A program made the position numbers and the translations under genes. This document shows, one piece after another, positions 1 to 64,000 of a DNA stretch of 64,000 bases. Where the stretch lies: IMG/VR virus record IMGVR_UViG_3300036942_000148, positions 1 through 64,000 of that record. One strand, given 5' to 3'. Source of the DNA: a virus. Taxonomy: Duplodnaviria; Caudoviricetes. The notes under the pieces are model-generated. The model ran no database searches. It saw only the letters and a program-made list of their open reading frames with translations, and was not told where the DNA came from. Position 1 is the stretch's first letter. Each line of letters opens with the position of its first letter.

Positions 1-294
1 TTATTATCTGAGATAGAAAAAGATTTAGAAATTATATATTGTATCGATCAAAATCTTAATTTAATTGTAATAGAATCAAAAGATTATTTTGAAAAAAATA
101 ATATATTAAATGATAGACAAAGTAATATAGTAAGACATCAATTATTAAATATTATTTCAAATATTCCCATTTATGAGTTTGCGCCTTCAAGATTTGAAAT
201 TGATAGTGATTTTTCTATTAATGAAATAGAAAAAATTTTAAAAAGAAATAATATAAAATATTCAAGAAATTTAGATAATTTTATAAATTCTTAA
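1..294 (+). CDS. hypothetical protein, 5'-truncated by window edge
   Basis: Frame 1 open from base 1 (LLSEIEKDLE...DNFINS) to TAA 292-294, followed by a terminator. Confidence 0.7.
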   Translation, partial: LLSEIEKDLEIIYCIDQNLNLIVIESKDYFEKNNILNDRQSNIVRHQLLNIISNIPIYEFAPSRFEIDSDFSINEIEKILKRNNIKYSRNLDNFINS

Positions 295-300
295 TATTTG

Positions 301-336
301 AATAAAGGAGATTAATTTCTCCTTTATTTTTTTTTT
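301..336 (+). terminator. intrinsic terminator
   Basis: AATAAAGGAGA/TCTCCTTTATT stem then T-run. Confidence 0.8.
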
Positions 337-351
337 ATCTTTTTATTCAAT

Positions 352-361
352 TATATATTAT
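352..361 (+). promoter_or_regulatory. putative early promoter TATATATTAT
   Basis: Recurrent motif upstream of small-gene clusters; resembles phiKZ early TATATTAC. Confidence 0.6.
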
Positions 362-393
362 TATATTGAATAAAATAAAAGGAGGAGTTATAA

Positions 394-921
394 ATGGGAT
401 ATTGGAGTGAACATCCGTTAGGTGGAGATAGCCCTGGAGATGTAAAATATTCATTATTAGAATATTTATTTAAAGAAGAAGGATATGATTTAAATTATAT
501 TATTGAAGAAGTTGAAATGAAAACTAAAAGAAAGAGACTTAAGAAGAAATTGCCAGAACTAGTTGATAATTTTAATATTATATTCGAAGGTCATGATTCT
601 GATTACTATGGTCATCGATTTGATTTTGTACTTCCCTTTACAGTCATTGATTATGGTGTTACGATTAATGGTGAAGTGATATCTAAAAAATTAAAAGATA
701 TGATAAAAGATGGCGGTGGTGGAGATAGAGGATACCATCAACCTCAAAAAGCAACTCCTGATAATAATTGGAATAAATTTGAGCATCCTCAAGACTATTG
801 TGATCAATTAAGATATTATTGGAATGAATTAATTACAGGAAAAAAGACAGTTGATGAAGTTCAATTAGGTAAATATAAGGGTTTATTACAAACACTATCA
901 GAAGAAATTGATAAAGACTAA
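394..921 (+). CDS. hypothetical early protein
   Basis: 175-aa ORF with AAGGAGG RBS. Confidence 0.8.
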   Translation: MGYWSEHPLGGDSPGDVKYSLLEYLFKEEGYDLNYIIEEVEMKTKRKRLKKKLPELVDNFNIIFEGHDSDYYGHRFDFVLPFTVIDYGVTINGEVISKKLKDMIKDGGGGDRGYHQPQKATPDNNWNKFEHPQDYCDQLRYYWNELITGKKTVDEVQLGKYKGLLQTLSEEIDKD

Positions 922-944
922 TAAAATATAGGGGGAAATTATTA

Positions 945-1301
945 ATGAAAATAATAGCAGTTGCAATAAGTGATGTTAATTATTTTGTAGGCGGATTTCA
1001 AAAAACAAGAAATCAAGAAGAAGAATGGTTGATCATTGAGATAGAGACTGAACGTATATCTCCTCATCGTTTAAAAGACGAATTCAAGGATGACGAAACT
1101 CAACTGTATATTAGAAACAGAGAACAATCAATAAAACTCCCATTCAATGAAATAAGTGAATCTTTTTCTATTGATATTATAAACTTCTTTAAAGAAGATG
1201 ATCTAGTTAGAAACCACAGTTTAAATGAATTATATTGGGTTGATGAATTAGGGAGTTATACTAGGTATGATGAATATAATTTAATCTATAATTATAGATA
1301 G
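945..1301 (+). CDS. hypothetical protein
   Basis: 118-aa ORF, GGGGG RBS, operon packing. Confidence 0.75.
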   Translation: MKIIAVAISDVNYFVGGFQKTRNQEEEWLIIEIETERISPHRLKDEFKDDETQLYIRNREQSIKLPFNEISESFSIDIINFFKEDDLVRNHSLNELYWVDELGSYTRYDEYNLIYNYR

Positions 1302-1304
1302 AAG

Positions 1305-1700
1305 GTGATTAGTATTTTTAATAAAGATAAAATACGAATGGAAGCTAGATTAAAAAGTCAATCAATATTAGAATTCATACTGAACGCCCATAACAAAGAA
1401 GAAGATATAATAGAATTATTTGATTTATTCAGAGAAGATATCAATTGGAATGCTGTATCTAGGAACCTTAATATAATGGATGCTTCTAATGAGTTTATGT
1501 GTGTCCATGCTGATAATTTAAACTGGGCTATAGTTATCTATTTTCAAGAAAAAAGGATCTGGTATGATTCTATTAAAAATGATTATGACAAATATATAAA
1601 TTCTATACCAAAAATTGAATTAAAGAAAGTTAGAGAAATGAAGTTGACAGCAAAGCAGTATTTCTATGAAAGTAGATTATTCAATTATAAGGAGGAATAA
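1305..1700 (+). CDS. hypothetical protein with Trp-repeat-like segments
   Basis: 131-aa ORF; EDINWNAVS and DNLNWAIV resemble phage xxNWxxIS repeats. Confidence 0.7.
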   Translation: MISIFNKDKIRMEARLKSQSILEFILNAHNKEEDIIELFDLFREDINWNAVSRNLNIMDASNEFMCVHADNLNWAIVIYFQEKRIWYDSIKNDYDKYINSIPKIELKKVREMKLTAKQYFYESRLFNYKEE

Positions 1701-1702
1701 TA

Positions 1703-1990
1703 ATGATTAAATTTGGTGACTTACACTTAATCAATAAAATAAGAAGAGAGGAAAAGTTGAAGAAAAGTAAAGATTGGCAAGTTTCTATTAGAATTACTGG
1801 GGAAGAAGACGTAGTAGTGAAAGGGATAGAAGATAAGGAAGAAGCTATGGATAAAGCTTATGATAAAGGATTCGACTCTATTATATCTAACTCTGAAGTG
1901 GAAGTGTTGTCTGCTAGAAAAATAGTAATAGATAAAAAAGAAAAAATAAATGAAAATCAATTATCTCTATTTAAAAAGGAGGAAGGTTAA
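1703..1990 (+). CDS. hypothetical protein
   Basis: 95-aa ORF with AGGAGG RBS. Confidence 0.75.
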   Translation: MIKFGDLHLINKIRREEKLKKSKDWQVSIRITGEEDVVVKGIEDKEEAMDKAYDKGFDSIISNSEVEVLSARKIVIDKKEKINENQLSLFKKEEG

Positions 1991-1991
1991 T

Positions 1992-2471
1992 ATGGCTTCT
2001 AATTATGATGATGGACTTATAATATTTCCCATTATTTTACTCATATTATCTATTTTCATCTTCTATCAAATGGGAACACAACCAGAAAATAACAGGCAGC
2101 ATGTAAAAGAAAACCAACAAAAGGAAGAAAAGAAAAATGAAGAGATTGCTAACGTCAAAGAAGGAATAATTAAATTAAGAATTGGTCAAAATAAATCAAT
2201 TATAATGCTTAATGAATATGGTAATATTAAAGAAAGAGTAAGGATTATATTTAATGGTAAAAGAAATAATGAATATGTGTTTACTAACTATTGGCGATCT
2301 AATTTTGATGATAATTCAAGATCAATAAAATTTTATATAAAAGATTATATTTATTTAAATTATTTATATAGAGGGGGAACTAATGAAGAAAAAATAATAA
2401 AACTGGAAGTGATTAATTTTAATAAATCTCAATCAATAATAACTTTAAAATATGAATTTTTAAATCATTAA
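1992..2471 (+). CDS. hypothetical membrane-anchored protein
   Basis: ATG 1992 after AGGAGGAAGG; N-terminal TM segment LIIFPIILLILSIFIFY. Confidence 0.7.
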   Translation: MASNYDDGLIIFPIILLILSIFIFYQMGTQPENNRQHVKENQQKEEKKNEEIANVKEGIIKLRIGQNKSIIMLNEYGNIKERVRIIFNGKRNNEYVFTNYWRSNFDDNSRSIKFYIKDYIYLNYLYRGGTNEEKIIKLEVINFNKSQSIITLKYEFLNH

Positions 2472-2480
2472 ATCAAAAAT

Positions 2481-2492
2481 AACAATTTCCTA
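2481..2492 (+). promoter_or_regulatory. late-type promoter AACA-N6-TA
   Basis: AACA ATTTCC TA upstream of DNA polymerase. Confidence 0.65.
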
Positions 2493-2520
2493 ACTATCTA
2501 TACAAGGAGTGTGGTGCTAA

Positions 2521-2928
2521 TTGAATGAATTATTAAAGAATTATTATCAAGATATGATGAGTAACTTAAAGACATTATATCCTGATAAAAGTAGAGAAGA
2601 ACTAAAAAAGTATATTAATCAAGCTACCAATAAGAAAAATATGGTTGATCCTACTATTGATTATGTGAATAACTATAAGAATACTAAAAAAGAAACTACG
2701 TTATTCAATATGACTGATAGTATATTGAAAAATGAACCTATTATTAGTGGTTATGGAACTTTATTTAAGAATCATGACGAAGGAATAAACTTGATAGCAG
2801 AGATGTTAAATTTTCTATTATCCGAAAGAAAAGTTGAGAAAGGAAAACTATTCGAAGCCATCCAAGAAAATGATGAATTAGGTATAGAATTACATGATAG
2901 AGGTCAGAAGACACTTAAGTTACTTGCT
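2521..2928 (+). CDS. family B DNA polymerase, C-terminal subunit, exon 1
   Basis: Ends QKTLKLLA; joined to exon 2 gives motif B KLLANSFYG; motif A absent, so the enzyme is split as in phiKZ/AR9-like phages. Confidence 0.9.
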
Positions 2929-4142
2929 TAGTTAAATAGGCACTCATGCTAGTGATAGTATGTTTAAACTTCCTTAATTGCTGGGATTCCTAAAGCTCTT
3001 TTGGAGATATTACAATGGATAATCAGCAGCTTTTTAAATTACAAATCTTTTATAATTAAAATATAATATAAAAGAGGAGAATAAATAAATTATGGATGAA
3101 TTAACAGAAGTATTTGAATTTAACGGAAATGAAATGGAAATATTATTGACTGAAGATGTTGATGTAGAATTTGATGGAGATTTTCTTATGAGTGGTAAAC
3201 AAGTAGCTTCCGTATTAGGATATTCTGATACAAGCGATGCTATAAGAACTCATATAGATGAAGATGATAAAATATTAATGAAAAATTCAAACTTGGTAAA
3301 CCACCAACTTAGAAATTTAGCTAACAGAGGTGAAACTTTTATTACTGAATCTGGTGTGTATGCATTGATATTTGGAAGTAAACTAGAAAAAGCTAAAGAA
3401 TTCAAACACTGGGTAACAAAAGAAGTTCTTCCAACTATTAGAAGAACTGGACAATATGATTTGACAAAAAGAAAAACCCCTAGCTATGAGCTAGAGGATC
3501 CAGTTGAAAGGGCAAAAGTATGGATTGAAGAAGAGAAAGAAAGACAAGAATTACTTCTTCAAAATACTGAATTACGCCCTAAAACTAGAGGAAATAAAGA
3601 TAGCTGGAAAGAAAATATTAGAAATACTATAGAACAAAAAATTTATTCTAAATACCCAACTATCAAAAATCCTTATGAAACTTATAATATTGTTTATGGT
3701 AATTTTAATAATTATTTGTATAAAAATTATAATACCACTTTGGATGATTTCAGAAGGGAAAAGATTTCTGAAAGCTCTGATGAAAAATGTAGCATTGGTT
3801 ATTTAAATAAATTATCAGAAAATGTATTAGAAGGATTATCAATTGATCATGAAATGCGTACTAAATTTGAAGAATTCTTAGCTGAAAAGGTAAATTCATT
3901 AGATTTAGAGTTAAAATATAAATCTGAAATTAATGAATAAATAATATGAAAATAATTAATTATAAAAGTAAAAATTTAAAAAGTTCAACGACTATCCCAA
4001 TATGGGAGTAGAGTATAATTACTAGATACTCAAAAAAGGAAGGATCTCGAAAGAGATTTTGATATAGTCTCATCTTTATAGAAATATAAAGAAGTTCATA
4101 AGAGAACTGTATAAGTTTAGTATGCTTATATGAAGGTAAATG
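2929..4142 (+). ncRNA. group I intron (IA-like) in DNA polymerase, ORF in the P6 loop
   Basis: P1 UGCU/GGCA with U2928-G2939; AATTGCTGGGA, AATCAGCAG, GTTCAACGACTA, GATATAGTC; omega-G 4142; in-frame splice. Confidence 0.92.
3092..3940 (+). CDS. intron-encoded Bro-N domain (antirepressor-like) protein
   Basis: QVASVLGY..DAIRTHID, FITESGVYALIFGSKLEKAKEFKHWVTKEVLPTIRRTGQY, then SYELEDPVERAKVWIEE; no nuclease motif seen. Confidence 0.88.
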   Translation: MDELTEVFEFNGNEMEILLTEDVDVEFDGDFLMSGKQVASVLGYSDTSDAIRTHIDEDDKILMKNSNLVNHQLRNLANRGETFITESGVYALIFGSKLEKAKEFKHWVTKEVLPTIRRTGQYDLTKRKTPSYELEDPVERAKVWIEEEKERQELLLQNTELRPKTRGNKDSWKENIRNTIEQKIYSKYPTIKNPYETYNIVYGNFNNYLYKNYNTTLDDFRREKISESSDEKCSIGYLNKLSENVLEGLSIDHEMRTKFEEFLAEKVNSLDLELKYKSEINE

Positions 4143-5666
4143 AACTCATTTTACGGTGTGACTTCTGAACAAAACTCTATATATTTCAATAAATACTTGG
4201 GAGCTTCTATCACGTATACTGGTGTTACTATCATTACAGTATCCATAATGGCTTTTGAGAATTTCTTAGCTGATAATGTTCCCTATAAGAATTTAGATCA
4301 GATCATTAAGTATATCACCAATATTACTAATGAAGAATATAATTATAAATATGAAGATCTTTTTGATGTCGAATTTAATATTGATTCTGATATTATGATG
4401 GAAAGAATATTAGATAAGACTCACGAAGATTATGCAGTTACCGATAAAGATAAAGAAATAATTAGAAACCTATTAGATAATCTTTCATATGAAGAATTAG
4501 TAAAGATATACTTTAAAAATAATTTTTTAGATATGATAGATATGTCTAATGTTTTAAGTGAATTATTAGAAAATATAGGTATTAGGGAAGATTTTAATGA
4601 TCCTAATGAAGCACCTGAAGATATAATAGAAGAGTTAGATAAGATGTGGGATATACTAAAAGATTGGGTATTTTATGATCATATTCCTATTGATCGATAT
4701 CATAGATGTATTAATGATATGAGAGAAGCAGTTCTTGTGACCGATACGGATTCTACATTTTTATCATTACACAAGTGGTATCAATATATATCTGATAAAT
4801 TTAATTTTGTTAATCCGTCATTAGAAAAACAAGTAGGTGGTATTAATATATTAACTTACATTTTATCTTACCTAATACAAGACGCATTAGATAGAATGAC
4901 TGAAAATATGAATGTACCTGATAATAAGCAACACATAATACAGATGAAGAATGAATTTTTATATAAAACCCTTATGCTGACAAGGAATAAGAAACAATAT
5001 AGCGGAAGTCTAATTGCCAGGGAGGGCAATATTCTTCACGAAAAGGAAACTGATATTAAAGGATTAGCTATTAAGAAATCATCTACTAACGAATATACAA
5101 GAGAATACTTTACAGAGTTGCTAGAAGATGAAATATTGAATGCTGATGAGATAGATCTCTCCTCCATATTAAATAAATATAAAGAATTTGAGGACATAGT
5201 TAGAACCAGTTTAACTGAAGGAGAAGTAACTTTCTCACTTCCACAAAAATTAAATGAAGAGTCAGGATATAAATTTCCATTTAGAATGATGCAATATAGA
5301 GGGTCTATACTATGGAATCATTTATATCCAGAAAAATATATTGATGCTCCAACTAAAGTTAACACACTTAAACTGACAGCAGATAATGAAGAAGATATAG
5401 AGAGATTGAAAGAAGATAACTATGAAATATATGAGAAATTAACTGAATTTGTCTTTGATGATGAAGATATGGCTCATTATGGATTTACTACCATATCAAT
5501 GCCTAAAGATGTGACAAAAGTTCCAGAATGGATTATCCCGTTCATTGATGTAGAGACTTTAGTAGGAGATAATATTAGAAACGCCATCATTCTGTTAGAA
5601 TCATTAGGTTTCCAAACATTAACAGTACTAGGTAGAGATTATTATTCCAATATAATCAGTTTTTAA
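4143..5666 (+). CDS. family B DNA polymerase, C-terminal subunit, exon 2
   Basis: NSFYG (motif B), VTDTDST (motif C), KKQY and KGL motifs; spliced product about 643 aa. Confidence 0.92.
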   Translation, partial: NSFYGVTSEQNSIYFNKYLGASITYTGVTIITVSIMAFENFLADNVPYKNLDQIIKYITNITNEEYNYKYEDLFDVEFNIDSDIMMERILDKTHEDYAVTDKDKEIIRNLLDNLSYEELVKIYFKNNFLDMIDMSNVLSELLENIGIREDFNDPNEAPEDIIEELDKMWDILKDWVFYDHIPIDRYHRCINDMREAVLVTDTDSTFLSLHKWYQYISDKFNFVNPSLEKQVGGINILTYILSYLIQDALDRMTENMNVPDNKQHIIQMKNEFLYKTLMLTRNKKQYSGSLIAREGNILHEKETDIKGLAIKKSSTNEYTREYFTELLEDEILNADEIDLSSILNKYKEFEDIVRTSLTEGEVTFSLPQKLNEESGYKFPFRMMQYRGSILWNHLYPEKYIDAPTKVNTLKLTADNEEDIERLKEDNYEIYEKLTEFVFDDEDMAHYGFTTISMPKDVTKVPEWIIPFIDVETLVGDNIRNAIILLESLGFQTLTVLGRDYYSNIISF

Positions 5667-5682
5667 ATAAAAAAATTCATAT

Positions 5683-5694
5683 AACAAAATAGTA
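5683..5694 (+). promoter_or_regulatory. late-type promoter AACA-N6-TA
   Basis: AACA AAATAG TA. Confidence 0.65.
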
Positions 5695-5714
5695 AGCTAC
5701 ATGAAAGTTCTTAA

Positions 5715-5794
5715 GCGGAGGTCAAAGCAATACTAGTTAACGTGATAACACAGACGTATTCTGTGGGAAAGAGTAATCAATCTCTTACCTCCGC
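5715..5794 (+). promoter_or_regulatory. structured 5' leader RNA (multibranch)
   Basis: GCGGAGGT 5715-5722 pairs with ACCTCCGC 5787-5794; internal hairpins CACAGA/TCTGTG and AAGAG/CTCTT. Confidence 0.55.
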
Positions 5795-5822
5795 CCCAAA
5801 TAAATTAAGGAGTGATTTTTAA

Positions 5823-6449
5823 ATGGCAAATTATTTAACAAAGAAAAGGTATTACAATAATGAGTGTGGTCAATTACAATTAGGATCATTTACAGATGAC
5901 GAAACTAAAGAAATTACACTGTTCATTAGCATCGTCCCTGTAAAAGAAGAATACAAGGGTCAAAATCCTAGCAAAGGTGTCCAGATGTACGATTATGACG
6001 GAACAGTATTTTTCTCCATTGATAATGAAGATAATATTAAACTATTAAAAGCATTAGAAATGTTAAAGAAAGATATGCAATTTGAATACGTGATTGAACA
6101 CAATAAGAAACGACTAATCATTGGATTTGATGGGGATACAAAGTATATCGTAAATAAAGATAATAAGAAAAATAAAACAGCTAAGTATATATTTAAGATT
6201 ACTGATGAAATTAATTTAAAGAATGATGACAGAACTGTGCTAATTGAAACTGACTTAGAAGAAGTATATAGATACTTTAAGCATAATGATGCTCTTCTTT
6301 ACAGACAGAATCAATTGATCAACCCTAGAAGTAATAATAGTTCTTCTTCTAATAGATCACGTTCAAGTAGTAGTTCTAGTAATAATAAGAGTAACAAATC
6401 GGTTATTAAAAATATTGACGATGATGAGATTGATAACTTCTTTGGTTAA
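5823..6449 (+). CDS. putative single-stranded DNA-binding protein
   Basis: Beta-rich core, Ser/Asn linker, acidic-aromatic tail DDDEIDNFFG, directly after DNA pol. Confidence 0.45.
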   Translation: MANYLTKKRYYNNECGQLQLGSFTDDETKEITLFISIVPVKEEYKGQNPSKGVQMYDYDGTVFFSIDNEDNIKLLKALEMLKKDMQFEYVIEHNKKRLIIGFDGDTKYIVNKDNKKNKTAKYIFKITDEINLKNDDRTVLIETDLEEVYRYFKHNDALLYRQNQLINPRSNNSSSSNRSRSSSSSSNNKSNKSVIKNIDDDEIDNFFG

Positions 6450-6457
6450 AATAAATG

Positions 6458-6499
6458 GAGAATATTGTATATATTAATTTATATATGATATTCTCTTTT
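6458..6499 (+). terminator. intrinsic terminator
   Basis: GAGAATAT..ATATTCTC stem then TTTT. Confidence 0.6.
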
Positions 6500-6528
6500 C
6501 TTAAATATATAATAGAAAGGTTGATAAG

Positions 6529-7212
6529 ATGATAGAAGGTATTTCAAAATCAATGATACAAGACAAGAACTACACTCTAGTTACTGATATGGATGAGGTC
6601 ATTACCAATATATCACCTTATTGGTACAAGTTACTATTAGATAATAAAGATATTTTTGGAAAATATTTAGATTTAAATAAAGCTAAAACAGTAGAAGAAG
6701 TTATGCAAAGAAATCATTATTATCTTAATAAGTGGTTGATTAGAGATGGTTATGAAGATCTACCAGATAAAGAAATGGCTCAATTCCTAGCACTTTATCT
6801 CCAAGAAGACTTCTATGATAACTGCGTGTTGACTTCCTTTGGGACTGGACTTAAAAGTTTAAGCCACAAGGATTGGGTGGATAAGATATATATTGTTTCT
6901 CATACAATCAATGGTCAGGATCATAGAAAAGAAAGGTTTCTAAGAAATAATAATTTTAATTTAAGTAATATTGAATTAATTATGGTTGACGGTGAAACTC
7001 CTAAGTCAGAGATCATCAACAAGCACAGTATAGATTACAACACATTCGTAGATGATAGACCTAAAATTTTAGAAGACGTGATTAAAAATACTAATTCGGA
7101 TGGGAAAGAATTCTTATTTCCATTTTTAGGTTACAATATAGAGAGTGAATTGATAGAGGAGTTGAGTAAATCTCATAGATTTGATTTACAGGGATACAAG
7201 AAAGTATTATAA
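6529..7212 (+). CDS. HAD-family 5'(3')-deoxyribonucleotidase-like protein
   Basis: LVTDMDEVI (motif I DxD), IVS (motif II), FVDDRP (motif IV). Confidence 0.75.
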   Translation: MIEGISKSMIQDKNYTLVTDMDEVITNISPYWYKLLLDNKDIFGKYLDLNKAKTVEEVMQRNHYYLNKWLIRDGYEDLPDKEMAQFLALYLQEDFYDNCVLTSFGTGLKSLSHKDWVDKIYIVSHTINGQDHRKERFLRNNNFNLSNIELIMVDGETPKSEIINKHSIDYNTFVDDRPKILEDVIKNTNSDGKEFLFPFLGYNIESELIEELSKSHRFDLQGYKKVL

Positions 7213-7216
7213 ATAT

Positions 7217-7259
7217 AATGACCTATCTATGATTATTATAGATAGGTTATTTTTTTTTT
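7217..7259 (+). terminator. intrinsic terminator
   Basis: AATGACCTATCTA/TAGATAGGTTATT then T-run. Confidence 0.8.
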
Positions 7260-7263
7260 ATTT

Positions 7264-7275
7264 AACAATTATATA
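7264..7275 (+). promoter_or_regulatory. late-type promoter AACA-N6-TA
   Basis: AACA ATTATA TA upstream of beta'N. Confidence 0.7.
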
Positions 7276-7307
7276 AATGATTATAATTATGAAAGGAAGT
7301 GAAATGA

Positions 7308-8015
7308 TTGAAAGCAGACATTTTTGATATAGAAAAGTTTATAGAAATAAATGATTGTCCACAGGTTACCAATCCTGTGATGTTCGACCAAGGTAGCCAA
7401 CCAACAACAGATGGGTTATTTTCTTATGAGTTATTTGGGACTCCATCTAGTTATGATAGGAAGACTATCTATGGATATATTGATTTGAATGGGAGGTTTT
7501 TACACCCAGTAGTTTACCGAGCTATAATTAGCATGAATAGATCAATACGAGATTTAATAGCTGGAAAATCATTATTTAAAGTAGAAGATGGAAATTTAGT
7601 AGAAGCTGAAGAAGGTGAAGCCCAATCAGGAACTGGTATCGATTTCCTTTATACTAAGTGGTACAGTCTAGAATTTGAAAAAACTGACAGTGCCAAGAGG
7701 AACGCCAAGATTGAGATGATAGAAAATATCAAAAGAGATGAAGCATTTATCAATAAGCACCTTGTTCTTCCTGCTTTTTATAGAGATGTTAACATGAGTC
7801 AAGAAGATTTCGGCAGAGTGGGAATGGATGAAGTAAATGGAATGTACGCTAAGTTGATAAACTATAGTTCTTCTCTGGATAGTAACAATTCTTTTTTTGA
7901 CTACCCTAATAATTCTACTAAAAATAGAATTCAACAGACTATCAATGAAATTTATGATTACATGTTAAATACACTAGGCAAGAAAAAAGGTTACATCAAA
8001 GATAAATTAATGAGT
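7308..8015 (+). CDS. rpoC: multisubunit RNAP beta' N-terminal subunit, exon 1
   Basis: DGLFSYELFG, YGYIDL, VLPAFYRD, GKKKGYIKDKLMS; no Cys zinc-binding domain. Confidence 0.9.
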
Positions 8016-8400
8016 AAAATAACTATTTTATAGTTAGCTCCTTCTATTCTGTAAGGGAGTAGAATGAATTCTGTGAATTGCTGGAACCTCCTAAAGCTCT
8101 AGAAACTACAAAGAAACTTGTAAAAGTAAACTTGAACGTTGAGAAATCAGAAAAAATTCTAGAGATAAGATATGGTTAAATCCTAAGTCTTTTTACAATG
8201 GACAATCAGCATCTAAGGATCTTCAATATGAAGATCAAAGTTCAACGACTATCCTATTAAGGAGTACAATTTATTTAAATATCAATAAATTGGAAGTGCA
8301 GAAATGACCTTATTAAAAGGGCATATGATATAGTCTAATTATTTAACTGACTCGAAAGAGATTCAGAAATTTATAAATAATTTATAAATTTTATAATAGT
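8016..8400 (+). ncRNA. group I intron beta'-I1 (ORF-less; boundary ambiguous by 1 nt)
   Basis: P1 GAGU/GCUC; GAATTGCTGGAA, AATCAGCA, GTTCAACGACTA, GATATAGTC; AGTAAA repeated at both junctions. Confidence 0.85.
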
Positions 8401-8891
8401 AAATCAATTGATCATGCTACACGGTCAGTAATATCAGCATCCAACTACTCTACAGAGACTTGGGAGAAACAGGAAACACCTTTTAGGTACACTGGAGTTC
8501 CCCTCTCTCAACTGATAGTTCTGTTCAGACCGTTCTTTGTCAGGGAAATTAAAAACTTTATGGAAGCTAAACTACAAGATAAATCACATATAAATATAGC
8601 GGAAAACGCCAAAGAAGACGCTGAAGTTAAAAAGTACGAACTGAACGACCCACTAAAAGACTTCTCTCCAAAGAAGATAAAAAAGATACTGGATCTTTTC
8701 ATAGAGTCACCCAACAAGAGGTTCAGCAGGGTCTACTTGAGAGCTATAAATCCCGATGGAGACGAAGTAGAAGTTCCTTGCAAGTTCTACCATAATAACT
8801 TGGAGAGGGATTTCACGATAACCGACTTGATATTCATTGCTGCAAAAAGAATAGTACCAGATAAACATGTATACCTAACGAGATTCCCCGT
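8401..8891 (+). CDS. rpoC: RNAP beta'N exon 2
   Basis: KSIDHATRSVISA (GKRVDYSGRSVI equivalent) through YLTRFP. Confidence 0.88.
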
Positions 8892-9128
8892 TAATAACAT
8901 AGCGGTTTAAGTTAGTAATAACTTAAGATATTTCTCCTTAATTGCTGAAAGTTCTGTAAGATAATCAGCAGTAAATCTTATTGGTTTTCAATAAGAATAT
9001 TCAACGACTAATATGTACATTATAATTATAATGGAAATAGGAGACATCCAATTGGATGAAGATATAGTCTAATCTATATAGTAATATATAGTAATTATGA
9101 AATTAAAGAATTCATATAAATATAAATG
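8892..9128 (+). ncRNA. group I intron beta'-I2 (ORF-less)
   Basis: P1 CCGU/GCGG; AATTGCTGAAA, AATCAGCAG, TTCAACGACTA, GATATAGTC; omega-G 9128; splice gives TRFPVESHQSIYP. Confidence 0.9.
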
Positions 9129-9366
9129 AGAATCTCATCAGTCTATATATCCAAGCAAAATCAAGATACTCACTACTAAAAAGACAACTAAGCAAGAAAT
9201 AGGTAGTGAAGTATTCGGTAATTACCCAGTTATTCACTTGGATTACCCAACTATTTATGCAGACAATATAGATCAGAGCGAAGATAGAGACGAAGAAATA
9301 ATGCCATTGGAGAACACGTTTAAAGACACAGTCAGTATTAATCACGTGTTTTTAGAAGCTTTGGGT
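9129..9366 (+). CDS. rpoC: RNAP beta'N exon 3 (absent from ORF track)
   Basis: ESHQSIYPSKIKIL...FKDTVSINHVFLEALG. Confidence 0.88.
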
Positions 9367-9589
9367 GAATATCTCTGCCCAAATAAAACTATTTTAATTG
9401 CTTAAATGTCCTTAATAATGGATAATAAGCAGCAAATCTTATTATATATTAATAAGAATGTTCAACGACTAATATGTACATTAGATATCTAATGGAAAAA
9501 GATAGCAGATTTTAATCTGAAGATATAGTCTAGGCTTATAGGAAACTATAAGGGAATAGGAAATTAATAATTCCTATCAATAAAAATCA
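9367..9589 (+). ncRNA. group I intron beta'-I3 (ORF-less; terminal A)
   Basis: P1 UUUGGGU/GCCCAAA; AATTGCTT, AATAAGCAG, GTTCAACGACTA, GATATAGTC; frame requires exon 4 to start at GGA 9590. Confidence 0.88.
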
Positions 9590-9604
9590 GGAGATTTTGA
9601 CGGT
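9590..9604 (+). CDS. rpoC: RNAP beta'N micro-exon 4 (GDFDG of catalytic motif)
   Basis: GGA GAT TTT GAC GGT between two intron cores; completes LGGDFDGD. Confidence 0.88.
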
Positions 9605-9846
9605 TTTTTGAGAGCCGTCAAATTAAAAATAAATTTCTTTAACTGCTGGAAACTTTATTAAACAATCAGCAGCGATTCTTATTACATTACAATAATAAGA
9701 GCGTTCAACGACTATTAGTATATTGGAAATCCAATAGAAATAAGAGATATGTATACGTATACGGTATACATAAAGATATAGTCTGATCTCTATAGAAATA
9801 TAGAGCTTAATGATATAAGTTTAATGAACTTATATAAACATGAATG
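9605..9846 (+). ncRNA. group I intron beta'-I4 (ORF-less)
   Basis: P1 UUUGACGGU/GCCGUCAAA; AACTGCTGGAAA, AATCAGCAG, GTTCAACGACTA, GATATAGTC; omega-G 9846. Confidence 0.92.
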
Positions 9847-10005
9847 GATCAACTATTCCTTAGAGGAGTCTTCACTCAAGAAGCCAACCAAGAAGCAGAA
9901 GAAATTATCAACTCTAAGAAACACCTTTTAGATGGAAGTGGACATAGTAACAGGGAAACAGGAAACGAATTCATACAATCAATGTTTACTCTTACTAAAG
10001 AATAA
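9847..10005 (+). CDS. rpoC: RNAP beta'N exon 5 (absent from ORF track)
   Basis: DQLFLRGVFTQEANQEAEE...FTLTKE*; spliced gene is 1611 nt, 536 aa. Confidence 0.88.
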   Translation, partial: DQLFLRGVFTQEANQEAEEIINSKKHLLDGSGHSNRETGNEFIQSMFTLTKE

Positions 10006-10013
10006 TATAATAG

Positions 10014-10055
10014 ATATTAGCTTTCAGTATTCATTTACTGAAGGCTAATATTTTT
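10014..10055 (+). terminator. intrinsic terminator
   Basis: ATATTAGCTTTCAGTA/TACTGAAGGCTAATAT then T-run. Confidence 0.8.
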
Positions 10056-10068
10056 CTCACAGTTTAAA

Positions 10069-10078
10069 TATATATTAT
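10069..10078 (+). promoter_or_regulatory. putative early promoter TATATATTAT
   Basis: Motif match upstream of small gene. Confidence 0.6.
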
Positions 10079-10142
10079 ATTAATGAATAAAAATAATTAG
10101 GAGGGATTATTTATGTTTGAAGAATTAACTTTAGTTTAAATT

Positions 10143-10523
10143 ATGGGTAAAAAAGAAATTACAATTTATTTTGAAGACATTGCGGATTATGAAGTAGAAG
10201 AAGGATCTCATAAATATTTTGATGCAAAAATTCCTAAATTTAAATATAATTTCTTTAAAAAGATATTATATAAATTAGGGTTTAAAAGAAATGATCCATT
10301 TAAAATTGTAAATGATGAATCAAATTGGAAAGAAATAATAATTTATAATATGACAATTTATTTAAAATCAGGAGAAAAAATTATAGTTTATTCCCCTCAT
10401 AATGCTTTAATGGAGATAGATAAATTAGGATTATTATATGAAAAAATGTCAAAATCTAATTTATATGAAGATAATCAAGATTATTATAAAAAAAGATTTG
10501 ATAAAATGTCAAACATAATATGA
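10143..10523 (+). CDS. hypothetical protein (possibly N-terminally disrupted)
   Basis: 126-aa ORF; the RBS-proximal in-frame ATG 10113 is cut by TAA 10137-10139. Confidence 0.6.
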   Translation: MGKKEITIYFEDIADYEVEEGSHKYFDAKIPKFKYNFFKKILYKLGFKRNDPFKIVNDESNWKEIIIYNMTIYLKSGEKIIVYSPHNALMEIDKLGLLYEKMSKSNLYEDNQDYYKKRFDKMSNII

Positions 10524-10647
10524 TGATTAATGGAATATTTTTATTTAAGTATGATGAAGATGTAATAGAAATTACTAATAATATTAATGAATATTGGGAT
10601 TCAAAAAAAATGAATGAATAATTTTTAATTTTTTCTTTTAAAAATTA

Positions 10648-10670
10648 AACAATTATGTAACAAAAAATTA
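10648..10670 (+). promoter_or_regulatory. tandem late-type promoters AACA-N6-TA
   Basis: AACA ATTATG TA (10648) and AACA AAAAAT TA (10659). Confidence 0.6.
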
Positions 10671-10736
10671 AACAAAAAATTTTGAATTTACAAGTAGGGA
10701 TTTGGTTATTTTTGTGGAATTTATTAATTAAAGGGA

Positions 10737-12593
10737 GTGATTTATTTGGCAGTAGTTAATCTAAATAATATTTCATTAGATGATTACCAAGAAATTAAAG
10801 ATAATATTGAAAATGATATAGTTTCTGATATTTCATCTAGGAATCAAGCAATGAAAGTGATAGCAGGAGAATATGAGATCGAGATGCCCAAATCTCAGTT
10901 ATTGATAAACCTAATTCTTTTAAAACCATTTTATATATTTGACAGGGAGATTAATATTGATTTTATATATACGGATACTAAGATGACGGAGGACATGTTG
11001 TCAGATTATTTCAATGAACTCATCGACCATTTCAAAGATGAGGATTATAAGGTTCTTAATGCCACTATATCAGAGATAATAGAGAACTTAGCAGATCTTT
11101 CGGGTGAAGTTAATGTTAACGTAGGTAACAGTATTTCTTTGTACAGCATTATGGAACTTGCAAATGAAAATGAGAGATTCAATGAGTTATTAAATTATAA
11201 AATCCCTGATAACCTCCAATTAAAAGATATTGAAAGAGATTTAGAAGATAAGAGAAAAGAGTTAGTGGAAATACTTTCTACCAATGATAATGAGATGAAG
11301 AACTATCTCAACTCAGAAACTGGGATTAATACCAAGCAGTTGGCTCAAGTTATTATGAATGTAGGTCTTAAACCTAATTTACATGGAAAAGTAATACCTA
11401 CTCCTATTGATAGTAACTTTCTACAGGGATTACGCCACGTTAGAGATTTTTATATTAACGCTATTTCAGGTAGGAAAGCATTGATAACTAATTTTAGTAA
11501 TGTCAGGTCCAGTGGATACCTAACTAGGCAACTCCTGCTATTACTCTCAGATACTTTCCTTAGTGAAGATGTGGAAGATTGTGGAACTAGTCATACTGTA
11601 AAAGTGAAGATTAAGAATAAGGATATACTAGGGAGATTAGAAGGAAGGCATTATGTAGAAGATAATGAGATTAAAACAATCGACGCTGATGATGAGAGTT
11701 TAGTTAACGAAACCATTAAACTTAGGTCACCAGAGACTTGCGCTATAAAAGATGGAGTGTGTAAGACTTGTTACGGTAAAAATCTTGCTAAATTAAATAA
11801 AGATATTCATATTGGAATTTTAGCAGTTCTCACTCTTACCAACCAGCTAACTCAAAGGTTATTATCTTCTAAACACTTATTGCAGACTAATTCTAAAGAA
11901 CTTAATTTCCATAATAAATTTAAGGAATATTTCTTAGTCAATAAGAACATCATAACATTCGAAAGCGATAAGAAAAATACTTTAGTCATTGATAGGGATA
12001 ATTTAAGATTGGATGATGAAAACTCTATGCTTTATATTGATGAGATGACTATAAAAGAAAGAGGGAAAGAGTTCAATATAGATCTTCCCACTAAATTATA
12101 TCTGACCGATGAAATGGTAGAAAAAGTGGAGAACTACGAAGTGGATGATGTTTCTTATATACCAACTAAAGTATTAAAAAATGGAACTGATTTGTTCTCT
12201 TTCATCATGCAAAATAGGGGATTGACTAAACCATTGACTATGATTCAAGATCTAATAGGAAAAAATGACCATTTAGGATTCAAGACTATTAACTCTATCA
12301 CACAGAAATTCTTAGAGTTACTAGGAGAAAGTGGAATACACTTACAATCAGTCCACGCAGAGTTAATATTAAAAGAGTTACTAAGATCCAAAGATGATAT
12401 TTTAAGTAAGCCAGATTTCAGTGAAGATAGTGAACCAGAGTATAAAATACTAAGAGTGAAGAAAGCTTTATTGAAATCACCTAGTATCACTAAAAGTCTT
12501 TCATTTGAAAGACACAAGCAACAATTACTGGATCCTGATACCTACATTAAGAACGAGGAGTCGATATACGACTTCATGTTTGGGAGGGATTAA
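10737..12593 (+). CDS. rpoC: multisubunit RNAP beta' C-terminal subunit
   Basis: SNFLQGL, GRKAL..SGYLTRQL (bridge helix), DCG, RSPETC..GVCKTCYG, IGILA..QLTQRLLSSKH (trigger loop). Confidence 0.92.
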   Translation: MIYLAVVNLNNISLDDYQEIKDNIENDIVSDISSRNQAMKVIAGEYEIEMPKSQLLINLILLKPFYIFDREINIDFIYTDTKMTEDMLSDYFNELIDHFKDEDYKVLNATISEIIENLADLSGEVNVNVGNSISLYSIMELANENERFNELLNYKIPDNLQLKDIERDLEDKRKELVEILSTNDNEMKNYLNSETGINTKQLAQVIMNVGLKPNLHGKVIPTPIDSNFLQGLRHVRDFYINAISGRKALITNFSNVRSSGYLTRQLLLLLSDTFLSEDVEDCGTSHTVKVKIKNKDILGRLEGRHYVEDNEIKTIDADDESLVNETIKLRSPETCAIKDGVCKTCYGKNLAKLNKDIHIGILAVLTLTNQLTQRLLSSKHLLQTNSKELNFHNKFKEYFLVNKNIITFESDKKNTLVIDRDNLRLDDENSMLYIDEMTIKERGKEFNIDLPTKLYLTDEMVEKVENYEVDDVSYIPTKVLKNGTDLFSFIMQNRGLTKPLTMIQDLIGKNDHLGFKTINSITQKFLELLGESGIHLQSVHAELILKELLRSKDDILSKPDFSEDSEPEYKILRVKKALLKSPSITKSLSFERHKQQLLDPDTYIKNEESIYDFMFGRD

Positions 12594-12594
12594 A

Positions 12595-13989
12595 ATGATA
12601 GAAGTAACGCCAAGTTACATTGCAGTTAAAGGCTATAAAAAAGAAAAAGAAGGCTTGGAAAGATTTCTCACTGTATTTGATACAGTCTATTTTCAAGCCT
12701 CTTTTGAAGGCTTTATTAAATACAAAGATATATTAATACTACCTAGAGGGATAGATCCACAGATATTGAAGAAATATTTTCCCTATAAAGATATTAAAAG
12801 AAAGAAAGTCAAAGAAGTCAATAAACTAAAAGGTGTCGAATTGAATGAAGAATTCAAACCTAGAGACGCCAAGCAAGTTGAAGCTATTGATTTTTTAAAT
12901 GGAAAAGATAATACTCAAAAGATATTAGCTCTCAGAACAGGTGATGGAAAAACGTATTGTTCCATTCATTATTTTACTACTAATAATTTAATTCCTTTAA
13001 TTACAGTAGATCAATTATCCACTATGAAACAGTGGAGAGATGAGATTATTAAATTTACTAACTTAGAAGAAGAAAATATATTCTTTATAGCAGGAAAAGA
13101 TACTATAAAAGAGCTAGAAGAAAATGAAGTAGATAATAATAGAGTTTACGTGGCTTCTCATAGAACCATTAGTAACCTAATACAGAAAGATCCTATTAGA
13201 TTCTTTAAGTTAATTAAAAAATTAAATATAGGAGTTAAAATCTATGATGAAGCACACGTTGAGTGGGAAAATATATTGAGAATGGATTCATTTTCAAATG
13301 TTAAATATAACATCTATCTGACAGCGACTCCTTCCAGATCTAATTATAAAGAAAATAGAGTTTATCAAAGAATGTTCGAGTCAGTTCCTAAATATGGTTT
13401 AAAGTCTAAATACGATAATGCTTACAATAAGATATTGATGGTAGAATATGATACAGAACCAGGTAGCAAAAGGGAATCTAAGATGAAAACTGGATACGGC
13501 TTTAGTACAAACAAGTATTCAGACTATATTGAAAATGAGAAGTATGATTATTTCTTAGAAATTATAGTAAAACTAGTTAAAAAAATGGGAGATAGAAAGG
13601 TTGCTATCATTGTCCATAAGAACTCATTATTATTAAAATTAGCGGAGAGCCTTTCTGATGAATTTTCTGAGAAAGAAGTGGGAACTTTTTCGAGTGTGAT
13701 ATCTGATATCGAAGAACGTAAAAAAGAATTAGATAAAGATATCATAGTTTCTACTGATAAGAGCTTTGATAAAGCAATTGATGTTGAAAATCTAGAAGGA
13801 TTAATAAACACAGTCCCCATGTCAAGTGAGACTAAAACTGAACAACTGATAGGTCGTCTTAGAGAAAATGATTCGATATTTATAGACATGACGGACGTAG
13901 GATTCAAAAGTACCAAAAGGCAACAATATTATAGAAAGAAAATATTACAATTGAAAGCTAAAGGGAATATAGCTAAAATAAAAATGTAA
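12595..13989 (+). CDS. SF2 DNA helicase (UvsW-like)
   Basis: LRTGDGKT, DEAH, TATP, EQLIGRLR; start moved to ATG 12595 after GGAGGG. Confidence 0.88.
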   Translation: MIEVTPSYIAVKGYKKEKEGLERFLTVFDTVYFQASFEGFIKYKDILILPRGIDPQILKKYFPYKDIKRKKVKEVNKLKGVELNEEFKPRDAKQVEAIDFLNGKDNTQKILALRTGDGKTYCSIHYFTTNNLIPLITVDQLSTMKQWRDEIIKFTNLEEENIFFIAGKDTIKELEENEVDNNRVYVASHRTISNLIQKDPIRFFKLIKKLNIGVKIYDEAHVEWENILRMDSFSNVKYNIYLTATPSRSNYKENRVYQRMFESVPKYGLKSKYDNAYNKILMVEYDTEPGSKRESKMKTGYGFSTNKYSDYIENEKYDYFLEIIVKLVKKMGDRKVAIIVHKNSLLLKLAESLSDEFSEKEVGTFSSVISDIEERKKELDKDIIVSTDKSFDKAIDVENLEGLINTVPMSSETKTEQLIGRLRENDSIFIDMTDVGFKSTKRQQYYRKKILQLKAKGNIAKIKM

Positions 13990-13999
13990 TATATATTAT
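13990..13999 (+). promoter_or_regulatory. putative early promoter TATATATTAT
   Basis: Motif match. Confidence 0.6.
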
Positions 14000-14035
14000 A
14001 ATAATGAATATAAATTAATTAGGAGGAAATGAATT

Positions 14036-15160
14036 ATGTTCGAGAATTGTGAAAAGATTGAAAAGACCATTATTAATATTGATAGGTACTTGAGTTTAAA
14101 TTTAGCAGTAACTTTTGGTAGGAAGGGTTCTAATGATAAGAGGTTAGATGCTGTTTATACCAACAGTTACAATTCTAATAAGTATGCTGATAAAAGTAAA
14201 TTAACTAACTACTGGTTGAACTCAAGAGAGTACTTAGTGCTGTCTTACAAAGATAGAAATGAAGGTAACTATGAAGATATTTATATGTCTTATCCACATT
14301 TAGTGGAATTTGAAAGTAAGATTAATAACCTTTATAGTTTAATTCTAGATGAAGAAGTGTACGCTCAGAGTAATGGAGATTTGTACATCAACCCTCAATA
14401 TAAGAGTTATTCGGTAAAGATAGAAAATATGATCGGTGGAAAATCAATACTTATCAAACCTGCTATCGTTAATAATTATTACACTGGTGATGACGAGCCA
14501 GGTATTGCTATCTACGTAGGTAAGAAGGAGAATTACACTGGATTCAACTTTAAGAAACTCCAATCGATCATCAGATTTTTGGATGAATTTAATTTATCAG
14601 TTATGGGTCAAATGTTAGCTAATTTTGCTCTCATGGCTAGTAATGGTGGTGGTAGTGGATCAATAAATAATAGTATAGTTGCCAATAATATTCCTAGAAG
14701 ATCTTCTTCTAGTAAGAAAAAATCTAGTAATGCTACACGTAATGGAAATAAAGCCAAAAGAAGAGCTACTACTAATCCTATTAAAAATATAGATGAAGAT
14801 AATGAAAATGAAGATTTAAAAGAAGAGATTGAAGAAGAAATTAGTGATAATTCTCCTGACGCTTTTAATCCCGAAGAGATCCAAGAAGAAGATAGGAATG
14901 ATGACGAAGAAACATTCGAAATCGAGGACGATGATGATTTTGATATAGATGATTATGATACTACATTTCTAGAAGAAGAGTTGGAGAAAGATATGAATGA
15001 GAGTGTATCCAAGGAAGATGTGGTTGCAGATGAAGAAGATATTGAAAACGATGAAGATAATGATGAAGATGAAGAAGATGATATGGAGTTAGATGGTGGA
15101 GATAGCGTATTAAATAAGAAAAATCTTTTTGATCAAATCGAAGACGAAGATATGAGTTAA
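14036..15160 (+). CDS. hypothetical protein with long acidic disordered C-terminus
   Basis: 374-aa ORF; globular N-half, S/K/R linker, D/E-rich tail. Confidence 0.8.
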   Translation: MFENCEKIEKTIINIDRYLSLNLAVTFGRKGSNDKRLDAVYTNSYNSNKYADKSKLTNYWLNSREYLVLSYKDRNEGNYEDIYMSYPHLVEFESKINNLYSLILDEEVYAQSNGDLYINPQYKSYSVKIENMIGGKSILIKPAIVNNYYTGDDEPGIAIYVGKKENYTGFNFKKLQSIIRFLDEFNLSVMGQMLANFALMASNGGGSGSINNSIVANNIPRRSSSSKKKSSNATRNGNKAKRRATTNPIKNIDEDNENEDLKEEIEEEISDNSPDAFNPEEIQEEDRNDDEETFEIEDDDDFDIDDYDTTFLEEELEKDMNESVSKEDVVADEEDIENDEDNDEDEEDDMELDGGDSVLNKKNLFDQIEDEDMS

Positions 15161-15190
15161 TTAAAATTAATCTAAGGAGTGCATTTATTT

Positions 15191-15523
15191 ATGGGTAATA
15201 ATGATGTATTTGATGGTATAAAAGATATATCTAAAGAAGAAGTAAATGAAAAGAGAAATCAAAAAGGTAATACTAAGATAGGTCAAAAGAAGATAGAATA
15301 TGAAATAAAAGATGAAGATGATGACATAGTTCAATTATTGAAGCAAAAGATAAACGAAAAAGATATTCATCTTTATGATATGTATGATGAGTTTGGAAGA
15401 GAAACGGGGTATAATACTTATTATGGTCTTTCACAGAGGACTTCTATCTCATTTAAGAATTTAAGAAGATGGGCAGACTTCTTAGATTTGAAAGTAGTAA
15501 TCGATCTCGTAGACAAAGATTAG
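15191..15523 (+). CDS. putative HTH DNA-binding protein
   Basis: SISFKNLRRWADFLDLKV resembles an XRE-type C-terminal helix; AAGGAG RBS. Confidence 0.45.
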   Translation: MGNNDVFDGIKDISKEEVNEKRNQKGNTKIGQKKIEYEIKDEDDDIVQLLKQKINEKDIHLYDMYDEFGRETGYNTYYGLSQRTSISFKNLRRWADFLDLKVVIDLVDKD

Positions 15524-15531
15524 AATAAAAT

Positions 15532-15568
15532 ATAGACAATCACCTTATAGTTGGGTGATTGTCTATTT
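15532..15568. terminator. bidirectional terminator between convergent genes
   Basis: ATAGACAATCACC/GGTGATTGTCTAT. Confidence 0.8.
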
Positions 15569-15576
15569 AATATTGG

Positions 15577-16125
15577 TTACTGACTTTCTAACATCAATCT
15601 TTCTAGATCGTCACTAACTGCATTATATTTATATTCTACTTCACGTTCATCTAAAATTTCTTTTTTCTCTGCATTGGTCATTTCTTCAATTTCTTCTTCA
15701 GTATATACTACTATGTCCTGCACTACTTCTTCCTCTTCTACAGATTCTTCTTCTGTAACCTCTTCAGTAGTGGGTTCTTCATTTTGAACTTCTTCTGTAG
15801 ATTCAACAGTATCAGATTCCTCTTCAACTACTTCTTCCTCTTTTGACTGTTCTACATCAATTTCTTCCTCTGCAACTTCTTCAGTAGTGGATTCTTCATC
15901 TTGAACTTCTGGAGTAGGTTCTTCTTGTTCATTTTCTTTACGCTCCATTTGTTCCCTGATGGATTCGATGTTTCTTTCATCGATAACTTTAACATCGATC
16001 CCAATTGTCTTTAAACGATTATAAACCTCTTCAGTAACCCAAATAGGAGAATTGATTGGTCCACGTGCATTTAAAAATGGAATGTGCCCTACAGTTTTAA
16101 CAGTAATTTTTAATTTTTTTAGCAT
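15577..16125 (-). CDS. acidic protein with C-terminal HeH/LEM-like motif
   Basis: EV/EE-rich linker; MTNAEKKEILDEREVEYKYNA..DDL. Confidence 0.6.
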   Translation of the reverse strand: MLKKLKITVKTVGHIPFLNARGPINSPIWVTEEVYNRLKTIGIDVKVIDERNIESIREQMERKENEQEEPTPEVQDEESTTEEVAEEEIDVEQSKEEEVVEEESDTVESTEEVQNEEPTTEEVTEEESVEEEEVVQDIVVYTEEEIEEMTNAEKKEILDEREVEYKYNAVSDDLERLMLESQ

Positions 16126-16155
16126 TCATTACACCTCTCTAAAGAATTTTTTTAT

Positions 16156-16167
16156 TATCTAATTGTT
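16156..16167 (-). promoter_or_regulatory. late-type promoter AACA-N6-TA
   Basis: AACA ATTAGA TA on minus strand. Confidence 0.65.
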
Positions 16168-16315
16168 TGTTGATAGGTTCTACTTTATCTAAATCTTTTA
16201 TAAACTTAGCAACTTTACCGTCCATCAAGTCCTTTAAAGTCCTTACTTCTCTTTGCTCTATATTATTTTTCCTTACTTCATCATTAATTTTGTCTATATT
16301 ACTCATTAATTACAC

Positions 16316-17506
16316 CTACCTTTGTGTTCTTAATTTAATGTCTTCTTTTAATATATAAATTATTAAAGGAATTAAATAGAATTCCTGTATACTATCAGAA
16401 TAATTTAAATTATTAATAGTTTCTAAAATAGAAGTATCTACCATAGGTAACTGGTTGTTGAAATATTTGATTATGATGTTCTCCAGTTCTCTACCTTCTT
16501 CTGTGTATTCTACATTATCTTTAATATTACTAATTAAAGTGTCATTGAATATTTTGTATGACCCGTCTGGATTCTCAGTCATGAATACTTCATGATACTC
16601 TCTATTACTAAAATAAAAAGGCATTGATTGATCAGATATGATGCTTGTAAAAAATCTTTCGTATAATAAATTACTAGTATTGTGATTTTCTATAGATTTA
16701 TATATGGTTTTTTGATACATCTTTACAGACTCTATATTCTTCTGAGTGTAATCTTCTACAAATATATGACCAGTAAAAATGTAATCTTCTTGGAGTAAAT
16801 TGTTTTCTCTAATAAAAGTAGTTAAAAATCTATCATATATCACCTTTCCATCGTGATTAGCTATGAAACAATTGAAGTCTTCATTGAAGAAATACAGTTT
16901 ATAGTGATCGAATAATCTACTTATGATGTCCTTTTCAAAATCCATTAAATATTTTTCTGTAGATTTTACTATGGTTTGTGATTTATCCCCAATATTATTC
17001 ACATCAAAAGAGTATTCTTCATATATTTGTTCGTCAATCAATCCGACTTCGTCCTCAGAGATAGCATAGTCGATTTCATAGAATCTGTCTCCACTAACCT
17101 TGTCTACGTTAACGCTAGTTACTTTAAATAGATATTGTTGGTTTTCATGTTCGAATACGAAATAATCGTCTGGTCTGGGTCTGACTGTATCTGGTAGTAT
17201 AACTCCCGATCCATTATAATCAGAAACATAACCAAAACCATCTTCCTCTATCCCAAGAGCCATTTCGGTAACGCCGTACAGTACAAAATTCTCTATTTTA
17301 TTAAATTTAACGGGTGACTCTTCCCCTACAACTTCAACTACGGTGTGGAGAGATTCATCTTCAGTGGTGTTTAAATCGTCAGTAGCGTAGTATGTTACGA
17401 AAGTAGGAGTTCCTTCAAAATACTCTGTGTATTCTGACAGTGATTTATTTAAATAATCTTGAATGTTATTTTCAACTATTTCTTCTTTATTTATAAGTTG
17501 ACCCAT
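16316..17506 (-). CDS. putative virion structural protein
   Basis: 396-aa ORF under a late promoter; VILPDTVRPRPDDYF beta-barrel-like motif as in neck/adaptor proteins. Confidence 0.5.
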   Translation of the reverse strand: MGQLINKEEIVENNIQDYLNKSLSEYTEYFEGTPTFVTYYATDDLNTTEDESLHTVVEVVGEESPVKFNKIENFVLYGVTEMALGIEEDGFGYVSDYNGSGVILPDTVRPRPDDYFVFEHENQQYLFKVTSVNVDKVSGDRFYEIDYAISEDEVGLIDEQIYEEYSFDVNNIGDKSQTIVKSTEKYLMDFEKDIISRLFDHYKLYFFNEDFNCFIANHDGKVIYDRFLTTFIRENNLLQEDYIFTGHIFVEDYTQKNIESVKMYQKTIYKSIENHNTSNLLYERFFTSIISDQSMPFYFSNREYHEVFMTENPDGSYKIFNDTLISNIKDNVEYTEEGRELENIIIKYFNNQLPMVDTSILETINNLNYSDSIQEFYLIPLIIYILKEDIKLRTQR

Positions 17507-17537
17507 TTTATTTGACTCACCTCAATTCTTATAAAAT

Positions 17538-17549
17538 TATTATATTGTT
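17538..17549 (-). promoter_or_regulatory. late-type promoter AACA-N6-TA
   Basis: AACA ATATAA TA. Confidence 0.65.
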
Positions 17550-17585
17550 TTCATATATTGATAAAATTGTTAGGAGTGATTATTA

Positions 17586-18092
17586 ATGAGAAATATGTAT
17601 GACGAAGAATTTACTAAAATAGAAGAAATTAAAAACTTCATAGATAATGATTTATATAATGTAGTAAGGGATGTGAATAATAAAAGAAGAGGAGATTGGA
17701 ACGATAATAAAGATGCTTTTGATTATTATTTTATTATAACTACTGAAGAAAAGTTAGAATCATTCATTAAAACAGTAAATTTAACGTTATACCTCCCAGT
17801 AATTCCAGTTGAGAAAGTTAGATATTATTGTAACATGTCTCATATAAATGCTAGCACTGAAAAAGAATTATATGATGGTTTTCATATAAAGCAATTATTA
17901 ATCTACAGTAAAATAAAAGAAAATGGACAATTAAAGAAATGCTTAACTATCATTGATTTTACTAAATATTTTAATGACAGTGAAATATACAAGAAAATAA
18001 AAGTATTAGAAAGTAAAAAAGCTATGGAAAAGAAAATGGATCCAGACAACTATAATCATAAGGAGGCTTCATTACGTGAAGAAATTGTTTAA
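17586..18092 (+). CDS. paralog array member 1 (IDFxKYFxDS family)
   Basis: IIDFTKYFNDSEIYKKIK..KKAMEKKM. Confidence 0.8.
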   Translation: MRNMYDEEFTKIEEIKNFIDNDLYNVVRDVNNKRRGDWNDNKDAFDYYFIITTEEKLESFIKTVNLTLYLPVIPVEKVRYYCNMSHINASTEKELYDGFHIKQLLIYSKIKENGQLKKCLTIIDFTKYFNDSEIYKKIKVLESKKAMEKKMDPDNYNHKEASLREEIV

Positions 18093-18501
18093 CTACAAAA
18101 TTAAAAAATATCATGACATACAAGGAATTATTAGTAGTGAATTTTATAGTAAGTTTTTCAGTTATATGTTAAATTCTCTTGGAAAACATCCAGGTGACAA
18201 ATTTAGCAAGTTTAATATAATCACTAAAGAAGATCAATTAAACCAGTTTATCAGTAGTTATGAAATTTATCCCTATGTTAATATTAAAGGTGGTGTGATG
18301 TTTCAATCTCCTGTCAGATGGGTTGCTAGTTATGAGACATATGAAAATGAAGACGGATTTGTAAAGTATTTAACTCTATATTTTAAATCAAAAGAAATAG
18401 TATTCATTGATTTTAAAAAATATTTTTATGACACTCAATGTTATAATGATATTAAAAATAAGATTAAGAAATCTAGATTAGAACATAAACTAAGGAAGTG
18501 A
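18076..18501 (+). CDS. paralog array member 2
   Basis: FIDFKKYFYDTQCY..KKSRLEHKL. Confidence 0.8.
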   Translation: MKKLFNYKIKKYHDIQGIISSEFYSKFFSYMLNSLGKHPGDKFSKFNIITKEDQLNQFISSYEIYPYVNIKGGVMFQSPVRWVASYETYENEDGFVKYLTLYFKSKEIVFIDFKKYFYDTQCYNDIKNKIKKSRLEHKLRK

Positions 18502-18959
18502 TTATTATGGAAGATTATTATGGTGAGAATTATTATAACTACAGTTGTAAAAATATAAAAGATTTAAAGAAAGTCTTAAATAAAAATTTTTATAATAAAA
18601 TGTATACCAGGATCAATCTAAGAATCCATCATGAAATAGATTTAAAGTTCAAGTTTTATTCAGTCATTAATGAAGAGAAAGAACTGTCTGACTTCTTTGA
18701 TAAATTTCAAATTAACTTAAAGATATCAATATCTAAAGATCTAATATTAGACTCCCCATTTGTTGACAGCACTTACTATGAAATATTTTATGATGAAGAT
18801 GGAATGATAGAACAATTATTATTTTTATATAGGAGATCGTATACAAAATTGTTTGTTATTGATTTTAAAAATGATTTTAAAGATAGTGAAATTTACAGAG
18901 ATTTATTAACACAATCTAAAAAATTAATTATGGAATCTAGATTGAAAGGTCAAATATAA
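18498..18959 (+). CDS. paralog array member 3
   Basis: VIDFKNDFKDSEIY..KKLIMESRL. Confidence 0.8.
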   Translation: MIIMEDYYGENYYNYSCKNIKDLKKVLNKNFYNKMYTRINLRIHHEIDLKFKFYSVINEEKELSDFFDKFQINLKISISKDLILDSPFVDSTYYEIFYDEDGMIEQLLFLYRRSYTKLFVIDFKNDFKDSEIYRDLLTQSKKLIMESRLKGQI

Positions 18960-18963
18960 AGGA

Positions 18964-19407
18964 GTGGTGGTAGTGAAATATGAAGTAGATATTACAAAGA
19001 ATGACATTGATGATATAGAAGGATTAATAAGCGATGAATTTCTTAAATTATTATATGAATATATTATGTTTGAAAATTATATACCTGATAGGATAGAGAA
19101 TTATAATTTTTATTATATAATAAATACTGAGGAAAAATTAAAAGAAATATTTAAAGATATTGATTTTCTCACTTATTTATTTAGTACAGATTTATATGCA
19201 ATTTCAACAGATGACAAAATTGAAATCTATAATGAATTTAAAGATGATAATGGATTTATTAAGTATTTAATAATTAAAGTTTGTAATCCTGATAGCTTAT
19301 TATTAATAGATTTTAATAAGTATTTCTCTGATAGTGATTTCTATAAAGAATTAAAAAGGAAGATGAAGAAAAAAATCATGGAATCTAAATTAAAGTATAA
19401 ACTATAG
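18964..19407 (+). CDS. paralog array member 4
   Basis: LIDFNKYFSDSDFY..KKKIMESKL. Confidence 0.8.
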   Translation: MVVVKYEVDITKNDIDDIEGLISDEFLKLLYEYIMFENYIPDRIENYNFYYIINTEEKLKEIFKDIDFLTYLFSTDLYAISTDDKIEIYNEFKDDNGFIKYLIIKVCNPDSLLLIDFNKYFSDSDFYKELKRKMKKKIMESKLKYKL

Positions 19408-19413
19408 AAAGGT

Positions 19414-19917
19414 GTGATTAAAATTAATAAGAAGACTATATATAATAAAATATTCACTAATTTAGAAGATTTAAAGGGTGAACTATCTGAATCCTTTTAT
19501 GAAGAACTAGTTAAAATTCAAATAGATGCTAGAAGAGATATTTCTCATTATACATTAATAACTGAAGATGAGAACCTATATGAATTCCTTAAAATTTCAA
19601 GATTAAAAATCTGTAATTCTCTATTTCAAGCTAGTAGAAATAGAGTTAACTATTATATTAGTAATGGTAATATTGATTCAGTTGTAATTGGCGATTATTA
19701 TAATAAAAATGGAAGAATAGAAAAATTATTGATTACTATTGCTACGAATAATAGTTATATTTTATTAATAATAGATTTTAAAAAATATTTTTCTAACAGT
19801 CCTTTCTATAATCAGTTAAAAATGCTAGAAAGGAAAATTATAATGGAGTACAAAATAAAAGACAATCATAATTATGATAGACAAGAGAGGTTGTTATGTG
19901 ATGAAATTAAAATATAG
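19414..19917 (+). CDS. paralog array member 5
   Basis: IIDFKKYFSNSPFY..RKIIMEYKI. Confidence 0.8.
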   Translation: MIKINKKTIYNKIFTNLEDLKGELSESFYEELVKIQIDARRDISHYTLITEDENLYEFLKISRLKICNSLFQASRNRVNYYISNGNIDSVVIGDYYNKNGRIEKLLITIATNNSYILLIIDFKKYFSNSPFYNQLKMLERKIIMEYKIKDNHNYDRQERLLCDEIKI

Positions 19918-20380
19918 TGAAAATTACAATGGTCCTAAATATCCCAAATTATTCGAAGAAGATGAATTTAAAGAATTAAGTGCTCACAGAGTGAATAGTG
20001 ATTATGATATTAATAATGAGATCATAAAAAAGAGATTAAATAGTATCGTATTCGGAAATACTTCTTTTAGTCATTACTTTACCCATTATAAAGTAATAAA
20101 GAAAGAAGAGAACCTTAGAAAGATAATAGATTACATGGATCTTGACTATGACTCTTTTTATGATGATACGTATGTATTTTTTGATAGGAACGATGTAGAT
20201 AATTATTTCTCAAAAAAGAATACAGAAACTGGAGAATTTGAAATATTAATATTAAAATATTTACCTCAATCCTTACTCATTATAGATTTTACTAATCAAT
20301 TTAAAGATTCTAAAATTAGAAAGGAATTCAATAATACAGTAAAGAAAAAAGTAATGGAAAAGAAACTTACCAATAAGTAA
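19874..20380 (+). CDS. paralog array member 6
   Basis: IIDFTNQFKDSKIR..KKKVMEKKL; true start probably about 19898-19901. Confidence 0.78.
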   Translation: MIDKRGCYVMKLKYSENYNGPKYPKLFEEDEFKELSAHRVNSDYDINNEIIKKRLNSIVFGNTSFSHYFTHYKVIKKEENLRKIIDYMDLDYDSFYDDTYVFFDRNDVDNYFSKKNTETGEFEILILKYLPQSLLIIDFTNQFKDSKIRKEFNNTVKKKVMEKKLTNK

Positions 20381-20404
20381 TCTGGTAAGTTTCTTTTTTT
20401 TTTT
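20358..20404. terminator. bidirectional terminator
   Basis: AAAAGAAACTTACCA/TGGTAAGTTTCTTTT flanked by T-runs. Confidence 0.8.
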
Positions 20405-20542
20405 GGTTGCCGTAAAGGCTCTAATCATAATCAGTTGTCGCATTTAAGACTCTAATTTAATTAGCAGGTGGACGGCGTATTCCACATCTCTTTATCCAAC
20501 CATTAAGGTAGCGATAGTTGCCTGTTCTATCCTCTGCTAATT
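20405..20542 (-). ncRNA. candidate novel structured small RNA
   Basis: Begins at a late-promoter +1; AAUUAGCAG/CUGCUAAUU closing stem, three internal hairpins, two repeated AUUAGA-hairpin-AAC units; no ORF. Confidence 0.55.
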
Positions 20543-20553
20543 ATTCATTTGTT
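20542..20553 (-). promoter_or_regulatory. late-type promoter overlapping the beta stop codon
   Basis: AACA AATGAA TA. Confidence 0.6.
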
Positions 20554-20629
20554 ATTCTTCATATATTTCTCTAACTTTCTCTTTTAGATTTAATATGATC
20601 TTATTAATATATAGCAAGTAATAAACATC
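20552..20629 (-). CDS. rpoB: RNAP beta exon 4 (absent from ORF track)
   Basis: DVYYLLYINKIILNLKEKVREIYEE* after omega-G 20630. Confidence 0.78.
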   Translation of the reverse strand, partial: DVYYLLYINKIILNLKEKVREIYEE

Positions 20630-20867
20630 CAATTATTAATTTATTAACTTTATATTTCTATAAAGATTAGACTATATCATTATCCTTTTTTGAAGGATAT
20701 TCCCTATTTCCACTATAATATTAGTGTACTCTCTTTCGAGATAGTCGTTGAACATTCTTATTAATTTATAATAAGATTTGCTGCTGATTGTCCATTAATA
20801 ATGGATATCCCAGCATTTAAAGGAATTTTTCATATAATATTACTATTATAAGGCTCAATGTTTATTT
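20630..20867 (-). ncRNA. group I intron beta-I3 (ORF-less)
   Basis: P1 GCUUAA/UUGAGC; AATGCTGGGA, AATCAGCAG, GTTCAACGACTA, GATATAGTC on minus strand. Confidence 0.88.
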
Positions 20868-20998
20868 AAGCGTCATTCTACTTACTATACTTAATGGAGA
20901 ACAAATTGCTTCTATTTTATCATCTTCATCATTTTCTGTATATGGAGCATTTTCTTCATCGAATATATCTCCGATTATACTTTTGAGGGCGATATTAA
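20868..20998 (-). CDS. rpoB: RNAP beta exon 3 (absent from ORF track)
   Basis: (F)NIALKSII...SPLSIVSRMTL; restores GDKFTFNIALK and SRMT. Confidence 0.88.
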
Positions 20999-21245
20999 CG
21001 TTTTTCTTTATATAAGATCGTTAATCTTACATCATAAAGCTATATATTTCTATATAGACGAGACTATATCAAAATCCTTAAATTAAGGATTCCCTTTATT
21101 TCTAATAGACTTCTATTATAATATAGTCGTTGAATGTTCTTATTATTAAATTATAATAAGATCCACTGCTTATCATCCAATTAAGGAGTTTCAAGCAATT
21201 AAAAGGGTTTAGACATACTATCACTAGTATGAATCACTAAAATTC
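20999..21245 (-). ncRNA. group I intron beta-I2 (ORF-less)
   Basis: AATTGCTTGAAA, GATAAGCAG, TTCAACGACTA, GATATAGTC; P9.0 GU/AC before omega-G 20999. Confidence 0.9.
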
Positions 21246-22434
21246 ATGTAAATTTATCGCCGACTTCCATATAATCTTTATAAGTTATATAATAGACAAT
21301 CAAAATACCATTGACATCCTGACCATTTATCTTATCTTGATCAGTCTGCTTGACAGTAGGAAGATTCATCTTACTTCTAGGAATCCCTTCTTTTTCAGCC
21401 ATTTCAATTCTCTTATCAGTTCTCTCTTTAAATGTTTTAATTAGTTTTTGAATTGATTTAGACATCTCTTCTAAAGGTCTATTATAATATATTTCAACGT
21501 CAGAAACTGTTCCAGTGTACTTACTCTTTATTATATTTTGACCCATTTTATCTATCTCTTCTTCAAACTCTTGACCGAGTTTATCGAGTAGTTCATTAGC
21601 TTCATCTTCATCAAAGGCACTTTCAAACACTAATAGTGGGTCTCCATTCTTAACTTTAGCACCTTTCTCAGTATAATCCTGAATCACTGTACTAGCACCT
21701 AAGTTTATCTCCTTCTTCATGGTAATTTCAGTAGCCATGTCTTCAGAAAGGTTTCTAGTAATCATAGCACTATCTTCATAGGTTCTATCATTGCTATGGA
21801 TAGCTACCTTAGCGAGAGTTCCACCCACTAATTCAGAATCTTTCTTACCACCTTTAAAGAACTTGTCATTTTTAGATAATACATCATTCTTATCGAACTT
21901 TTCTCCTTCTTTTACCGTTGAGGTGTGTTGATTATTTGTATAAAATCCTGAGTTTGAATTCTTCCCCAAGACAGGACTTAAATCGATAAGGTCTTTTTCT
22001 CCATTATCGTATTTAACAATCATCAATTGATTTTTTTCATCTATTTTTTCAACTTTACCACTATCTTTAGCTTTAAATACAAAATCATCATTCAATACTT
22101 GTGGCATAGTCTTCTCTACTCCACTACCAACTAATAACTTATCCTGCTTATCAGTATTGATAATATGCTTAGATTGGATGGAAGTCATCTGAATTCTCTG
22201 AGCATCAGATCTAGTAGCAGTGAAACTATTGAACATTTCTGAAGGAGCTAATATATCAGCAGCAGTTAGATCCTCTACAGATTTACTAGTATCAATTATT
22301 CCTCTAGTATTTTCAATAGAAGCATTATAACTCATTTGTCTAACATTACCAACTTTACCACTATCAGGAGTATTAATACTAAACGTACCAAACATACTCT
22401 CATCATAAGCTTTTTGTTCTAATGTAAATGATCT
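21246..22434 (-). CDS. rpoB: RNAP beta exon 2
   Basis: RSFTLEQKAYDESM, TPDSGKVG, DAQRIQM..QSKH, TYEDS, VGDK. Confidence 0.92.
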
Positions 22435-22673
22435 CGTTTATATTATTATAGATTCATTAAATCTAAACTATATATTACTATATAGACTAGACTATATCAT
22501 TATCCTTATAGAAGGATACTTCCTTTTTCCATTAGATTTCTAATGTACTTTATAGTCGTTGAACGTTTTTTATTAGAATATAATAAAAATACGCTGCTTA
22601 TTGTCCAACTGGAGTTCTAAGCAATTAAGGAAATTTTCATAAATTATTACTAATTTATGCAGCTCTTGTTAAG

Positions 22674-24047
22674 TTAGTTTAAAAAATCAAATTCCTCAAA
22701 ATAAGATGAATTATTTTTTAGATAGTATTTATTTTCATTTAAAACTTCATTTTTATTTGGATTGAAATAATATAAATCATATATATCTATTACTGCTGGA
22801 TTTATTTTATTATCATCTAAAAATAAATTATCTATTATTTTATTTATATTCTCTTTATTCTTATAAGATATTCTTATAAAATGATAATCATTATCTTCAA
22901 CCCATTTATTTTTAGTCCAATCTCTTTTAATACTATCTTTGCTAGTAAATAAACATTTTTCAAAATGTTGAGCACCATCGTATTCAATAATAATATTATT
23001 ATTAATTAATAAATCCATTGATAGGGTATTTATATATTTTAAGTCTTCAAATCCTTTCTCTGTCTCAAAATCTATATTTTTATTTTCTAAAATGTCAATT
23101 ATTGTTAACATTGCTTTTGAAACAGGAGTTTTACAAATTGGGCAACGAGTTCCTTTATTTAAAAATAAATTAGGAGTTGGATACCAAATATGTCCACACT
23201 CTTTATGTTTTGTTTTAACTCCTGTGCGTGTATTATAATATTCTCCCATTATTTCATATCCTTCTGAAACTTCATTTACTTCTTCGATATACATTTCAGT
23301 ATTTTTATGAAGTTTTCCAGAACATCTTGGACAACCAAATGCATCTGTTTTATTTCTTTGAGCCCAATAATGAACCGTTTTAGGATATCCTTTCCACTCA
23401 AATCCACATACTTGACATTGTAGAAAACATTCTTCTCTATCTTTTGTATAATTATCTATTATTTTAATACGATTTTTAGTAGAATTATCTAATCTTTCTT
23501 GCATAACTTCTTCTGTAATAGTTATTGTCTCTCGACAAACAGTACAAGTTTCTTTGAATTTATCTTGATTTCTTGATCGTATAAATTCAGATGGTAAAAT
23601 TTCAAACTTACTATCACAAACATCATGTAATAATTCTACTTTTGTTTTTCCATCAACAAATTTTGAAAGTAAAGTATAATCATTATCATATAATTCTTTT
23701 ATTCTTGTTTTAAATATCTTTTCAGTTAATTTATGATAATCTTTACCTCTTGTATCTATATTATAATCATTTAATCTTCTTTGAATTAAAGCAATAGATA
23801 CATTAAAATGATTGGCTACTTCTTTTTGAGTCATTTCTTCATCTTTATATAATCTTTTTAATTCATCTTTTGGAATATGCTTTTTATTTGATCGTGTTTT
23901 TATATTATATTTTTTCATCTTTCTTCCAATTGTACTTGATCCACAATCAAAATAATTAGCAAGTTCTTTTTGAGTCATTTCTTCATCTTTATATAATCTT
24001 TTTAATTCATCTTTTGGAATTTTGATTTTTTTAACCATATTTGTCAC
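22674..24047 (-). CDS. intron-encoded homing endonuclease (HTH repeats, Zn ribbons, Vsr/PD-(D/E)xK-like domain)
   Basis: Two HTH units, several CxxC/HxxC motifs, DLLI..IIIEYDGAQH..RD..KN..IRISY. Confidence 0.82.
   Translation of the reverse strand: MTNMVKKIKIPKDELKRLYKDEEMTQKELANYFDCGSSTIGRKMKKYNIKTRSNKKHIPKDELKRLYKDEEMTQKEVANHFNVSIALIQRRLNDYNIDTRGKDYHKLTEKIFKTRIKELYDNDYTLLSKFVDGKTKVELLHDVCDSKFEILPSEFIRSRNQDKFKETCTVCRETITITEEVMQERLDNSTKNRIKIIDNYTKDREECFLQCQVCGFEWKGYPKTVHYWAQRNKTDAFGCPRCSGKLHKNTEMYIEEVNEVSEGYEIMGEYYNTRTGVKTKHKECGHIWYPTPNLFLNKGTRCPICKTPVSKAMLTIIDILENKNIDFETEKGFEDLKYINTLSMDLLINNNIIIEYDGAQHFEKCLFTSKDSIKRDWTKNKWVEDNDYHFIRISYKNKENINKIIDNLFLDDNKINPAVIDIYDLYYFNPNKNEVLNENKYYLKNNSSYFEEFDFLN
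23820..24020. repeat. about 57-bp identical direct repeat at 144-bp spacing within the endonuclease gene
   Basis: Both copies encode IPKDELKRLYKDEEMTQKE. Confidence 0.85.
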
Positions 24048-24063
24048 ATCCTCTAATTTTTAT

Positions 24064-24075
24064 TATATAATTGTT
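24064..24075 (-). promoter_or_regulatory. late-type promoter inside intron, driving the endonuclease
   Basis: AACA ATTATA TA upstream of the AGAGG RBS. Confidence 0.7.
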
Positions 24076-24111
24076 AGTATAGAGGTTGCAACGGTCAATT
24101 TAACATTTTGA

Positions 24112-26865
24112 ACTGAGGTTCTGTCCTGAAGGTCCCGAATAAGAAGAAGCGCCCATTGATTGGACTTCGATAAAAGGATTCAGAATAGAATATTCATTCA
24201 CATTAGGTTGGTCTAAAATAGATTTTACAACTTCATCTTTCTTAACTGATATGTTAACATCAGTATTTCCACCACGTCTAGCATCTTTATATTTTCTAAA
24301 AGCATCTGCCATAGATTTATAAAGAATAGCGTTAACTTGTTCTGCTCCACGGAGTCTATAATTTTCCATACTATTCTTATCTTTATAAGCATTATTAGTT
24401 AATAACTCATTAGCGTAAAGCAACACTCCCACGATATCAGTAGGTTGATCTAAATCTTCTAACACGTCTTCAGTAATGGGATCAATGAATAAATCCATGA
24501 TGTTATTAAATGTTTTACCTTTTAATCTACTTCCATATAAATCTTGGAAGAAATCTAAATAAATAGTCTTTTCATTTAATTTATCGAATTCTACTTCTTT
24601 AGTGGGAGGCTCATAAAGTCCATTAAGAAGCATACTATTTCTAAATGGTTCGTTAGAATAATATAAATAACCATCTGCAAATTCCACCATGTTATATTTA
24701 GAATCTTCTTTGGGAGGTAAATTCTTCTTATCTTCAGTAAATTCATAATCAATATCATACCTATCTAAAACATTTTCTAAACCTTCATAGAAGCCTAATA
24801 ATAAAATAGTAGGAACTTTTACGTTACCAGTTCTCACTCTACTATATACAAATCTATTACCAGCATTTTTACTATTTACTTTAGCATCAATATCTTCATC
24901 AAACTCAGAAATCAAGTTAGTTATAGTGGAATATAAATTACTACCTATATCATTTTTCTTATTACCATTCAAATAAGTAGAGAATACGTTGAATTCTTTC
25001 TTATTCATCACCAATAGCTCTTTATCTTCATCGTTATAACCAAGAACTATCAGATCCTTATCATCTTCAACTTTGTCCAGTGCTTTGGTGTAATCTACTT
25101 TTTGTTTGTTTTCTATTTTTTCTATAACTTTAGATCTATCAAAGAATATATAATTATCTCCAATCTTAATTGAAATCATGTATTGAGATAGATCGTCATA
25201 TTCCAGTGGATTATTATAATCTTCATTATTCCTCAATGCGTTTCCTTTTTCTACAGTTATTCTATTATAGTTCTTGATTTCTTCCACATTATCTACTAAT
25301 TGCTTTCTAAGCTTAGTCATATTCTCACTGACATTAGTTCCAAACCTATTCATAAACATCTTACTGTAATTGCTAACCATCTGAACTTCATCTGGGTTGA
25401 TCTTAGTAATAGGTTTAGGGAATATCTGCTTCTTGATGAATTTCTTACCACCATTGATATAGAAGAATTGACCGTTCTCTACAATAGGAACATCTACTGA
25501 AACGGTATGAGTTTGTCCGTTAACATCAGAAAACTTTATAGTGTAAGTTTCTTTCTTATTGAACTCGTCAGAAGTATCATCTTTTTCGAAACTTTCAAGG
25601 TAGACAGGAAATTCTTTATCATCATTGAAACCAGTAAGAATTGCAGCTTGATCCTGTTCGAATTGCTTTTCCATATAGTTTCTATCAAAATCTTTCATAG
25701 TAGATTGCTTCAGATCTTCATTGATCACGTCAGCTTCTATATTTTCCTTATCTATTTTTTTAGCTTGAAAGTTTTCTAATATTTCTTCTATAGTCTTTCC
25801 AGAATCCATTTTAATCTTAGCTTGTTTGTCAGATAATTCATCTTTCCTCTTATCTAACACTTTCTGTTGATTGTTAGATATTCTCTTTTCATTAACTTTC
25901 TCTATATATTTTTTAAATTCTTCGTTATCTTTTAAGTTTTCTATGATTTCATCCTCATCAACTTCCTGCTCACCTTCAGGAACTTCCTCATCAACTAGTT
26001 GTCTCACTTTCATGAAGTGTTCATTATTAGAGTTAATATCAAATAAATCAGATATCCTTCTAGCTATCTCATCTTTTATTCTTTCCTTACCTTCTTCATC
26101 TTCTGTCTGTTTTTCAACTTCTTGAGTTTTTTCAGTCTCATTATCTTGCTTAATATTATTCATAAACTTTTCTAATTGTGTATTAAATCTAGCACGGTTT
26201 ACTTCCCCGTCTATCTTAAACTTCATCCACAATTTTTCTCTAGAGTTGTACAAAACAAAAGTGATATTTTCGAACCTTCTGTTCAATAGGTTCCTAGTAT
26301 TAACCCATTGGTAGATAAATGATAGAGGATGAGTGAGATTACTCCTATCGCTGTAGTCATAATATTCATTAACAGGAACTATGCAGTAAGCATTATCTCT
26401 ATGAGGAACTTTATTTTCATCTAATACTTGGTGTAAATAGTCTTCAAACATATTCACTTTCCGTTTCTTCTCGTACATCACCCTTTGGAAGAAACCATTT
26501 ATATTAGGAGAAAGGTCATAAAAATAATTAATATCTTCATAGCTATCTAAGTTCCTTTTAGTCGTCTTTATATATTGGAAATTCTTCTTTAAATATTGGT
26601 AGTACTTCCTCCTATCGACTCTTATTTTAGTACCTCTAATTAGATCAGAATCTATATATCTATTAACGTAATAACCAGTTATTAATCTAGGGTAAAATAG
26701 TTCATTCTTTATCAAATCTTCTAAATCAGTTTTCTCTTTAGAAAGATTAAAAATTACATAATTATCATCATTATCTTTATCGTTAAAGATAAGTTTGTTA
26801 TAATTATATAAGTATAAATTTTTCAACTTTTTTATAGAATACACTAAATATGCACTTCCTTTCAT
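24112..26865 (-). CDS. rpoB: RNAP beta exon 1 (with long N-terminal extension)
   Basis: VDVP..GQFFYINGGKKF, NYRLRGAE, LNPF.EV, GPSG; spliced beta is 4152 nt, 1383 aa. Confidence 0.9.
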
Positions 26866-26885
26866 ATATTATCTCATATAATATT

Positions 26886-26897
26886 TATATAATTGTT
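26886..26897 (-). promoter_or_regulatory. late-type promoter AACA-N6-TA
   Basis: AACA ATTATA TA upstream of beta. Confidence 0.7.
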
Positions 26898-27009
26898 AAG
26901 TACATTTTTTAACTAATTTTATAAACCTATATTATAATAGTGATTAGAAAGAATTTTGCTATAGCTATGGCAAAGTAAATTAAACAAAAAAATTTATTTC
27001 TAATCGAAT

Positions 27010-27021
27010 AACAAAAATATA
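27010..27021 (+). promoter_or_regulatory. late-type promoter AACA-N6-TA
   Basis: AACA AAAATA TA. Confidence 0.6.
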
Positions 27022-27049
27022 CTTTATAGAAATCCTAGGAGGGATTATT

Positions 27050-27913
27050 GTGGCAAAGAAAATTACTATTAAGAAAAAGAAGCAAGAAGAGGTTAAAGAA
27101 GAAAAGAAAGTTGACCTGAAGAAGAAAGACGAGCCTAAAGAATCTAAGGAAACTGAAGAAAAGACAGAAGAAGTAGTAGAGAAATCTGAAGAACAAGTTC
27201 AACCAGAACCTAAAGAAGAAATCAAGATGCCTAAAAAGACTTCCAAGAAAGAAAAGAAGTCTGATGCTTCTAATAAGGTAGCTAATATCTTAGCAGAAGT
27301 AGTAGGTAAATTTGTTGATGACGCTGATAAAGAAGAAATTCAATCAGTAGCTAAAGAAGTTTATGACGAATATACTACTGAGCTTGATCTTGAAGAAAAC
27401 GTTCAGAGAGTTGAAATTGTTAAAGAAGGTAGAGTTAAGCGTGACGAGTTAATTCACTTATTCTATCAGAGATGTTCAGACAATGGAATTAATTTACCTT
27501 CACTTAAATTAGCTAAACAGCTAATCGAGATCTTTGAAGGCATCATTCTTGATATTACTTCTCCTGAGAATAAGAGTAACGTTACTGTATTTAACTCTTA
27601 TTTAAAGTATGAAGAAGTTGGTAGGATTGTCAATAATCCTCCAAAGACTGATTATAAAACTCTTAGAGATTATTCAGCTAAGAGAAAGATGAATCAGTAC
27701 GTTGAAGAACCAACTGTATATCACGGTAAAGAAATTGATGATAAGTACTTTGCTGTTAAAGTTCCTGAAGAAGAATTCAAGAATGGTGCTAGAGAATCAT
27801 TTGCTGTATTAATTAAACCAGAAGAAAATCCTGGTCTGAAAGACAAAGTTAAAATCAAAGTGAATGATGATAATGAGTTCGAAGAGTATCTTGAGGAGAC
27901 TGAAGAAGAGTAA
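27050..27913 (+). CDS. putative HU/IHF-like DNA-binding protein with K/E-rich N-terminal extension
   Basis: KRDELI...LKLAKQLIEIFEGII..V.VF...RIVNNPPKT follows the HU pattern. Confidence 0.5.
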   Translation: MAKKITIKKKKQEEVKEEKKVDLKKKDEPKESKETEEKTEEVVEKSEEQVQPEPKEEIKMPKKTSKKEKKSDASNKVANILAEVVGKFVDDADKEEIQSVAKEVYDEYTTELDLEENVQRVEIVKEGRVKRDELIHLFYQRCSDNGINLPSLKLAKQLIEIFEGIILDITSPENKSNVTVFNSYLKYEEVGRIVNNPPKTDYKTLRDYSAKRKMNQYVEEPTVYHGKEIDDKYFAVKVPEEEFKNGARESFAVLIKPEENPGLKDKVKIKVNDDNEFEEYLEETEEE

Positions 27914-27950
27914 TTAAATATTAATAAAGTAAGAATAATGTTTTGTCCAA

Positions 27951-27989
27951 CCCGTCTTTATTAAATTAAGGACGGGGAATTATTTTTTT
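27951..27989 (+). terminator. intrinsic terminator
   Basis: CCCGTC/GACGGG then T-rich tract. Confidence 0.65.
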
Positions 27990-28015
27990 GTAATAAACTA
28001 GGAGGTATATTTATA

Positions 28016-28573
28016 TTGCTTTTAAATAACAACTCACTGAATCTAAATAAATTATATGAAATGAAATATAAAACATTTTCTAAATTCGATAACCTTAAAA
28101 AGTTCAGTAATAAAGATACTTACATTCATAATCTTGATAGGTATATTCTTCATACATTAGAAGAAATGGCTGAGGTTCAGTTGGATGAAGATGATAGAGA
28201 AGAGTCAATTGATGTTCTATTATATTTAGGCACTATCTATTCTTTCATATCAAAAACATTAGAAAATAGTTATGATGTTTATTCAAGTAAATTTAATAAA
28301 GTCACTATTATAGATGTCAATTATAAAGAAGACGAACAAGAAATAATGAACAATATTTTTATTAAGCTTATGCAGATCAGAAGGAAGTTCCCAGAAAGAA
28401 AGTGGCACAAAAATATCACTGTTGATAGTGAAAAACATAAAGAGAGATTAATAGAATCTAAAGAGTTATTAGAAGAATGCATAACTCTAATATCGATGAT
28501 AATCAAAAACAAGTGTGAAGATGAAAATGAGTTCAATCAACTGATAGAAGAAAAGCATAATAAACTTCATTAA
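28016..28573 (+). CDS. all-alpha NTP pyrophosphohydrolase (MazG / dimeric dUTPase-like)
   Basis: LEEMAE..REESIDVL (EExxE..ExxD) and RKWHK. Confidence 0.6.
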   Translation: MLLNNNSLNLNKLYEMKYKTFSKFDNLKKFSNKDTYIHNLDRYILHTLEEMAEVQLDEDDREESIDVLLYLGTIYSFISKTLENSYDVYSSKFNKVTIIDVNYKEDEQEIMNNIFIKLMQIRRKFPERKWHKNITVDSEKHKERLIESKELLEECITLISMIIKNKCEDENEFNQLIEEKHNKLH

Positions 28574-28575
28574 AT

Positions 28576-28587
28576 AACAATTAAGTA
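28576..28587 (+). promoter_or_regulatory. late-type promoter overlapping a terminator
   Basis: AACA ATTAAG TA. Confidence 0.65.
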
Positions 28588-28625
28588 ATGTATAGATTTT
28601 ATTATACATTACTTATTTTTTTTTT
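28582..28625 (+). terminator. intrinsic terminator
   Basis: TAAGTAATGTATA/TATACATTACTTA then T-run. Confidence 0.8.
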
Positions 28626-28644
28626 ATAATGAAAGGGTGATTTA

Positions 28645-29919
28645 ATGGCGTATGATAAGATAGTTGGATATAAATTTAAACCTATATTAAAAGCAATAGT
28701 AGATGGCGAAGATCAAGAGATCGATGTTTCTTCTAATATAAAAAAGATAGTAATTCAATCTGATTATAAAAATAGAATATTTCCTATAATGAAAATGCAA
28801 CTAATTTTAAATGCTTCTAGGATAAATTTTTTTAAAGACAACGAACACAAACTTAAATTTAAATTAGATTTGAATAGATATAAATCTCAAGAAGTAGAAG
28901 AGGAAGAGTCATACACTTTTTATGATAATTATATTAAAGATTTAATACTGAAACCTTTTAACTTAAACCTCTCTAAAGTTACTACTTCAGAAAACGATAC
29001 TAATCACGAGATAGTTCCCAGTAATCAATTAGAACTTACATTTTTTTCTGTGTTCCACCTCAATTACAATAAGAAAGTCCATAATAAAGTATTTAGGAAT
29101 TGTCAGATGAAGGATGTTCTACTCTATTTTCTAGATCAAAATACTGACGGTAAAAAATTATTGTTAAAGCAACCTGACAATGGTAAGAAATACGAGCAGG
29201 TGATAGTTCCTCCTGATAGTCTCACCAACATATTCTATTATCTTAATAGAAATTATGGAATATACAATAGTGGAATGAAGCTTTTCTTTGATTATAACAA
29301 GCATTACTTGATATCTAACGATTTTAAAAATGAGGTAGCGGTCACTCCTGATGAATATGACACTGTAATTTTCAACGTACTAAATCCTGATTCGGTTAGA
29401 TATAAGAATGTGAACTTTGGAATATTCGAAGATGAGGAAAGTAAAAAATATGAGATTATAATGAGAGATACTATAGAAAAAATAAATGCAACTGATGGTG
29501 AAAAAGAAATATTTGGTGAAGAACTTTCTTTTCATTCTATAGATAAAAATAGTCATTTTAATGATAGAGATGTTGAAAATAAAAGAATAACTAGAAATGA
29601 TAGAGATGATGATATTAATTTTGAACAAGCTAAAGAAAAAGTATTATGGAATCCTTATAGTCATGAATATATAGAACGAGAATATAAACACCGAACAGAA
29701 CAAAGACAAACTCAATTTAAAATTCCATTAGCTTATTTTAAATTAGATCTTATAACTCCTAATAAAAAATATATAATAAAATATAAAGAAGAAGATAATG
29801 CTAAAAAATTTAATGGAACCTATCACTTAAATCAATTAAATTATCAATTTGTAAGATTAAATAATTATGAATACTTTGATATATATGGGGTAGGTCTATT
29901 TGAAAGAGTATTAGATTAA
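28645..29919 (+). CDS. putative baseplate hub protein
   Basis: 424 aa, late promoter; LYFLDQN..PDN..YEQVIVPP..YGIYNSG; C-terminal GTYHLNQLNY as in gp27/gpD-like hubs. Confidence 0.5.
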   Translation: MAYDKIVGYKFKPILKAIVDGEDQEIDVSSNIKKIVIQSDYKNRIFPIMKMQLILNASRINFFKDNEHKLKFKLDLNRYKSQEVEEEESYTFYDNYIKDLILKPFNLNLSKVTTSENDTNHEIVPSNQLELTFFSVFHLNYNKKVHNKVFRNCQMKDVLLYFLDQNTDGKKLLLKQPDNGKKYEQVIVPPDSLTNIFYYLNRNYGIYNSGMKLFFDYNKHYLISNDFKNEVAVTPDEYDTVIFNVLNPDSVRYKNVNFGIFEDEESKKYEIIMRDTIEKINATDGEKEIFGEELSFHSIDKNSHFNDRDVENKRITRNDRDDDINFEQAKEKVLWNPYSHEYIEREYKHRTEQRQTQFKIPLAYFKLDLITPNKKYIIKYKEEDNAKKFNGTYHLNQLNYQFVRLNNYEYFDIYGVGLFERVLD

Positions 29920-29922
29920 AAT

Positions 29923-29962
29923 AAAAAGCCGATATGACGTATTGCAGTCATATCGGTAATTT
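29923..29962. terminator. bidirectional terminator
   Basis: CCGATATGAC/GTCATATCGG. Confidence 0.75.
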
Positions 29963-29979
29963 ATTATTAAAAATTTATA

Positions 29980-30948
29980 TTAAAACATAAATTGATCTAA
30001 AATTCCACCAGTAGTTGATTCTTCAAATGATTCATTAGCAACTGCATTTGCTTGAACAATTGCTTTAGCAATCTTATACATATCTTTTGCAGCTCTAGCT
30101 TGAACTGAGGATACTGCTGTGATTGCACGTAAACTAACGTTCAATAAGTTTCTTCTATTAGCTACTTCATCTTTCAGAGCTTTGATTTCAGCAGATTCTT
30201 TATCGTCACCTTTTTGTGCTTCCACTAAACCTTCTTTAGCTTTCTCAATAGCATTATTTCCAGCTTCAGTTACAGCGTCATGTAACTTTTTATATTTCTC
30301 TTCAAGTTCATCTGCTTCATCTAATACTTTATGCATTAGTTCTACGTCTTTCTTATCTAATTTTCCTTCTTTTTCTTGACTTACAGATTTCTCTAAAGCT
30401 TTCTTAAAGTCTCTAGCAGTTCCTTGCTTGCCAAGATCGAACTCTTCGGAGAACATTTCCCAGATAGCAGGTAACTTCATCTTATTACCATGCTCTTCTA
30501 AGTGTCCACCTTTAACTAGTTCTACTACTTTTTCTAAGTTAGACAGTCCACAAACTTCTTCTGTCCATTTATATACTTTGATATCAGGAAGATCTCCTCT
30601 ATAGGATTTCAATATTTCTTCATGATTTTCATAGTAGTTATAATACTTTTGGAAGGAAGAATTAAACTTCTCTATTAAGGACATAAACCAATTTGCAGCT
30701 TTCCTCACAAGTTCTACTAATCTGTCATATAAGTCTTGGAAGAATGATTTTAAGCTTTCGTTTAAAGCTTCTTCGTCACTCTCTTCAGTAATGAAATAGT
30801 GTTCAGCGATAATCATCTTCATAGTAGATTCATGAAGAGTTTCATTACTCTCTATGAATAATTCCAATAATTCATCTTCTGTTCCTTCATATGAAAGAGA
30901 TTCATCTAAAAATTTATTTTCTTTCTTTTCTTCTTCATTTAAAAACAT
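29980..30948 (-). CDS. putative internal head protein (MFLNE family)
   Basis: MFLNE start, acidic propeptide, IIAEH, ALNE, amphipathic helix. Confidence 0.6.
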   Translation of the reverse strand: MFLNEEEKKENKFLDESLSYEGTEDELLELFIESNETLHESTMKMIIAEHYFITEESDEEALNESLKSFFQDLYDRLVELVRKAANWFMSLIEKFNSSFQKYYNYYENHEEILKSYRGDLPDIKVYKWTEEVCGLSNLEKVVELVKGGHLEEHGNKMKLPAIWEMFSEEFDLGKQGTARDFKKALEKSVSQEKEGKLDKKDVELMHKVLDEADELEEKYKKLHDAVTEAGNNAIEKAKEGLVEAQKGDDKESAEIKALKDEVANRRNLLNVSLRAITAVSSVQARAAKDMYKIAKAIVQANAVANESFEESTTGGILDQFMF

Positions 30949-30978
30949 ATGATATTTTCCTCCTTATTCAATAATCTA

Positions 30979-31854
30979 TTATTTATCTGAATTCTTTTTG
31001 CTTTCTTTTACAACAGCTTTTAAAACTTTTAAAGATTCAGAAGCTGATTTACTTCTAGCAGTGATGAGCTGAGTATAAACAGTATAAGCTACCTTACTCT
31101 CTGTTTGTCTATTCTTAACTTGCTGTCTCAATAATGACAATTCACTATCTTGAACGTCATCTTTACTCTTAGCTTCTGACAGTCCTTCTTCAGCTTTCTC
31201 TACTGCTTTTTCTAAAGAATCTCTAACTACAGAAGACATTTCTCTGAAGTCTTTTAATTCTTCTTCAGCTTTCTGAACGTTAACTGAAGCTTCTTTAATT
31301 AGACCAGGGCTAGTCTTTCTTTTTTTCTGCTCTTCCTCACCAAAAACTCTATTATAAATCTCATCTCTAATACTTTCAACTTCTCCACCAAAGATTTCTT
31401 CTTTAAGTTCTCTCTGAGTGATTACTCCTTCTCTTTCTTGACCTACTACTTCTCCCAAACCTCTAAGGATATTTTTATACTCATCGATTCCAAGAGTAGA
31501 ATAAGTATTAACTTCAACACTAACATCAGTAGTAATATATTCTTTATTTTTTTCATACCATTTACTATACTGATTGAATCTGTCCATGGCTTTTCTGAAA
31601 TACTTCTCGATCCAATTTCTAACCTTTTGAGCAAACTTCTTAAGAGTATCCATAATTTTCTTAAAGAAATCGGAAGCTGCTTCATTCAGATTAATATCTT
31701 CAGTAACTACAGCTCTATGTTCAGCGATAACCATAGCGTTTTCGATACTGAACAGTGTCTGATCTGTTTCATAGATAATATCTAATGCACCAGCTAAAGT
31801 AGGATCTACATCAATTTTATTATATTCTTTACTTTCACTTTCATTTAAAAACAT
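30979..31854 (-). CDS. putative internal head protein (MFLNE family)
   Basis: MFLNE, VIAEH, NLNE, FFKKIMD. Confidence 0.6.
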   Translation of the reverse strand: MFLNESESKEYNKIDVDPTLAGALDIIYETDQTLFSIENAMVIAEHRAVVTEDINLNEAASDFFKKIMDTLKKFAQKVRNWIEKYFRKAMDRFNQYSKWYEKNKEYITTDVSVEVNTYSTLGIDEYKNILRGLGEVVGQEREGVITQRELKEEIFGGEVESIRDEIYNRVFGEEEQKKRKTSPGLIKEASVNVQKAEEELKDFREMSSVVRDSLEKAVEKAEEGLSEAKSKDDVQDSELSLLRQQVKNRQTESKVAYTVYTQLITARSKSASESLKVLKAVVKESKKNSDK

Positions 31855-31891
31855 ATAAGATTTTACCCCTTTCTATATTTAATTTCAATAT

Positions 31892-31943
31892 AAAAAACGA
31901 TGTCTATGAAACCTTAATTAAAAGGATATAGACATCGTTTTTT
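31892..31943 (-). terminator. terminator or attenuator hairpin
   Basis: AAAAAACGATGTCTAT/ATAGACATCGTTTTTT. Confidence 0.7.
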
Positions 31944-31974
31944 ATTTATATTATAACTTATTTGATTATATTAA

Positions 31975-32799
31975 TTACTCGTCATCTCCACTATCTTTCT
32001 TAACTTTCATAGCTTTAGTAGCAATAGAATCTAAAGCACTCATATTTTTTCTGTAAATACCTAATCTATTATTAACGATTTTAAGCTTTAATGAAGCTTC
32101 TTTAAGTTTATCATCAGCTTCTGACTTCTTTTCTTGAAGTTCTTTAACTGCTTTTTCATCTTTAGCGCTATTAGCTTTACTTTCTAATTGATCTACAGTC
32201 TTCTGAACTTCGTCTACTTCTTTCTGAAGTTTCTGCTGTCTATCAACTAGCATATCAAACTTCTTCTGTTCAGCATCAAAAGCTTTAATAACTTCGTCAG
32301 CGGACTTGAGTTCTTTTTCAGAAGTAACGTTTGCAGCTTTTACACTATCTTTTTCAAAAGCATCTTTAAGACCATTTTTGAATCTTTCAACAGTAACATC
32401 TTTAGTTTTAAGAGCAATAGCTAATTTACCTTTATCAACATTTTTCTTTAGCTTTTCTCCAACTTTAGAGAACATATCTTTCATCTTACCAATATATTCT
32501 TTAATTTTTTTCATTACTGTATTAAAGAGTTTCTTAACTCTTTCTTTCATCTTCTTAAGCTGTTCTTTAATTGTTTTGATAGCACTTTCTAATTTACCTT
32601 CAAGAATAGTTTCATCTTCTTTAAGGATACTGAAATGTTCAGCAATAATTAATTCTTGCTTTAATTCCTGAACTTCAATCATACCCTCAGTTAAAGCACC
32701 ATACAATTCAAAGATATCTTCATTAATACTCTCACTAAGAACATCCATACTCATATCACTATATTCATTAGTTTCTACATTATTTTCGTTTAAAAACAT
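31975..32799 (-). CDS. putative internal head protein (MFLNE family)
   Basis: MFLNE, IIAEH, ILEG, Lys-rich coiled coil. Confidence 0.6.
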   Translation of the reverse strand: MFLNENNVETNEYSDMSMDVLSESINEDIFELYGALTEGMIEVQELKQELIIAEHFSILKEDETILEGKLESAIKTIKEQLKKMKERVKKLFNTVMKKIKEYIGKMKDMFSKVGEKLKKNVDKGKLAIALKTKDVTVERFKNGLKDAFEKDSVKAANVTSEKELKSADEVIKAFDAEQKKFDMLVDRQQKLQKEVDEVQKTVDQLESKANSAKDEKAVKELQEKKSEADDKLKEASLKLKIVNNRLGIYRKNMSALDSIATKAMKVKKDSGDDE

Positions 32800-32836
32800 T
32801 TATTTTTCCTCCTTTAAAGGTTTAATAATCTATAAT

Positions 32837-32848
32837 TATTTTTTTGTT
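32837..32848 (-). promoter_or_regulatory. late-type promoter AACA-N6-TA
   Basis: AACA AAAAAA TA. Confidence 0.6.
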
Positions 32849-32929
32849 TTTTAAAACTGACATGTTTTTCTATAATTTTTCTTATTTAATTAAATATTTA
32901 ATTAAAAAAAATAAAACATATATTAAAAA

Positions 32930-33904
32930 TTAAAGAATTCCACTATTGAGATCAATATTAGTAGAATCTCCATCAGTATCATCTTCAATCTCTTTTTTAG
33001 CTTCAGCGTTCCCTTTTCTCTTTTGAACGTCAATCTTATCTGCAACGTCTCTTAACTTGCTGGCTAATTTTGCTTGCTTCTCTTTAGCATCGTCATCAGA
33101 GCTGATAGACTCTTTATTAAGTTCTACATAATTAGCAATACTGTTTAAATAATCAGATACTTTTGCTCTAGTGAAATATACAAAGTAAATGATTTGCCTA
33201 ATAGTCCATACAAAGAAAAATGTTAGGATAATAATACTAAGTCCAGCACCAACAGCTGCAAAGAAATTTTCATTATCAAGACTCTTATTGGTAAACTTCT
33301 CAAATTTACCATCTTCAATATACTTATTGAATTTTCTAACTGAGTTGAAAGTGTAATTGGTATCAGTTCCTTTTTCCAAATCATCTTCGAAACTCATTAT
33401 TAAGTTACCTGCTTTATCTTGCTTATATTTAATAGCATTAGTAACCAAATAAGTAATCGAAAATATTAGAGAAAATACTACTGATTCGTAATAGGTCTTC
33501 AATAAGAAATTATCTTGACGATAAGCTTCTTGAAATTCTTTTTTATATTTATCTAAGTTAATCAATGCTTGATTAAGATTAGGTATAATATCAGGTGCAT
33601 TATTTTCTATATTATAAAGTTTAGTTAGAAACCTAACTGAATCTTTGATATCCTCAAAGTTCTTTATTCTAGAAATATCACCTTTAGTCTTTTCAATTTC
33701 TTCCATCTTAATATTATTAGATTTCTCTTTAATAGAGTCCACTACGCTATTGATTAAATCTACAGAGAGATTCTTCTTATCATTTTCCTGTAAGGAATGA
33801 AAATTCCTTTGAAAACTAACTGGTTTCTTGGATAAGATAGTTTCACTAATAATATGATCTAAATTTTCTCTAGTTTCAGTGATTATTGTGTCTTTTATGA
33901 TCAA
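32930..33904 (-). CDS. putative virion protein with hydrophobic segment
   Basis: 324 aa in late operon; NE-NFFAAVGAGLSIIILTFFFVW. Confidence 0.55.
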   Translation of the reverse strand: MIIKDTIITETRENLDHIISETILSKKPVSFQRNFHSLQENDKKNLSVDLINSVVDSIKEKSNNIKMEEIEKTKGDISRIKNFEDIKDSVRFLTKLYNIENNAPDIIPNLNQALINLDKYKKEFQEAYRQDNFLLKTYYESVVFSLIFSITYLVTNAIKYKQDKAGNLIMSFEDDLEKGTDTNYTFNSVRKFNKYIEDGKFEKFTNKSLDNENFFAAVGAGLSIIILTFFFVWTIRQIIYFVYFTRAKVSDYLNSIANYVELNKESISSDDDAKEKQAKLASKLRDVADKIDVQKRKGNAEAKKEIEDDTDGDSTNIDLNSGIL

Positions 33905-33919
33905 TTGAATTACACCTCC

Positions 33920-35113
33920 TTAATTAGAAAGATCTAACATCATTTTCAGGTCACTTCTCTTAAGTCCAGAAGATGACTTACCCTTCTCTAAAGCAGAGAA
34001 AGACATTGTTTGCCAATCTTGAACTGAACTATCCCAAAAATATGCTAAATCATTAATTTCATCTAGAACTACGAAACCCAGTAAGTGATAAATATCCAAT
34101 AATTTTTTAACTTGACTAGAATCCATAACGTCAACACCATACTCATTCTTCATTCTCTTAACTTCTTCTTTAGTAATTACGAAAGTAGTATTTGGAACAA
34201 ACTTGTCTTTTCCAAATATCTCTCTAAACTTAGATTCAGAAGCTCTAGTCTTAAGTATGTGCCACCATCTAGATTTTCTTCTTCCTTTATTATCTTTTTC
34301 AAATTCAGCACGGATATTATCTAGGTTTAATAAGAAATCTTTGAAGAAACTAATTTCTCCACTAGTCCACTGAATCGCTTTGAATAAAACACTATTATCT
34401 TTAACTGAGTTAGCTAACTTTTCAGTCACTTCATTAGTAGGAAGAGCATGAGCAACAGCTTTAACTCCCAATACCAACTTGGTGTCCTTAATAGTGTTTT
34501 CTCCTTTATAGTGAATATTTAATTCTAACAGAGAAGGTTGCTTAGAATTAAGTTTTTTGACATCTCTAGTATCGATATTAGCTTGGATCTGCTTATCTCT
34601 ATCTTCTTCTTCCGAAATTTTATCTAAAATCTTCCAATCAATAGTTTTATCGTTCAATGAGTCAGATCTTAAATCTTCATCTATTGATTTAAGCATCTTT
34701 TCATTCAATCGTTCAGCATTTTTAGTAATATATTTCGCAAGATCTTCACTTGACTTTAGACTAGTCGGTAAATTTTCTCTACTATCAGACATATCTATAT
34801 TTTGATGGAATCTTTTAATGAACTCTGCTTTACTTTCTTTATCATTCACTAAATCGATAACGTCTTCTAAACCCATAGCAACTTTTACAAAAGAAGCATA
34901 ATCAAGTTCAAGACTTTCAATTACAACTCTCAATACTTCTTTATCTACTGCATCACTAACTAATACTGGAAATTGCATTATTCCTTTACTAGCTTTCTTT
35001 TCAATATTATCAGCAGACTTAAAAATATTGATAATCTTTTTTCCTGCAATTGATTTAGATCCTTTATAGATATCTTTAATAGAATCGACTAAAGCATTTA
35101 TATCTTGGATCAT
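33920..35113 (-). CDS. putative virion structural protein
   Basis: 397-aa ORF under a late promoter. Confidence 0.6.
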   Translation of the reverse strand: MIQDINALVDSIKDIYKGSKSIAGKKIINIFKSADNIEKKASKGIMQFPVLVSDAVDKEVLRVVIESLELDYASFVKVAMGLEDVIDLVNDKESKAEFIKRFHQNIDMSDSRENLPTSLKSSEDLAKYITKNAERLNEKMLKSIDEDLRSDSLNDKTIDWKILDKISEEEDRDKQIQANIDTRDVKKLNSKQPSLLELNIHYKGENTIKDTKLVLGVKAVAHALPTNEVTEKLANSVKDNSVLFKAIQWTSGEISFFKDFLLNLDNIRAEFEKDNKGRRKSRWWHILKTRASESKFREIFGKDKFVPNTTFVITKEEVKRMKNEYGVDVMDSSQVKKLLDIYHLLGFVVLDEINDLAYFWDSSVQDWQTMSFSALEKGKSSSGLKRSDLKMMLDLSN

Positions 35114-35165
35114 TTACGTTTTCCTCCTTTATTTCATAATTAAATTAGTAGTGTATTTAATCTTT

Positions 35166-35177
35166 TATATAATTGTT
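35166..35177 (-). promoter_or_regulatory. late-type promoter AACA-N6-TA
   Basis: AACA ATTATA TA. Confidence 0.7.
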
Positions 35178-35314
35178 AATAGAACTAGGTTCTTATTATA
35201 TTAATAAATTAAAAATATATTTTTTATAAAAAAAAATACTCTATTAATAAAATCCCACATTTTATTAATAGATAATATTTTTATACTATTATCCTCTATA
35301 ACTATCTCGTTCAG

Positions 35315-35479
35315 TCAAATTAAATAATCCAGTACTATACATACGCTTTCGAAAAAATTAGGGACGTCTACTTCTTGCACTCTTTTAGAAAAGTCAGAAG
35401 AATTACTATTTGATTTAGCATTGTTTAATTGTCCCTGACTTTCTTTATCCATCTCTTCTTCTTGTTTGGTAAGCTTCAT
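35315..35479 (-). CDS. 54-aa small protein (absent from ORF track)
   Basis: AAGGAG RBS; MKLTKQEEEMDKESQG...FFESVCIVLDYLI*. Confidence 0.55.
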   Translation of the reverse strand: MKLTKQEEEMDKESQGQLNNAKSNSNSSDFSKRVQEVDVPNFFESVCIVLDYLI

Positions 35480-35606
35480 TTATATTTAACAACTCCTTTT
35501 TAATCATGGTGGTTTAATGTTAGACTAAGAGATTTCAACCAGTAAGTGATAGGTGGGAAAGAGAATAATAACACCATACTGGAGTCTATTTAAGCTTACC
35601 ATAATT

Positions 35607-35616
35607 ATAATATATA
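35607..35616 (-). promoter_or_regulatory. putative early promoter TATATATTAT
   Basis: Motif match on minus strand. Confidence 0.6.
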
Positions 35617-35637
35617 TTTAAAATATCTTTTAATGTT

Positions 35638-35649
35638 AACAATAAAATA
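35638..35649 (+). promoter_or_regulatory. late-type promoter AACA-N6-TA
   Basis: AACA ATAAAA TA. Confidence 0.65.
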
Positions 35650-35680
35650 ATTTTAGTTTAGAAAGGAGTTGTATAGATGA

Positions 35681-36793
35681 ATGGATTTAAATAATATATT
35701 CTCTGGAGGAAGAGGAGCGACTACTGAAAGAATAACAGAAAGAGGTTCAGGAGAAACCAATATAAATGGAGAACCTATTCCATATAAAAGTAATACTAAT
35801 ATAGAACCATTAGAATTATATGAAGATAAAGATTATGTTAGCAAATATATAAATTATAGTAGAAAAGTAGGTAACTATAAAGAAGGTTCACTTACTGGAT
35901 ATTCCTATACTTTTTTCACTATACCTAATTTAAATGTGTTATCTGGAAATGGCTACGATCAATATATTGAAAATGGAGAAATTCCAGATTTAGTAAACCA
36001 ACAAAGGATAGAAGGTCAAGGCTTTGGATACGGAGGATCTAATTCAGCAGACAGGAATATGGTAGCTAGTAATTATTTTAGATATATTGCAGCTAACCAT
36101 CCCGAAATTATTAAATTATTAACACGGAGACCTACAAAATCGGGAAATAGTTCTAGTTATAACAACATGTTTATAATTCCGCTATTAACTAACACTGCTA
36201 CTAATTTCTCCAATTCAGATACCGTCCTTCAAACTCAATCAATCGGAGAGACTCGAAATGGTTACAAACAAACTCTATCAAAAGGCTTTGTTAACAGTGT
36301 AGCTGAAGGAGACTTTTCAATTAGTTATAGGGAAACAAGTGATTTACATGTATTAAAGTTACACAAAATGTGGGTAGATTATATACATGGAGTCCAAACT
36401 GGATTATTTATCCCTAGTTTCGATACGATAGAGAATAGAGAATTGGATTTTACTTGTTCTGTATATCACTTTAATTTAAAGCCAGATGGTAAAACCATCC
36501 AGTATTGGTCGAAATATACAGGTGTGTTCCCTACAGCAATTCCTTACAGTGGTTTAGATTTTCAAGAAGGAGAACACGAAATAGTTAATTTTGATGTACC
36601 TTATGTATTCAATTATAAAGAAGATATGAACCCAATAAATCTTTATGAATTTAATGCATCAGTCATAAGTCAAAATAAATTATTCGGTTTTAATGATTCT
36701 CTCTTATCGGAAAATTTCCCAGTAGGAGTTAATAATATAAATACAAAACCAGAACTAGTATTTTATGAACACGATGAAGATGATGAAAATTAA
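35681..36793 (+). CDS. tail tube-fold baseplate protein (T4 gp54/gp19-like)
   Basis: FSISYRET..HKMW..DF..YWSKYTGVFPTAIP; adjacent to wedge gene. Confidence 0.6.
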   Translation: MDLNNIFSGGRGATTERITERGSGETNINGEPIPYKSNTNIEPLELYEDKDYVSKYINYSRKVGNYKEGSLTGYSYTFFTIPNLNVLSGNGYDQYIENGEIPDLVNQQRIEGQGFGYGGSNSADRNMVASNYFRYIAANHPEIIKLLTRRPTKSGNSSSYNNMFIIPLLTNTATNFSNSDTVLQTQSIGETRNGYKQTLSKGFVNSVAEGDFSISYRETSDLHVLKLHKMWVDYIHGVQTGLFIPSFDTIENRELDFTCSVYHFNLKPDGKTIQYWSKYTGVFPTAIPYSGLDFQEGEHEIVNFDVPYVFNYKEDMNPINLYEFNASVISQNKLFGFNDSLLSENFPVGVNNINTKPELVFYEHDEDDEN

Positions 36794-36811
36794 TTAAGGT
36801 GGTGAATTTAA

Positions 36812-39800
36812 TTGACAGACCCAATAAATGTTTCAAGTGATATTTATGAAATTGAAGAAGAGATGGTCGAACTAGCAGGGAAGTATTTCAATATGGATCC
36901 CGATGATCCCGAATCATTGAATACATTAAAATCAGGACTATTTGGATACTTTACAGAAGCCATAAGCAATTATACTGCTCTCTCAGCGTATCATAAAGAT
37001 GCTCTTTATGAGGAATATTTTTTAAATACAGCACAAAAACCTGAAAGTATTTACAATTACGCTAAAAGGCAGGACGTTACTATAAATCTAAGTCAGCCTG
37101 CTCAAATGAGATTATCATTAGCAATTAAAAGAAGTGACATAATTGAGTATTCAATTTCATATGACGAATTTTTTAATTCCAGTAACAATATAAAAGATAT
37201 TTATAAAGATAGATATAATATTACTAGAGATTATTTAACCGAAGATTTTAATTATTTTATCATAAGTAATAATAATAATTGGAATATTGGTGACTATAAT
37301 TTCATGCTGGACAGAGATATTATATTAACTATTAATAATGAAAATAATACTATAAATGTACAGTATATAATTAATGATAATAAAGAGCATATAGAATCTA
37401 TAGAAACTCCTTATATTGATAGTATTATAGATAGTATCAATGGTGAAGAATTTTTAATCTTCTATCCAACAGTCTATCAGATGGAGAAAAATACGTTGAC
37501 CTACAACGTATTTTCCCAAGATCAAATCAACAATATCTTTTATGACATAGATTACGATGATCAATTAGCAATATTCAATGTGATATATAACTTAGGCGAC
37601 ACTTCAACAGTTTTACCTAAGTATTTTAATGAACAGACCAGCCCAGATGAAGATCAATACTGTTATTACACATTTTTAGACGACGATACTTATCAGATAT
37701 ACTTTTCAGCTCTCCCTAGAGAATTTAAGCCAGCATTCAACTCTGAGATAGCGATAGAAACTTACACAACTCTAGGTGAAGAAGGAAACTTTACTTTTGA
37801 TACCGACCAAGTAATCGACTTTAGATTTATTAGTTCAGATAAGCAAGATGTTAATGTTATATGTATGGCAATGACTGATTCATCGAATGGGCAAGATCAG
37901 TTAGATCTAGTTGCATTAAAAGAAATGTTGATGAGAGACTTTGTAACTAGAGAAAACCTAATTACCAATATTGACTTAAATAACTTCTTCAATGATCTTA
38001 TCAATCAAATAAGTGTGAACGATAGCACCTTGGAATTTATCAAAAAGAGAGATGATATTTTAAGAAGGATATTTTCTTCGTTTATTCTATTAAAAGATAA
38101 AGATTTAGAAGTTATTCCGTCCAATACTTTAAATATAAAGACAAATAAAGAAATATTGGAGGAAAATAATAATCTATTGAACACGGGGTTCAATGTTCTC
38201 TTTGAGAGAGATCCCGAGGAAGATTACGGTTTCTTTTTGAGGAATTCAGACGATATCGCAAATTACAGTGATAAGGATTACTTTAAATATTCTTTACCAT
38301 ATACAACTAAATCAGAAGTTATAAATGGATCACCATTCATCAATTACTATAGAGATTATGTGAATGAGGAGTATTTCTTAGGGTACGACTTTGTGAGTAC
38401 TACCTTTAACTATGAGTTTATAATCAATACTCTATTTTTAAATAGAAATAGCATTCAAAGTCCTATATTAACTAATGATTCTCCAAACGTATATGAACTA
38501 GCAATAGAAATCCAATCAACCAACATTCCAAGTGAATATATCGGAGACCCTAATAGATTAAGAACCATTGCGATATTAAAAGACGAAAAAGAAACTCCAG
38601 TTGGGTATTGCAACTTAAATTATATTCCAGATGATAGTCGAGGAGAAATGATCTATGGGACTAATTTAGAAACTAATAATAATTTTGATGGAAATAATGA
38701 TTTACCCATAATAAATGGATTTAGAGATTTAAATGGAAATTTAATGAATGAAGTTTATATAAATTCAGATATGAATATTGATATCGTTGTTTTATTAAAT
38801 GAAGGTACTAATACAACTAAGAATAGTATTTATCTTCAGCAGATGGATGATGCTAAAGCAGATTCATTCACTGATTTTGATAGTAATAATTATGGCGAGA
38901 TCATCAGACTGAATTCAAGGGAATTGGTTACTTTCTTTAAATCACTAGACAGCATTATTTCATCTGACATCTATTATGATGAAAAACAATATGAATTCAT
39001 CATAGATGATACTTCAGTTATAGATGTGAATGATGATTTAACTTTCAATATTAGTGACGATGTAGATACTGAGAATGTAGTTGTTTCATTAACTTCAGGA
39101 ATGACAATCAACGATGCTTTGAATCTGATCAATGACACTATTAATGATAATTCAAATATAGTAACCTCTAGTATAGATTTAGATAATAATAAAGTAATGC
39201 TTAGTTCAAATTATTTAGTGGATATCACTGTTATAAAAGGATCTACTTTAACTTCTCTTACTTTCACTAATAATAGGTTAAATAATATAACTATCAATTC
39301 TATGCCAATGATTGGTTACAGTTATTTGGATCAAGAAAGTAAATACGATAGCCTATATAATTTATTAAGCACCTTTGAATTTATATTGGAAGATAATTTA
39401 AACTCATTACAAAATAATACTGATCTTGATATGAAATTTTATAATACATTCGGTATGTCTCAGTACTATGAGATTGAAGAAGGCGGTCAGAGATTTAATA
39501 GTGATGTGAATATGTCTGTTTCATTAAATATTAAACTTAATCAAACTATAGATGAAAAAGAAATAATTGATTTCATAGCCACTTTCATGGAAAATACAAA
39601 CAATTCTGACTCCAGAGTAATTTCAATATCTAATTTGATCACTGAATTAGAAAACAACTTCGATGAAATAGATTATATAGAATTCAATACACTAAATGAG
39701 CATAATACACAAAAAATTATATATACTTATGAAGAATCTCAAAGTATTCAAGGAGCTAGTCACCAACAATTAATTAATTTTGTACCAGAGTACATTAATA

Positions 39801-39856
39801 TTAATGATTATACTACGTCTGATGCAGAGAAGAATATAACTATCTCCTATATTTAA
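36812..39856 (+). CDS. baseplate wedge subunit (T4 gp6-like)
   Basis: 1014 aa; GLFGYF..EYFLNTAQKPESIYNYAK..PA; IETYTTLGEEGNF; SSNGQD..LK. Confidence 0.7.
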   Translation: MTDPINVSSDIYEIEEEMVELAGKYFNMDPDDPESLNTLKSGLFGYFTEAISNYTALSAYHKDALYEEYFLNTAQKPESIYNYAKRQDVTINLSQPAQMRLSLAIKRSDIIEYSISYDEFFNSSNNIKDIYKDRYNITRDYLTEDFNYFIISNNNNWNIGDYNFMLDRDIILTINNENNTINVQYIINDNKEHIESIETPYIDSIIDSINGEEFLIFYPTVYQMEKNTLTYNVFSQDQINNIFYDIDYDDQLAIFNVIYNLGDTSTVLPKYFNEQTSPDEDQYCYYTFLDDDTYQIYFSALPREFKPAFNSEIAIETYTTLGEEGNFTFDTDQVIDFRFISSDKQDVNVICMAMTDSSNGQDQLDLVALKEMLMRDFVTRENLITNIDLNNFFNDLINQISVNDSTLEFIKKRDDILRRIFSSFILLKDKDLEVIPSNTLNIKTNKEILEENNNLLNTGFNVLFERDPEEDYGFFLRNSDDIANYSDKDYFKYSLPYTTKSEVINGSPFINYYRDYVNEEYFLGYDFVSTTFNYEFIINTLFLNRNSIQSPILTNDSPNVYELAIEIQSTNIPSEYIGDPNRLRTIAILKDEKETPVGYCNLNYIPDDSRGEMIYGTNLETNNNFDGNNDLPIINGFRDLNGNLMNEVYINSDMNIDIVVLLNEGTNTTKNSIYLQQMDDAKADSFTDFDSNNYGEIIRLNSRELVTFFKSLDSIISSDIYYDEKQYEFIIDDTSVIDVNDDLTFNISDDVDTENVVVSLTSGMTINDALNLINDTINDNSNIVTSSIDLDNNKVMLSSNYLVDITVIKGSTLTSLTFTNNRLNNITINSMPMIGYSYLDQESKYDSLYNLLSTFEFILEDNLNSLQNNTDLDMKFYNTFGMSQYYEIEEGGQRFNSDVNMSVSLNIKLNQTIDEKEIIDFIATFMENTNNSDSRVISISNLITELENNFDEIDYIEFNTLNEHNTQKIIYTYEESQSIQGASHQQLINFVPEYININDYTTSDAEKNITISYI

Positions 39857-39881
39857 AAATCAGAAAGGGTGAAAGATAATA

Positions 39882-40835
39882 ATGTTCAACTTTAATTTTA
39901 ACGATATAAAATTAAGTGAAACTGAAACTGGAAAGAAAATGCATAGTGTTTCTCATAATATTATGCTTTCTAGAGATAAGATGATAAAAGAAGAGAAAGA
40001 AAAGATTAGAAAAAGAGAAGAAGAATTAAAAGAGGCTAATGAAGAAGGTTATAAAAAAATAGTCAGTAAGAAGAAACTAGATCAAAAGAAAGAATTAGCT
40101 GAAAGAATGGAAAACTTGAATTCTTATACCAAAATATTATTGACTGAAGGATTAACTAATATTATTTTTGAATCTATTCATTTAGATAGAAAATTTAAAG
40201 TTAATAATGAAAAAGGGATTAAAAATTCTGTTCGTTTCTTAATTGAAAAAATGGTAGATGAAGGATTAATTAATAAAGAAAACTTAGAGAAAACTAATGC
40301 TATGAGTAGTTTATATAACGAAGCATGTAAGTACGCTGAAGAAGCATTAGATGAAGATATTGAACTTGTTCTTTCTAAGTTTAACGAAGATGAAGAAGTA
40401 ACAGAAGTTTCAGGTGACGTTTCTGAATTTGTTAAAGATAAAGTAGTAGACGTTATCAATAAAGAAAAACAAATTGCTGAACAAAATAAAGAAGACGAAG
40501 AAGAAATTGACGAAAAAACTGAAGGTGAAGAATCGGAAGGAAACGATAGTGAAGATAGTGAAGAAAATGAAACTGTAAAAGAATCATTTATTTCGGCTGG
40601 CTATCACAAAGTAGAATCTGACAAACCTACATTATTCAGATCAATTGCTATTAATGCAGGAAGAGAACCTGTTTCAGAGGGTGTCGATCAAAACTTGGAG
40701 ATTAGTAATACTATTTCTGAAAGTATCATTCAATATACTATCTTAGAAACTCTTCACACTACTAAATTGCTAGAGTTTTCTGCTAGAGATGCTCAAGAAT
40801 TATCATTTAAATATTATTTCAATCCTAAAGAATAA
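39882..40835 (+). CDS. putative virion protein
   Basis: 317 aa, coiled N-terminus, acidic linker, xxE-type sites. Confidence 0.55.
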   Translation: MFNFNFNDIKLSETETGKKMHSVSHNIMLSRDKMIKEEKEKIRKREEELKEANEEGYKKIVSKKKLDQKKELAERMENLNSYTKILLTEGLTNIIFESIHLDRKFKVNNEKGIKNSVRFLIEKMVDEGLINKENLEKTNAMSSLYNEACKYAEEALDEDIELVLSKFNEDEEVTEVSGDVSEFVKDKVVDVINKEKQIAEQNKEDEEEIDEKTEGEESEGNDSEDSEENETVKESFISAGYHKVESDKPTLFRSIAINAGREPVSEGVDQNLEISNTISESIIQYTILETLHTTKLLEFSARDAQELSFKYYFNPKE

Positions 40836-40846
40836 TTTATAATAAA

Positions 40847-40882
40847 AATAAGGATAAACCATTAAATTGGTTTATCCTTATT
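40847..40882. terminator. bidirectional terminator
   Basis: AATAAGGATAAACCA/TGGTTTATCCTTATT. Confidence 0.8.
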
Positions 40883-40887
40883 ATAAT

Positions 40888-41154
40888 TTATCTAAAAAGT
40901 TCAATAACAAATCCTTTTTCTTTATATAGTATATTATAATTAATATTATTTATTAATTCATCTAACTTTTCTTCTAACTCTTTGTTACTATAAATTAAAT
41001 TACCTTTTACATATACTTTACCTTTTTTATTTCCATTTTCTCCATAAACCTCTAGATCGTCATTTTCTAATTCGATACTAAAGAAAGATGTCAATTTTCT
41101 AACGTGAATAGTTATCTGAGACCTTAGACTGCTGTATTCTTCATCAATAAACAT
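40888..41154 (-). CDS. hypothetical protein
   Basis: 88-aa ORF in operon. Confidence 0.7.
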   Translation of the reverse strand: MFIDEEYSSLRSQITIHVRKLTSFFSIELENDDLEVYGENGNKKGKVYVKGNLIYSNKELEEKLDELINNINYNILYKEKGFVIELFR

Positions 41155-41169
41155 ACTAACTATCCTTTC

Positions 41170-41640
41170 TTAAATGAAATACTCTAAATAGACCGAATGA
41201 GTCTTAACTTCAAATCTCATACTAAATATGGACGAGATGATAATCTTAGTGATATCCCTGAGAGTTCCGTCTTCTTGAAAGAGTTCGGGGTTATCCGTTA
41301 CGAATTCTTCGGGATAGTCTTCTTCAATGAAGTAATCAGAGAACTTGTCTATAATTTCATCATAAATAGTATTAGACATAAACTGAATCAATTTATCTTC
41401 TTTTCTAAAATCATCTTCATCAATATCCTTAACTGTAATCATAAATACAGGAGTATTAATATTAATAAATTTTTTAGCTCTTTTATTTTTAAATTTTATA
41501 TTATCTGAATTATCTATCAACTCTTTAATAGTATCGACTAAGTCTTCTTTAGAATAATATGATATCAAATGTTTCTTAACTTTATTTACATTTTCTATTA
41601 ATTCCATATCGCCTTCCGTGAATTCTACGTTTTCTGCCAA
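41170..41640 (-). CDS. hypothetical protein
   Basis: 156-aa ORF with GAGGAG RBS. Confidence 0.75.
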   Translation of the reverse strand: MAENVEFTEGDMELIENVNKVKKHLISYYSKEDLVDTIKELIDNSDNIKFKNKRAKKFININTPVFMITVKDIDEDDFRKEDKLIQFMSNTIYDEIIDKFSDYFIEEDYPEEFVTDNPELFQEDGTLRDITKIIISSIFSMRFEVKTHSVYLEYFI

Positions 41641-41646
41641 ATTAAA

Positions 41647-42210
41647 TCACTCCTCTAAATAGTATATATCTATTTCAATCCTGGGATTAATTGAATAATA
41701 TTTATTCGAATTAGCTTGTATGATACAACCATCATCTTCCCATAAAACATCATGACCAGAGTCAAAGAAGAATTTATCAAAGTTATCAATATCAGGTCTA
41801 GTAGTAGGTCTGATTATTTTTAATTCAGCCAGTGCGGCTTCTGTTTTGGTGAATGATTTTAAAGTTCTTTTATAAAAATCAATATTAACTATAGTTGCAG
41901 TTGTGATAAGTTCAAAATCTTCTCCAACTTTTTCTCTTATTTTTTGCTTTAACTTTTTCTTATCAGCTTCATCTGGATCGTACATTCTTACATAACCACC
42001 TCTACCAGTAGCTCTAGGTCTCTTTGCAGCTTGTGGATCTGTTTTAATAACCATTGATATTTTATGGACTTTTTTATTATTAATAGTTTCTACTTCATTG
42101 ATAACTTCTTCCATCTTTCTATCATTAAATCCAGTTTTAAAATCAAAACTATCTTGATTTTCACTAATTATTTCTGTTATTTCTTCTTCTGAATAATCTA
42201 TATCAAACAC
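41647..42210 (-). CDS. rusA: RusA-like Holliday junction resolvase
   Basis: PQAAKRPR; RPDIDNFDK..D..LWEDD..KY..PRIEI. Confidence 0.88.
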   Translation of the reverse strand: MFDIDYSEEEITEIISENQDSFDFKTGFNDRKMEEVINEVETINNKKVHKISMVIKTDPQAAKRPRATGRGGYVRMYDPDEADKKKLKQKIREKVGEDFELITTATIVNIDFYKRTLKSFTKTEAALAELKIIRPTTRPDIDNFDKFFFDSGHDVLWEDDGCIIQANSNKYYSINPRIEIDIYYLEE

Positions 42211-42279
42211 ATTATATTCCCCCTTAGAAATATTATCTTTATTTAATATATTAGTTAACAGAAATATTTATTGAAAAAA

Positions 42280-43605
42280 TTACTGTGGGAAATACTTTCT
42301 CATTTTTTGCATGTAATTTTCCATTTCACCTTTGATAGTTTGATTGATATGTCTAATATCATAAAAACCAGACTTAACTCTATGCTCGAATCTTTTGAAT
42401 AGTATTGGATCAGCTATTCCTAGTCCCGCCATATTATCCAAATAAGTAGTCATTCCTTTATTAACTGCTAAGAAAGCTGCAGTTTTATTCATTCTCATAG
42501 TACTATATAAATCTTCTATATTAACGGTAACATCTATTTGTAAGGGAAGACCACTGGTTGTCCATAAGTCGTCTGAGCCACCCTTTTTAATTGTCATAGA
42601 TGAAATAGCACCGATATCAATGCTAAAATGCCCAGGACATTCTGCTTTAATAATAAATGGACTTTTATATCCCATTAAACTATTCTGTCTAGGCAACGCA
42701 AATGCAAGTAACATAATAGTTGGTGCAAATACGTATTTATATATAGCTTTAGGAGTGCCATAAGGAGACCTGAATTTGAACTGTAAACTATAGCTTTTTC
42801 TAAAATTAGAGTCTTTCCATATTTTAGGGAATAACATATTAGAACCTTTAACAAACGAAGACGTACTTTCTGTTAATAAAGTTCCTAATTTATCAGAAAG
42901 TTTAGTTCCATCTGGATTTTCCATATTACTAACGTCTTCATTGATATTTTCTCCAGTTCTATTCATTAATGCAGCCAAGTCTTTTGCAACTCCACTAAAT
43001 TGTTCTGTCATTTGAGCAAAAGCTGGTTTATCATAGGTATTATCAATGCTTTCTGTAATGGTACTCGCTTTATCGAAATAGAAGGTTGGTCCAGCTAAAT
43101 TATACATTTCATACATATCTACTGGACTGTCTGTATCTTCAACTCCAAGCATTGACATTACATGTACAAGCATTTCTCCTACATATCTAATATAATCATG
43201 TCTCTTCTCATCAAAAGTATAGAATCTTAAATCATCTTCCTCTGCTGCATCTATTTTCTGATTGTCAAATATATCAAAAATAGATTCTGGACTTTCTATT
43301 AGTTCTTTAACAGAAAAGTCATCTTCATTTACTTTTCCACCAAAGATATTAGGTAAACCAGGTAAGAGAGAAACTAAGGGAGCGTCTGCTCCCAAAGTCT
43401 CTGAATATACTCTATTTCCAATATCGGAACGACCATACTTAAATGGTGCTCCTGCTACTTTATCTATATATTTCTCATCTGTTCTATATTTCCCACTATT
43501 TATACCTTTAAGGTTACTATAGTTCTCCCAGCTACTTTCATAATCTATTTCTTCCTCATCTGAGTTAGTTGCTTCTTCTGTCGCTTTTCCTTCATCATCT
43601 GCCAT
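42280..43605 (-). CDS. baseplate tail-tube cap protein (T4 gp48-like)
   Basis: FPKIWKDSNFRKSYSLQFKFRSP; PFIIK..GAISSMTI..GLPLQIDVTVNIEDL. Confidence 0.65.
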   Translation of the reverse strand: MADDEGKATEEATNSDEEEIDYESSWENYSNLKGINSGKYRTDEKYIDKVAGAPFKYGRSDIGNRVYSETLGADAPLVSLLPGLPNIFGGKVNEDDFSVKELIESPESIFDIFDNQKIDAAEEDDLRFYTFDEKRHDYIRYVGEMLVHVMSMLGVEDTDSPVDMYEMYNLAGPTFYFDKASTITESIDNTYDKPAFAQMTEQFSGVAKDLAALMNRTGENINEDVSNMENPDGTKLSDKLGTLLTESTSSFVKGSNMLFPKIWKDSNFRKSYSLQFKFRSPYGTPKAIYKYVFAPTIMLLAFALPRQNSLMGYKSPFIIKAECPGHFSIDIGAISSMTIKKGGSDDLWTTSGLPLQIDVTVNIEDLYSTMRMNKTAAFLAVNKGMTTYLDNMAGLGIADPILFKRFEHRVKSGFYDIRHINQTIKGEMENYMQKMRKYFPQ

Positions 43606-43621
43606 TATTTATCACCCACCT

Positions 43622-46600
43622 TTAACCTGTTGCTATTTTATCTTCATACTTTGTATTCTTACTTCCAGAAACGTTACCGTCATTCATATTTCCAAATAGC
43701 ATACTGATAGCGCTCTGAAGTGAATTCTGTTCCTGTTCTGTTTCTGATTTATTTATCATTTGAACTAATTGAGTTAGAATATCGACTTGTTGTGAACTTA
43801 AGTCTTTAATATCTTGTTCTTCACCAAGTCTATTTTGAAGGTCTTCTCTTAAATTATCATTTATTTCTTTATTAAAATTCAAGAGTTCCTTAGTAACCTC
43901 AATCAATTCTTTCTTAAGCTGTCTATCTTCTTCGTTCATCTCGTTGCTAGCTTTGATAGTTTCATTGACAGCTGCAAGTACTTCACCATCTTTAGTATAT
44001 TTATCTACATAGTCACTAGTAGAAGTAGACCTAGCGGTTGTTTGTTCTTGATCATAAAGAGCTAATACATTTTCAAGCTCATTACCTTCAGATCTTTTTC
44101 CTAGAAGTCTATTATAAACTCCTTTTTGAACCGCAGAACTACTACTACTGAAGTAAGCTAACTCGCCATCTTTATTTCTTTTACCTCTTTCATTATAGAT
44201 AGCTTTTATAATATCTTTATCTGACATATCACTAGTTATTCCAGCATTATTAATTAGACTAGTTCCAGCACCATGCTGAACAGCTGTGGAGAATACTGCT
44301 TCTCTTAAAGCTTTACTTTTATTATCTAAATCAATACCCAATTCACTTTTAAATCTTCTTTTCATAGGATCGTAATGGGATTCTTTTATAAATTGACTTT
44401 GCAAGGCTCTGAATCTTTCAGGGTACTTTTTAGCAACTTTTCTCCAATTCTTATCAAAATCATCACTAGTAATGGCAACTTTCCTATTCCTCTTATTCCT
44501 AGTAGTGCTTGGATCTGTATTTAACATCAATTCATTATAAATAGCTTTATCTTTATTGGGAAGAAAATTATTTACAAATGAGTGTAATGTCTTTTGCTTT
44601 GAGGACAGCTGATAGGGACCATAAGACTTTCCACCATGATCTCCTCTACCAGAACTAATAATTCCTGCTCCCGCTCCACCTGATTCATAATGCGAAGCTA
44701 TATCACCCATATTGTAAGATTTACCTGTAACTGTTTCGAGATTAGAATTTTCTGTATTTATAGAATGGTTATTTTTTGGTTCATCTTTACTAAATGGGTT
44801 TATTTTATTAATCCAACTTCCAGCACCATCTTTAACCTCTTGGAGTTTGTTAGTGAAGAAGTTAGATATACCAGTACTGAAAGAACTGAATGACTCAATG
44901 ATACTAGTTTTATCTTTCTGAGCTTTAGCTATTTCAGAGTCTTCTTCATCTCCACCAATATTAATGAATGGAAGTTTATTTAATCCATCAATCATTCCAT
45001 CTTTAATTTCTCCCATTCTATTCTTGATATCATTCCATTTATCCTTAATTCCACCAAAAACAGATGAGATACTTCCAGTAATAGTAGATATTACGGAGAA
45101 TATAGAACTAGGCATGAATCCAAGTAAACCACTCCATAAAGCACCAGTAACTCCACTAAAGTACCAACCAGCAGACATTCCATTGATTAAACCAGAAATT
45201 CCAGACTGGTCTTTCAATTCATCATTTACATCACTTTCTTTTCTATCTTGTAGGTCATCTCTCTCAGTAAATGATTTCTTAAGTGAAGAAAACTTATCTG
45301 TTATAGAGTCGTACATATCTTTCATCTTATTACCAACAACAACTCCAAGATCTACTAGCTTAGTAGCACCGAATCCACCGAGTGCCGCACCTAGTATGGT
45401 TCCTATACCTGGCATTAGCATTGTTCCTAATGCTCCACCGACTAATGCACCAGAGATGCCTGTTGCACCTTTCATAACCATTATTCCCTTTTCTTCATCC
45501 GAACTTTCTTTAAAGTTTTCCTTAATACTTTCAACTTTATCAGAAACAGTATCTTTCAACCATTCTACGCCTGATTTTAACTTCTTACCTAACTTTTCTG
45601 TGATATCTATTATACCTACTGTTCCTATAGCTCCAATTCCTGCACCTAAAACTGTTCCTATACCTGGCATTAACCCCGTTCCTATGGCTCCACCAGTAAG
45701 TGCTCCTGCTAATACAGTAGATATTTCTCCAAAAGATTTCATTCTTTCATCTTTATCTTCTGATTCTAGCCCATTAAACATATCAGTTACTGTGTCTTTT
45801 AACCATATAGTTCCACTAAGAATTCCGGTTCCTAATGTAGAAACATTATCTACTATACCCTTTGGACCCATATAACCAAGTATTCCACCAATAGCAGATC
45901 CTACTGGACCACCAAAAGGAAATCCTGCAGTGGCACCTAGTATTAATCCTCTAAGTCCATCAGTTTCATACATTCTTTCCATTATAGTAGATTCATCATC
46001 TTTTTCACTGCCACCTAATAATCCATTAGCCATGAAATTAGTAAAGTCTACAAACTTATCTCCAACTGCTTTAAATGCATGTGATGTTTTTTCACCACCA
46101 ATATATCCTAATCCAGCGCCTAATGCTGCACCAAGGCCAAAACCTACAGGAGTTGCAACACCGAATGATCCAATACCAGCGATTGCTCCACCTGCCATTC
46201 CCCATTTTATAGCGTTTTTAACAATATTTGAAGTATCATCTTCTGAACCACTGAAAAATGCTCCTATTCCAGAGAATACTTTATTACTTCCTGTATTTTC
46301 TTCAAACCAATCATCTGCTTTTCCAAGACCTTTAAAGAAATCAAGTACTCCCATTATTCCAGCACCAATACCAGATGCATTTAATAATAATGATCCAGCT
46401 CCTTGTAAAGCTGAGTTAGCTATGATTCCACCTAAAATACCGCCGCCAGCTTCTCCCGCTGTATCACCCATTAGTGTTCCTATAAATTCTCCACTAGTAT
46501 CACCAATAAGAGTTGCACCTAATTCAGCACCAATATCAGAGAATAAACCATCTCCTTCTCCGTCACCTGTGATCTTACCAATTCCTTTATTTATACTACC

Positions 46601-49600
46601 TAATAATTTATTTTCAGTTTTTTCTATTTCTAATTCTTCATTAGCTCTAGCTTGTCTTCTTTTATCTGCCCAGCTATCTTTATTAATTCCAGAAGAGTTA
46701 CTAGATTTAGATGTATCTATTCTAACTACTTCTTTTACTTTATCTAATACTCCACCTTCAACATATACACTTCCTAGACTTTTTCTTTTATCTCTTCCGA
46801 TTACTTTAGATACTCCACTAGAAAGCATGCCTAATCCATCACGTACTAGGCTTCCAGTAGCTTTTGCAAACGACATCACTGTCTTTCCAGCTTCAAAGAA
46901 AGCATCCTTAAGGATATCTAATCCATTGAATAGTCCGTCAACAACAGTATCTACAGCTCTTCCAAAATACTCCACAGTTTTAACAGCGCCCTTGATAGCT
47001 CCTTTAAATGTTTCTCCAATAAGAGTTCCAAGGGGTTTAATTACAGAGTCTTTCAAGAAAGAACCTGCTGTTGTAATGACTGATTTTCCAACATTGTAGA
47101 CTTCAACAATGACTGCTTTAGAAACGTTATATATCTCTTTTATTCCTTTTTCTAATCCTTTAACAAGACTAGTTACACCCTTAAGAGTTTTAACTATAGG
47201 ATCTATGAATATTCTCTTTAAATTATTCTTTATCCCTTTAAAAACTCCACCGATGGCATTTTTAACCCATTTAACTGGATGTGTAACTACGCCTTTAACG
47301 AAGTCTTTAGCTTTACCAATCCAACTACTTCCAGCTTTACCCTCTTGAGCAGGATCAGCACTAGGGTCTCCTAAACCTCTAGTATTGAGTTCAATTTGTT
47401 TTAATAATTCTTCATTTTTATTAGTATTTTTATCAATATTAGCTAATCTATTAGAAATAGTGCTTTCTGAATCGATTCCAATAGCTTCCTTGATGAAATC
47501 TGAATTATTAGATATTACATCTATTTTTTCATTATTATCTATATCTCTATCTTTTATAGTATCTATCACATCAGAAACCTTAGTTGTAATAGTTTCTTTA
47601 ACGTCTGATAATTTAGTAGTTGTCTTATCTTTAATATTAGCAGACATATCTTTGGCTGTTCCAGTCACTGCACTTGTCATGTCTTTCATACCATCAATAG
47701 CTTTTAAAGCAGAGTCTTTAGCACTATTAGTTAAATCTCCACCTATATCAATGCTAAACGGAGAAAAGTCAGAATCCTTAGCTGAAGAAAATACTTTACT
47801 TACTGTATCAGAGAAACTTTTCCTTAAATCATTATCAACTAACTTATCTCCAATAGCTTCTTTCAAAGCTCCACCCTTTTTAATTATAGATTCATTATCT
47901 TCATCACCGAAGATAGCAGTTGTAAGATCTTTTCCAAAGCCTTTTAGTTTATCCATAGCTTTAGTTAAGATTCCTTCATCACCAAATACTCCTTCTCTAA
48001 ATGCTTTAGTTTGAGTTACCAATCCAACTAAACCACCGATTAAAGGACCTCCTGGTAAGAAGAATGATGCTAATAAACCAGAGCTAACTCCAGTTATTCC
48101 TCTTTTCTTCAGATCATCTTTACTACTTCCTAATTTATCTATCAATCCTTCTTTATCTTTAGAACCGAATACTGCTTCTTTGAACACGTCAGTTTGTGTT
48201 GCTAATCCTAGCATTCCACCAAGAACAGGTCCACCTGGCATTCCCATCCAAGCTAATGCACCTACGCCAGCACCCATTCCTCTTTGTTTCATATCTTCTT
48301 TACTTAAACCAATGCTAGTAGCAATACCATCTTCACCAAACATGAAATCATCGAAGTATTCAGTTTGAGTAGCTATACCTAATAAACCACCAATCACTGG
48401 TCCACCTGGAAGTACTAGGCTTGCTAACGCACCTCCACCTGCACCTATTCCTAGTTGTTTTAATTTATCTCTAGAAATATTGATTGAAGTTAGAATTCCA
48501 TCATCACCAAACATGAAATCTTTGAACTGGTCAGTTTGAGTTGCTATACCTAATAAACCACCAATCACTGGTCCACCTGGCATACTTAAGCCTACTAAAG
48601 CACCTACTCCACCAGATATACCCATTTTCTTAGCTTGTTTCTCATCTATTCCACGTTTAGTGAGTTCTCCATCTTCACCGAATAGGTAATCTTTAACTAT
48701 TTCAGATTGACTAGCTACACCTAATAGGGATCCTAATAAAGGTCCACCAGGCATTATTAATCCAGTTAAAGCACCTACTCCAGCACCAATTTTAACTCCT
48801 TGAATACTATCTTCGTTGTAACCTATTTTATTCAAGAAACCTTCTTCATCTTCAGTTCCAAATAAAAATTCTTTAGCTTGATCTGTCTGAAGTGCGAAAC
48901 CAGTTAAGGCTCCTAATAGTGGTCCACCTGGTAGTATGAAACTAGATAAGACTCCTATACCAGACGATATTCCAGCTTTCTTAAGGTCTTCCTTATCACT
49001 CATTCCAATTTTATCTAAGATACCAGTATCTTCATCGCTTTCACCGAACAACCAGTTTTGAACTGATCTAGTATTGAAAGCTAAGCCACCTAATGCTCCT
49101 AATAGTGGTCCACCTGGCAATATAAAACTAGATAGAATACCAACCCCACTTGAAATACCAAGCTGTTTGAATTGATCTTTTTGATCATCACTAGCGAATT
49201 TGAACATCGATTTCTTAGGATTATCAGGATCTATTTCATCGCCTTTGTCCCCAAAGAGGAAATCTTTGGTACTAGAAATCATATCTTTCATTTCATCTGT
49301 CCTAGAGAATAGTCCTAATCCTGCTCCTATTAGTGGACCACCTGGCAGGAATAGTGACAATGCTCCACCTATCCCAGCTGCTTTGGCATATTCTCCGTTC
49401 AACCAACCAGTTTTATCATCATCATCTTCAGCATTCTTGTCACCGAACATGAATTTCTTGAGAGAAGTTTTTAATCCATCAAAACTATCAGCAAAATTTC
49501 CGAAGAGACCTTTAATTCCAAAAGGAGACCACCCGCCTAAATCAGGAGAATCGATGTCGAGTCCTTCAGGAGTGTCCATTCCAAATAATAAATTTTTAAA

Positions 49601-51835
49601 CCCAGTTTTCATAGGATTAAATAGATTATCTTTCATGGAATCAATTAAAGAAGTTTTGGTTCCATCTTCGTGAGCAAAGAAGAGGTCAGTAATCTTCTGA
49701 TTCATAGGGTCTATCACGTTTTCACTTACAAAATCAAAAGGAGCGCTATACATCTTTTGAACTGATTCTTTTATAGCATCAATCTTTCCTTTTCCTCTAC
49801 TTATTTGATCCCCTAGGAAACCTGAATCTTCTTTATCTTCATTTTGGTTTTGCAGTCTTTCTCTTAACTTATCTGTGCTAGATTTCTTATCAGGCTTGTA
49901 AGTGGTAACCATTGAATTTTCTTCTTCATCTTTATTCTTACCAGCTATCCCTTTTATCTCATTTTTTCTAACGAGCTTTTCCATCTTTCCTTCGTCAAAA
50001 TCATCTTTGATCAATTCTCTAGTAACCAAGTCATCATCGTAACTTGAAAGAGAATAGTAAATTCTAGCAAGATACTTAGGAATCACATCGGTAACTGATT
50101 TAAATATTGATTTATTCTTACCACCAGAACCTTGTTGATCTTTAATATTATCTGTATCAAATGCAGCTGCATAAGTCGAACTTTGCCCAGCTTCAGTATA
50201 AAGGTCATTGAGATTTCTGTTACCTTCCATTATTCTCTTTTGCATTTGGAACATTTCATCATTATCTAAATCGTTCCAGTAGTTTTTCATTAATCCCATT
50301 TGATCTTCATTTAAATTATAATCTTCAGCACTGTAGTTTTTATCATTAGGATCGAACATTTTTCCTGCTTTAGATATATTAGTGAATATCTCATTTAATT
50401 CTTCCTTTTCTTCATCAGACATCCCATATCCAAATCTACTAGAAGCATCAGTTAATAGACTTCCACCTGCTTCTTTTTGTTCCTTTTCTCTAAATTCTTT
50501 TTTAATATTCTTCTTAGTAGTAAATGCGCCTTTATCATAATCGTACACTAATTCACTAGAATCCCCTCTAACTGCTGAAAGTATCTTAGAAAGAAGAGAA
50601 GGAATGGTGTGAGTGATAGAACGCTTAGTAATCCCGTCAAAAGGAACTGCACCTTTTTCGTATCCTCCAAAATCAGGACCGCTTTGCATAATGTCTCCCA
50701 CACCCATTACATCTAATATCTTCTTAAAGAATTTATTATCAGTGGAATCTTTCAATCTTTCCATCTGTAATAAGAATGTTTGTGGTAGACTATTTATGAT
50801 ACTATCAAATTGCTGGAGGGAATCTTTAAATCCTTCAGGAATCATATTATCAAATATAGCAGTCATAGCTCTCCCTACTGGGTTAGCTACAATCTCTTTA
50901 ATTCCCATCTTGATCATATCAGCCATGCCACCACCGCTAGTGGCACTTTGAGTCACATATTTGAAATATTCTAAGAAATTGAACGAACCATCGGAACCTA
51001 TTATTCTATTAATTGCTTTCTCTTTAGGTCCAGACCCTTTATCTTTTCCTATTCCAAAATAATTATTTCTTTTCTCAGTCTCATCAACCATCTTATTGAT
51101 ACTGGAATTCAAATCCTCGAAAGCTGTCAGTGAGCTTTCATAGAAACTGAGGGAAGTACTGTAATAATCCGTAGTGGTCTCTAATTGAAATTCTAACATT
51201 GTTCTAAGTACACTATTGGTCATAGTAATACTTCTATTAATATTAGAACCAATACTTAACACACTACCAGAAATAGATGCTCCAAGTTCCTGCATTTTTC
51301 CGGAAGTTCCTTGAGTAACATTCGTTACACTAACTGGGCTATTATTAACAGTTTGATTATTAATGGTGTTAGTTTGCTGATTTAAAGTCTTTTTATCATT
51401 CTTAGTTACATTGACTTTACCTTCATCTACTTCAGTACTAGTTCCCACATCAAACTCATCGTCATCGAAATCAAACTCACTCATGTCCATGTCAAAGAAA
51501 TCAGCCATAGCTTGTTCATTGGCTTCTTCTACTCTTTTTTGATTATTGAGTTGACCAGACTTCATGTCGGAAATCGCATTTTTAAGCAGATCAGAAGTAG
51601 ATTGCTTTGCAAAATCAATGTTTTCAGATACCTTCCCACTAGAACTACTAGACATGGATTTCTTTATACCTTCACTAATAGAATTAGCTTCTCTAATATT
51701 TTGTCTAATATCTTGACCTTTATTTATGATTGCTTCATTAGCTTCTATATTCTTAAATAGATTAGGTAAGTTACGCCTAGCAACACTCTTGAGAGTAAAC
51801 TTCAAACTTGATTTTAAATTTTTCCCATAACTCAT
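43622..51835 (-). CDS. tape measure protein with Gly-zipper repeats and C-terminal lysozyme-like domain
   Basis: 2737 aa, late promoter, next to baseplate genes; HYESG..GDHGGKSYGPYQL..AVFSTAVQHG. Confidence 0.85.
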   Translation of the reverse strand: MSYGKNLKSSLKFTLKSVARRNLPNLFKNIEANEAIINKGQDIRQNIREANSISEGIKKSMSSSSSGKVSENIDFAKQSTSDLLKNAISDMKSGQLNNQKRVEEANEQAMADFFDMDMSEFDFDDDEFDVGTSTEVDEGKVNVTKNDKKTLNQQTNTINNQTVNNSPVSVTNVTQGTSGKMQELGASISGSVLSIGSNINRSITMTNSVLRTMLEFQLETTTDYYSTSLSFYESSLTAFEDLNSSINKMVDETEKRNNYFGIGKDKGSGPKEKAINRIIGSDGSFNFLEYFKYVTQSATSGGGMADMIKMGIKEIVANPVGRAMTAIFDNMIPEGFKDSLQQFDSIINSLPQTFLLQMERLKDSTDNKFFKKILDVMGVGDIMQSGPDFGGYEKGAVPFDGITKRSITHTIPSLLSKILSAVRGDSSELVYDYDKGAFTTKKNIKKEFREKEQKEAGGSLLTDASSRFGYGMSDEEKEELNEIFTNISKAGKMFDPNDKNYSAEDYNLNEDQMGLMKNYWNDLDNDEMFQMQKRIMEGNRNLNDLYTEAGQSSTYAAAFDTDNIKDQQGSGGKNKSIFKSVTDVIPKYLARIYYSLSSYDDDLVTRELIKDDFDEGKMEKLVRKNEIKGIAGKNKDEEENSMVTTYKPDKKSSTDKLRERLQNQNEDKEDSGFLGDQISRGKGKIDAIKESVQKMYSAPFDFVSENVIDPMNQKITDLFFAHEDGTKTSLIDSMKDNLFNPMKTGFKNLLFGMDTPEGLDIDSPDLGGWSPFGIKGLFGNFADSFDGLKTSLKKFMFGDKNAEDDDDKTGWLNGEYAKAAGIGGALSLFLPGGPLIGAGLGLFSRTDEMKDMISSTKDFLFGDKGDEIDPDNPKKSMFKFASDDQKDQFKQLGISSGVGILSSFILPGGPLLGALGGLAFNTRSVQNWLFGESDEDTGILDKIGMSDKEDLKKAGISSGIGVLSSFILPGGPLLGALTGFALQTDQAKEFLFGTEDEEGFLNKIGYNEDSIQGVKIGAGVGALTGLIMPGGPLLGSLLGVASQSEIVKDYLFGEDGELTKRGIDEKQAKKMGISGGVGALVGLSMPGGPVIGGLLGIATQTDQFKDFMFGDDGILTSINISRDKLKQLGIGAGGGALASLVLPGGPVIGGLLGIATQTEYFDDFMFGEDGIATSIGLSKEDMKQRGMGAGVGALAWMGMPGGPVLGGMLGLATQTDVFKEAVFGSKDKEGLIDKLGSSKDDLKKRGITGVSSGLLASFFLPGGPLIGGLVGLVTQTKAFREGVFGDEGILTKAMDKLKGFGKDLTTAIFGDEDNESIIKKGGALKEAIGDKLVDNDLRKSFSDTVSKVFSSAKDSDFSPFSIDIGGDLTNSAKDSALKAIDGMKDMTSAVTGTAKDMSANIKDKTTTKLSDVKETITTKVSDVIDTIKDRDIDNNEKIDVISNNSDFIKEAIGIDSESTISNRLANIDKNTNKNEELLKQIELNTRGLGDPSADPAQEGKAGSSWIGKAKDFVKGVVTHPVKWVKNAIGGVFKGIKNNLKRIFIDPIVKTLKGVTSLVKGLEKGIKEIYNVSKAVIVEVYNVGKSVITTAGSFLKDSVIKPLGTLIGETFKGAIKGAVKTVEYFGRAVDTVVDGLFNGLDILKDAFFEAGKTVMSFAKATGSLVRDGLGMLSSGVSKVIGRDKRKSLGSVYVEGGVLDKVKEVVRIDTSKSSNSSGINKDSWADKRRQARANEELEIEKTENKLLGSINKGIGKITGDGEGDGLFSDIGAELGATLIGDTSGEFIGTLMGDTAGEAGGGILGGIIANSALQGAGSLLLNASGIGAGIMGVLDFFKGLGKADDWFEENTGSNKVFSGIGAFFSGSEDDTSNIVKNAIKWGMAGGAIAGIGSFGVATPVGFGLGAALGAGLGYIGGEKTSHAFKAVGDKFVDFTNFMANGLLGGSEKDDESTIMERMYETDGLRGLILGATAGFPFGGPVGSAIGGILGYMGPKGIVDNVSTLGTGILSGTIWLKDTVTDMFNGLESEDKDERMKSFGEISTVLAGALTGGAIGTGLMPGIGTVLGAGIGAIGTVGIIDITEKLGKKLKSGVEWLKDTVSDKVESIKENFKESSDEEKGIMVMKGATGISGALVGGALGTMLMPGIGTILGAALGGFGATKLVDLGVVVGNKMKDMYDSITDKFSSLKKSFTERDDLQDRKESDVNDELKDQSGISGLINGMSAGWYFSGVTGALWSGLLGFMPSSIFSVISTITGSISSVFGGIKDKWNDIKNRMGEIKDGMIDGLNKLPFINIGGDEEDSEIAKAQKDKTSIIESFSSFSTGISNFFTNKLQEVKDGAGSWINKINPFSKDEPKNNHSINTENSNLETVTGKSYNMGDIASHYESGGAGAGIISSGRGDHGGKSYGPYQLSSKQKTLHSFVNNFLPNKDKAIYNELMLNTDPSTTRNKRNRKVAITSDDFDKNWRKVAKKYPERFRALQSQFIKESHYDPMKRRFKSELGIDLDNKSKALREAVFSTAVQHGAGTSLINNAGITSDMSDKDIIKAIYNERGKRNKDGELAYFSSSSSAVQKGVYNRLLGKRSEGNELENVLALYDQEQTTARSTSTSDYVDKYTKDGEVLAAVNETIKASNEMNEEDRQLKKELIEVTKELLNFNKEINDNLREDLQNRLGEEQDIKDLSSQQVDILTQLVQMINKSETEQEQNSLQSAISMLFGNMNDGNVSGSKNTKYEDKIATG
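47975..49385 (-). repeat. eight tandem PGGP glycine-zipper repeats in the TMP
   Basis: G.G.L....(L/M)PGGP(L/V)(L/I)G...G...T....(L/M/V)FG x8. Confidence 0.85.
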
Positions 51836-51905
51836 TTAGAAATTTCACCGCCTTAGCTTATTTATATAAAATTATTTATTATCATTAATATTATAAATTT
51901 TTAAT

Positions 51906-51917
51906 TATTTTATTGTT
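51906..51917 (-). promoter_or_regulatory. late-type promoter AACA-N6-TA
   Basis: AACA ATAAAA TA upstream of TMP. Confidence 0.7.
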
Positions 51918-51923
51918 GTCTAG

Positions 51924-51967
51924 AAAAAAAAAATAATAAATAGAGTCATGAAAACTCTATTTATTAT
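51924..51967 (-). terminator. intrinsic terminator
   Basis: ATAATAAATAGAG/CTCTATTTATTAT then T-run on minus strand. Confidence 0.75.
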
Positions 51968-51981
51968 CTTGTAAGAGGAGA

Positions 51982-53070
51982 TTAAATATACTCTTCACCT
52001 TCAAAAATTTCTTCTAATTTTAAAGGTGTTCTATATTTTCCAGAAAAATATTTATCATTGATATATCTCAATGCCTGACCATCTACTTTATTCACAATTT
52101 GATTGTCGATGGATGCTTTCATCTTTTCATTCATCAAGTTATTGATTTCTCTATGTGAAATTTGTTTGAATGACTTTCTTAATCTTTCTTTCTGATTGTC
52201 CACAAACTCATCTTCAAGATCTCCAATGAAGTCATTTATATCTAAATACTCTATATTACTAATCTTTTCATCATCAATCCATTTTTGTATTTTATTAGAA
52301 GAACGAATATAACCATAACCATTTAAACCTTGAATATTATACCTTTTGTAACCCACTAAACTAAAAATAATAGGTAATAACTCTGGTATAAAAGTATATT
52401 CATCATAATCTTTCTCGGTAAGTTTAGGGATAATATCTTCTTTTTCTAATACTTCAGAATTATCTTGCTTACAAGTCAAAACTATAGTATCATCTAATAA
52501 GGCATTCTGCCAAGAAAGTTTAGTATTGTTCAATATGACATTCAATTGATTTTCCTTATGGTAGTTAGTTATAAAATATCTAGGAAAACCTTCAGGATCG
52601 AACTCTTTAGTATTGATGAAATAGACATTAGGTATATAGTTCCCGATAGTTTTAGATAGTTTAATATTCTTCTCCATTATAGAATTTATGTTAGAGAATT
52701 CTGGGTTATCATCGTTGATTCTTTTAGCATAATAATCCTTTTTATATTCTCTATTGATTTCTTTCAGTTTATCACATTCTCTGGTGGAGTAATAAAAGTA
52801 GAATGTAGTGTAAGTTTGATGTCTCGACCAGAAGTATCTCCTATAATGAGCCGCAATATTGAGTAGTTCTACTGTTATTAGGAACTTCTCACTATTATTC
52901 ATAGTGTTAAAGTGTTCAATAGTTCTTGGATTATAAATACTGTTCAATAGTGAATAGATATCGATATAAAATACTACGTCATCCTTTTCTTCGGGTAAGT
53001 ACTTCGGGAAGAAATCGTTAAGTATATTATATCTTATCTTTTTTGAATTTAATATCTTTTCAAGTATCAT
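51982..53070 (-). CDS. putative PIN-fold 5'-3' exonuclease / RNase H-like protein
   Basis: VFYIDIYSLL, TTFYFYY, YKKDY, H3TH-like YNIQGLNGYG; acidic catalytic set only partly evident. Confidence 0.45.
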   Translation of the reverse strand: MILEKILNSKKIRYNILNDFFPKYLPEEKDDVVFYIDIYSLLNSIYNPRTIEHFNTMNNSEKFLITVELLNIAAHYRRYFWSRHQTYTTFYFYYSTRECDKLKEINREYKKDYYAKRINDDNPEFSNINSIMEKNIKLSKTIGNYIPNVYFINTKEFDPEGFPRYFITNYHKENQLNVILNNTKLSWQNALLDDTIVLTCKQDNSEVLEKEDIIPKLTEKDYDEYTFIPELLPIIFSLVGYKRYNIQGLNGYGYIRSSNKIQKWIDDEKISNIEYLDINDFIGDLEDEFVDNQKERLRKSFKQISHREINNLMNEKMKASIDNQIVNKVDGQALRYINDKYFSGKYRTPLKLEEIFEGEEYI

Positions 53071-53096
53071 TTTAATTATCCCTTCCTTTCACTATT

Positions 53097-53106
53097 ATAA
53101 TATATA
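53097..53106 (-). promoter_or_regulatory. putative early promoter TATATATTAT
   Basis: Motif match on minus strand. Confidence 0.6.
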
Positions 53107-53122
53107 CTTATAAATCCAATTA

Positions 53123-53662
53123 CTATATATTAGTAATGTTAGTTCCGTCAGCTCCTGCTACTCTATCTTGATTTTGATAGGTTCCTATATCTTTATATAA
53201 ATTTTCTATGTTCCCAGTATTTTCCATGAGAACTAATTGACAGATAGCTTTTCCTGCTTTAATTTTAATTGGTAGATTATTAGCGTTAAATAACTCTAAA
53301 GTAAGTTTACCTTCAAACCCAGGATTAACAAAACCTGCATTTTGAATGAATAACCCTAGTCTTCCAATGGATGATTTCCCTTCGATTAACGTGGAAATAG
53401 AGTTTGGGAAAGATACGTATTCTTTAGTGGTTCCCAATATGAAACTCTTACCGGGTATGAATATCTCATCTTTCTCTATCTCTTCATACTCAATTTCTTT
53501 ATCCAAAGTGATAATCTCATTGCTTTCTTTCATCTTTAAGTATTTATTATCTAAATGTAAATCAATTGAAGAACTTTGCAACTGTTTGCCAGGATTATAA
53601 GGATCTATTCTAAGCTTTCTATTCTTAATGTATGTTTTAATTTCTTTATCAGTTAATACCAT
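53123..53662 (-). CDS. dcd: dCTP deaminase
   Basis: QSSSIDLHL, GKSSIGRLGL, NAGFVNPGFEGKLTLE, ICQLV, YQNQ. Confidence 0.92.
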   Translation of the reverse strand: MVLTDKEIKTYIKNRKLRIDPYNPGKQLQSSSIDLHLDNKYLKMKESNEIITLDKEIEYEEIEKDEIFIPGKSFILGTTKEYVSFPNSISTLIEGKSSIGRLGLFIQNAGFVNPGFEGKLTLELFNANNLPIKIKAGKAICQLVLMENTGNIENLYKDIGTYQNQDRVAGADGTNITNI

Positions 53663-53693
53663 TATTAAAATCCCCCTCAGAATTTAATTTTTG

Positions 53694-53705
53694 TATTATT
53701 TTGTT
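53694..53705 (-). promoter_or_regulatory. late-type promoter AACA-N6-TA
   Basis: AACA AAATAA TA. Confidence 0.65.
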
Positions 53706-53725
53706 TTATATAAATTAAATCTTTA

Positions 53726-53761
53726 AAAATAAAAAGAGATAATCAATTAAGATTATCTCTT
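53726..53761 (-). terminator. intrinsic terminator
   Basis: AAGAGATAATC/GATTATCTCTT then T-tract on minus strand. Confidence 0.75.
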
Positions 53762-53823
53762 CTTCAATACGAATGAGTAATATTCTCTATTTATTTGTCC
53801 GTTACTCTCGGGCAAATGGATAT

Positions 53824-53943
53824 TTACATAATGCTATATAAAATACCTTTGTGTTCATTTTCTTTATTGAAAAGGCTTCCACTACATTTAGAGCAATGAA
53901 CCCTTCCTGAACGATTATTTGTATTGCAATCTTTGCAAATCAT
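53824..53943 (-). CDS. 39-aa zinc-ribbon microprotein (absent from ORF track)
   Basis: AAGGAGG RBS; MICKDCNTNNRSGRVHCSKCSGSL... Confidence 0.75.
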   Translation of the reverse strand: MICKDCNTNNRSGRVHCSKCSGSLFNKENEHKGILYSIM

Positions 53944-54000
53944 AATTATTCCTCCTTGTTATATTAGTTATAAAGTTATAGGATTATTATTTTATTTATA

Positions 54001-54942
54001 TTATAAAACCATTTCATCGATATCAATAAAAGCATCTAATGTTTCTTTTGCTTTCTTTTCTTTCTCTTTCTTAATTTCATCTAATTTATTATTTAATCTT
54101 TGGTACTCTTCTTTATAATGTAATAAATTTTCTTTATGAATCTCTGTTCTTTCTTTTAAATCATTTAATTTTTTCTGATCTGGATTATCTTGTTTCTCTA
54201 AAATAGAAAGTTCTTTTTTAATTCTTTCCATTTTAGCCTTTTCTCTACCTTCTGCTCCATCTAAACTTTTTAAATCTCTTTTAATTTCTTGTATTTCTTC
54301 ATATAATTCTAGTTCTTCCTGTTGTAATTGTTCCCATTTCTTCTGTTTTTCATTCTTAGCATTTTTTAATTCTTCGTTCTTACCCTCTAGTTGTCTAGAA
54401 ATTTTTAACATTTCCATTTCAAATTTCTCAGGGTCAGCATCAAAGTCAAGATTTTCAACTTCTCTATTGATTTTTTCATATTTTTTAGTATCAGCTAATA
54501 TCTTGTCTAATTCTTTTCTTCTTTTCTTTGAATCTTTTAATTGTCTCTTAGCTAGATCATTAACTTTTTTATTAGTAGTTTCTAACTTCTTAGATTCTTG
54601 TTCTGTTTTTTGTATGCTCTTTTCTACTTTTTTATTGGATTTAATATCTTTCTCTGTTTTATCAGCTTTTCCAAATATCTTTTCTTTAATCTTCTTGAAA
54701 AAGTTCTTAATCATATCTAGTAACTTTTTAACCTGATCTTTGATCCAATTAATAACGTCTCCAATTTTACCTTCTAATAATTCTTCATCTTCATTGACAA
54801 TAGCTTGATGTTCTATTAACATGAACTTTTGAATCATACTATAATCTTCAATTAACATCTTGTTGAATTCTTCTGTTAATTGATATATTAAAGGATCTAT
54901 ATTAATATCCTCTTCTAAGTATGGATCATTATCTAAAAACAT
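54001..54942 (-). CDS. putative internal head protein (MFL-family), coiled coil
   Basis: MFLDN start, MLIEH, LLEG-KIGDVINWIKD. Confidence 0.6.
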   Translation of the reverse strand: MFLDNDPYLEEDINIDPLIYQLTEEFNKMLIEDYSMIQKFMLIEHQAIVNEDEELLEGKIGDVINWIKDQVKKLLDMIKNFFKKIKEKIFGKADKTEKDIKSNKKVEKSIQKTEQESKKLETTNKKVNDLAKRQLKDSKKRRKELDKILADTKKYEKINREVENLDFDADPEKFEMEMLKISRQLEGKNEELKNAKNEKQKKWEQLQQEELELYEEIQEIKRDLKSLDGAEGREKAKMERIKKELSILEKQDNPDQKKLNDLKERTEIHKENLLHYKEEYQRLNNKLDEIKKEKEKKAKETLDAFIDIDEMVL

Positions 54943-55016
54943 AATTATCATCCTTAATTGAAAATTTATATTAATTAACCTTTTCTACAATATTACATTA
55001 AATTACCCTATTATAT

Positions 55017-55028
55017 TATTACTTTGTT
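55017..55028 (-). promoter_or_regulatory. late-type promoter AACA-N6-TA
   Basis: AACA AAGTAA TA. Confidence 0.65.
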
Positions 55029-55029
55029 A

Positions 55030-55840
55030 GTTTAAGACTTTCTGGTTTTGAAACTTCATTTGTAATTAATAAACATTAATACACAATTATACAAAATAAT
55101 TTTATAAAATAATTTTTAAAAATAATTACTTTATAAAATTTAATTGTAACTGAAGTTTTATTTCAATTGAAAAATACTATTCAAATTAGATTATTGAATA
55201 GTATTATTATTTTGAATTATGATATAAAATATTATTAAAAATTATTACCTAAACCCCCTTACCCCCTTAAATTACTCTTTCTCACTGTGTCTTTTTATTA
55301 TTTTTGTTTTTCAATTCCACTCTTTTTAAATAAAAAATAATTTTCCCACCTTTAAAATTTAGTACAAAACTTTTTTCTAGCACTTCCATAATATATTGAT
55401 ATAATTAGTAGCGCACTGCGCTGCTAATTATTTGCAGCTCGGCAAAAATCTAATAAAACTTTAATGGTCGGTAAATCTCTTATTGATTTTCAATATAATC
55501 TGTGTAAAATTTTTAATTAAATTTTAATAGTTCAAATTCATTTTTCTAAGGGAAAATTATATAAATCAAAATTGTAAAATTAGAATCTAATATATTTTGG
55601 ACAATAATCTCAAACAATATTAGAAATCAATAAACTAATTTATATATTAAAAATCAATAATAAATAAAAATTAAATGTAATAATCATTAATTTTCAATAA
55701 ATTAATTTCAATTTCATTTTACTTTTCTGAAGGGAAAAGTATATAAATTTTGATAGAAATAATTATTTTAAACTGTAAGAATATTAAAAATAATCTAACA
55801 ACGTGAAAAATATTTAATCCAACAATAGTTATTCAAAATT
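55030..55840. other. long AT-rich non-coding region, candidate replication origin or regulatory hub
   Basis: No ORF; GC hairpin 55402-55430, ACCCCCTTA tandem repeat, two TTTTC..AAGGGAAAA.TATATAAAT copies. Confidence 0.35.
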
Positions 55841-55842
55841 AA

Positions 55843-55854
55843 AACAAAATATTA
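55843..55854 (+). promoter_or_regulatory. late-type promoter AACA-N6-TA
   Basis: AACA AAATAT TA. Confidence 0.6.
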
Positions 55855-55903
55855 AATATCATCCAAAATTATTAAATATATAATAAAAGAGGTGCTTTTT
55901 AAA

Positions 55904-57346
55904 GTGGATTGGAATGAAATTAAACAAGATAGAGATAAACTATTAGAAAAGTTAATAGAATTAGGCACATACAGAGAAGTTGGTTTTGAATATAATGTCT
56001 CTCACACTACAGTTTCAAGATGGGCTAAGAAACATGATATAGAGCCAGAAGACTACAAAAATCCTAAAGAAGTTAAAGAAGGAAAGGAAGAAGTAAAACC
56101 AGATTATAAATTCTTTTCAGATAAAGATGAGGAATATTACATTATATATAAGAAGAATGATGAGATAAAAGTTACAGAAAAAGAGCTACAAAGATTTAAA
56201 TATCTATATTGTAATAAGTACATGCAGAAGTCTCTTAATTATTGTGTAAGAGAGCTTGAAATTCCTAGAGATAAGCTTTATGCTATCAAGACTGCGTTCT
56301 CTATCACTCATGACGATATTGAGTTCACTGAACATCAACTGCAGTCACATACTATCAAAGAACTTACAGATAAGAGTCTCACAAGAAAGAAAGATGCTGT
56401 TTATAAAAATATTGAAGATAAGTCTTTAAAATCAGACTTGAGAGAACTGAAGAAACTCAGACAGGAAGACTATATTGTAACTAAATGGTTAGATGGGCTC
56501 TCAGAGATAGTTGATGATTATCAATATATACCTCCTAAATATAATATAAATAAAGAAGATAGAAAAAGGAGATCAGTTATATTAAATTTAGCAGATATGC
56601 ATGTTGGTAAGAAAGTTGAAGGAGAATCATTACTGAGTGGTAAAGGAGATTACAATAAGACGGTTTTTGATGAAAGTAAAGAGAAACTGATCAAAGAAAC
56701 CATTCAATATATTAAGATAGTAAAACCAGAAAAACTTTATATATTGAATTATGGTGATGGAGCAGATGATCCTGCAGGAAACACCTATCCAGGTCAGAAA
56801 GACAATCAGGATCTTAGAAAAGAAGAACAGTTGCTTGCTTACGTAGATGCTCTAAATGATATTATATTTTCTCTTAGAGATTATGTAGAAGATATTCATT
56901 ACTCAGCAGTTCCAGGTAACCATTCAGATAGTGTTAATTGGGATATAGTAGCAGCAATGTTTCTTAAGAGATATTTTGGGAACTATGATAATATAACAGT
57001 TGATGCTAGAATGAAACCTGATAAGGTACATTCTATTTATGACTCACAAATTATTCAAACCCATGGGAATAATATTAGGACTGGTAAGTATACTAGAGAG
57101 CGTGACCTATTGAGCATGCTTAAGATAGCTAATATTACAGCTGATAAATCATATATTTGTCAGGGACATTTACATCATAAAGAAAGTTTTGAAGGTGCAG
57201 GTTTTGAATTCATATTGATACCTTCTTTTGTTGGTGGAGATGGATTAGCTGAGAACAAGATGAGAACTACCTCTAGAGCGAGACAGTTACTGTTTACAAT
57301 GACTGAAGAAGGAAAGAAAAACGTTCATAATATTTATTTTGACTAA
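55904..57346 (+). CDS. calcineurin-like metallophosphoesterase with N-terminal HTH
   Basis: ADMHVG, YGDGAD, PGNH, THG, GHLHH; VSHTTVSRWAK HTH. Confidence 0.82.
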   Translation: MDWNEIKQDRDKLLEKLIELGTYREVGFEYNVSHTTVSRWAKKHDIEPEDYKNPKEVKEGKEEVKPDYKFFSDKDEEYYIIYKKNDEIKVTEKELQRFKYLYCNKYMQKSLNYCVRELEIPRDKLYAIKTAFSITHDDIEFTEHQLQSHTIKELTDKSLTRKKDAVYKNIEDKSLKSDLRELKKLRQEDYIVTKWLDGLSEIVDDYQYIPPKYNINKEDRKRRSVILNLADMHVGKKVEGESLLSGKGDYNKTVFDESKEKLIKETIQYIKIVKPEKLYILNYGDGADDPAGNTYPGQKDNQDLRKEEQLLAYVDALNDIIFSLRDYVEDIHYSAVPGNHSDSVNWDIVAAMFLKRYFGNYDNITVDARMKPDKVHSIYDSQIIQTHGNNIRTGKYTRERDLLSMLKIANITADKSYICQGHLHHKESFEGAGFEFILIPSFVGGDGLAENKMRTTSRARQLLFTMTEEGKKNVHNIYFD

Positions 57347-57357
57347 ATTATATAATG

Positions 57358-57388
57358 AAAGCATAACCTTTTTGGGTTATGCTTTTTT
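57358..57388 (+). terminator. intrinsic terminator
   Basis: AAAGCATAACC/GGTTATGCTTT then T-run. Confidence 0.85.
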
Positions 57389-57464
57389 ATTTTTATATGT
57401 AGGGATTTGATTGTTTTTATCGAATAAAATAAATAAGGGTGCATAGTTTAAACTATAATTTAAA

Positions 57465-57474
57465 TATATATTAT
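57465..57474 (+). promoter_or_regulatory. putative early promoter TATATATTAT
   Basis: Motif match. Confidence 0.6.
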
Positions 57475-57530
57475 TATTCTGATAGAGAATAATTTTATAT
57501 TAAAAACTAATAAGAGAGGAGGAAATTACA

Positions 57531-57941
57531 TTGGAGAAAAATAAAATTTCATTTGAAGATTTTCCTTTTAATGGAAAAGGAATTGATGCTATTAAGTTTA
57601 GATTCTTTTATAATAAAACCACTAAAAAGATTGGATGTGAAGGTTTAGTATATTATAAAAGAAAAAGACCACATAATTTTTATGAATGTGGTTTAAATAA
57701 TAAGTTTTTAAAATTAGTTAAAAGAAGTAGAATAAGAGATTCAGTTTTAAATAACTCTAATCATTTTAAAGGTTACGAAATACTAAATTTATTTAACGAT
57801 GAAGTAGCTGGAGAGATTAGAGAAGGAAATATATTTATAACTTGGAAGAAAACTTTGACTACTTCTAAAAAATTTAATTTAAATAGTTTGTATGATGAAG
57901 AATATGAATGTACTCTATATAAAGAAGGAAGTGAAGTTTAA
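57531..57941 (+). CDS. hypothetical early protein
   Basis: 136 aa, GAGGAGG RBS. Confidence 0.75.
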   Translation: MEKNKISFEDFPFNGKGIDAIKFRFFYNKTTKKIGCEGLVYYKRKRPHNFYECGLNNKFLKLVKRSRIRDSVLNNSNHFKGYEILNLFNDEVAGEIREGNIFITWKKTLTTSKKFNLNSLYDEEYECTLYKEGSEV

Positions 57942-59140
57942 TGTATAAAACTCATGAAGAAAAAAAGAAAGATTTTGATCATAAGTTAAAAAGGATAGTT
58001 AGAGATGAGTGTAGAAAGCCAATTACCAGTAGAGATAATATATCTGAATATAAGAAATATTATGATAGTATGTTTGATTTAAATATTAAAAATGGTTATA
58101 TCTATGACCCTGAAGAACCTGATACTGACTCTTTTGCTTGGGTAAATGAATTTATTTTAGATATTGGGATGGTTCCTACTGTTGAATCATTAAAGGAACT
58201 TAAGGTTAAAACTGAAGATTATCATAAATATGTAACTGAATTTCTTAGTGATGACTTTGGAGATAAAAATATTCCCCATATTGATTATGTAGAGTTAAAT
58301 CTCAGTGAAAATTATAACGGCGTGATTGACCTAACTGGGTTCAAGAACTATTTTTTAAAAACAGAACCAGCATATACTAGAAGTTTCCAAGAGAATATAG
58401 AAAAAATAGTTGAATTTATAACTACTTTTCATATCTATCCCACTGGAGGGTCTCTTGAAACTCTTAATTGTGGCACTCTTTATTATCTCACACAATTCAC
58501 TAATGGTGAGAATTTAAGTTATCTTGATTTCATAGATAAAATATTTGATCTTTATGACTTAGATATAGATAATTATAGAAAAATAAATATTAATAAGATG
58601 TTTGATAAATATCTAAAAGGTATAAAGATTACAAGAGAAACTACAGTGAAGACTGGTAAAGAAAACTTGGGTGGAGCTAGACTAGTTGAAATTGAAGTTG
58701 ATGGAAAGTATAATTTTCATATTGATAGTTTAGAACCTGAAATACATGAAAACTATACTGAAAATGAAGAAGCAATCAAAAAGATAAGAGAATTTATTGA
58801 AACCACATCTAACAGAGAACCCTATAACAAAAGATCTTATAGTCAGAATTTATTAGATAGAATAAAAAATACAAAAACATTTACTAGGGAGGATTTACCT
58901 AAATTGAGCATTAAAAAAGACATAGATAGAGATGAAGTTCAAGAGTTATTGAAAGCTTTAGTTTTCAATGATATTAGAGAATCCTTAAACGAGAAAGAGT
59001 TGGAGATATTAGAATCATTCGGGTTAGAAGGCAGTATTGATAAAATGATAGATAAAGCTATTAACACTACTGTACGTGAAATTAGCAATCATGTAGAAGA
59101 TAGAGTGAAGAATATACTAGGAAATTTTGATATACAATAA
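57941..59140 (+). CDS. hypothetical protein
   Basis: 399-aa ORF, translationally coupled. Confidence 0.8.
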   Translation: MYKTHEEKKKDFDHKLKRIVRDECRKPITSRDNISEYKKYYDSMFDLNIKNGYIYDPEEPDTDSFAWVNEFILDIGMVPTVESLKELKVKTEDYHKYVTEFLSDDFGDKNIPHIDYVELNLSENYNGVIDLTGFKNYFLKTEPAYTRSFQENIEKIVEFITTFHIYPTGGSLETLNCGTLYYLTQFTNGENLSYLDFIDKIFDLYDLDIDNYRKININKMFDKYLKGIKITRETTVKTGKENLGGARLVEIEVDGKYNFHIDSLEPEIHENYTENEEAIKKIREFIETTSNREPYNKRSYSQNLLDRIKNTKTFTREDLPKLSIKKDIDRDEVQELLKALVFNDIRESLNEKELEILESFGLEGSIDKMIDKAINTTVREISNHVEDRVKNILGNFDIQ

Positions 59141-59155
59141 TTGGGAGGTATATTA

Positions 59156-59530
59156 ATGGAATTAATGGATATAATGAATAAAGTTATTGAATATTACAGC
59201 AGGGTAGAAAAACCTGAAGAGCACTGTGTGGTTTTTGACGATGGGATAGTAACTATTGGAGTTGAAAATAATTCACCACAATTAGAGATCCATGCAGGTA
59301 GTTATCATTTACATGAAGAAACTGGAGAAAATTATTCAGAAGATGTTCATAATTATATGAATCAAGGAGATTGGGATGAATTAGATGAGGAAAGAATAGT
59401 TTATGAAGATAGAGTAGTTATTTTTGGAATTAATGAGAGTTTAAATAAATTCATGAAGCAGTATTCTAGCTTTGATAGAGTTAGTGAGAAACTAAATTTA
59501 GTTGAAAGTTATGGAAAGGATGAGGAATAA
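59156..59530 (+). CDS. hypothetical protein
   Basis: ATG 59156 after GGGAGG. Confidence 0.75.
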   Translation: MELMDIMNKVIEYYSRVEKPEEHCVVFDDGIVTIGVENNSPQLEIHAGSYHLHEETGENYSEDVHNYMNQGDWDELDEERIVYEDRVVIFGINESLNKFMKQYSSFDRVSEKLNLVESYGKDEE

Positions 59531-59531
59531 T

Positions 59532-60002
59532 ATGAAAATATCTAGAGATGCTCTTGATAAGATTTGGGAGATTCAGAGAGAATTTATTAAAATTATGAAG
59601 AAACACGATCCAGGTAATAATGAGATGGAGTTATGTGCCATGAAAGATAAGAATCAATGCAAACAACCTGAAGAAATGTTATATATGCAGATTCATTTTC
59701 CTAAAATGGGTTTAGGTGAATATGAAGTTTCAGTTCTTCCTTATAAAGATGATGAAGGAGAAACTGATTTTGATATCATTGCAAGTGAAAGCTTTAGGGA
59801 ATCTAACGATATGCATAGATTAAATATGATTAAAGAAAACCTCAATAATGATAAAATAGTTTTATCGTTAAGAGATGAATTAGAAAAAGATGAAGATATT
59901 CTATCTTACGTGACTATTTATGATTATTGTACTAAAGAAGAATACATTGAAAAGTCACAAGATTTCTTTAAAGAATTAAAGTTACTAATAGAAAAGTATT
60001 AA
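59532..60002 (+). CDS. hypothetical protein
   Basis: ATG 59532 after GAGG. Confidence 0.75.
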   Translation: MKISRDALDKIWEIQREFIKIMKKHDPGNNEMELCAMKDKNQCKQPEEMLYMQIHFPKMGLGEYEVSVLPYKDDEGETDFDIIASESFRESNDMHRLNMIKENLNNDKIVLSLRDELEKDEDILSYVTIYDYCTKEEYIEKSQDFFKELKLLIEKY

Positions 60003-60005
60003 AAT

Positions 60006-60047
60006 AAATAAAAGTAGGATATCTTAATAGGATATCCTACTTTATTT
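60006..60047 (+). terminator. intrinsic terminator
   Basis: AAAGTAGGATATC/GATATCCTACTTT. Confidence 0.75.
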
Positions 60048-60061
60048 CATTAAGGAGGAAT

Positions 60062-60796
60062 ATGATGGAAGAATATAAATTAAAAATATTAGGAACTACA
60101 CTACAATCAATTTTAAATAAAGATTTTAATTCTTATTATGATGCTGACTATGGAATGAAAGTTATTAAAGGTTTATTAGATTTTCCTTCGGATATAAAAC
60201 CCTATTTCAATTCAATTAATTTAACTATTAATGAAAATGATCTATCAAATTTTTACGATGTTAAATACGAATTAAAAAAAGTATTTGGAATTGAAGGGTT
60301 TAACGAGGAAATAGAAAAAATTGTATTAGACAAAGACTTGAGAATTAGACAAAGAGAAATAGATAAAAATAAAACTGTTTATTTCGAACCGCAATATAAT
60401 TTTATAAATAACTATCTTCAAGTTCATGATTATGATTTTACAGGAGAAGAAATATTCGAATTAATTGATTCTACGTTTAATCAGTTTAATTTACTAATGT
60501 CAATTATTAAAGATCGCAAAGGGAGTAATGAAACCACTACAGATATCCTCAAACAATATGCAAAAGAAAAAATAAAAGATTTAAATGAAGAAACATTAAT
60601 ATTTCTAGTTATTAGAGAAATTAAAAATGGCTATCAATTTCATAGAGGTAAAGAAATTAATAAATTAATAGAATTTTTTGAAGATAATTTTGATGATAAT
60701 AAATTTAAACAACCAATCAAAATACTAAAAATATTTCGTGATTATAGTGATGATTTTGATAGTTTTAAGAAAGTGAGGTCTCTAGAAAATGTCTAA
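60062..60796 (+). CDS. hypothetical protein
   Basis: 244 aa, AAGGAGG RBS. Confidence 0.8.
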   Translation: MMEEYKLKILGTTLQSILNKDFNSYYDADYGMKVIKGLLDFPSDIKPYFNSINLTINENDLSNFYDVKYELKKVFGIEGFNEEIEKIVLDKDLRIRQREIDKNKTVYFEPQYNFINNYLQVHDYDFTGEEIFELIDSTFNQFNLLMSIIKDRKGSNETTTDILKQYAKEKIKDLNEETLIFLVIREIKNGYQFHRGKEINKLIEFFEDNFDDNKFKQPIKILKIFRDYSDDFDSFKKVRSLENV

Positions 60797-61535
60797 AGAA
60801 TTTGAATATATTAAAAAAGTTATGAAAGCACTTCAAAGACATAGAAATGACATGAATCATGAAATATTTGGAATATTCTTAACTAATATTGATACTGAAA
60901 TTTTAGAAACTATTATTGATGAAATAATTCCATACTACGAACAAGATTTAACAGAAAGAGGACTTGAAGATGCCACTAAATACTATGCCTCCTCTTATTT
61001 TGAATATTTAAGGCTATTAATGGGGTTAGTTCATTATAAAAAAGAAGATAAAAAAGTAAATATTAAAAATTTAGAATTATTAAATGAAAAGAAACTTCCT
61101 CATAAAATCTTAAAAATGGCTACTAATGATTATGAAAAAATGGATCTTAATAATGTAACCAAGAGATGTATTAAAATAATGTTAGGTTTATTTAATTCAG
61201 ATAAGAAGATATTAAAACCATATATAGAAAGTAATTTTGCCAAAGAATTAATTACCGAGACCATTGCTGGAAACGCTCAGTTTTGTGAAATATTAGAGTA
61301 TGATTTTGATGATGCGTATACAAATAATAATTTTCAATATGAAGAATTTGAAAAAGTTTTTCTCGAAAGTATAGCTGATTTACATCCAATGAGTAAATCT
61401 AGATTTGTGAGAAATGCTTTTAATAATTCGGATTTTGAAAATGAAACTGCAGGAATTCCATTAGTAGGTATGATAAAGAAGAGTAAAGATGAAAGAATAA
61501 AGAAAGCATATTTAGAACAAAAACTAAAAGTTTAA
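60789..61535 (+). CDS. hypothetical protein
   Basis: 248 aa, coupled to upstream gene. Confidence 0.8.
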   Translation: MSKEFEYIKKVMKALQRHRNDMNHEIFGIFLTNIDTEILETIIDEIIPYYEQDLTERGLEDATKYYASSYFEYLRLLMGLVHYKKEDKKVNIKNLELLNEKKLPHKILKMATNDYEKMDLNNVTKRCIKIMLGLFNSDKKILKPYIESNFAKELITETIAGNAQFCEILEYDFDDAYTNNNFQYEEFEKVFLESIADLHPMSKSRFVRNAFNNSDFENETAGIPLVGMIKKSKDERIKKAYLEQKLKV

Positions 61536-61536
61536 A

Positions 61537-61546
61537 TATATATTAT
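61537..61546 (+). promoter_or_regulatory. putative early promoter TATATATTAT
   Basis: Motif match. Confidence 0.6.
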
Positions 61547-61592
61547 TTAAATGATAAAAATGAATTAACATTAATTATAGGAGAGTGATAAA

Positions 61593-62090
61593 ATGATTGA
61601 AATTAAAAGGTTTGAAGATGTTGAAGAGTTAAAAGAAAAAGGGCAAGTTGATATTAATATGCAATTAGCACTTAACGAAGTTCTTAGAGGTATAATTACT
61701 TCTCTAAGTAATTTTCATATGGACTTTGATCCTGATGAAAAGGGTTACGTAATTCTGTTAGAACCTACTGATGGAGCTAAAGAATTAGCTGAAATTGGAC
61801 TTAATGGTAGCTTTGAGAATATCAATCCTGAGAGTATTTCTTACGATGAAAACTTAGATTTATATCTCATTCAAATACTCCATAACAACGAGTTCATGAA
61901 CTTCTATTTGGTCGAAAAAGAAGGTATCGAATTTATACCTGGTTTGGAAGATTTAATAGAAGAACATGAAGATTCTATCACACAGACTATGTTGTTGAGA
62001 AGAGTATATGAAGAGTCGTCTAAATTCCAAAAAACCGCAGAAGAAGTTTCAGAAGGACAAGAAGATGAAGAAAACGATGTGCCATTTTAA
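61593..62090 (+). CDS. hypothetical acidic protein
   Basis: 165 aa, ends EDEENDVPF. Confidence 0.8.
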   Translation: MIEIKRFEDVEELKEKGQVDINMQLALNEVLRGIITSLSNFHMDFDPDEKGYVILLEPTDGAKELAEIGLNGSFENINPESISYDENLDLYLIQILHNNEFMNFYLVEKEGIEFIPGLEDLIEEHEDSITQTMLLRRVYEESSKFQKTAEEVSEGQEDEENDVPF

Positions 62091-62139
62091 TTGTAATTAA
62101 ATACACTAGAGAATATAATACTTTAATGGAGGAATTGTA

Positions 62140-62487
62140 ATGGCTACCATAATGATGTATAATGATTTTTCAATTACACATATTCATTCAGAGAACGAAA
62201 ATGAATATATCAATATAGATAGTAAATGCGAATATGGCACTGAGATAGATAAAGTCTCATTGGCTCCATTTCATGGAAGTATAGAGAATAATCCTAGATA
62301 TAATGCTATGGTTTCTATATCTCTGAGGAATGTTAAGAAGGATAAATATACTAATTTTATTATCTTTCATGATTATGATAAAGGGGTTAATAATGATGAA
62401 TTAAAAGAAGGAATTATAGAATATATGAGTATTCATTTTGGGATGGATATAGAAGATATACTTAAGCAGTATCCAGATCTTAAATAA
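62140..62487 (+). CDS. hypothetical protein
   Basis: 115 aa, GGAGG RBS. Confidence 0.75.
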   Translation: MATIMMYNDFSITHIHSENENEYINIDSKCEYGTEIDKVSLAPFHGSIENNPRYNAMVSISLRNVKKDKYTNFIIFHDYDKGVNNDELKEGIIEYMSIHFGMDIEDILKQYPDLK

Positions 62488-62497
62488 TAAAAAGGAA

Positions 62498-62776
62498 GTG
62501 AATTTAATGCCAGAAACTAGTTATTATTACTTTGCTTTTAATAAAACTAGAATCAGTGATAATAAGTTGATGAGCGATGACGATGTCCTTCAAATTAGAG
62601 ATGACTCTTTCCCATTAGCTCAAGTTAAAAGATTATTTATGGATAGAGGATATTTAATAGCTATCAATAATATAATGGAAATAGATAAAGATCTTTATAA
62701 TGAATTATTAGAAGATAAAGAATTTGAAGTAAATAAATATGAGTATGATGAGTATGAAGGTATTTATTTCTTATAA
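62498..62776 (+). CDS. hypothetical protein
   Basis: 92-aa ORF. Confidence 0.7.
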   Translation: MNLMPETSYYYFAFNKTRISDNKLMSDDDVLQIRDDSFPLAQVKRLFMDRGYLIAINNIMEIDKDLYNELLEDKEFEVNKYEYDEYEGIYFL

Positions 62777-62779
62777 AAT

Positions 62780-62820
62780 AAAAGCATAAGGATAACTAAA
62801 TCCTTATGCTTAATTTTTTT
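62780..62820. terminator. bidirectional terminator
   Basis: AAGCATAAGGA/TCCTTATGCTT. Confidence 0.75.
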
Positions 62821-63249
62821 TTATCTATTGATTACTAATTTTAGTTCTTCATATCTTTCAGTTAGCTCTTCAAATCCTTCATTTTCATCATTAATATCAT
62901 TCAGTTTACTACTTGTTTCTTCTATTAATTCTCCTAGCTTGTTGTTATCTTTTTCGTCTAAGAATTTACTATGTGATTCTAGATAAGAAGAAAGGTAAAA
63001 TAAGTTATCTTTTACGTTTTCTAATAATCCATTCTCTTCCTTACAGTCATTAATGATATCTAAATTATTTTCTAATTGAACTTCAAGTATATCTGCAATA
63101 TCTTCTTTAATTTCTTCATTTTCTTTTAGTACTTTATACTCATTGATATCAGAAAAACGATCTACAAAAAGATTTGTCTTTTCTTCTAAAAATTTTACTT
63201 TTTCTTTGAGAGGTAATACATTAAACTCTGTCTGTTCTGTTAAAAACAT
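62821..63249 (-). CDS. acidic protein with MFLTE start (possible head protein)
   Basis: 142 aa, late promoter, AGGAGG RBS. Confidence 0.65.
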   Translation of the reverse strand: MFLTEQTEFNVLPLKEKVKFLEEKTNLFVDRFSDINEYKVLKENEEIKEDIADILEVQLENNLDIINDCKEENGLLENVKDNLFYLSSYLESHSKFLDEKDNNKLGELIEETSSKLNDINDENEGFEELTERYEELKLVINR

Positions 63250-63276
63250 TTGAATTCCTCCTATAATATTATTTTT

Positions 63277-63288
63277 TAATTAACTGTT
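63277..63288 (-). promoter_or_regulatory. late-type promoter AACA-N6-TA
   Basis: AACA GTTAAT TA. Confidence 0.6.
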
Positions 63289-64000
63289 ATTTTAAATTTT
63301 TTGTAGTAAATTCTTTCACGTATTTTAGGAATTTACCGTATTTCTTATCAAATATTTTTATATAATTATAATTACTCTCTTTTACTACTTTATCCTTAGT
63401 CCTTTCAATGTCTATATCACGTTGTCTGTAGTGTTTATTATTTTTACTCTTAATTTCCACTATTAATTCCATAGAAGGTATATAAGCATCTGGTATATAA
63501 TAATGTTCTTCATCATCCTTGGGACTGATATATTCGAATATCATAGGAGCTGGCATTATAATATCATCTGGATTCCATTTAAATAGTTCCAACATAGTAA
63601 TTATAAAATCTTCTTCATAACTCCCAGTATAATCAAATTCATGTTTATTTCCATCTTCATCTTTGAATTTGTATGTTCCCGATATACTTCTATTAGCTAA
63701 CATTTCTTTCTGCTTTTCTGGGTCGTCCAATAGATGTTCTTTACCGTATTTCTTCATCATCCGTTGCTTGAATCGCTCTCTATATATTTTTTTGCACCTT
63801 TCGCTACACAATCTGTTATACCTTTCGGACTTCTCATTGAAATCTGTAGGTTTTTTATCTATAATGCATTCACCATGTTTTTTATTGAGATTATAATTAT
63901 TTCTATAATTAAAATAAACCTGTGCTGGAGATATATCATCTAACTGATCATCATGCTCGTCTTCCATATGTCCGTACAGCTCTTCTTTTGCTTCTTCTTT
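63287..64000 (-). CDS. TnsA-like PD-(D/E)xK nuclease with zinc-finger motifs, 5'-truncated
   Basis: Frame open to window edge (ELYGHMEDEH); C..CSERC; SYEEDF; YIPDAYI..LIVEIKS. Confidence 0.7.
   Translation of the reverse strand, partial: KEEAKEELYGHMEDEHDDQLDDISPAQVYFNYRNNYNLNKKHGECIIDKKPTDFNEKSERYNRLCSERCKKIYRERFKQRMMKKYGKEHLLDDPEKQKEMLANRSISGTYKFKDEDGNKHEFDYTGSYEEDFIITMLELFKWNPDDIIMPAPMIFEYISPKDDEEHYYIPDAYIPSMELIVEIKSKNNKHYRQRDIDIERTKDKVVKESNYNYIKIFDKKYGKFLKYVKEFTTKNLK

Follow-up and report, generated by a model that had tools for sequence, protein, structure and literature searches.

A Bro-N gene with no detectable nuclease in the P6 loop of a phage DNA polymerase group I intron

The DNA polymerase gene and its intron

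The stretch of DNA analysed here (hereafter the window) comprises the first 64 kb of an AT-rich viral contig of 78.6 kb with an estimated completeness of 31%, whose nearest named relatives are the PBS1/AR9-type Bacillus jumbo phages and the Listeria phage LPJP1. The public sequencing runs listed as containing this stretch come from oil-field and shale-gas metagenomes, with no RNA run among them. The window carries a DNA polymerase gene split by an intron, and the parts of both are as follows.

2521-2928, plus strand: DNA polymerase exon 1 (136 aa, TTG start, ending in ...KTLKLLA), covering positions 12-148 of the divDNApol profile PF20286 (divergent family-B polymerase)
2929-4142, plus strand: group I intron of 1214 nt, opening with TAG and closing with G4142, and interrupting the catalytic motif B
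2925-2942, plus strand: P1 hairpin, with 2925-2930 paired to 2937-2942 and a U2928.G2939 wobble at the 5' splice site (from the Rfam 5'-half alignment and the sequence)
3021-3040, plus strand: P4' and the 5' arm of P6; the Q element AATCAGCAG is at 3021-3029 and the P6 arm at 3030-3040
3973-3994, plus strand: 3' arm of P6 (3973-3983), and the R element with the 5' strand of P7 (GTTCAACGACTA, 3983-3994)
3995-4142, plus strand: P7.1/7.2, P3', P8, P7' (GATATAGTC at 4061-4069) and P9, with a 3' extension of about 46 nt that ends in G4142
4143-5666, plus strand: DNA polymerase exon 2 (507 aa, beginning NSFYGV... and including the DTDS motif), matching PF20286 (E 1e-42, profile positions 359-691) and PF00136

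The polymerase gene has its own AAGGAG sequence at a spacing of 11 nt from the TTG. The frame of exon 1 ends at the first intron codon, TAG 2929-2931, and joining the exons at 2928/4143 yields KLLA/NSFYG, that is, motif B, in a gap-free alignment with the uninterrupted gp217 of Bacillus phage vB_BpuM-BpSp; this junction bears out the original prediction that the intron lies in a DNA polymerase gene. Just upstream of the polymerase gene, ORF 1950-2471 (window 1977-2458) encodes a predicted membrane protein of 173 aa that is absent from a related strain (contigs L007, L008 and L010, described below).

A search of the undivided region 2850-4250 with Rfam returned only a local piece of 29 nt, and the two halves of the intron were searched separately. 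The 5' half alone (2919-3036) matched positions 1-107 of RF00028 (19.3 bits, E 0.003), and the 3' half alone (3972-4091) matched positions 126-253 (33.8 bits, E 2e-7). Because each half matches its corresponding part of the model, the insert is placed in the P6 region; the single halves remain below the RF00028 gathering score of 50 bits because of the 932-nt insert, which the model cannot bridge. The P6 stem that closes this 932-nt loop has 11 base pairs, formed by the arms TTTTTAAATT (3031-3040) and AATTTAAAAA (3973-3982) together with the pair C3030-G3983. The RF00028 halves and the stem thus agree with the earlier placement of an ORF in a stem-closed P6 loop between Q and R. With the ORF deleted, the intron aligns with seven other introns of the contig along the whole core (P3, P4, P6, P7, P8, P9), and it scores 85.7 bits against a covariance model of the 3' halves of the contig's introns. 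A group I core, the U.G pair at the splice site, the terminal G and a sensible spliced product together identify this element, on sequence grounds, as a group I intron and not a chance resemblance.

The intron-borne Bro-N gene

The P6 loop contains a protein-coding unit with these features.

3074-3079, plus strand: ribosome-binding site GAGGAG, 12 nt upstream of the ATG
3092-3940, plus strand: intron ORF, intact, 282 aa, in a frame different from that of exon 1
3167-3433, plus strand: Bro-N domain (residues 26-114; PF02498 at 83.1 bits, cut-off 25.6), predicted to be winged-helix-like with pLDDT 80-95
3500-3574, plus strand: long linker helix (residues 137-161), common to Bro-N/KilAC antirepressor-type proteins
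3587-3937, plus strand: orphan C-terminal domain (residues 166-282, about 115 aa), a predicted bundle of five to six helices

An intact reading frame with its own ribosome-binding site is what had been predicted for this loop, and it is spaced 51 nt from the 5' arm and 32 nt from the 3' arm of P6. Between the 5' splice site and the ORF we found neither AACA-N6-TA nor TATATATTAT (the AR9-type promoter motifs), and sigma-70-like sites are not enriched; since no AR9-type promoter motif precedes the ORF within the intron, the ORF is most simply taken to be transcribed together with the polymerase gene. A possible hairpin over the ribosome-binding site (3046-3075) was considered and dropped, its stability being no better than that of shuffled sequence (z -0.18). 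The frame is kept, with 0 differences in 849 nt, across five further contigs that encode the identical protein: L007, L008 and L010 represent a strain type about 97% identical to the window, L009 is identical to it, and L011 is intermediate.

The N-terminal half of the protein is readily classified. In a structure search against BFVD the Bro-N model was matched by Bro proteins with E values down to 2e-11, and PHROG Ant families cover residues 2-165 and 24-212. Its nearest N-terminal relative, P0004, is a Bro-N plus KilAC protein with 54% identity over residues 1-160, encoded in the immunity module of a temperate phage, adjacent to a CI-like repressor. The Pfam score, the Ant families and P0004 all support the domain composition first proposed, a Bro-N domain followed by an antirepressor-type helix. 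The KilAC-bearing relatives align with the intron protein only until about residue 160, where the likeness stops at ...LRPK, and the KilAC/ANT domain (PF03374) has no Pfam match in the intron protein at E<=1.

The C-terminal tail and the search for a nuclease

The tail was originally described as being of unknown family, and so it has turned out: its sole relative in a profile search of 1.84 billion representative proteins is P0003, and no Pfam, PHROG or NCBIfam family matches it. ORF6C (PF10552) is not matched in the tail by Pfam, and hhalign against ORF6C tails gives no significant score (P 0.56); the Atlas neighbours of the intron protein (pRha, Bro-N and ORF6C, with feature scores of 0.75-0.80, ORF6C at 0.75) serve as leads only. 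Compared with P0003 (56% identity) the tail has a pN of 0.31 with saturated synonymous sites, and the overall dN/dS is about 0.2. These values point to purifying selection and hence to a functional domain.

We can therefore hardly credit the view that the ORF has no function, being open by chance or the remains of a decaying gene. The life cycle of homing endonucleases predicts decay after fixation, and no polymerase allele lacking an intron at 2928/4143 was found, as that view would have it. Against it stand the intact 282-aa frame with its 83-bit Bro-N match, a dN/dS of about 0.2 relative to a free-standing homologue only 56% identical (the tail included), and the lack of any difference among the five further contigs, in a stretch that occurs in the runs of four studies.

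Sequence searches for a nuclease were negative. No family of the GIY-YIG, HNH, LAGLIDADG, PD-(D/E)xK or Vsr-like EDxHD type was matched at E<=1 in Pfam, and none in PHROGs, NCBIfam or PDB sequences; a PDB sequence search with the intron protein returned no match at all. The predicted model of the tail, built on two sequences and with one confident model in five, is all-helical and matched no nuclease fold in a fold search, and we know of no homing-endonuclease fold that is all-helical. HD and Rx4-6H patterns are absent from the tail, and its one His is not conserved in P0003. The statement that GIY-YIG, HNH, LAGLIDADG and PD-(D/E)xK motifs are lacking thus holds for the sequence, and judged from the model the tail is unlikely to be an unrecognised nuclease.

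These results have to be set against the possibility that the ORF is the intron's own homing endonuclease, in which Bro-N would recognise the intron-less allele, an unrecognised centre in the tail or elsewhere would cut or nick it, and repair would copy intron and ORF together. The position in the P6 loop, the separate ribosome-binding site, the insertion at a catalytic motif and the purifying selection on the tail would all fit such an enzyme, as would the report that Bro-N and KilA-N are DNA-binding modules of GIY-YIG/T5orf172 putative homing endonucleases (PMC8096241). The lack of any nuclease family at E<=1, a tail predicted to be all-helical without a matching nuclease fold and the unconserved His argue the other way.

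Homologues and the link of Bro-N to nucleases

The only full-length homologue of the intron protein, P0003, is free-standing (56% identity) and encoded on a 3.5-kb contig, L001. Positions 936-2854 of that contig hold a tandem array of three Bro-N genes, P0122 (a truncated copy), P0121 (a chimera) and P0003, flanked by two topoisomerase genes, one for a GyrB C-terminal and one for a GyrA N-terminal part. P0121 lies directly upstream of P0003, and its first 90 or so residues are 61% identical to the intron protein. Its C-terminus is PD-(D/E)xK-like (motif VDVY...IVIEYDENGH), with a weak match to DUF559 (E 9.5e-4, just under the cut-off), and its relative P0123 carries PF18741, a restriction-endonuclease-like family. 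From this chimera with a shared Bro-N half it follows that the same Bro-N subtype also serves a probable free-standing homing-type nuclease. P0121 does not have the last Bro-N helix and shares only about 90 residues, so that it looks like a derived chimera and not like an ancestor.

A second family, a Bro-N protein of 248 aa, is encoded at L002:3288-4747 and L003:496-1955, 18 nt after an HNH_3 gene and between genes for DNA polymerase A and a D5-type primase. A MAFFT alignment with this family spans 77-85% of the intron protein, tail included; for homology of the two tails hhalign gives no significant score (P 0.17).

These neighbourhoods complicate a nuclease-free reading of the protein, for the ORF sits where a homing endonuclease gene is classically found, and P0003 in a slot typical of free-standing endonucleases. 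One way to accommodate this is that the ORF belongs to a Bro-N homing-endonuclease lineage, as a domesticated member or a partner, and would have kept recognition and lost the nuclease, to act as a repressor, a protector or the targeting half of a two-part system. The order P0121-P0003, the place of the array between GyrB-like and GyrA-like genes and the 248-aa family directly after an HNH_3 gene are in keeping with it, and CapR of the Vibrio PLE satellite offers a documented case, being a domesticated, nuclease-free DNA-binding domain of an endonuclease that acts by binding DNA (PMC8096241). The derived look of P0121 weighs against this descent, as does the ordinary nature of the next-nearest relatives, which are antirepressor genes of lysogeny modules; moreover, the genes adjoining the ORF in the window include no partner nuclease, and the tail shows no significant relation to that of the 248-aa family. 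We consider this origin rather unlikely. A more specific version, to which we would give only a slender chance, is that the protein would supply the nuclease-free half of a homing system, either two-part or antagonistic, and share a DNA site with a separate Bro-N PD-(D/E)xK nuclease (compare P0121 and P0003) that it would guide or block; the cargo of the intron would then be a targeting or anti-homing factor.

An orthologous intron without ORF

A contig of IMG/VR, 3300035034_001260 (L004, with a near-copy, L012), has an ORF-less intron of 238 nt at the same polymerase codon (L004:4763-5000). Its polymerase is 78% identical to that of the window at the protein level, and the intron is a full RF00028 match at 57.2 bits. 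Over the 5' part from P1 to P4, 53 of 55 bases are identical to the window intron, compared with 84% identity in the nearby exon, and P6 is a generic short hairpin, as in the ORF-less introns of our contig. The ORF is thus either an addition to, or a deletion from, otherwise orthologous introns. The generic P6 of the ORF-less form points to addition, and the sequence comparison therefore favours a gene that would have been added to a pre-existing ORF-less intron.

A metagenome scan for polymerase alleles turned up none without an intron at 2928/4143; its yield was limited to a copy of the L004 lineage and a contig beginning past the site. Two joints, 2969>4055 and 3941>4061, were considered as candidate ORF-less alleles and rejected, for they have 26 letters on one side and most likely represent paralogous intron cores.

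Strain comparison and mobility of the intron

In contigs from four studies the ORF-bearing intron is present in both strain types, and no allele without the ORF is convincing. In the L007/L008/L010 strain, which is about 97% identical overall, exon 1 differs from the window at 11 of 408 nt (2.7%) and the first 590 nt of exon 2 at 41 positions (6.95%), compared with a single difference in the 1214 nt of intron and ORF (G/A at 2948, in P2) and none in the ORF. The identical tract 2949-4195 is the longest among 5720 aligned nt with a mean divergence of 2.8%; the next longest measure 791 and 474 nt. Such near-identity of intron and ORF amid diverged exons looks like recent homing with short co-conversion tracts, of which it is no proof. 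The diverged block on the left adjoins the indel of ORF 1950-2471, and that on the right adjoins two additional ORF-less introns in exon 2; independent imports that halt at a heterologous intron would give the same patchy picture.

The two additional introns, missing from the window, are found at L007:4642-4914 and L007:5127-5378 (window ~4732/4743 and ~4954/4958), and in L004 the second of the two positions is likewise occupied by an intron. The exon of 212 nt between them is 82% identical to the window, a divergence that resembles co-conversion. The presence or absence of ORF-less introns at two polymerase sites between strains indicates that an intron can come or go here without bringing its own ORF.

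For the reading of the ORF as the intron's own endonuclease this comparison cuts both ways. A near-identical intron and ORF between diverged exons, in which identity breaks off 34 and 54 nt beyond the splice sites, is what homing would leave behind. Yet there are other identical tracts, of 791 and 474 nt, and the flanking divergence can be explained by separate imports, on the left with the ORF indel and on the right with the two introns. Together with the negative nuclease searches, this makes an enzyme of the intron's own quite unlikely in our judgement.

Other introns and RNAs of the contig

Motif scans and Rfam reveal eight introns of the polymerase-intron type in the contig. The eighth, at window 8030-8365, right after ORF 7308-8033, is below the Rfam gathering score; it was detected by its P/R/S motifs and by the 3'-half model (57.7 bits), and it has a P5 extension like the one in the polymerase intron. 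Intron 1 of the RNA polymerase beta-like gene (window ~22435-24111, minus strand) is also of group I and is the second in the window to bear an ORF, at 22674-24047. The encoded protein of 457 aa combines two HTH repeats with several zinc ribbons; it also gives a weak match to the CapR-homology family (PF21817, E 0.004) and weak DUF559/DUF2726 matches around IIIEYDGAQH. This endonuclease-like ORF indicates that the phage has a conventional pairing of intron and endonuclease elsewhere in its genome. Three other observations concern RNAs. A skipping-rope RNA (RF02924, 61 bits) adjoins the beta-gene introns at window 20460-20541 on the minus strand. In Bacillus phage PBS1 (LC680884.1), the 3' halves of four introns of the polymerase-intron type (56-71 bits; L017:3599-4853) lie in a partly unannotated stretch between PBS1_1160 and PBS1_1140, which are apparent pieces of one split gene. 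An IMG/VR contig has a RAGATH-8 RNA (152.9 bits; L019:822-1075) that precedes a Bro-N gene by about 430 nt.

The original prediction had summed up the locus as a Bro-N regulator carried instead of an endonuclease. The Bro-N domain, the linker and the failure to find a nuclease stand, whereas the roles that it suggested, regulator for the protein and safe harbour for the intron, are conjectural; the contrast that it drew is complicated by the P0121 fusion, by the near-identity of the intron between strains and by the ORF of the beta intron.

Comparison with known systems

The td intron of phage T4 is a group IA2 intron whose ORF is looped out of P6, and its product, I-TevI, is a GIY-YIG nuclease with a binding domain made of a zinc finger and an HTH. 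Like td, our intron is of group I and interrupts a phage gene of DNA metabolism at a conserved motif, with a stop codon right after the 5' splice site and with a P6-loop ORF that has its own ribosome-binding site. It differs in its product, which in place of a nuclease consists of Bro-N and an orphan helical tail with no nuclease detected. The polymerase introns of the Bacillus phages SPO1 and SP82 (I-HmuI and I-HmuII) and Bastille (I-BasI) lie in family-A polymerases, and their ORFs encode HNH nicking enzymes; the host gene in the window is a family-B polymerase and the ORF has no HNH match. Introns of the SPO1/SP82/Bastille type home between related phages, according to work cited in PMC12908238.

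The protein itself shares Bro-N and the linker helix with Ant-type Bro-N/KilAC antirepressors of temperate phages, from which it differs in having no KilAC/ANT domain and in being intron-borne, in a PBS1/AR9-related phage, with no repressor gene nearby. It also recalls the nuclease fusions of Bro-N and KilA-N, and CapR, where Bro-N occurs as a module of mobile nuclease genes and CapR sets the nuclease-free precedent; unlike these, it lacks both the T5orf172 and the CapR domain, and its DNA binding is putative. Group I introns are known to carry cargo other than endonucleases, namely rps3 in fungal mitochondrial LSU introns and the IStrons of Clostridioides. They likewise combine a group I ribozyme with a gene other than a homing endonuclease gene, in different hosts and with different cargo, and we found no phage example with Bro-N cargo.

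No described precedent for this arrangement was known at the outset, and we found no published intron-borne Bro-N gene in the literature searched. An intron 3' half within 1.5 kb of a Bro-N gene was detected at none of 80 IMG/VR loci, nor in L001 and L002, with a model that is tuned to the type of this phage and may miss other classes; twenty of those loci, searched with Rfam as well, likewise showed no intron. The kind of intron and the P6-loop slot are thus known, and for a Bro-N cargo without a detectable nuclease in that slot we found no precedent.

A proposed explanation and its meaning

The explanation that we prefer, and to which we would give about an even chance, is a nuclease-free binding protein of the Bro-N family, encoded in the P6 loop of an intron that is older than the insertion. 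It would be a binder of the Bro-N/antirepressor class that may bind either DNA or a partner protein, with the orphan helical domain standing where KilAC sits in its Bro-N/KilAC relatives. The Bro-N gene would have been inserted into the loop of an intron that had no ORF, and would share the transcript of the polymerase gene, with translation starting from its own ribosome-binding site and the ribozyme making the insertion harmless to the polymerase. The protein itself would not cut DNA, and intron and ORF would spread between co-infecting strains by ordinary recombination or with a nuclease supplied in trans.

Group I introns of phages are understood as partnerships of a ribozyme with a homing endonuclease. 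If the protein described here is truly nuclease-free, phage introns can be neutral docking sites for other genes inside essential genes, which raises the question of how such an intron spreads. Should the protein cut DNA, it would represent a new type of endonuclease with a Bro-N recognition module, and possibly a new targeting scaffold. The material for a comparison is in hand, in the form of the orthologous intron without ORF, the two strain backgrounds and the free-standing homologue that neighbours a nuclease chimera.

Follow-up and report, generated by a model that had tools for sequence, protein, structure and literature searches.

In the 64-kb window, by which we mean the whole stretch of giant-phage DNA analyzed, the gene for the N-terminal β′ subunit (β′N) of a multisubunit RNA polymerase (RNAP) has very probably been invaded by four related, short, ORF-less group I introns, through selfish spread into a conserved site rather than for regulation. 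Introns 3 and 4 would have inserted 15 nt apart within the codons of the Mg-binding loop, leaving the motif GDFDG on a micro-exon of its own. The locus is organized as follows:

6529-7212, upstream gene for an AR9 g151-like deoxyribonucleotidase (34% identity, E 2e-32)
7217..7251, + strand, terminator-like hairpin and T-run found by a terminator scan, closing the upstream gene
7264..7275, + strand, AACA-N6-TA motif, a sequence match to the AR9 late-promoter consensus
7308..8015, + strand, β′N exon 1, with a TTG start, 236 aa, ending in KDKLMS
8016..8400, + strand, intron 1 (group I), 385 nt, with a large P5 insertion (~110 nt)
8401..8891, + strand, exon 2, from KSIDHATRSVIS to TRFPV, its last codon split between GT and A
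8892..9128, + strand, intron 2, 237 nt, canonical, with U8891·G8902 and terminal G9128
9129..9366, + strand, exon 3, from ESHQSIYPSK to NHVFLEALG, placed by tblastn against LPJP1 and by gap-free homolog alignment
9367..9589, + strand, intron 3, 223 nt, with A9589 as last base in the U·G/P10 register
9590..9604, + strand, micro-exon (exon 4), GGAGAUUUUGACGGU, encoding GDFDG with the first two Asp of DFDGD
9605..9846, + strand, intron 4, 242 nt, canonical, with U9604·G9614 and terminal G9846
9847..10005, + strand, exon 5, from DQLFLRGVFTQEAN to LTKE and then a TAA stop, giving the third Asp of DFDGD
10737..12593, + strand, intronless neighboring gene for a β′ C-terminal-like RNAP subunit of 618 aa (phrog_3015, E 4.4e-86)

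The exons are defined by homology. Exon 1 matches the family profile phrog_2986 at positions 8-241 (E 2.9e-58) and is 43% identical to AR9 g145, exon 2 follows at positions 242-417 with no gaps relative to 16 homologs, and exon 5 occupies positions 456-505 in a search of the phage's own record and is 49% identical to the C-terminus of LPJP1 by tblastn. The uninterrupted C-terminal part of a relative corresponds to positions 420-535, and the profile is continuous over exon 1, exon 2, and the relative's part. Joining the five exons (708+491+238+15+159) reproduces the 1611 nt originally predicted, which encode 536 aa plus a stop with zero internal stops, and the resulting protein matches its homologs, with all four junctions gap-free in an alignment with 16 intronless sequences. 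After joining, the catalytic loop reads GGDFDGD, while all homologs read G[GA]D[FY]DGD. The family profile places this motif on GDYDGD of the AR9 non-virion RNAP β′ structure 7S01 and also matches bacterial β′ chains. The metal-binding role of the loop (NADFDGD in cellular β′) is established for multisubunit RNAPs. Other searches returned nothing: Pfam had no match to single exons, megablast of the region had none among phage GenBank records, and exact peptides from exon 1 recovered no relatives in IMG/VR, which were found with the profile. Likewise, a single-sequence search of the PDB with the relative's C-terminal part gave no match, whereas the profile search did. The TTG start codon also occurs in the LPJP1 homolog.

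AR9 g145, whose annotation is that of a subunit of the virion RNAP, is the best match to the gene, and the locus shares homology and synteny with AR9 g145 and g151. On the basis of this match, the synteny, and a late-type promoter motif, we putatively assign the product to a virion-packaged enzyme rather than to a non-virion enzyme. The motif at 7264..7275 fits the AR9 late-promoter consensus, AACA-(6N)-TA/G (PMC5312081), and is probably the start of a monocistronic late transcript. Downstream, the product of 10737..12593 scores 26.3 bits against Pfam RNA_pol_Rpb1_5, under the curated cut-off of 28.5.

The introns were compared with the Rfam group I covariance model RF00028 (gathering score 50 bits), a check that had been proposed along with the original prediction. 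Introns 2 (8882-9091, 74.9 bits), 3 (9329-9552, 66.6 bits), and 4 (9595-9805, 75.2 bits) cover the full model (positions 1-253) on the + strand and, at 67-75 bits, lie above the gathering score, whereas intron 1 reaches just 21.4 bits (8038-8357, E 0.013), under that score. Intron 1 nonetheless retains the core motifs GTTCAACGACTA and GATATAGTCT, with J6/7-P7 and J8/7 kept, and its P1 (GAGU/GCUC) and P2 are recovered by folding. The P1 helices with U·G at the 5′ splice site that had been proposed for introns 2, 3, and 4 were all found again by RNAfold (z = -3.7, -2.2, and -5.0, respectively). None of the four introns contains an ORF of ≥60 aa, and a TTG frame of 33 aa in intron 1 is the sole one above 30 aa. 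At least eight copies of the family lie in the window, and 11 members, drawn from the window and from loci L005, L006, L017, and L021, fit one consensus structure with compensatory double changes in 32 of 50 pairs; as these sequences are related to one another, the cell counts are higher than the true number of independent changes. The four predicted introns are confirmed as one closely related ORF-less group I family.

Alleles without the introns exist in close relatives. Loci L005 and L033 (80-89% identity) lack introns 1, 3, and 4; their intron 1 site reads KLMSKSIDHAT, and their loop reads LEALGGDFDGDKLFLRG, which is the predicted joined sequence. L005 does have a homolog of intron 2 (97.6 bits), while in shale-gas contigs position 8885 is joined to 9133 by TCCTGTGGAG, which reads RFPVESHQ and represents the allele without intron 2. 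Because close relatives lack either introns 1, 3, and 4 or intron 2, no intron is needed for the phage life cycle. The same relatives reveal how often the loop is targeted. The point between DFDG and D, which is the intron 4 site, holds other introns in L019/L020, phiR1-37 (L032), and L034, and AR9, phiR1-37, and several metagenomic relatives have introns at this position or at three others in the same 15 nt. With four distinct insertion points within 15 nt, the catalytic loop of the RNAP stands out as a strong hot spot for homing.

Within the window, the loop is split into LEALG, ending at 9366, GGAGATTTTGACGGT (GDFDG) at 9590-9604, and GAT CAA CTA (DQL) from 9847. All homologs have G[GA]D[FY]DGD aligned to the micro-exon. 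As 128 of 4^15 possible 15-mers encode GDFDG, one would occur by chance in the ~480 nt that separate exons 3 and 5 with a probability of ~6e-5. Moreover, 14 of its 15 bases are paired with the guides of the two flanking introns: 9590-9595 pair with the intron 3 guide (P10), and 9597-9604 form the 5′ strand of intron 4 P1 (fold -12.9 kcal/mol, z -5.0). Compared with the intronless allele of L005, which reads GGT GGT GAC TTT GAT GGA GAC at the loop, the micro-exon differs at four of five wobble positions, and each of its own wobble bases is guide-paired. Judged by these sequence comparisons, the micro-exon at 9590-9604 is real, and the joined subunit would contain a peptide spanning LEALGGDFDGDQLFLR. 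A scan of IMG/VR with a degenerate DNA pattern (micro-exon plus intron 4 P1) found no second micro-exon locus, its eight matches all being unrelated coding sequence. Homolog collinearity, intronless alleles, and Rfam matches thus bear out the view that β′N carries four ORF-less group I introns and has GDFDG of the Mg-binding loop on a micro-exon, and they indicate that an intact subunit would require the removal of all four introns.

The sequence itself is well confirmed. Contig L062 comes from a separate JGI sample and shows 100% identity over 8134-9649, a span that takes in everything from intron 2 through exon 3, intron 3, and the micro-exon to the start of intron 4; contig L006 confirms intron 1; and the tiling of the region by Logan contigs of run X1 shows zero differences. 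When exon 3 extended into intron 3 was used as a protein query, the matches were confined to the sequence of the window itself, among them the identical contig L062. These data bear on the suggestion that repeated intron copies were wrongly stitched together during metagenome assembly. Such an artefact is conceivable in principle for a repetitive intron family, and public contigs do cross-map among the intron copies of the region, with false joints appearing, but the identity of L062, the confirmation of intron 1 by L006, the agreement of the run X1 contigs, and the right order and frame of the exons make it extremely unlikely.

The ends of introns 1 and 3 depart from the expected pattern. For introns 2 and 4, the junction is unique, with the 5′ U·G wobble and the terminal G both present, whereas for introns 1 and 3, a canonical 5′ U and a terminal G together are incompatible with the reading frame. 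In intron 3, P1 is formed by 9360-9366 with 9377-9383 (UUUGGGU/GCCCAAA), and P10 by 9590-9595 with 9371-9376, six consecutive pairs in the canonical register; the U9366·G9377 pair and P10 set a junction of 9366 with 9590, leaving A9589 as the last base. Sliding the intron by one base to 9368-9590 makes it end in G9590, but the 5′ site then follows G9367, and with this terminal G the micro-exon is 14 nt rather than 15 nt. The boundary of intron 1 slides within a duplicated AGTAAA, where 8015-8399 is the sole placement ending in G. Terminal G8399 requires a 5′ site after G8014, and the candidate U8015·G8037 is one base out of register with it; using both would join AGU to UAA and create an in-frame stop. 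The in-frame junction of intron 1 needs either a 5′ G or a last base other than G. For both introns, the mRNA is identical in the two registers.

The choice of register does affect the earlier claim that skipping the micro-exon would stay in frame: this holds if the micro-exon is 9590-9604 and fails if intron 3 ends with G9590, in which case skipping 14 nt would shift the frame. Whether the micro-exon is 14 or 15 nt, the skipped product has no catalytic loop. The P7 helix, which forms the G-binding site, is identical in sequence to that of the canonical sibling introns and thus gives no sign of an altered nucleotide specificity. Among siblings, one L006 intron is canonical, with GAGU at the 5′ site and CG before A at the 3′ site, and is in frame as NEYLYK, while the other L006 intron is out of frame under canonical rules. 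A programmed +1 frameshift at AGU-UAA-A of the intron 1 join, re-initiation for exon 2, and alternative intron 1 5′ sites at U8011 and U8020 were rejected for the lack of cognate re-pairing, the lack of a start codon, or the addition or removal of residues in the conserved LLGK-x-x-D. A literature search for natural exceptions to the U·G and terminal-G rules yielded nothing usable. One could imagine that some family members splice non-canonically, with a 5′ G or a non-G end, and that a 14- or 15-nt micro-exon is included part of the time, such that a mixture of active and loop-less subunits would modulate or time the assembly of virion polymerase, but we consider this unlikely. Two introns that break the U/terminal-G rule in an otherwise functional-looking gene do offer a simple test of how strict the rule is in nature.

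For the selfish invasion that we favor, the steps can be sketched as follows. A single late transcript of ~2.7 kb would probably start from the AACA-N6-TA promoter, each intron would fold around its own P1 helix and then excise itself, and only transcripts rid of all four introns would encode the 536-aa subunit. That the introns are actually spliced, and in what order, is an inference on our part. Nearly every base of the micro-exon would double in splicing, the first six in the P10 of intron 3 and the last eight in intron 4 P1, a pairing within which the U·G wobble at the intron 4 splice site would lie. The conserved site into which the introns would have spread is one where imprecise deletion cannot be tolerated. 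Nothing indicates a regulatory "gating" of the enzyme, and the simplest reading is that selfish introns have accumulated at a conserved hot spot for homing.

Two other explanations accept the sequence and differ on what the introns do to the gene. Splicing could be a regulatory device, in which inclusion of the micro-exon or removal of the four introns is rate-limiting, or dependent on GTP or translation, and thereby times or limits assembly of the virion polymerase; exon-skipped transcripts would then encode a subunit that is inactive and might be dominant-negative. Experiments have demonstrated exon skipping by phage group I introns in Twort orf142 and a SIOphi gene, in the latter with >47% of transcripts skipping an exon, and a "molecular on-switch" has been proposed for phage introns (PMC11878797). 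In the window, GGU closes exon 3 as well as the micro-exon, which would allow the intron 4 guide a weak pairing of 3 bp with the exon 3 end. The intron 3 guide, however, is unpaired with the start of exon 5, so that skipping would proceed without P10 support, in-frame skipping hinges on the 15-nt versus 14-nt boundary, and the close relatives described above manage without these introns; regulation of this kind is thus quite improbable.

Alternatively, introns 1 and 3 could be mis-inserted or mutated at their splice sites, such that canonical splicing yields a stop (AGU joined to UAA) or a frameshift and the lineage is defective or reliant on another copy of the gene. The canonical U·G and terminal-G rules do predict out-of-frame products for both introns, the in-frame junction of intron 1 has no support comparable to that of intron 3, with a short 3-bp P10 fitting the out-of-frame join instead, and the record, at ~31% of the genome, leaves room for a second copy. 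Yet no second β′N copy occurs within its 78.6 kb, the exons are free of stops and frameshifts, every conserved residue is kept, and three or more separate assemblies, among them the window, L006, and L062, contain the same sequence at ordinary depth. Each intron also has one in-frame junction that exactly matches the intronless allele, an unlikely coincidence in a decaying gene, and that of intron 3 is backed by its 6-bp P10 in the canonical register. A crippled gene is therefore very unlikely, and we retain selfish invasion of a gene that looks functional as the probable explanation.

The arrangement takes a familiar behavior of phage introns to an extreme and is not a new kind of system: introns in this gene have been published before, AR9 has one within DYDGD, and phages are reported to have both small exons and exon skipping. 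The closest comparison is g145 of Bacillus phage AR9/PBS1, the gene for the virion RNAP β′ N-terminal subunit (a join of three exons), which is orthologous, lies in the same neighborhood, and is likewise split by self-splicing introns. AR9 g145 has two long introns, each with a homing endonuclease gene; the first is group II by Rfam, and the other, a group I intron (RF00028, 86.7 bits), lies inside the catalytic motif between GDYD and GD. With a single catalytic-loop intron, AR9 has no micro-exon, whereas all four introns of the window are short, ORF-less, and of group I, two of them lying in the loop at positions unused by AR9.

Several group I introns per gene, as in the window, are also described for Twort orf142, the phiNIT1 ribonucleotide reductase large subunit, and a SIOphi gene (PMC11878797). 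A small exon between two introns of phiNIT1 was found only by cDNA sequencing, and internal-exon skipping was observed experimentally in multi-intron phage genes; the genes concerned are others (tail tube, reductase, and terminase or polymerase), and none is reported there to split a catalytic metal-binding motif over three exons. The single-base exon of placozoan cox1 resembles the micro-exon of the window in being very short and missed by gene callers, but belongs to a eukaryote mitochondrial gene; organellar micro-exons were recovered only by homology or deep RNA-seq (PMC5436844). The huge Jug phages carry a mean of 18.5 introns per genome, of ~206 nt and in essential genes, about half of them validated by metatranscriptomes; like those of the window, these are short ORF-less group I introns, with terL, nrdD, and a DNA polymerase gene given as examples (PMC12880540). 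In the jumbo phage PhiPA3, an intron endonuclease in an RNAP subunit gene acts in phage competition (PMC12908238, PMC11620839), and that intron, unlike the ORF-less ones of the window, has a homing endonuclease. No catalytic-loop micro-exon is described in the Jug phage and PhiPA3 reports.

The case shows how dense intron crowding can become in a phage gene, with two ribozymes having one 15-nt exon in common, which must encode two catalytic aspartates and supply pairing partners for both introns. It also has a consequence for annotation, as pipelines that rely on ORFs will give this essential subunit in fragments and overlook its catalytic loop altogether. The earlier statement that the ORF track misses exons 3-5 is correct for the micro-exon and, at usual length cut-offs, for the other two, but not at 30 aa, where the list includes parts of exon 3 (9238-9405) and exon 5 (9844-10005). 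The same problem of a fragmented subunit is seen in the GenBank record of phiR1-37.

Four group I introns (introns 1-4; 8016-8400, 8892-9128, 9367-9589 and 9605-9846) interrupt the beta'N gene on the plus strand of the window. This stretch makes up 64 kb of an IMG/VR virus record that totals 78.6 kb and has an estimated completeness of ~31%. Near-identical DNA is contained in oil-field and shale-gas metagenomes, and jumbo phages of Listeria, Staphylococcus and Yersinia come next among the beta'N protein matches. Upstream of beta'N, the ORF at 6529-7212 is homologous to AR9 g151 (34% identity, E 2e-32), which in AR9 likewise has the DNA polymerase gene on one side and g145 on the other. From the protein matches and this neighbor arrangement, the gene is the ortholog of AR9 g145. 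The beta'N transcript is likely to be late and monocistronic.

Features of the beta'N locus
7217-7251, terminator-like hairpin preceding the AACA-N6-TA motif
7264-7275, AACA-N6-TA motif matching the published AR9 late-promoter consensus (PMC5312081)
7308-8015, plus strand, exon 1, phrog_2986 profile positions 8-241
8038-8357, plus strand, weak group I match in intron 1 (RF00028, 21.4 bits, E 0.013)
8401-8891, plus strand, exon 2, phrog_2986 profile positions 242-417
8882-9091, plus strand, group I match of intron 2 (RF00028, 74.9 bits)
9129-9366, plus strand, exon 3
9329-9552, plus strand, group I match of intron 3 (RF00028, 66.6 bits)
9590-9604, plus strand, exon 4 (micro-exon)
9595-9805, plus strand, group I match of intron 4 (RF00028, 75.2 bits)
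9847-10005, plus strand, exon 5

On the plus strand, the Rfam group I intron model RF00028 (gathering score of 50 bits) gives three full-length matches over the gathering score, to introns 2, 3 and 4, while the weakly matching intron 1 has a big P5 insertion and retains the conserved J6/7-P7 and J8/7-P7 motifs. No ORF of at least 60 aa is found within any of the four, and the original prediction of four ORF-less group I introns is supported. The beta'N introns are members of one family, further copies of which are found in the minus-strand beta-like gene of the window and in the DNA polymerase genes of relatives; an alignment of 11 members has compensatory double changes in 32 of its 50 consensus pairs. 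As introns 2, 3 and 4 share only 65-70% pairwise identity, they are paralogs rather than products of a recent tandem duplication.

When joined, the five exons give 1611 nt (536 aa) with no internal stops, and all four junctions are gap-free against 16 intronless homologs from viral and metagenomic contigs. The phrog_2986 profile is continuous from exon 1 (ending at 241) into exon 2 (starting at 242). When the protein of Listeria phage LPJP1, which is encoded without introns, is aligned to the window, it matches in four separate blocks, and its residues ADYDG are left unpartnered between LEALG and DQLFLRG. The strongest evidence for the predicted exon boundaries comes from naturally intronless alleles. 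Two close relatives (L005 and L033, 80-89% identity to the window) are without introns 1, 3 and 4, and their uninterrupted DNA reads KLMSKSIDHAT and LEALGGDFDGDKLFLRG. For intron 2, shale-gas contigs of a ~95% relative (2 runs) join 8885 to 9133 via ten bases and read RFPVESHQ, the exact predicted junction. An assembly artefact is excluded by a contig from a different JGI sample (L062), which is 100% identical across 8134-9649, covering everything from intron 2 to the micro-exon and reaching into intron 4. The homolog junctions and intronless alleles together match the gene anatomy first described.

In multisubunit RNAPs, a GDFDGD-type loop holds the catalytic Mg2+. The micro-exon GGAGAUUUUGACGGU at 9590-9604 codes for GDFDG, and the joined loop reads GGDFDGD, the family consensus being G[GA]D[FY]DGD. 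The family profile matches the AR9 non-virion RNAP beta' (7S00/7S01) and bacterial beta' chains, and aligns the loop motif to GDYDGD. From the predicted pairings, the micro-exon would also have a structural role in both flanking ribozymes. Its start, 9590-9595 (GGAGAU), pairs with 9371-9376 (AUCUCU), directly 5' of the intron 3 guide G and thus in the canonical register of P10 (3' exon start with guide), while 9597-9604 (UUGACGGU) pairs with 9614-9621 (GCCGUCAA) as P1, the 5' splice-site helix, of intron 4 (U9604.G9614 at the splice site; fold of -12.9 kcal/mol, z -5.0). At four of its five wobble positions the window micro-exon departs from the intronless L005 allele, and every one of its wobble bases is paired to guide sequence, a pattern consistent either with co-conversion, in which flanking exon sequence travels with the intron, or with selection on pairing.

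Introns 2 and 4 are canonical throughout, with unique junctions, whereas introns 1 and 3 are irregular. In intron 3, P1 (UUUGGGU/GCCCAAA, with U9366.G9377) and P10 both give the in-frame junction 9366/9590, at which the last intron base is A9589. Since 9367 and 9590 are both G, cuts after G9367 and after G9590 give an identical mRNA; these keep the terminal G, but the 5' site is then a G.U pair. The claim that micro-exon skipping stays in frame therefore stands if the exon is 9590-9604 (15 nt) and fails if intron 3 ends at G9590, in which case the exon is 14 nt and skipping would cause a frameshift rather than the loss of five codons. The best P1 of intron 1 (GAGU/GCUC) lies immediately 5' of P2 and, with terminal G8399, would join AGU to UAAAUC, giving an in-frame UAA; the in-frame junction is 8014/8400 or 8015/8401, inside a duplicated AGTAAA. 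In the JGI contig L006, a sibling intron with the same P1 is canonical, and another (the first of its two) is out of frame under canonical U.G and terminal-G rules. Introns 1 and 3 share their P7 sequence with the canonical siblings, so there is no sign of an altered G-binding site.

The 15 nt of the catalytic loop are an insertion hot spot, interrupted at four different points when relatives are compared, and in ~30 further homolog loci this site is uninterrupted.

Insertion points at the catalytic loop
LG/GDFDGD (LG then GDFDGD), intron 3, only in this window
GAD/FDGD, 201-nt ORF-less intron in homolog loci L021-L023
GDYD/GD, AR9 group I intron with endonuclease gene g146 (RF00028, 86.7 bits)
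DFDG/D, intron 4 here; endonuclease-bearing introns in L019/L020, Yersinia phage phiR1-37 and L034

The 201-nt intron (L021 4820-5020, also in L022 and L023) has the family core motifs, canonical U.G and a terminal G, with no Rfam match even at E 0.1. In the phiR1-37 record (L032/L061, ~123400-125010), the intron is unannotated and g178, g179 and g181 are given as separate ORFs; g178 and g181 are two beta'N exons split at DFDG/D, and the group I intron (RF00028, 44 bits, under the gathering score) holds the 315-aa ORF g179. Elsewhere in AR9 g145, the first intron of that gene (L001 5220-5393, 6633-6717) matches the group II models RF02004 and RF00029, in agreement with PMC12350094, and the AR9 record names the enclosed endonuclease "group I intron VSR". 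A metagenomic relative (L007 1278-1406, 2640-2725) has a group II-model intron near the same site.

Each of the four beta'N introns is missing from some close relative, and none carries an endonuclease gene. The window (8016-8400) and L006 (7167-7551) share intron 1 at 100% identity, whereas the flanking 3.9 kb are 96.5% identical, a level that predicts ~14 differences in 385 nt where 0 are observed. This excess identity points to recent lateral spread; contigs of the X2 sequencing run likewise show no difference from the window across the final ~200 nt of exon 1, and the spread looks like recent lateral transfer with flank co-conversion. L006, a 96-97% relative, has two extra family introns (3360-3589 and 3838-4057) in an upstream gene matched by the divDNApol family, and the corresponding window region (4732-4958) has no introns at these two DNA polymerase gene sites; this difference is a presence/absence polymorphism inside one phage population. 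Three more group I introns (RF00028, 53.8-75.8 bits) lie in the beta-like RNAP gene (20552-26865, minus strand), the first with a 457-aa endonuclease ORF (22674-24047; phrog_559, E 1.8e-52), the only endonuclease gene identified inside an intron within the window. Just downstream of this gene is a skipping-rope RNA (RF02924; 20460-20541, minus strand; 61 bits versus a gathering score of 36.7).

The original prediction held that four splicing events gate every active enzyme. By structure all four are needed, but the functional side is better read more modestly: relatives manage without each intron, and therefore no single one is needed. The pattern is accounted for by selfish introns that build up where a conserved sequence tolerates no deletion, in line with how phage introns are generally seen (PMC12908238). 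PMC11878797 gives experimental precedent for phage group I exon skipping, on which a skipped, inactive beta'N isoform could in principle arise. Huge phages have short ORF-less introns in large numbers (PMC12880540), small exons between phage introns are already reported (PMC11878797), and organelle micro-exons down to one base are described (PMC5436844). The apparent novelty is twofold: a catalytic metal-binding motif in a phage protein gene is spread over three exons, one of them only 15 nt (or 14 nt) long with nearly all its bases doubling as ribozyme pairing partners, and two of the introns have irregular ends. Short interruptions or a possible frameshift elsewhere in other metagenomic beta'N homologs (L043 582-743, L048 3503-3592, L052 6485-6487) could represent additional small introns or mistakes in assembly.

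Follow-up and report, generated by a model that had tools for sequence, protein, structure and literature searches.

The β′ N-terminal gene and its introns

The window, the 64,000-nucleotide stretch analyzed here, covers the first 64 kb of an IMG/VR viral contig of 78.6 kb (completeness estimate of about 31%), which belongs to an AR9/PBS1-like jumbo phage. At 10800-12590 it encodes a 597-aa protein with ~40% identity to its counterpart in Bacillus phages AR9 and PBS1, the non-virion RNA polymerase β′ C-terminal subunit (40% identity to AR9 g154, with 96% of the length covered), and more distant matches came from jumbo phages of Staphylococcus, Yersinia, and Listeria. The β′ N-terminal gene of the non-virion RNA polymerase occupies 7308-10005 and carries four group I introns, I1 to I4. 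Its spliced product contains GGDFDGDQL, the DFDGD catalytic loop, and belongs to the AR9 g154-like set. The annotation of AR9 gives its RNA polymerase genes as joins of 6 and 3 pieces, so an intron-rich polymerase gene is nothing unusual in the AR9/PBS1 group; the AR9 gene for the non-virion β′ C-terminal subunit is uninterrupted.

In the Rfam search of the window, six group I introns exceeded the threshold and a seventh, I1, fell short of it. Scans with the two P7-strand motifs bring the total to eight, and the rest of the contig has none. The features of I3 and the neighboring exons are collected in Table 1.

Table 1 Features of intron I3 and of the adjoining part of the β′ N-terminal gene (window positions).
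Feature	Position	Strand	Remarks
Exon 3 of the β′ N-terminal gene	9129-9366	+	Translation, homologue alignment; ends ...EALG, codon GGU
Intron I3, register A	9367-9589	+	Group I, IA2-like, no ORF, no P2; RF00028
P1 5′ strand, exon side	9360-9366	+	UUUGGGU; U9366 in U·G wobble with G9377
P10 guide-sequence bases	9371-9376	+	Pair with exon 4 bases 9590-9595
P1 guide-sequence bases GCCCAAA	9377-9383	+	Pair with 9360-9366
P3	9389-9395 / 9499-9505	+	Rfam alignment, fold
P4	9399-9404 / 9426-9431	+	Rfam alignment, fold
P5	9407-9411 / 9420-9424	+	Rfam alignment, fold
P6-P6a	9432-9461	+	Rfam alignment, fold
P7 5′ strand	9465-9471	+	ACGACUA motif; contains G9467
Extra IA-type hairpin, P7.1/7.2-like	9479-9494 (9479-9484/9489-9494)	+	Fold; between P7 and P3 3′ strand
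P8 hairpin	9506-9519	+	Fold
P7 3′ strand UAGUCU	9526-9531	+	Contains C9530
J7/9 (AGG)	9532-9534	+	5′ half of P9.0: G9533, G9534
P9 hairpin	9535-9552	+	Rfam alignment, fold
P9.1 hairpin, 7 bp	9556-9577	+	Fold
3′ tail, 12 nt	9578-9589	+	Downstream of P9.1
P9.0 3′ half, U9587 and C9588	9587-9588	+	Only pyrimidine pair in the 3′ tail
A9589, last intron base in register A (ω-A)	9589	+	Enumeration, P9.0 register
Exon 4, 15-nt micro-exon GDFDG	9590-9604	+	Translation; G9590 is ω-G in register B
Intron I4	9605-9846	+	RF00028, 75.2 bits; canonical: U9604 at -1, G9846 at ω; no ORF
Exon 5, DQLFLRG..., end of the β′ N-terminal gene	9847-10005	+	Translation

I3 interrupts the gene between ...EALG and GDFDG, with the Gly codon GGU on its 5′ side and a second Gly codon, GGA, on its 3′ side. 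Joining 9130-9366, 9590-9604, and 9847-10005 gives ...SINHVFLEALG GDFDG DQLFLRGVFTQEAN..., and seven homologues align without gaps across the junction (AALGADFDGDQV, SLNGDFDGDT, KSLGGDYDG, and others). Two relatives lack the intron. The ENA contig L005 (75% protein identity), without I1, I3, and I4, reads E-A-L-G-G-D-F-D-G-D uninterrupted in its DNA. The Logan contig L008 from shale-gas run X4 (97% identity) likewise reads EALGGDFDG without a break; it is without I2 and I3 and, as an I2-less allele, bears out the 5′ junction of exon 3. The ligated sequence is thus fixed by the I3-less alleles together with the gap-free alignment to the seven homologues.

Comparison of the spliced exons 2-4 of the window with L008 (247 codons) gave a pS of 0.285, a pN of 0.010, and a pN/pS of 0.036; by this measure, the β′ N-terminal gene is under strong purifying selection. 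At such a ratio, the interrupted gene is functional, and I3 must therefore be removed in a way that gives exactly the EALG/GDFDG junction. A search for RNA runs containing the stretch returned none, and it is from this selection that we infer the removal of I3 from the transcript.

Exon 4 is fully paired in the predicted structures: its first 6 nt (9590-9595) belong to P10 of I3 and the remaining 9 nt (9596-9604) to P1 of I4. It is shorter than the exons described between group I introns, which measure 23 nt in Twort and 34 nt in Coxiella. A splice from U9366 directly to G9847 would leave it out without a frameshift, with the loss of GDFDG. At the end of this exon, where the window has the ORF-less I4, L008 carries a different intron (L008 925-1162, after DFDG) starting an ORF, MGKKLTQKQAEEKV..., which probably encodes a homing endonuclease.

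Three further observations concern the minus strand of the window. A skipping-rope RNA (RF02924, 61 bits) lies at 20460-20541, just 3′ of the stop codon of the β-like gene. The first intron of that gene holds a 461-aa ORF (22674-24059) upstream of the ribozyme core, which may be a putative homing endonuclease. At the 5′ end of intron IB (21240-21262), the stablest P1-like hairpin, AUGAAU/AUUCAU, pairs U(-1) with A, not G, while an alternative 3-bp P1 retains the U·G wobble.

Anatomy and splice ends of I3

I3 matches RF00028 with 66.6 bits (gathering score of 50; model positions 1-253, spanning P1 to P9; window 9329-9552), and its fold has a z-score of -3.7. The P7.1/P7.2-type extra hairpin and core motifs common to Staphylococcus and Bacillus phage introns place it with the IA2 introns. 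The P7 motifs, ACGACUA and UAGUCU, are the same in all eight introns of the window, including G9467-C9530, which we take to be the G-binding pair by analogy with Tetrahymena G264-C311; the original prediction that this pair is retained thus stands. The J5/4 of I3 is UAAU, and all the window introns have (C/U)AAU or UGAU at this place. By these sequence tests, and with the joint rule on its ends set aside, I3 is a group I intron.

That rule asks for a U at position -1 and a G at the last intron base, ω. Group I introns are defined and annotated by U(-1) and ω-G, which are central to the accepted mechanism, and ω-G is close to universal among them. All 5′ ends in 9300-9419 were enumerated against all 3′ ends in 9480-9599. 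Only two pairs, (U9366, A9589) and (G9367, G9590), yield a product of homologue length, EALGGDFDGDQL. The first, register A, would excise 9367-9589 and end the intron in ω-A; the second, register B, would excise 9368-9590 and put a G at -1. Both give the identical mRNA, a point already made in the original prediction, and differ only in the ends of the excised intron. The original prediction had also noted that keeping GDFDG in frame after a cut at U9366 makes G9590 the start of exon 4 and A9589 the last intron base. For the U9366 site, the enumeration agrees, and joining U9366 past G9590 does shift the frame, one base being lost in that join.

Canonical ends were rejected for I3, since each U/G pair alters the length of the protein or creates a stop. 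The in-frame pairs all use G9591 and delete or replace catalytic-loop residues (e.g., EAL/DFDG), against all homologues. A reading with a recoded UGA (U + GA) was rejected as well; it needs a 5′ site at U9360 and costs two residues. I3 fails the joint rule, either with A at ω or with G at -1, and this anomaly of its ends is confirmed at the level of sequence.

The same difficulty was met in I1 of the same gene (8010-8410), where U(-1) and ω-G together are also impossible without altering the product. AGTAAA is repeated at both ends of I1, and L005, whose allele is I1-less, has ATGAGTAAATCG here. The ends of I1 could be (G8014, G8399), (U8015, U8400), or one of several (A,A) pairs, or else a canonical pair at the cost of two extra residues (IK), and the P1 and P9.0 assignments of I1 are too uncertain to set its register. 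Across the 3′ part of I1 and into exon 2, for its first ~40 nt, L008 is identical to the window (window 8300-8441; L008 1-250; first difference at 8442), and 28% of the synonymous sites differ between the exons of the window and those of L008. It looks as if the intron was transferred recently and its flank co-converted, though I1 is ORF-less.

Could the odd ends of I3 come from a sequence error, with a G missing or miscalled at 9589-9591 and a true intron end of G? Over 9062-9715, a 654-nt Logan contig of run X1 (depth of 12.5) is identical to the window, with zero differences and zero gaps. As the assembly is a second one and its sequence the same over this stretch, the ends of I3 are no assembler artefact, and the assembly error at 9586-9591 that would have undone the original prediction did not appear. 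X1 alone covers the I3 ends, which run X2 does not include, and it is probably the source sample, so the two assemblies would stem from one sample; such an error keeps a slight chance on that account. However, a miscount of GG versus GGG cannot create the A, and the odd ends of I1 and of a wastewater phage intron described below (L027/L028) were each found in two samples, so that such ends are real in this group. We regard a sequence error as very improbable.

The two ends carry structural signals of their own. At the 5′ end, the 7-bp P1 foreseen in the original prediction was found (U9360-U9366 with G9377-A9383), and a U·G wobble marks the 5′ site only when cleavage falls after U9366. U9376, next to this helix, can pair either with G9590, as part of P10, or with G9367, as an extension of P1.

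At the 3′ end, the P9.0 pairing was compared among the introns. The last two J7/9 bases pair with ω-2 and ω-1 in I0, I2, I4, IA, and IB (AU/AU or GU/AC), in the L005 orthologue of I2, and in the L027 intron in its ω-G register, while IC and the L021 intron show a single mismatch, at ω-2. The base at ω-1 pairs with the middle J7/9 base in all nine related introns having a P9 hairpin. This pair at ω-1 also covaries, being A-U or G-C, with a compensatory change from AU/AU to GU/AC between I2 and its L005 orthologue. In I3, both pairs (G9533-C9588 and G9534·U9587) form only if ω is A9589; with ω at G9590, the ω-1 pair would be G·A. The pattern that the original prediction had described in six other introns, with one mismatch (in IC), and its GG/UC pairing for I3 in the same register were both recovered.

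The P10 of I3 is unusually complete. G9590-U9595 pair with A9371-U9376 in 6/6 contiguous positions abutting P1; the chance of a 6-bp P10 is 0.002 (0.2% of the window hexamers), and contiguous P10 pairing from +1 amounts to 0 in I2, I4, L021, and the L005 orthologue of I2. The length of the tail downstream of P9.1, 12 nt like that of I2 and I4, was tried as a marker of A9589 and dropped as uninformative, the alignment setting C9588 opposite the ω-G of I2. Positions 9583-9598 can also fold into a local 6-bp hairpin (AAAAUC/GAUUUU, loop AGGA, -2.7 kcal/mol); the 3′ splice site could sit in its loop, and the hairpin competes with P9.0, P10, and P1 of I4.

Introns at the same site in relatives

A profile of the seven homologues retrieved 13 IMG/VR loci and 150 representative proteins. 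No intact DxDGD was found in one ORF for 34 of these 150 representative β′ N-terminal relatives (P0011-P0160). Their ORFs break after LG, GAD/GGD, GADY/GGDY, DFD, or DFDG, at no fewer than five points, and breaks at so many places make the catalytic loop a hot spot for introns or insertions. An intron at the I3 position itself is present in four lineages (L019-L021, L029, L027/L028, and L026).

Two of these lineages have canonical ends. The L019-L021 intron (RF00028, 89 bits) lies between GGU and GGA and has a 7-bp P1 ending in U·G and a terminal G. The L029 intron lies between GGU and GCA, with a guide (GCCCAU/AUGGGU) that includes the U·G wobble and resembles the guide sequence of I3, and it also ends in G. 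Both share with I3 the codon boundary, the wobble on the same U, and the intron core family. Unlike I3, they have a terminal G and different peripheral helices, and L021 is without a contiguous P10.

The third lineage points the other way. L027 and L028 are wastewater phage contigs from two ENA samples, identical to each other, with the intron at L027 3859-4260. The ends that their flanks permit are limited to (U,U), (G,G), and (G,A), and the ω-G with both P9.0 pairs formed fits (G,G); in the stable P1, G(-1) is paired with C and there is no wobble, and J5/4 is UCUU, without the usual AA. This intron is best read as G(-1)...ω-G, which makes it a candidate natural group I intron with G at -1. 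As in I3, U(-1) with ω-G is impossible, the first intron base is G, and the same two registers can be drawn. In contrast to I3, whose signals indicate the opposite, its ω-G, P9.0, G-C pair in P1, and J5/4 indicate the shifted register. Of the fourth lineage, L026, only the 5′ part is available, as the contig ends inside the intron; its Gly codon, GGA, precludes U(-1), and its guide CUCC pairs with GGAG. Read in this way, both registers would seem to exist in nature at the I3 site.

Other copies of I3 were sought in several collections. There was no near match among GenBank phages, the distant mode giving core matches only, and three exact patterns found nothing in IMG/VR. A metagenome scan with exon 2 gave only one relative among the matches listed (33%), and a scan of genome contigs contained none. 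One contig of run X3 apparently connects 9359 directly with 9626, bypassing I3. The Rfam scan of L005-L008 (E ≤ 0.01) returned nothing, though a clear I2 orthologue with both P7 motifs lies at L005 1395-1662; this blank is a miss of the tool or its filter, and the introns of L005-L008 were read by eye and by motif.

Weighing of the two registers

Of all the readings, the one in which I3 ends in A9589 is the single likeliest, at slightly less than an even chance. Under register A, I3 would be a working, self-splicing group I intron of the IA2-like kind within the (N/G)(A/G)DFDGD loop codons. Free guanosine, bound in the intact P7 site, would attack after U9366, marked by the U9366·G9377 wobble in the 7-bp P1, and the released exon would then attack after A9589, which P9.0 (G9533-C9588 and G9534·U9587) would position instead of a terminal G. 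The gap-free 6-bp P10 would also hold A9589 and would lock G9590 in a helix, barring it from acting as ω. I3 would probably have derived from a canonical intron at the same site by a change of its terminal G to A, and its exons would be expected to ligate more slowly or with more errors than those of its neighbors. That ω-A could be a rate-limiting step for RNA polymerase synthesis, as proposed in the original prediction, is speculation.

Several features favor register A. The U·G wobble falls exactly at U9366, P9.0 fits ω at 9589 only, and the canonical U...G introns of L019-L021 and L029 lie at the same codon boundary. The P1 design of I3 resembles the L029/L021 type and not the all-Watson-Crick type of L026 and L027, the A-rich J5/4 (UAAU) is kept as in canonical members of the family, and the exceptional P10 would fit compensation for a missing ω-G. 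On the other side, the G at the first intron base would have to be a coincidence (1/9 of the canonical family members start with G), and G9590, adjoining A9589, would compete for the G site and, joined to U9366, shift the frame. In addition, the L027/L028 intron suggests that the family can tolerate G at -1, ω-G is close to universal, and no intron of the family is known to lack it. This tally of the registers is rough and depends almost wholly on the assumed rarity of a working ω-A.

Register B, with cleavage after G9367 (paired with U9376 atop the U·G pair), ω-G at G9590, and G at -1, is nearly as likely, a serious though still doubtful contender. It keeps ω-G, the most conserved rule, and calls for no coincidence, -1 and ω both being G by construction. 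Since the L027/L028 intron at the same site is best read as (G,G), G(-1) is probably tolerated in the family, and the codon and guide of L026 point in the same direction; I3, L027, and possibly I1 with (G8014, G8399) would all come under one rule, in which ω is always G and -1 can be G. However, the wobble of I3 lies one base upstream of the G9367 site, and G9367·U9376 would be a reversed wobble, unlike the G-C of L026 and L027. Register B would also bring a G·A mismatch at ω-1 in P9.0, which none of the nine relatives shows, and the P1 of I3 has the design of the canonical register A introns of L029 and L021. The original prediction of ω-A was right that the anomaly is real, but the G9367 site, which it gave as a caveat, is a stronger rival than it implied, given L027/L028.

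Splicing could also be faulty or mixed. Most transcripts would then join U9366 to the base after G9590, giving an mRNA one base short, frameshifted, and without DFDGD, with a minority joined correctly in either register, and I3 would be a recently damaged intron that lowers β′ output. Both canonical signals are indeed present and adjacent, and I3 looks recent, being absent from L005, L008, and apparently the X3 contig; in model ribozymes, changing ω from G to A strongly impairs exon ligation. We consider this improbable all the same, as the gene is under strong purifying selection, the sequence of I3 is the population consensus at ~12x depth, and the P10 on G9590 and the P9.0 placing A9589 look adapted rather than decayed.

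Taken over the group, AR9-like phages may splice group I introns accurately without canonical ends, I3 with ω-A by way of P9.0 and P10, and L027 and perhaps I1 with G(-1); we put this forward tentatively, as something a little short of an even prospect. If true, flanking helices could replace either end rule in nature, even inside an essential catalytic motif. In either register, an essential gene under strong purifying selection requires the removal of an intron that cannot obey both end rules. The relatives are natural controls at one site, with canonical introns, shifted-register introns, and intron-less alleles, and the I3 site bears on how far P9.0 and P10 can substitute for ω-G or how far G(-1) is tolerated. 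For annotation, intron finders and gene callers that require U/G ends would frameshift this polymerase.

The only natural exception to ω-G that we know of is Coxiella Cbu.L1917, where ω-A slows splicing according to the original prediction. G at -1 has, to our knowledge, not been described for a group I intron, which weighs against register B. The Coxiella precedent named in the original prediction does exist: the Coxiella burnetii 23S rRNA intron Cbu.L1917 is reported without a canonical ω-G (Raghavan et al. 2007, by its title in the reference list of PMC11270868). As far as that entry tells, it is the nearest precedent for ω-A, like I3 a natural self-splicing group I intron. It adjoins a 34-nt exon flanked by a second group I intron, much as I3 adjoins the 15-nt exon 4 and then I4. 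Cbu.L1917 is, however, a bacterial rRNA intron of another subgroup, whereas I3 lies in a phage protein gene and its ω-A is deduced from sequence.

The closest phage parallel is ORF142 of the Staphylococcus phage Twort, whose intron ends are reportedly canonical. A 23-nt exon separates its introns I2 and I3, and exon skipping has been observed (Landthaler and Shub 1999, as relayed in PMC10136302); by that account, it likewise has several similar IA2 introns in one gene and a very short exon. The host gene differs from the β′ N-terminal gene that carries I3. A natural departure from U(-1) is found in one class of bacterial tRNA group I introns, which have C at -1 (Williams 2020, bioRxiv 10.1101/2020.01.27.920355), but the base is C and not G, and the hosts are tRNA genes.

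Follow-up and report, generated by a model that had tools for sequence, protein, structure and literature searches.

A putatively dUTP-forming dCTP deaminase of bifunctional ancestry in the slot of the zinc-type enzyme of an AR9/PBS1-like jumbo phage

A dCTP deaminase gene of an unexpected structural family (dcd, positions 53123–53662, minus strand) lies in the first 64,000 nucleotides of the IMG/VR virus record IMGVR_UViG_3300036942_000148, the stretch analysed here and called the window. With a probability of roughly 0.55, its product is a hydrolysis-dead, dUTP-forming deaminase which replaces the zinc-type dCTP deaminase of related jumbo phages and, together with a dTMP phosphatase (Dtm) homologue, supports uracil-containing DNA. 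In the proposed mechanism, a homotrimeric dCTP deaminase of the dUTPase fold would derive from bifunctional, dUMP-forming enzymes, whose Asp, formerly holding the 3'-OH of the nucleotide and activating the water that attacks the alpha-phosphate, is now Asn113. The enzyme would bind and deaminate dCTP and let the product go as dUTP instead of dUMP. It would have taken the place of the zinc-type enzyme in an AR9/PBS1-like jumbo phage, in which the Dtm homologue would remove thymidylate and the dcd product would supply dUTP for the phage DNA, and the gene would be transcribed as a unit of its own from a promoter of the AR9 late type. The sequence features, the fold, the purifying selection, the synteny, the Dtm homologue, and the arrangement of the promoters are shown by the analysis; the dUTP product and the base composition of the phage DNA are what we infer, as U and T look alike in sequence reads. 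A broader reading, for which we see even odds, holds that the Asp-to-Asn change uncoupled a bifunctional enzyme into a dUTP synthase which displaced the zinc type in place, that it adds to the routes to uracil DNA one that is structurally independent of the others, and that AACA promoter elements are read by a Lys-Gln pocket.

The assignment of dcd to the dCTP deaminases of the dUTPase fold is based on its open reading frame of 179 codons, profile matches, and an AlphaFold model. The product matches the Pfam family PF22769 (DCD) with 140.7 bits against a cut-off of 27 (5.4e-41) and the NCBIfam equivalog TIGR02274 (dCTP_deam) with 164.9 bits against a cut-off of 92.8. It contains the motif AGFVNPGFEGKLTLE, while its best sequence match among solved structures, 4xjc (6.5e-38), reads VDPGF at the aligned site. 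The preliminary description had recognised a dCTP deaminase with Asn in place of Asp, and the two profile matches and the AAT codon at 53324–53326 bear this out. The conserved catalytic glutamate of the deaminase, which had been described as intact, is indeed kept as Glu123 (codon at 53294–53296, minus strand); alignment to the PDB chains places it there, and the column is E in 143 of 150 representatives. Moreover, Ser97/98, Arg101, and Glu123 all match columns conserved in 139–149 of the 150 representatives. We take these residues to be the counterparts of Ser111, Arg115, and Glu138 of the E. coli enzyme. Gln142 is conserved along with Ser97/98, and these correspond to Gln148 and Ser102 of the hydrolysis site in the numbering of the Mycobacterium tuberculosis (Mtb) enzyme. 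With everything required being kept, the dcd product should be able to bind and deaminate dCTP.

The distinguishing feature of the protein is Asn113 (AAT, read as att on the plus strand at 53324–53326; gene on the minus strand), which occupies the site of the water-activating Asp (Asp119 of the Mtb enzyme, Asp128 of E. coli Dcd) and is a single transition away from GAT. Of the 120 closest homologues, 116 have Asp at the aligned site, as do 134 members of a set of 150 diverse cluster representatives, and among the 30 columns conserved at 85% or more in the 150 representatives the query departs at Asn113 only. A change at this residue reportedly removed the diphosphatase activity of the bifunctional M. 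jannaschii enzyme (D135N) and left its deaminase activity in place. According to Pecsi et al., the Asp binds the 3'-OH and coordinates the water attacking the alpha-phosphate, and it has been called indispensable for dUTP hydrolysis (PMC3360063). dUTPases with the change from Asp to Asn (Mtb D83N, E. coli D90N) bind their ligand as before, while kcat/KM of D83N falls to 0.0002 of the wild type, a drop of about 5000-fold (PMC5519681). The residue and the superfamily position are the same as in Asn113; however, D90N and D83N are engineered changes in monofunctional dUTPases, whereas Asn113 arose in nature, in a deaminase, and has been kept by selection.

Asn113 is a stable property of this gene. 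The sole close relative found in a search of protein databases (P0002) lies on a 1.6-kb contig of an independent ENA metagenome assembly and shares the AAT codon at this site. The two genes differ at 68 of 540 bases (12.6%), with 47 codons changed only synonymously against 12 changed non-synonymously. This excess of synonymous changes indicates that dcd is under purifying selection, and since AAT has been kept through such divergence, a sequencing error is excluded as its source. No relative with a fuller genome was found when IMG/VR was scanned with Dcd.

The scaffold carrying this substitution is of the bifunctional type. The AlphaFold model of the monomer, built on an alignment of 65 sequences, has a pLDDT of 93.5, and the top seven PDB folds matching it are all bifunctional dCTP deaminase-dUTPases, led by 4xjc (Foldseek TM 0.92, rmsd 1.3 Å; a B. 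halodurans dCTP deaminase-dUTPase according to its PDB entry title) and followed by the Mtb and M. jannaschii enzymes. E. coli Dcd (1xs1) ranks below the bifunctional structures with a TM of 0.91. The preference is more pronounced in sequence, where the dcd product scores 133 bits to 4xjc, with 41% identity, against 53 bits to 1xs1. Additionally, several of the nearest Bacillaceae homologues are annotated in their sources as 'dCTP deaminase, dUMP-forming'. The fold and, presumably, the trimer-type architecture are common to the dcd product and to 4xjc, M. tuberculosis Rv0321 (2qxx, 2qlp), and M. jannaschii DCD-DUT (1ogh, 1pkh). The likeness to the bifunctional enzymes extends to the deaminase residues, to an aromatic residue two positions before the Asp site, and to the Ser and Gln of the hydrolysis site. 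The difference is that the bifunctional enzymes keep the water-activating Asp (Mtb Asp119), whereas the dcd product has Asn113 and should be unable to take dUTP on to dUMP. The dcd product thus descends from the dUMP-forming bifunctional branch and is without the hydrolytic Asp of that branch. Despite this descent, the absence of the catalytic Asp means that it is not classed as a functional bifunctional enzyme.

The aromatic residue also answers a caveat raised in the preliminary description, namely that E. coli Dcd keeps the Asp and nevertheless lacks dUTPase activity. In monofunctional Dcd the Asp is kept, and the water site is blocked by Arg126, located two residues upstream and salt-bridged to Asp128; bifunctional enzymes have Phe or Trp in place of this Arg (PMC3360063). 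The dcd product has Phe111 at this position, two residues before Asn113 (codon at 53330–53332, minus strand). Among its 150 nearest representatives the site is aromatic in 128 (W in 77, F in 36, Y in 15) and Arg in none. The caveat is thus resolved because E. coli Dcd reaches monofunctionality by another device. The two enzymes have the same fold and the same predicted net reaction from dCTP to dUTP, but the E. coli-type enzyme combines a kept Asp with the Arg126 block, while the dcd product, with Phe111 and Asn113, would be monofunctional by a different route. As a bifunctional-type scaffold has lost its water-activating Asp, the enzyme is predicted to stop at dUTP. The earlier proposal that it makes dUTP without hydrolysing it is strengthened by the residue and the scaffold, and stands as the natural prediction from them. 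More generally, an enzyme with Asn at this site is probably a monofunctional Dcd.

The window belongs to an IMG/VR contig of 78.6 kb, to which CheckV assigns a completeness of 31%, so that the genome would measure roughly 250 kb. The phage DNA has a GC content of about 28%, and the contig encodes pieces of a multisubunit RNA polymerase, a divergent family-B polymerase, GroEL, RusA, and phiKZ-type virion proteins. Matches to AR9 were found for 33 of its 78 ORFs, with the order largely kept. They include the catalytic subunit of the DNA polymerase (2521–5666, plus strand; 41% identity to AR9 g152), which a Bro-N ORF inserted into it divides into two ORF pieces. The virion RNA polymerase beta-like subunit (24100–26865, minus strand) places the phage in the clade of AR9, S6, LPJP1, and phiR1-37, being closest to its counterparts in AR9, PBS1, Internexus, BpSp, LPJP1, S6-like Staphylococcus phages, and phiR1-37. 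In the tree of this protein, the phage falls inside a clade supported at 100/100 together with known dU phages and separate from phiKZ-like phages. AR9 is the nearest phage in the tree; the inner branching order is weak, and uracil DNA therefore receives no phylogenetic bracket. The known uracil-DNA phages are PBS1/2, AR9, S6, and phiR1-37 (PMC8150378), and LPJP1 behaves like one (PMC8460666). The contig represents about 31% of an AR9/PBS1-like jumbo phage.

Within this lineage, the position of dcd is telling. Directly downstream of it on the same strand lies a homologue of AR9 g220 (51982–53070, minus strand; 35% identity, 3e-70). In AR9, PBS1, and BpSp, g220 follows directly downstream of the zinc-type dCTP deaminase (g221), and the gene order in AR9 and BpSp is NrdE, NrdF, g221, g220. 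The g220 family is itself narrowly distributed, being limited to 19 of 50,697 phage records, each from an AR9/PBS1-, BpSp-, LPJP1-, or S6-like jumbo phage of Firmicutes; a scan of IMG/VR with the g220 alignment returned AR9 itself and nothing else. The dCTP deaminases of PBS1, phiR1-37, and roseophage DSS3_VP1 are metal-dependent and have the dCMP-deaminase (CDA) fold (Li et al. 2025, PMC12697855), and the conversion of dCTP to dUTP has been shown for the PBS1 orthologue of g221 (PMC12697855). Profile matches agree with this division. A PF00383 gene is present in AR9, S6, phiR1-37, and LPJP1 alike, and a PF22769 or PF00692 gene in none of them, whereas the pattern is reversed on the 78.6-kb contig, which has PF22769 and no PF00383. 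The preliminary description had likened the gene to the dCTP deaminase by which PBS1 and AR9 replace thymine with uracil; the activity of those enzymes stands, but not their kinship with dcd, given that theirs are zinc-dependent with the CDA fold (PMC12697855) and dcd encodes a dUTPase fold. An alignment of dcd with the AR9, PBS1, and phiR1-37 deaminases was ruled out for this reason, there being no gene of the DCD/dUTPase family in those phages. As the folds are unrelated, the relation between the two enzymes is one of displacement and not of homology. Dcd_PBS1 or AR9 gp221 and the dcd product share the slot directly upstream of g220 in related jumbo phages, the predicted reaction, the predicted role in dUTP supply, and a Dtm family member alongside. 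They differ in that the former is metal-dependent with a CDA fold and the latter a metal-independent enzyme with a dUTPase fold, with no sequence similarity between them. The simplest reading of this gene arrangement would be the in-place displacement of a zinc-type deaminase by an unrelated one with the same job.

The Dtm homologue (6529–7212, plus strand) has 34% identity to AR9 g151 (2e-32) and keeps the HAD DxD motif as VTDMDEV. It is syntenic with AR9, following the DNA polymerase gene downstream and preceding that of virion beta'. AR9 g151 starts with MFSIKEP and ends with TEEKAV, exactly as in the Dtm_PBS1 primers of Li et al. (PMC12697855). Among 50,697 phage records, tblastn detected the Dtm family in no more than 21, which all belong to known or presumed dU-DNA jumbo phages (the AR9/PBS1 group, BpSp, LPJP1, S6-like phages, and phiR1-37). 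The 78.6-kb contig, which covers about 31% of the genome, shows no gene for a thymidylate synthase, a dUTPase, or a dCMP deaminase, and ThyA is absent from AR9, S6, and LPJP1. The remaining 69% of the genome could harbour a dUTPase, a thymidylate synthase, or a zinc-type deaminase. Similarly, no match to the uracil-DNA glycosylase inhibitor Ugi (AR9 g104) was found on the same 31%; for phiR1-37 and S6, no Ugi is listed in Table 1 of PMC8150378.

Asn-type enzymes are also present elsewhere. The Asp has been lost at least 13 times on the family tree, and about 11% of diverse representatives are without it. One Asn-type representative is located in an archaeal chromosome among ribosomal genes and another on a bacterial contig. 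A further one (P0218) is encoded on a 13-kb phage contig (L029), where an apparently intact trimeric dUTPase gene follows two genes downstream. This phage contig is related to the AR9-like clade through homologues of a primase and of virion proteins. A clade joining the two phage Asn-type enzymes is compatible with the data (p-AU 0.92), but the free tree lacks resolution here, and a common origin is not thereby proven. The pairing of deaminase and dUTPase on L029 fits an Asn form that is unable to hydrolyse dUTP, and also shows that the dUTP of an Asn-type Dcd can be destined for dUMP. The idea that the substitution by itself marks uracil DNA, put forward at the outset as a candidate, has to be given up: with Asn in an archaeon, on a bacterial contig, and in a phage beside an intact dUTPase, the residue alone is no such marker. 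An Asn-type Dcd points to uracil DNA only in company with Dtm, without Dut or ThyA, and in this lineage. Dtm likewise has exceptions. A scan of IMG/VR with Dtm returned three fragments and one complete distant phage (G004, 223.7 kb), in none of which a deaminase of either fold was found. In the complete phage, the Dtm-like gene lies 2 kb from a gene of the thymidylate-synthase family, and this gene content implies that neither membership of the clade nor a Dtm-like gene guarantees uracil DNA.

The main rival to the uracil-DNA reading accepts a monofunctional conversion of dCTP to dUTP and hands the product to a separate phage or host dUTPase, the dUMP then feeding thymidylate or a modified pyrimidine such as 5-hydroxymethyl-dU, with no uracil DNA. 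It draws on the Asn-type Dcd and intact trimeric dUTPase paired on L029, on the thymidylate-synthase-family gene beside the Dtm-like gene of G004, on the changed uracil-pocket residues of the gp226 homologue described below, and on the coverage of only about 31% of the genome by the contig. However, the bifunctional ancestor made dUMP directly, and a need for a second enzyme brings no obvious gain. Moreover, the contig encodes a homologue of a phosphatase that destroys thymidylate and carries neither a dUTPase nor a thymidylate synthase in its 78.6 kb, and dcd occupies the place of an enzyme whose production of dUTP for dU-DNA has been demonstrated. We regard this handover of dUTP to a dUTPase as doubtful, though it deserves to be weighed seriously.

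The loss of hydrolysis itself can also be questioned. The Asn might be tolerated by an enzyme that is still bifunctional, perhaps slower, and boosts the dUMP supply as in many ordinary phages; the frequency of such variants (about 11% of representatives without the Asp, at least 13 losses on the tree) and the retention of Ser97/98 and Gln142, which hydrolysis needs too, speak in its favour. Such tolerance is nonetheless improbable, as the Asp is indispensable for dUTP hydrolysis (PMC3360063), the equivalent change in dUTPases cuts the efficiency by about 5000-fold with binding unaffected (PMC5519681), and the phage with the same change on L029 has a separate dUTPase, as if the Asn form were non-hydrolysing. 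Least probable is the view that the protein has lost all catalysis and, as an offshoot of Dcd, serves in regulation or binding, or that Asn113 is an assembly error. Trimeric dUTPases do moonlight in signalling in staphylococcal phages (PMC5593958). Nevertheless, the other 29 conserved columns are intact in the dcd product, the Ser, Arg, and Glu of the deaminase site included; the gene is under strong purifying selection and AAT recurs in an independent metagenome; and the model is confident and canonical (pLDDT 93.5).

It was not until 2025 that the enzymes of uracil-DNA synthesis were identified, and the three deaminases characterised among them all have the zinc-dependent CDA fold (PMC12697855). 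If the uracil-DNA reading of dcd is true, the gene would offer a clean natural case of non-orthologous gene displacement, in the same slot and by a single-residue switch. It would also provide a one-residue rule separating the dUTP-forming from the dUMP-forming members of the large Dcd family. Furthermore, an Asn-type Dcd together with Dtm and without Dut or ThyA would serve as a screen for uncultured uracil-DNA phages, whose DNA defeats uracil-sensitive polymerases and which are therefore under-sampled.

The promoters around dcd resemble those of AR9. A Shine-Dalgarno-like sequence, GAGGGGGA (53671–53678, minus strand), is placed 8 nt before the ATG, and an AR9 late-type promoter, AACAAAATAATA, conforming to AACA-N6-TA (53694–53705, minus strand), 32 nt upstream of it. 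A terminator-like hairpin of 14 pairs followed by a T-run (53731–53764, minus strand) ends the upstream unit, so that dcd has a promoter of its own. The consensuses of the AR9 promoters are AACA-N6-TA for the late class and AAATATATATTAT-N6-G for the early class (PMC5312081). Over the whole window the late element is not enriched (58 copies against about 70 expected), and its signal emerges only once the sites are sorted by how they are placed and oriented with respect to genes. Its density is about fivefold higher in non-coding DNA. Correctly oriented copies stand within 120 nt upstream of 24 of the 78 contig ORFs and wrongly oriented ones of 3, while 500 shuffles gave 7.3 ± 2.5 and never more than 16.

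The late element requires dU in AR9, where it is read from the template strand as 3'-UUGU-5' and is no longer recognised with thymine at -11 or -10 (PMC9209446). Val206 of gp226, a sigma-like subunit, enforces U over T, and the uracil at -10 is wedged against Ile207; the change V206G admits thymine, and the valine has been called absolutely conserved in dU phages (PMC9209446). The gp226 homologue of this phage (contig positions 69221–70684; 27% identity, 3e-42) reads YSDRKQW where AR9, LPJP1, S6, and phiR1-37 have D-x-V-I-W. With Lys-Gln in place of Val-Ile, the uracil-reading pocket is not conserved. The methyl group of thymine clashes with a C-beta that is present in Lys too, and the change is therefore no proof of thymine tolerance. 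The altered pocket gives a handle on how strictly the dU-dependent reading of promoters is conserved.

The early consensus AAATATATATTAT-N6-G occurs in five exact copies and at several sites with one mismatch, and both the early and the late promoter consensuses of AR9 are in use in this phage. The one-mismatch sites include those in front of the gp226 homologue and of the g220 homologue, the latter reading AAGTATATATTAT-N6-G (53090–53109, minus strand).

Exact copies of the early-promoter consensus of phage AR9, comprising the 13-nt element followed by N6-G, are present in the window at positions 10066-10085, 35600-35619 (minus strand), 57462-57481 and 61534-61553. Judged from these sequences, the specificity of the virion RNA polymerase seems to be conserved between the window phage and AR9 despite an identity of only about 35% between their proteins. 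The homologue of gp226, the sigma-like subunit of AR9, lies past the window end at contig positions 69221-70684 (7221-8684 of L006, a further piece of the source contig), and another exact match to the early-promoter consensus occurs immediately 5' of it, at contig 69140-69159. This homologue carries Lys-Gln, whereas the uracil-discriminating residues are Val206-Ile207 in all four of the reference uracil-DNA phages; Trp208 is retained and position 210 is still aromatic.

The corresponding gp226 motif reads KTLW in G004, a distant relative of AR9 represented by a complete jumbo phage genome of 223.7 kb with terminal repeats. A thymidylate-synthase-family gene and a gene resembling Dtm, the dTMP phosphatase of PBS1/AR9, are located 2 kb apart in this genome (L046: contig 185502-186296 and 188203-188778), which lacks deaminases of both the dCMP and the dCTP fold. 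The DNA of G004 may contain thymine or a modified pyrimidine.

A second dCTP deaminase with Asn at the conserved Asp (motif WINPGF) is encoded on L029, a 13-kb phage contig related to the AR9-like clade. An apparently intact trimeric dUTPase lies two genes 3' of it (region L029:2598-4012), and the two genes are bordered on one side by that of an AR9 g225-like primase and on the other by that of an AR9 g165-like virion protein.

In the window, a 208-aa ORF (5823-6449, plus strand) separates the DNA polymerase from the Dtm homologue, an interval in which AR9 carries no gene; its sole match, to DUF5769, is weak (1.4e-05, below threshold). The 2737-aa ORF at 43622-51835 (minus strand) has a G+C content of about 0.35, above that of the remaining contig, and its similarity to the AR9 tape-measure gene g204 is confined to its end. 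In the position of the AR9 ribonucleotide reductase genes, the window encodes a 316-aa Lys/Glu-rich, coiled-coil-like protein (54001-54951, minus strand) with no match in PHROG or Pfam and no homologue in AR9. Just upstream of the dcd terminator, a short zinc-ribbon-like ORF (53830-53943, minus strand) features two CxxC pairs and its own AGGAGG site; small 'Zn finger protein' genes are numerous in AR9.
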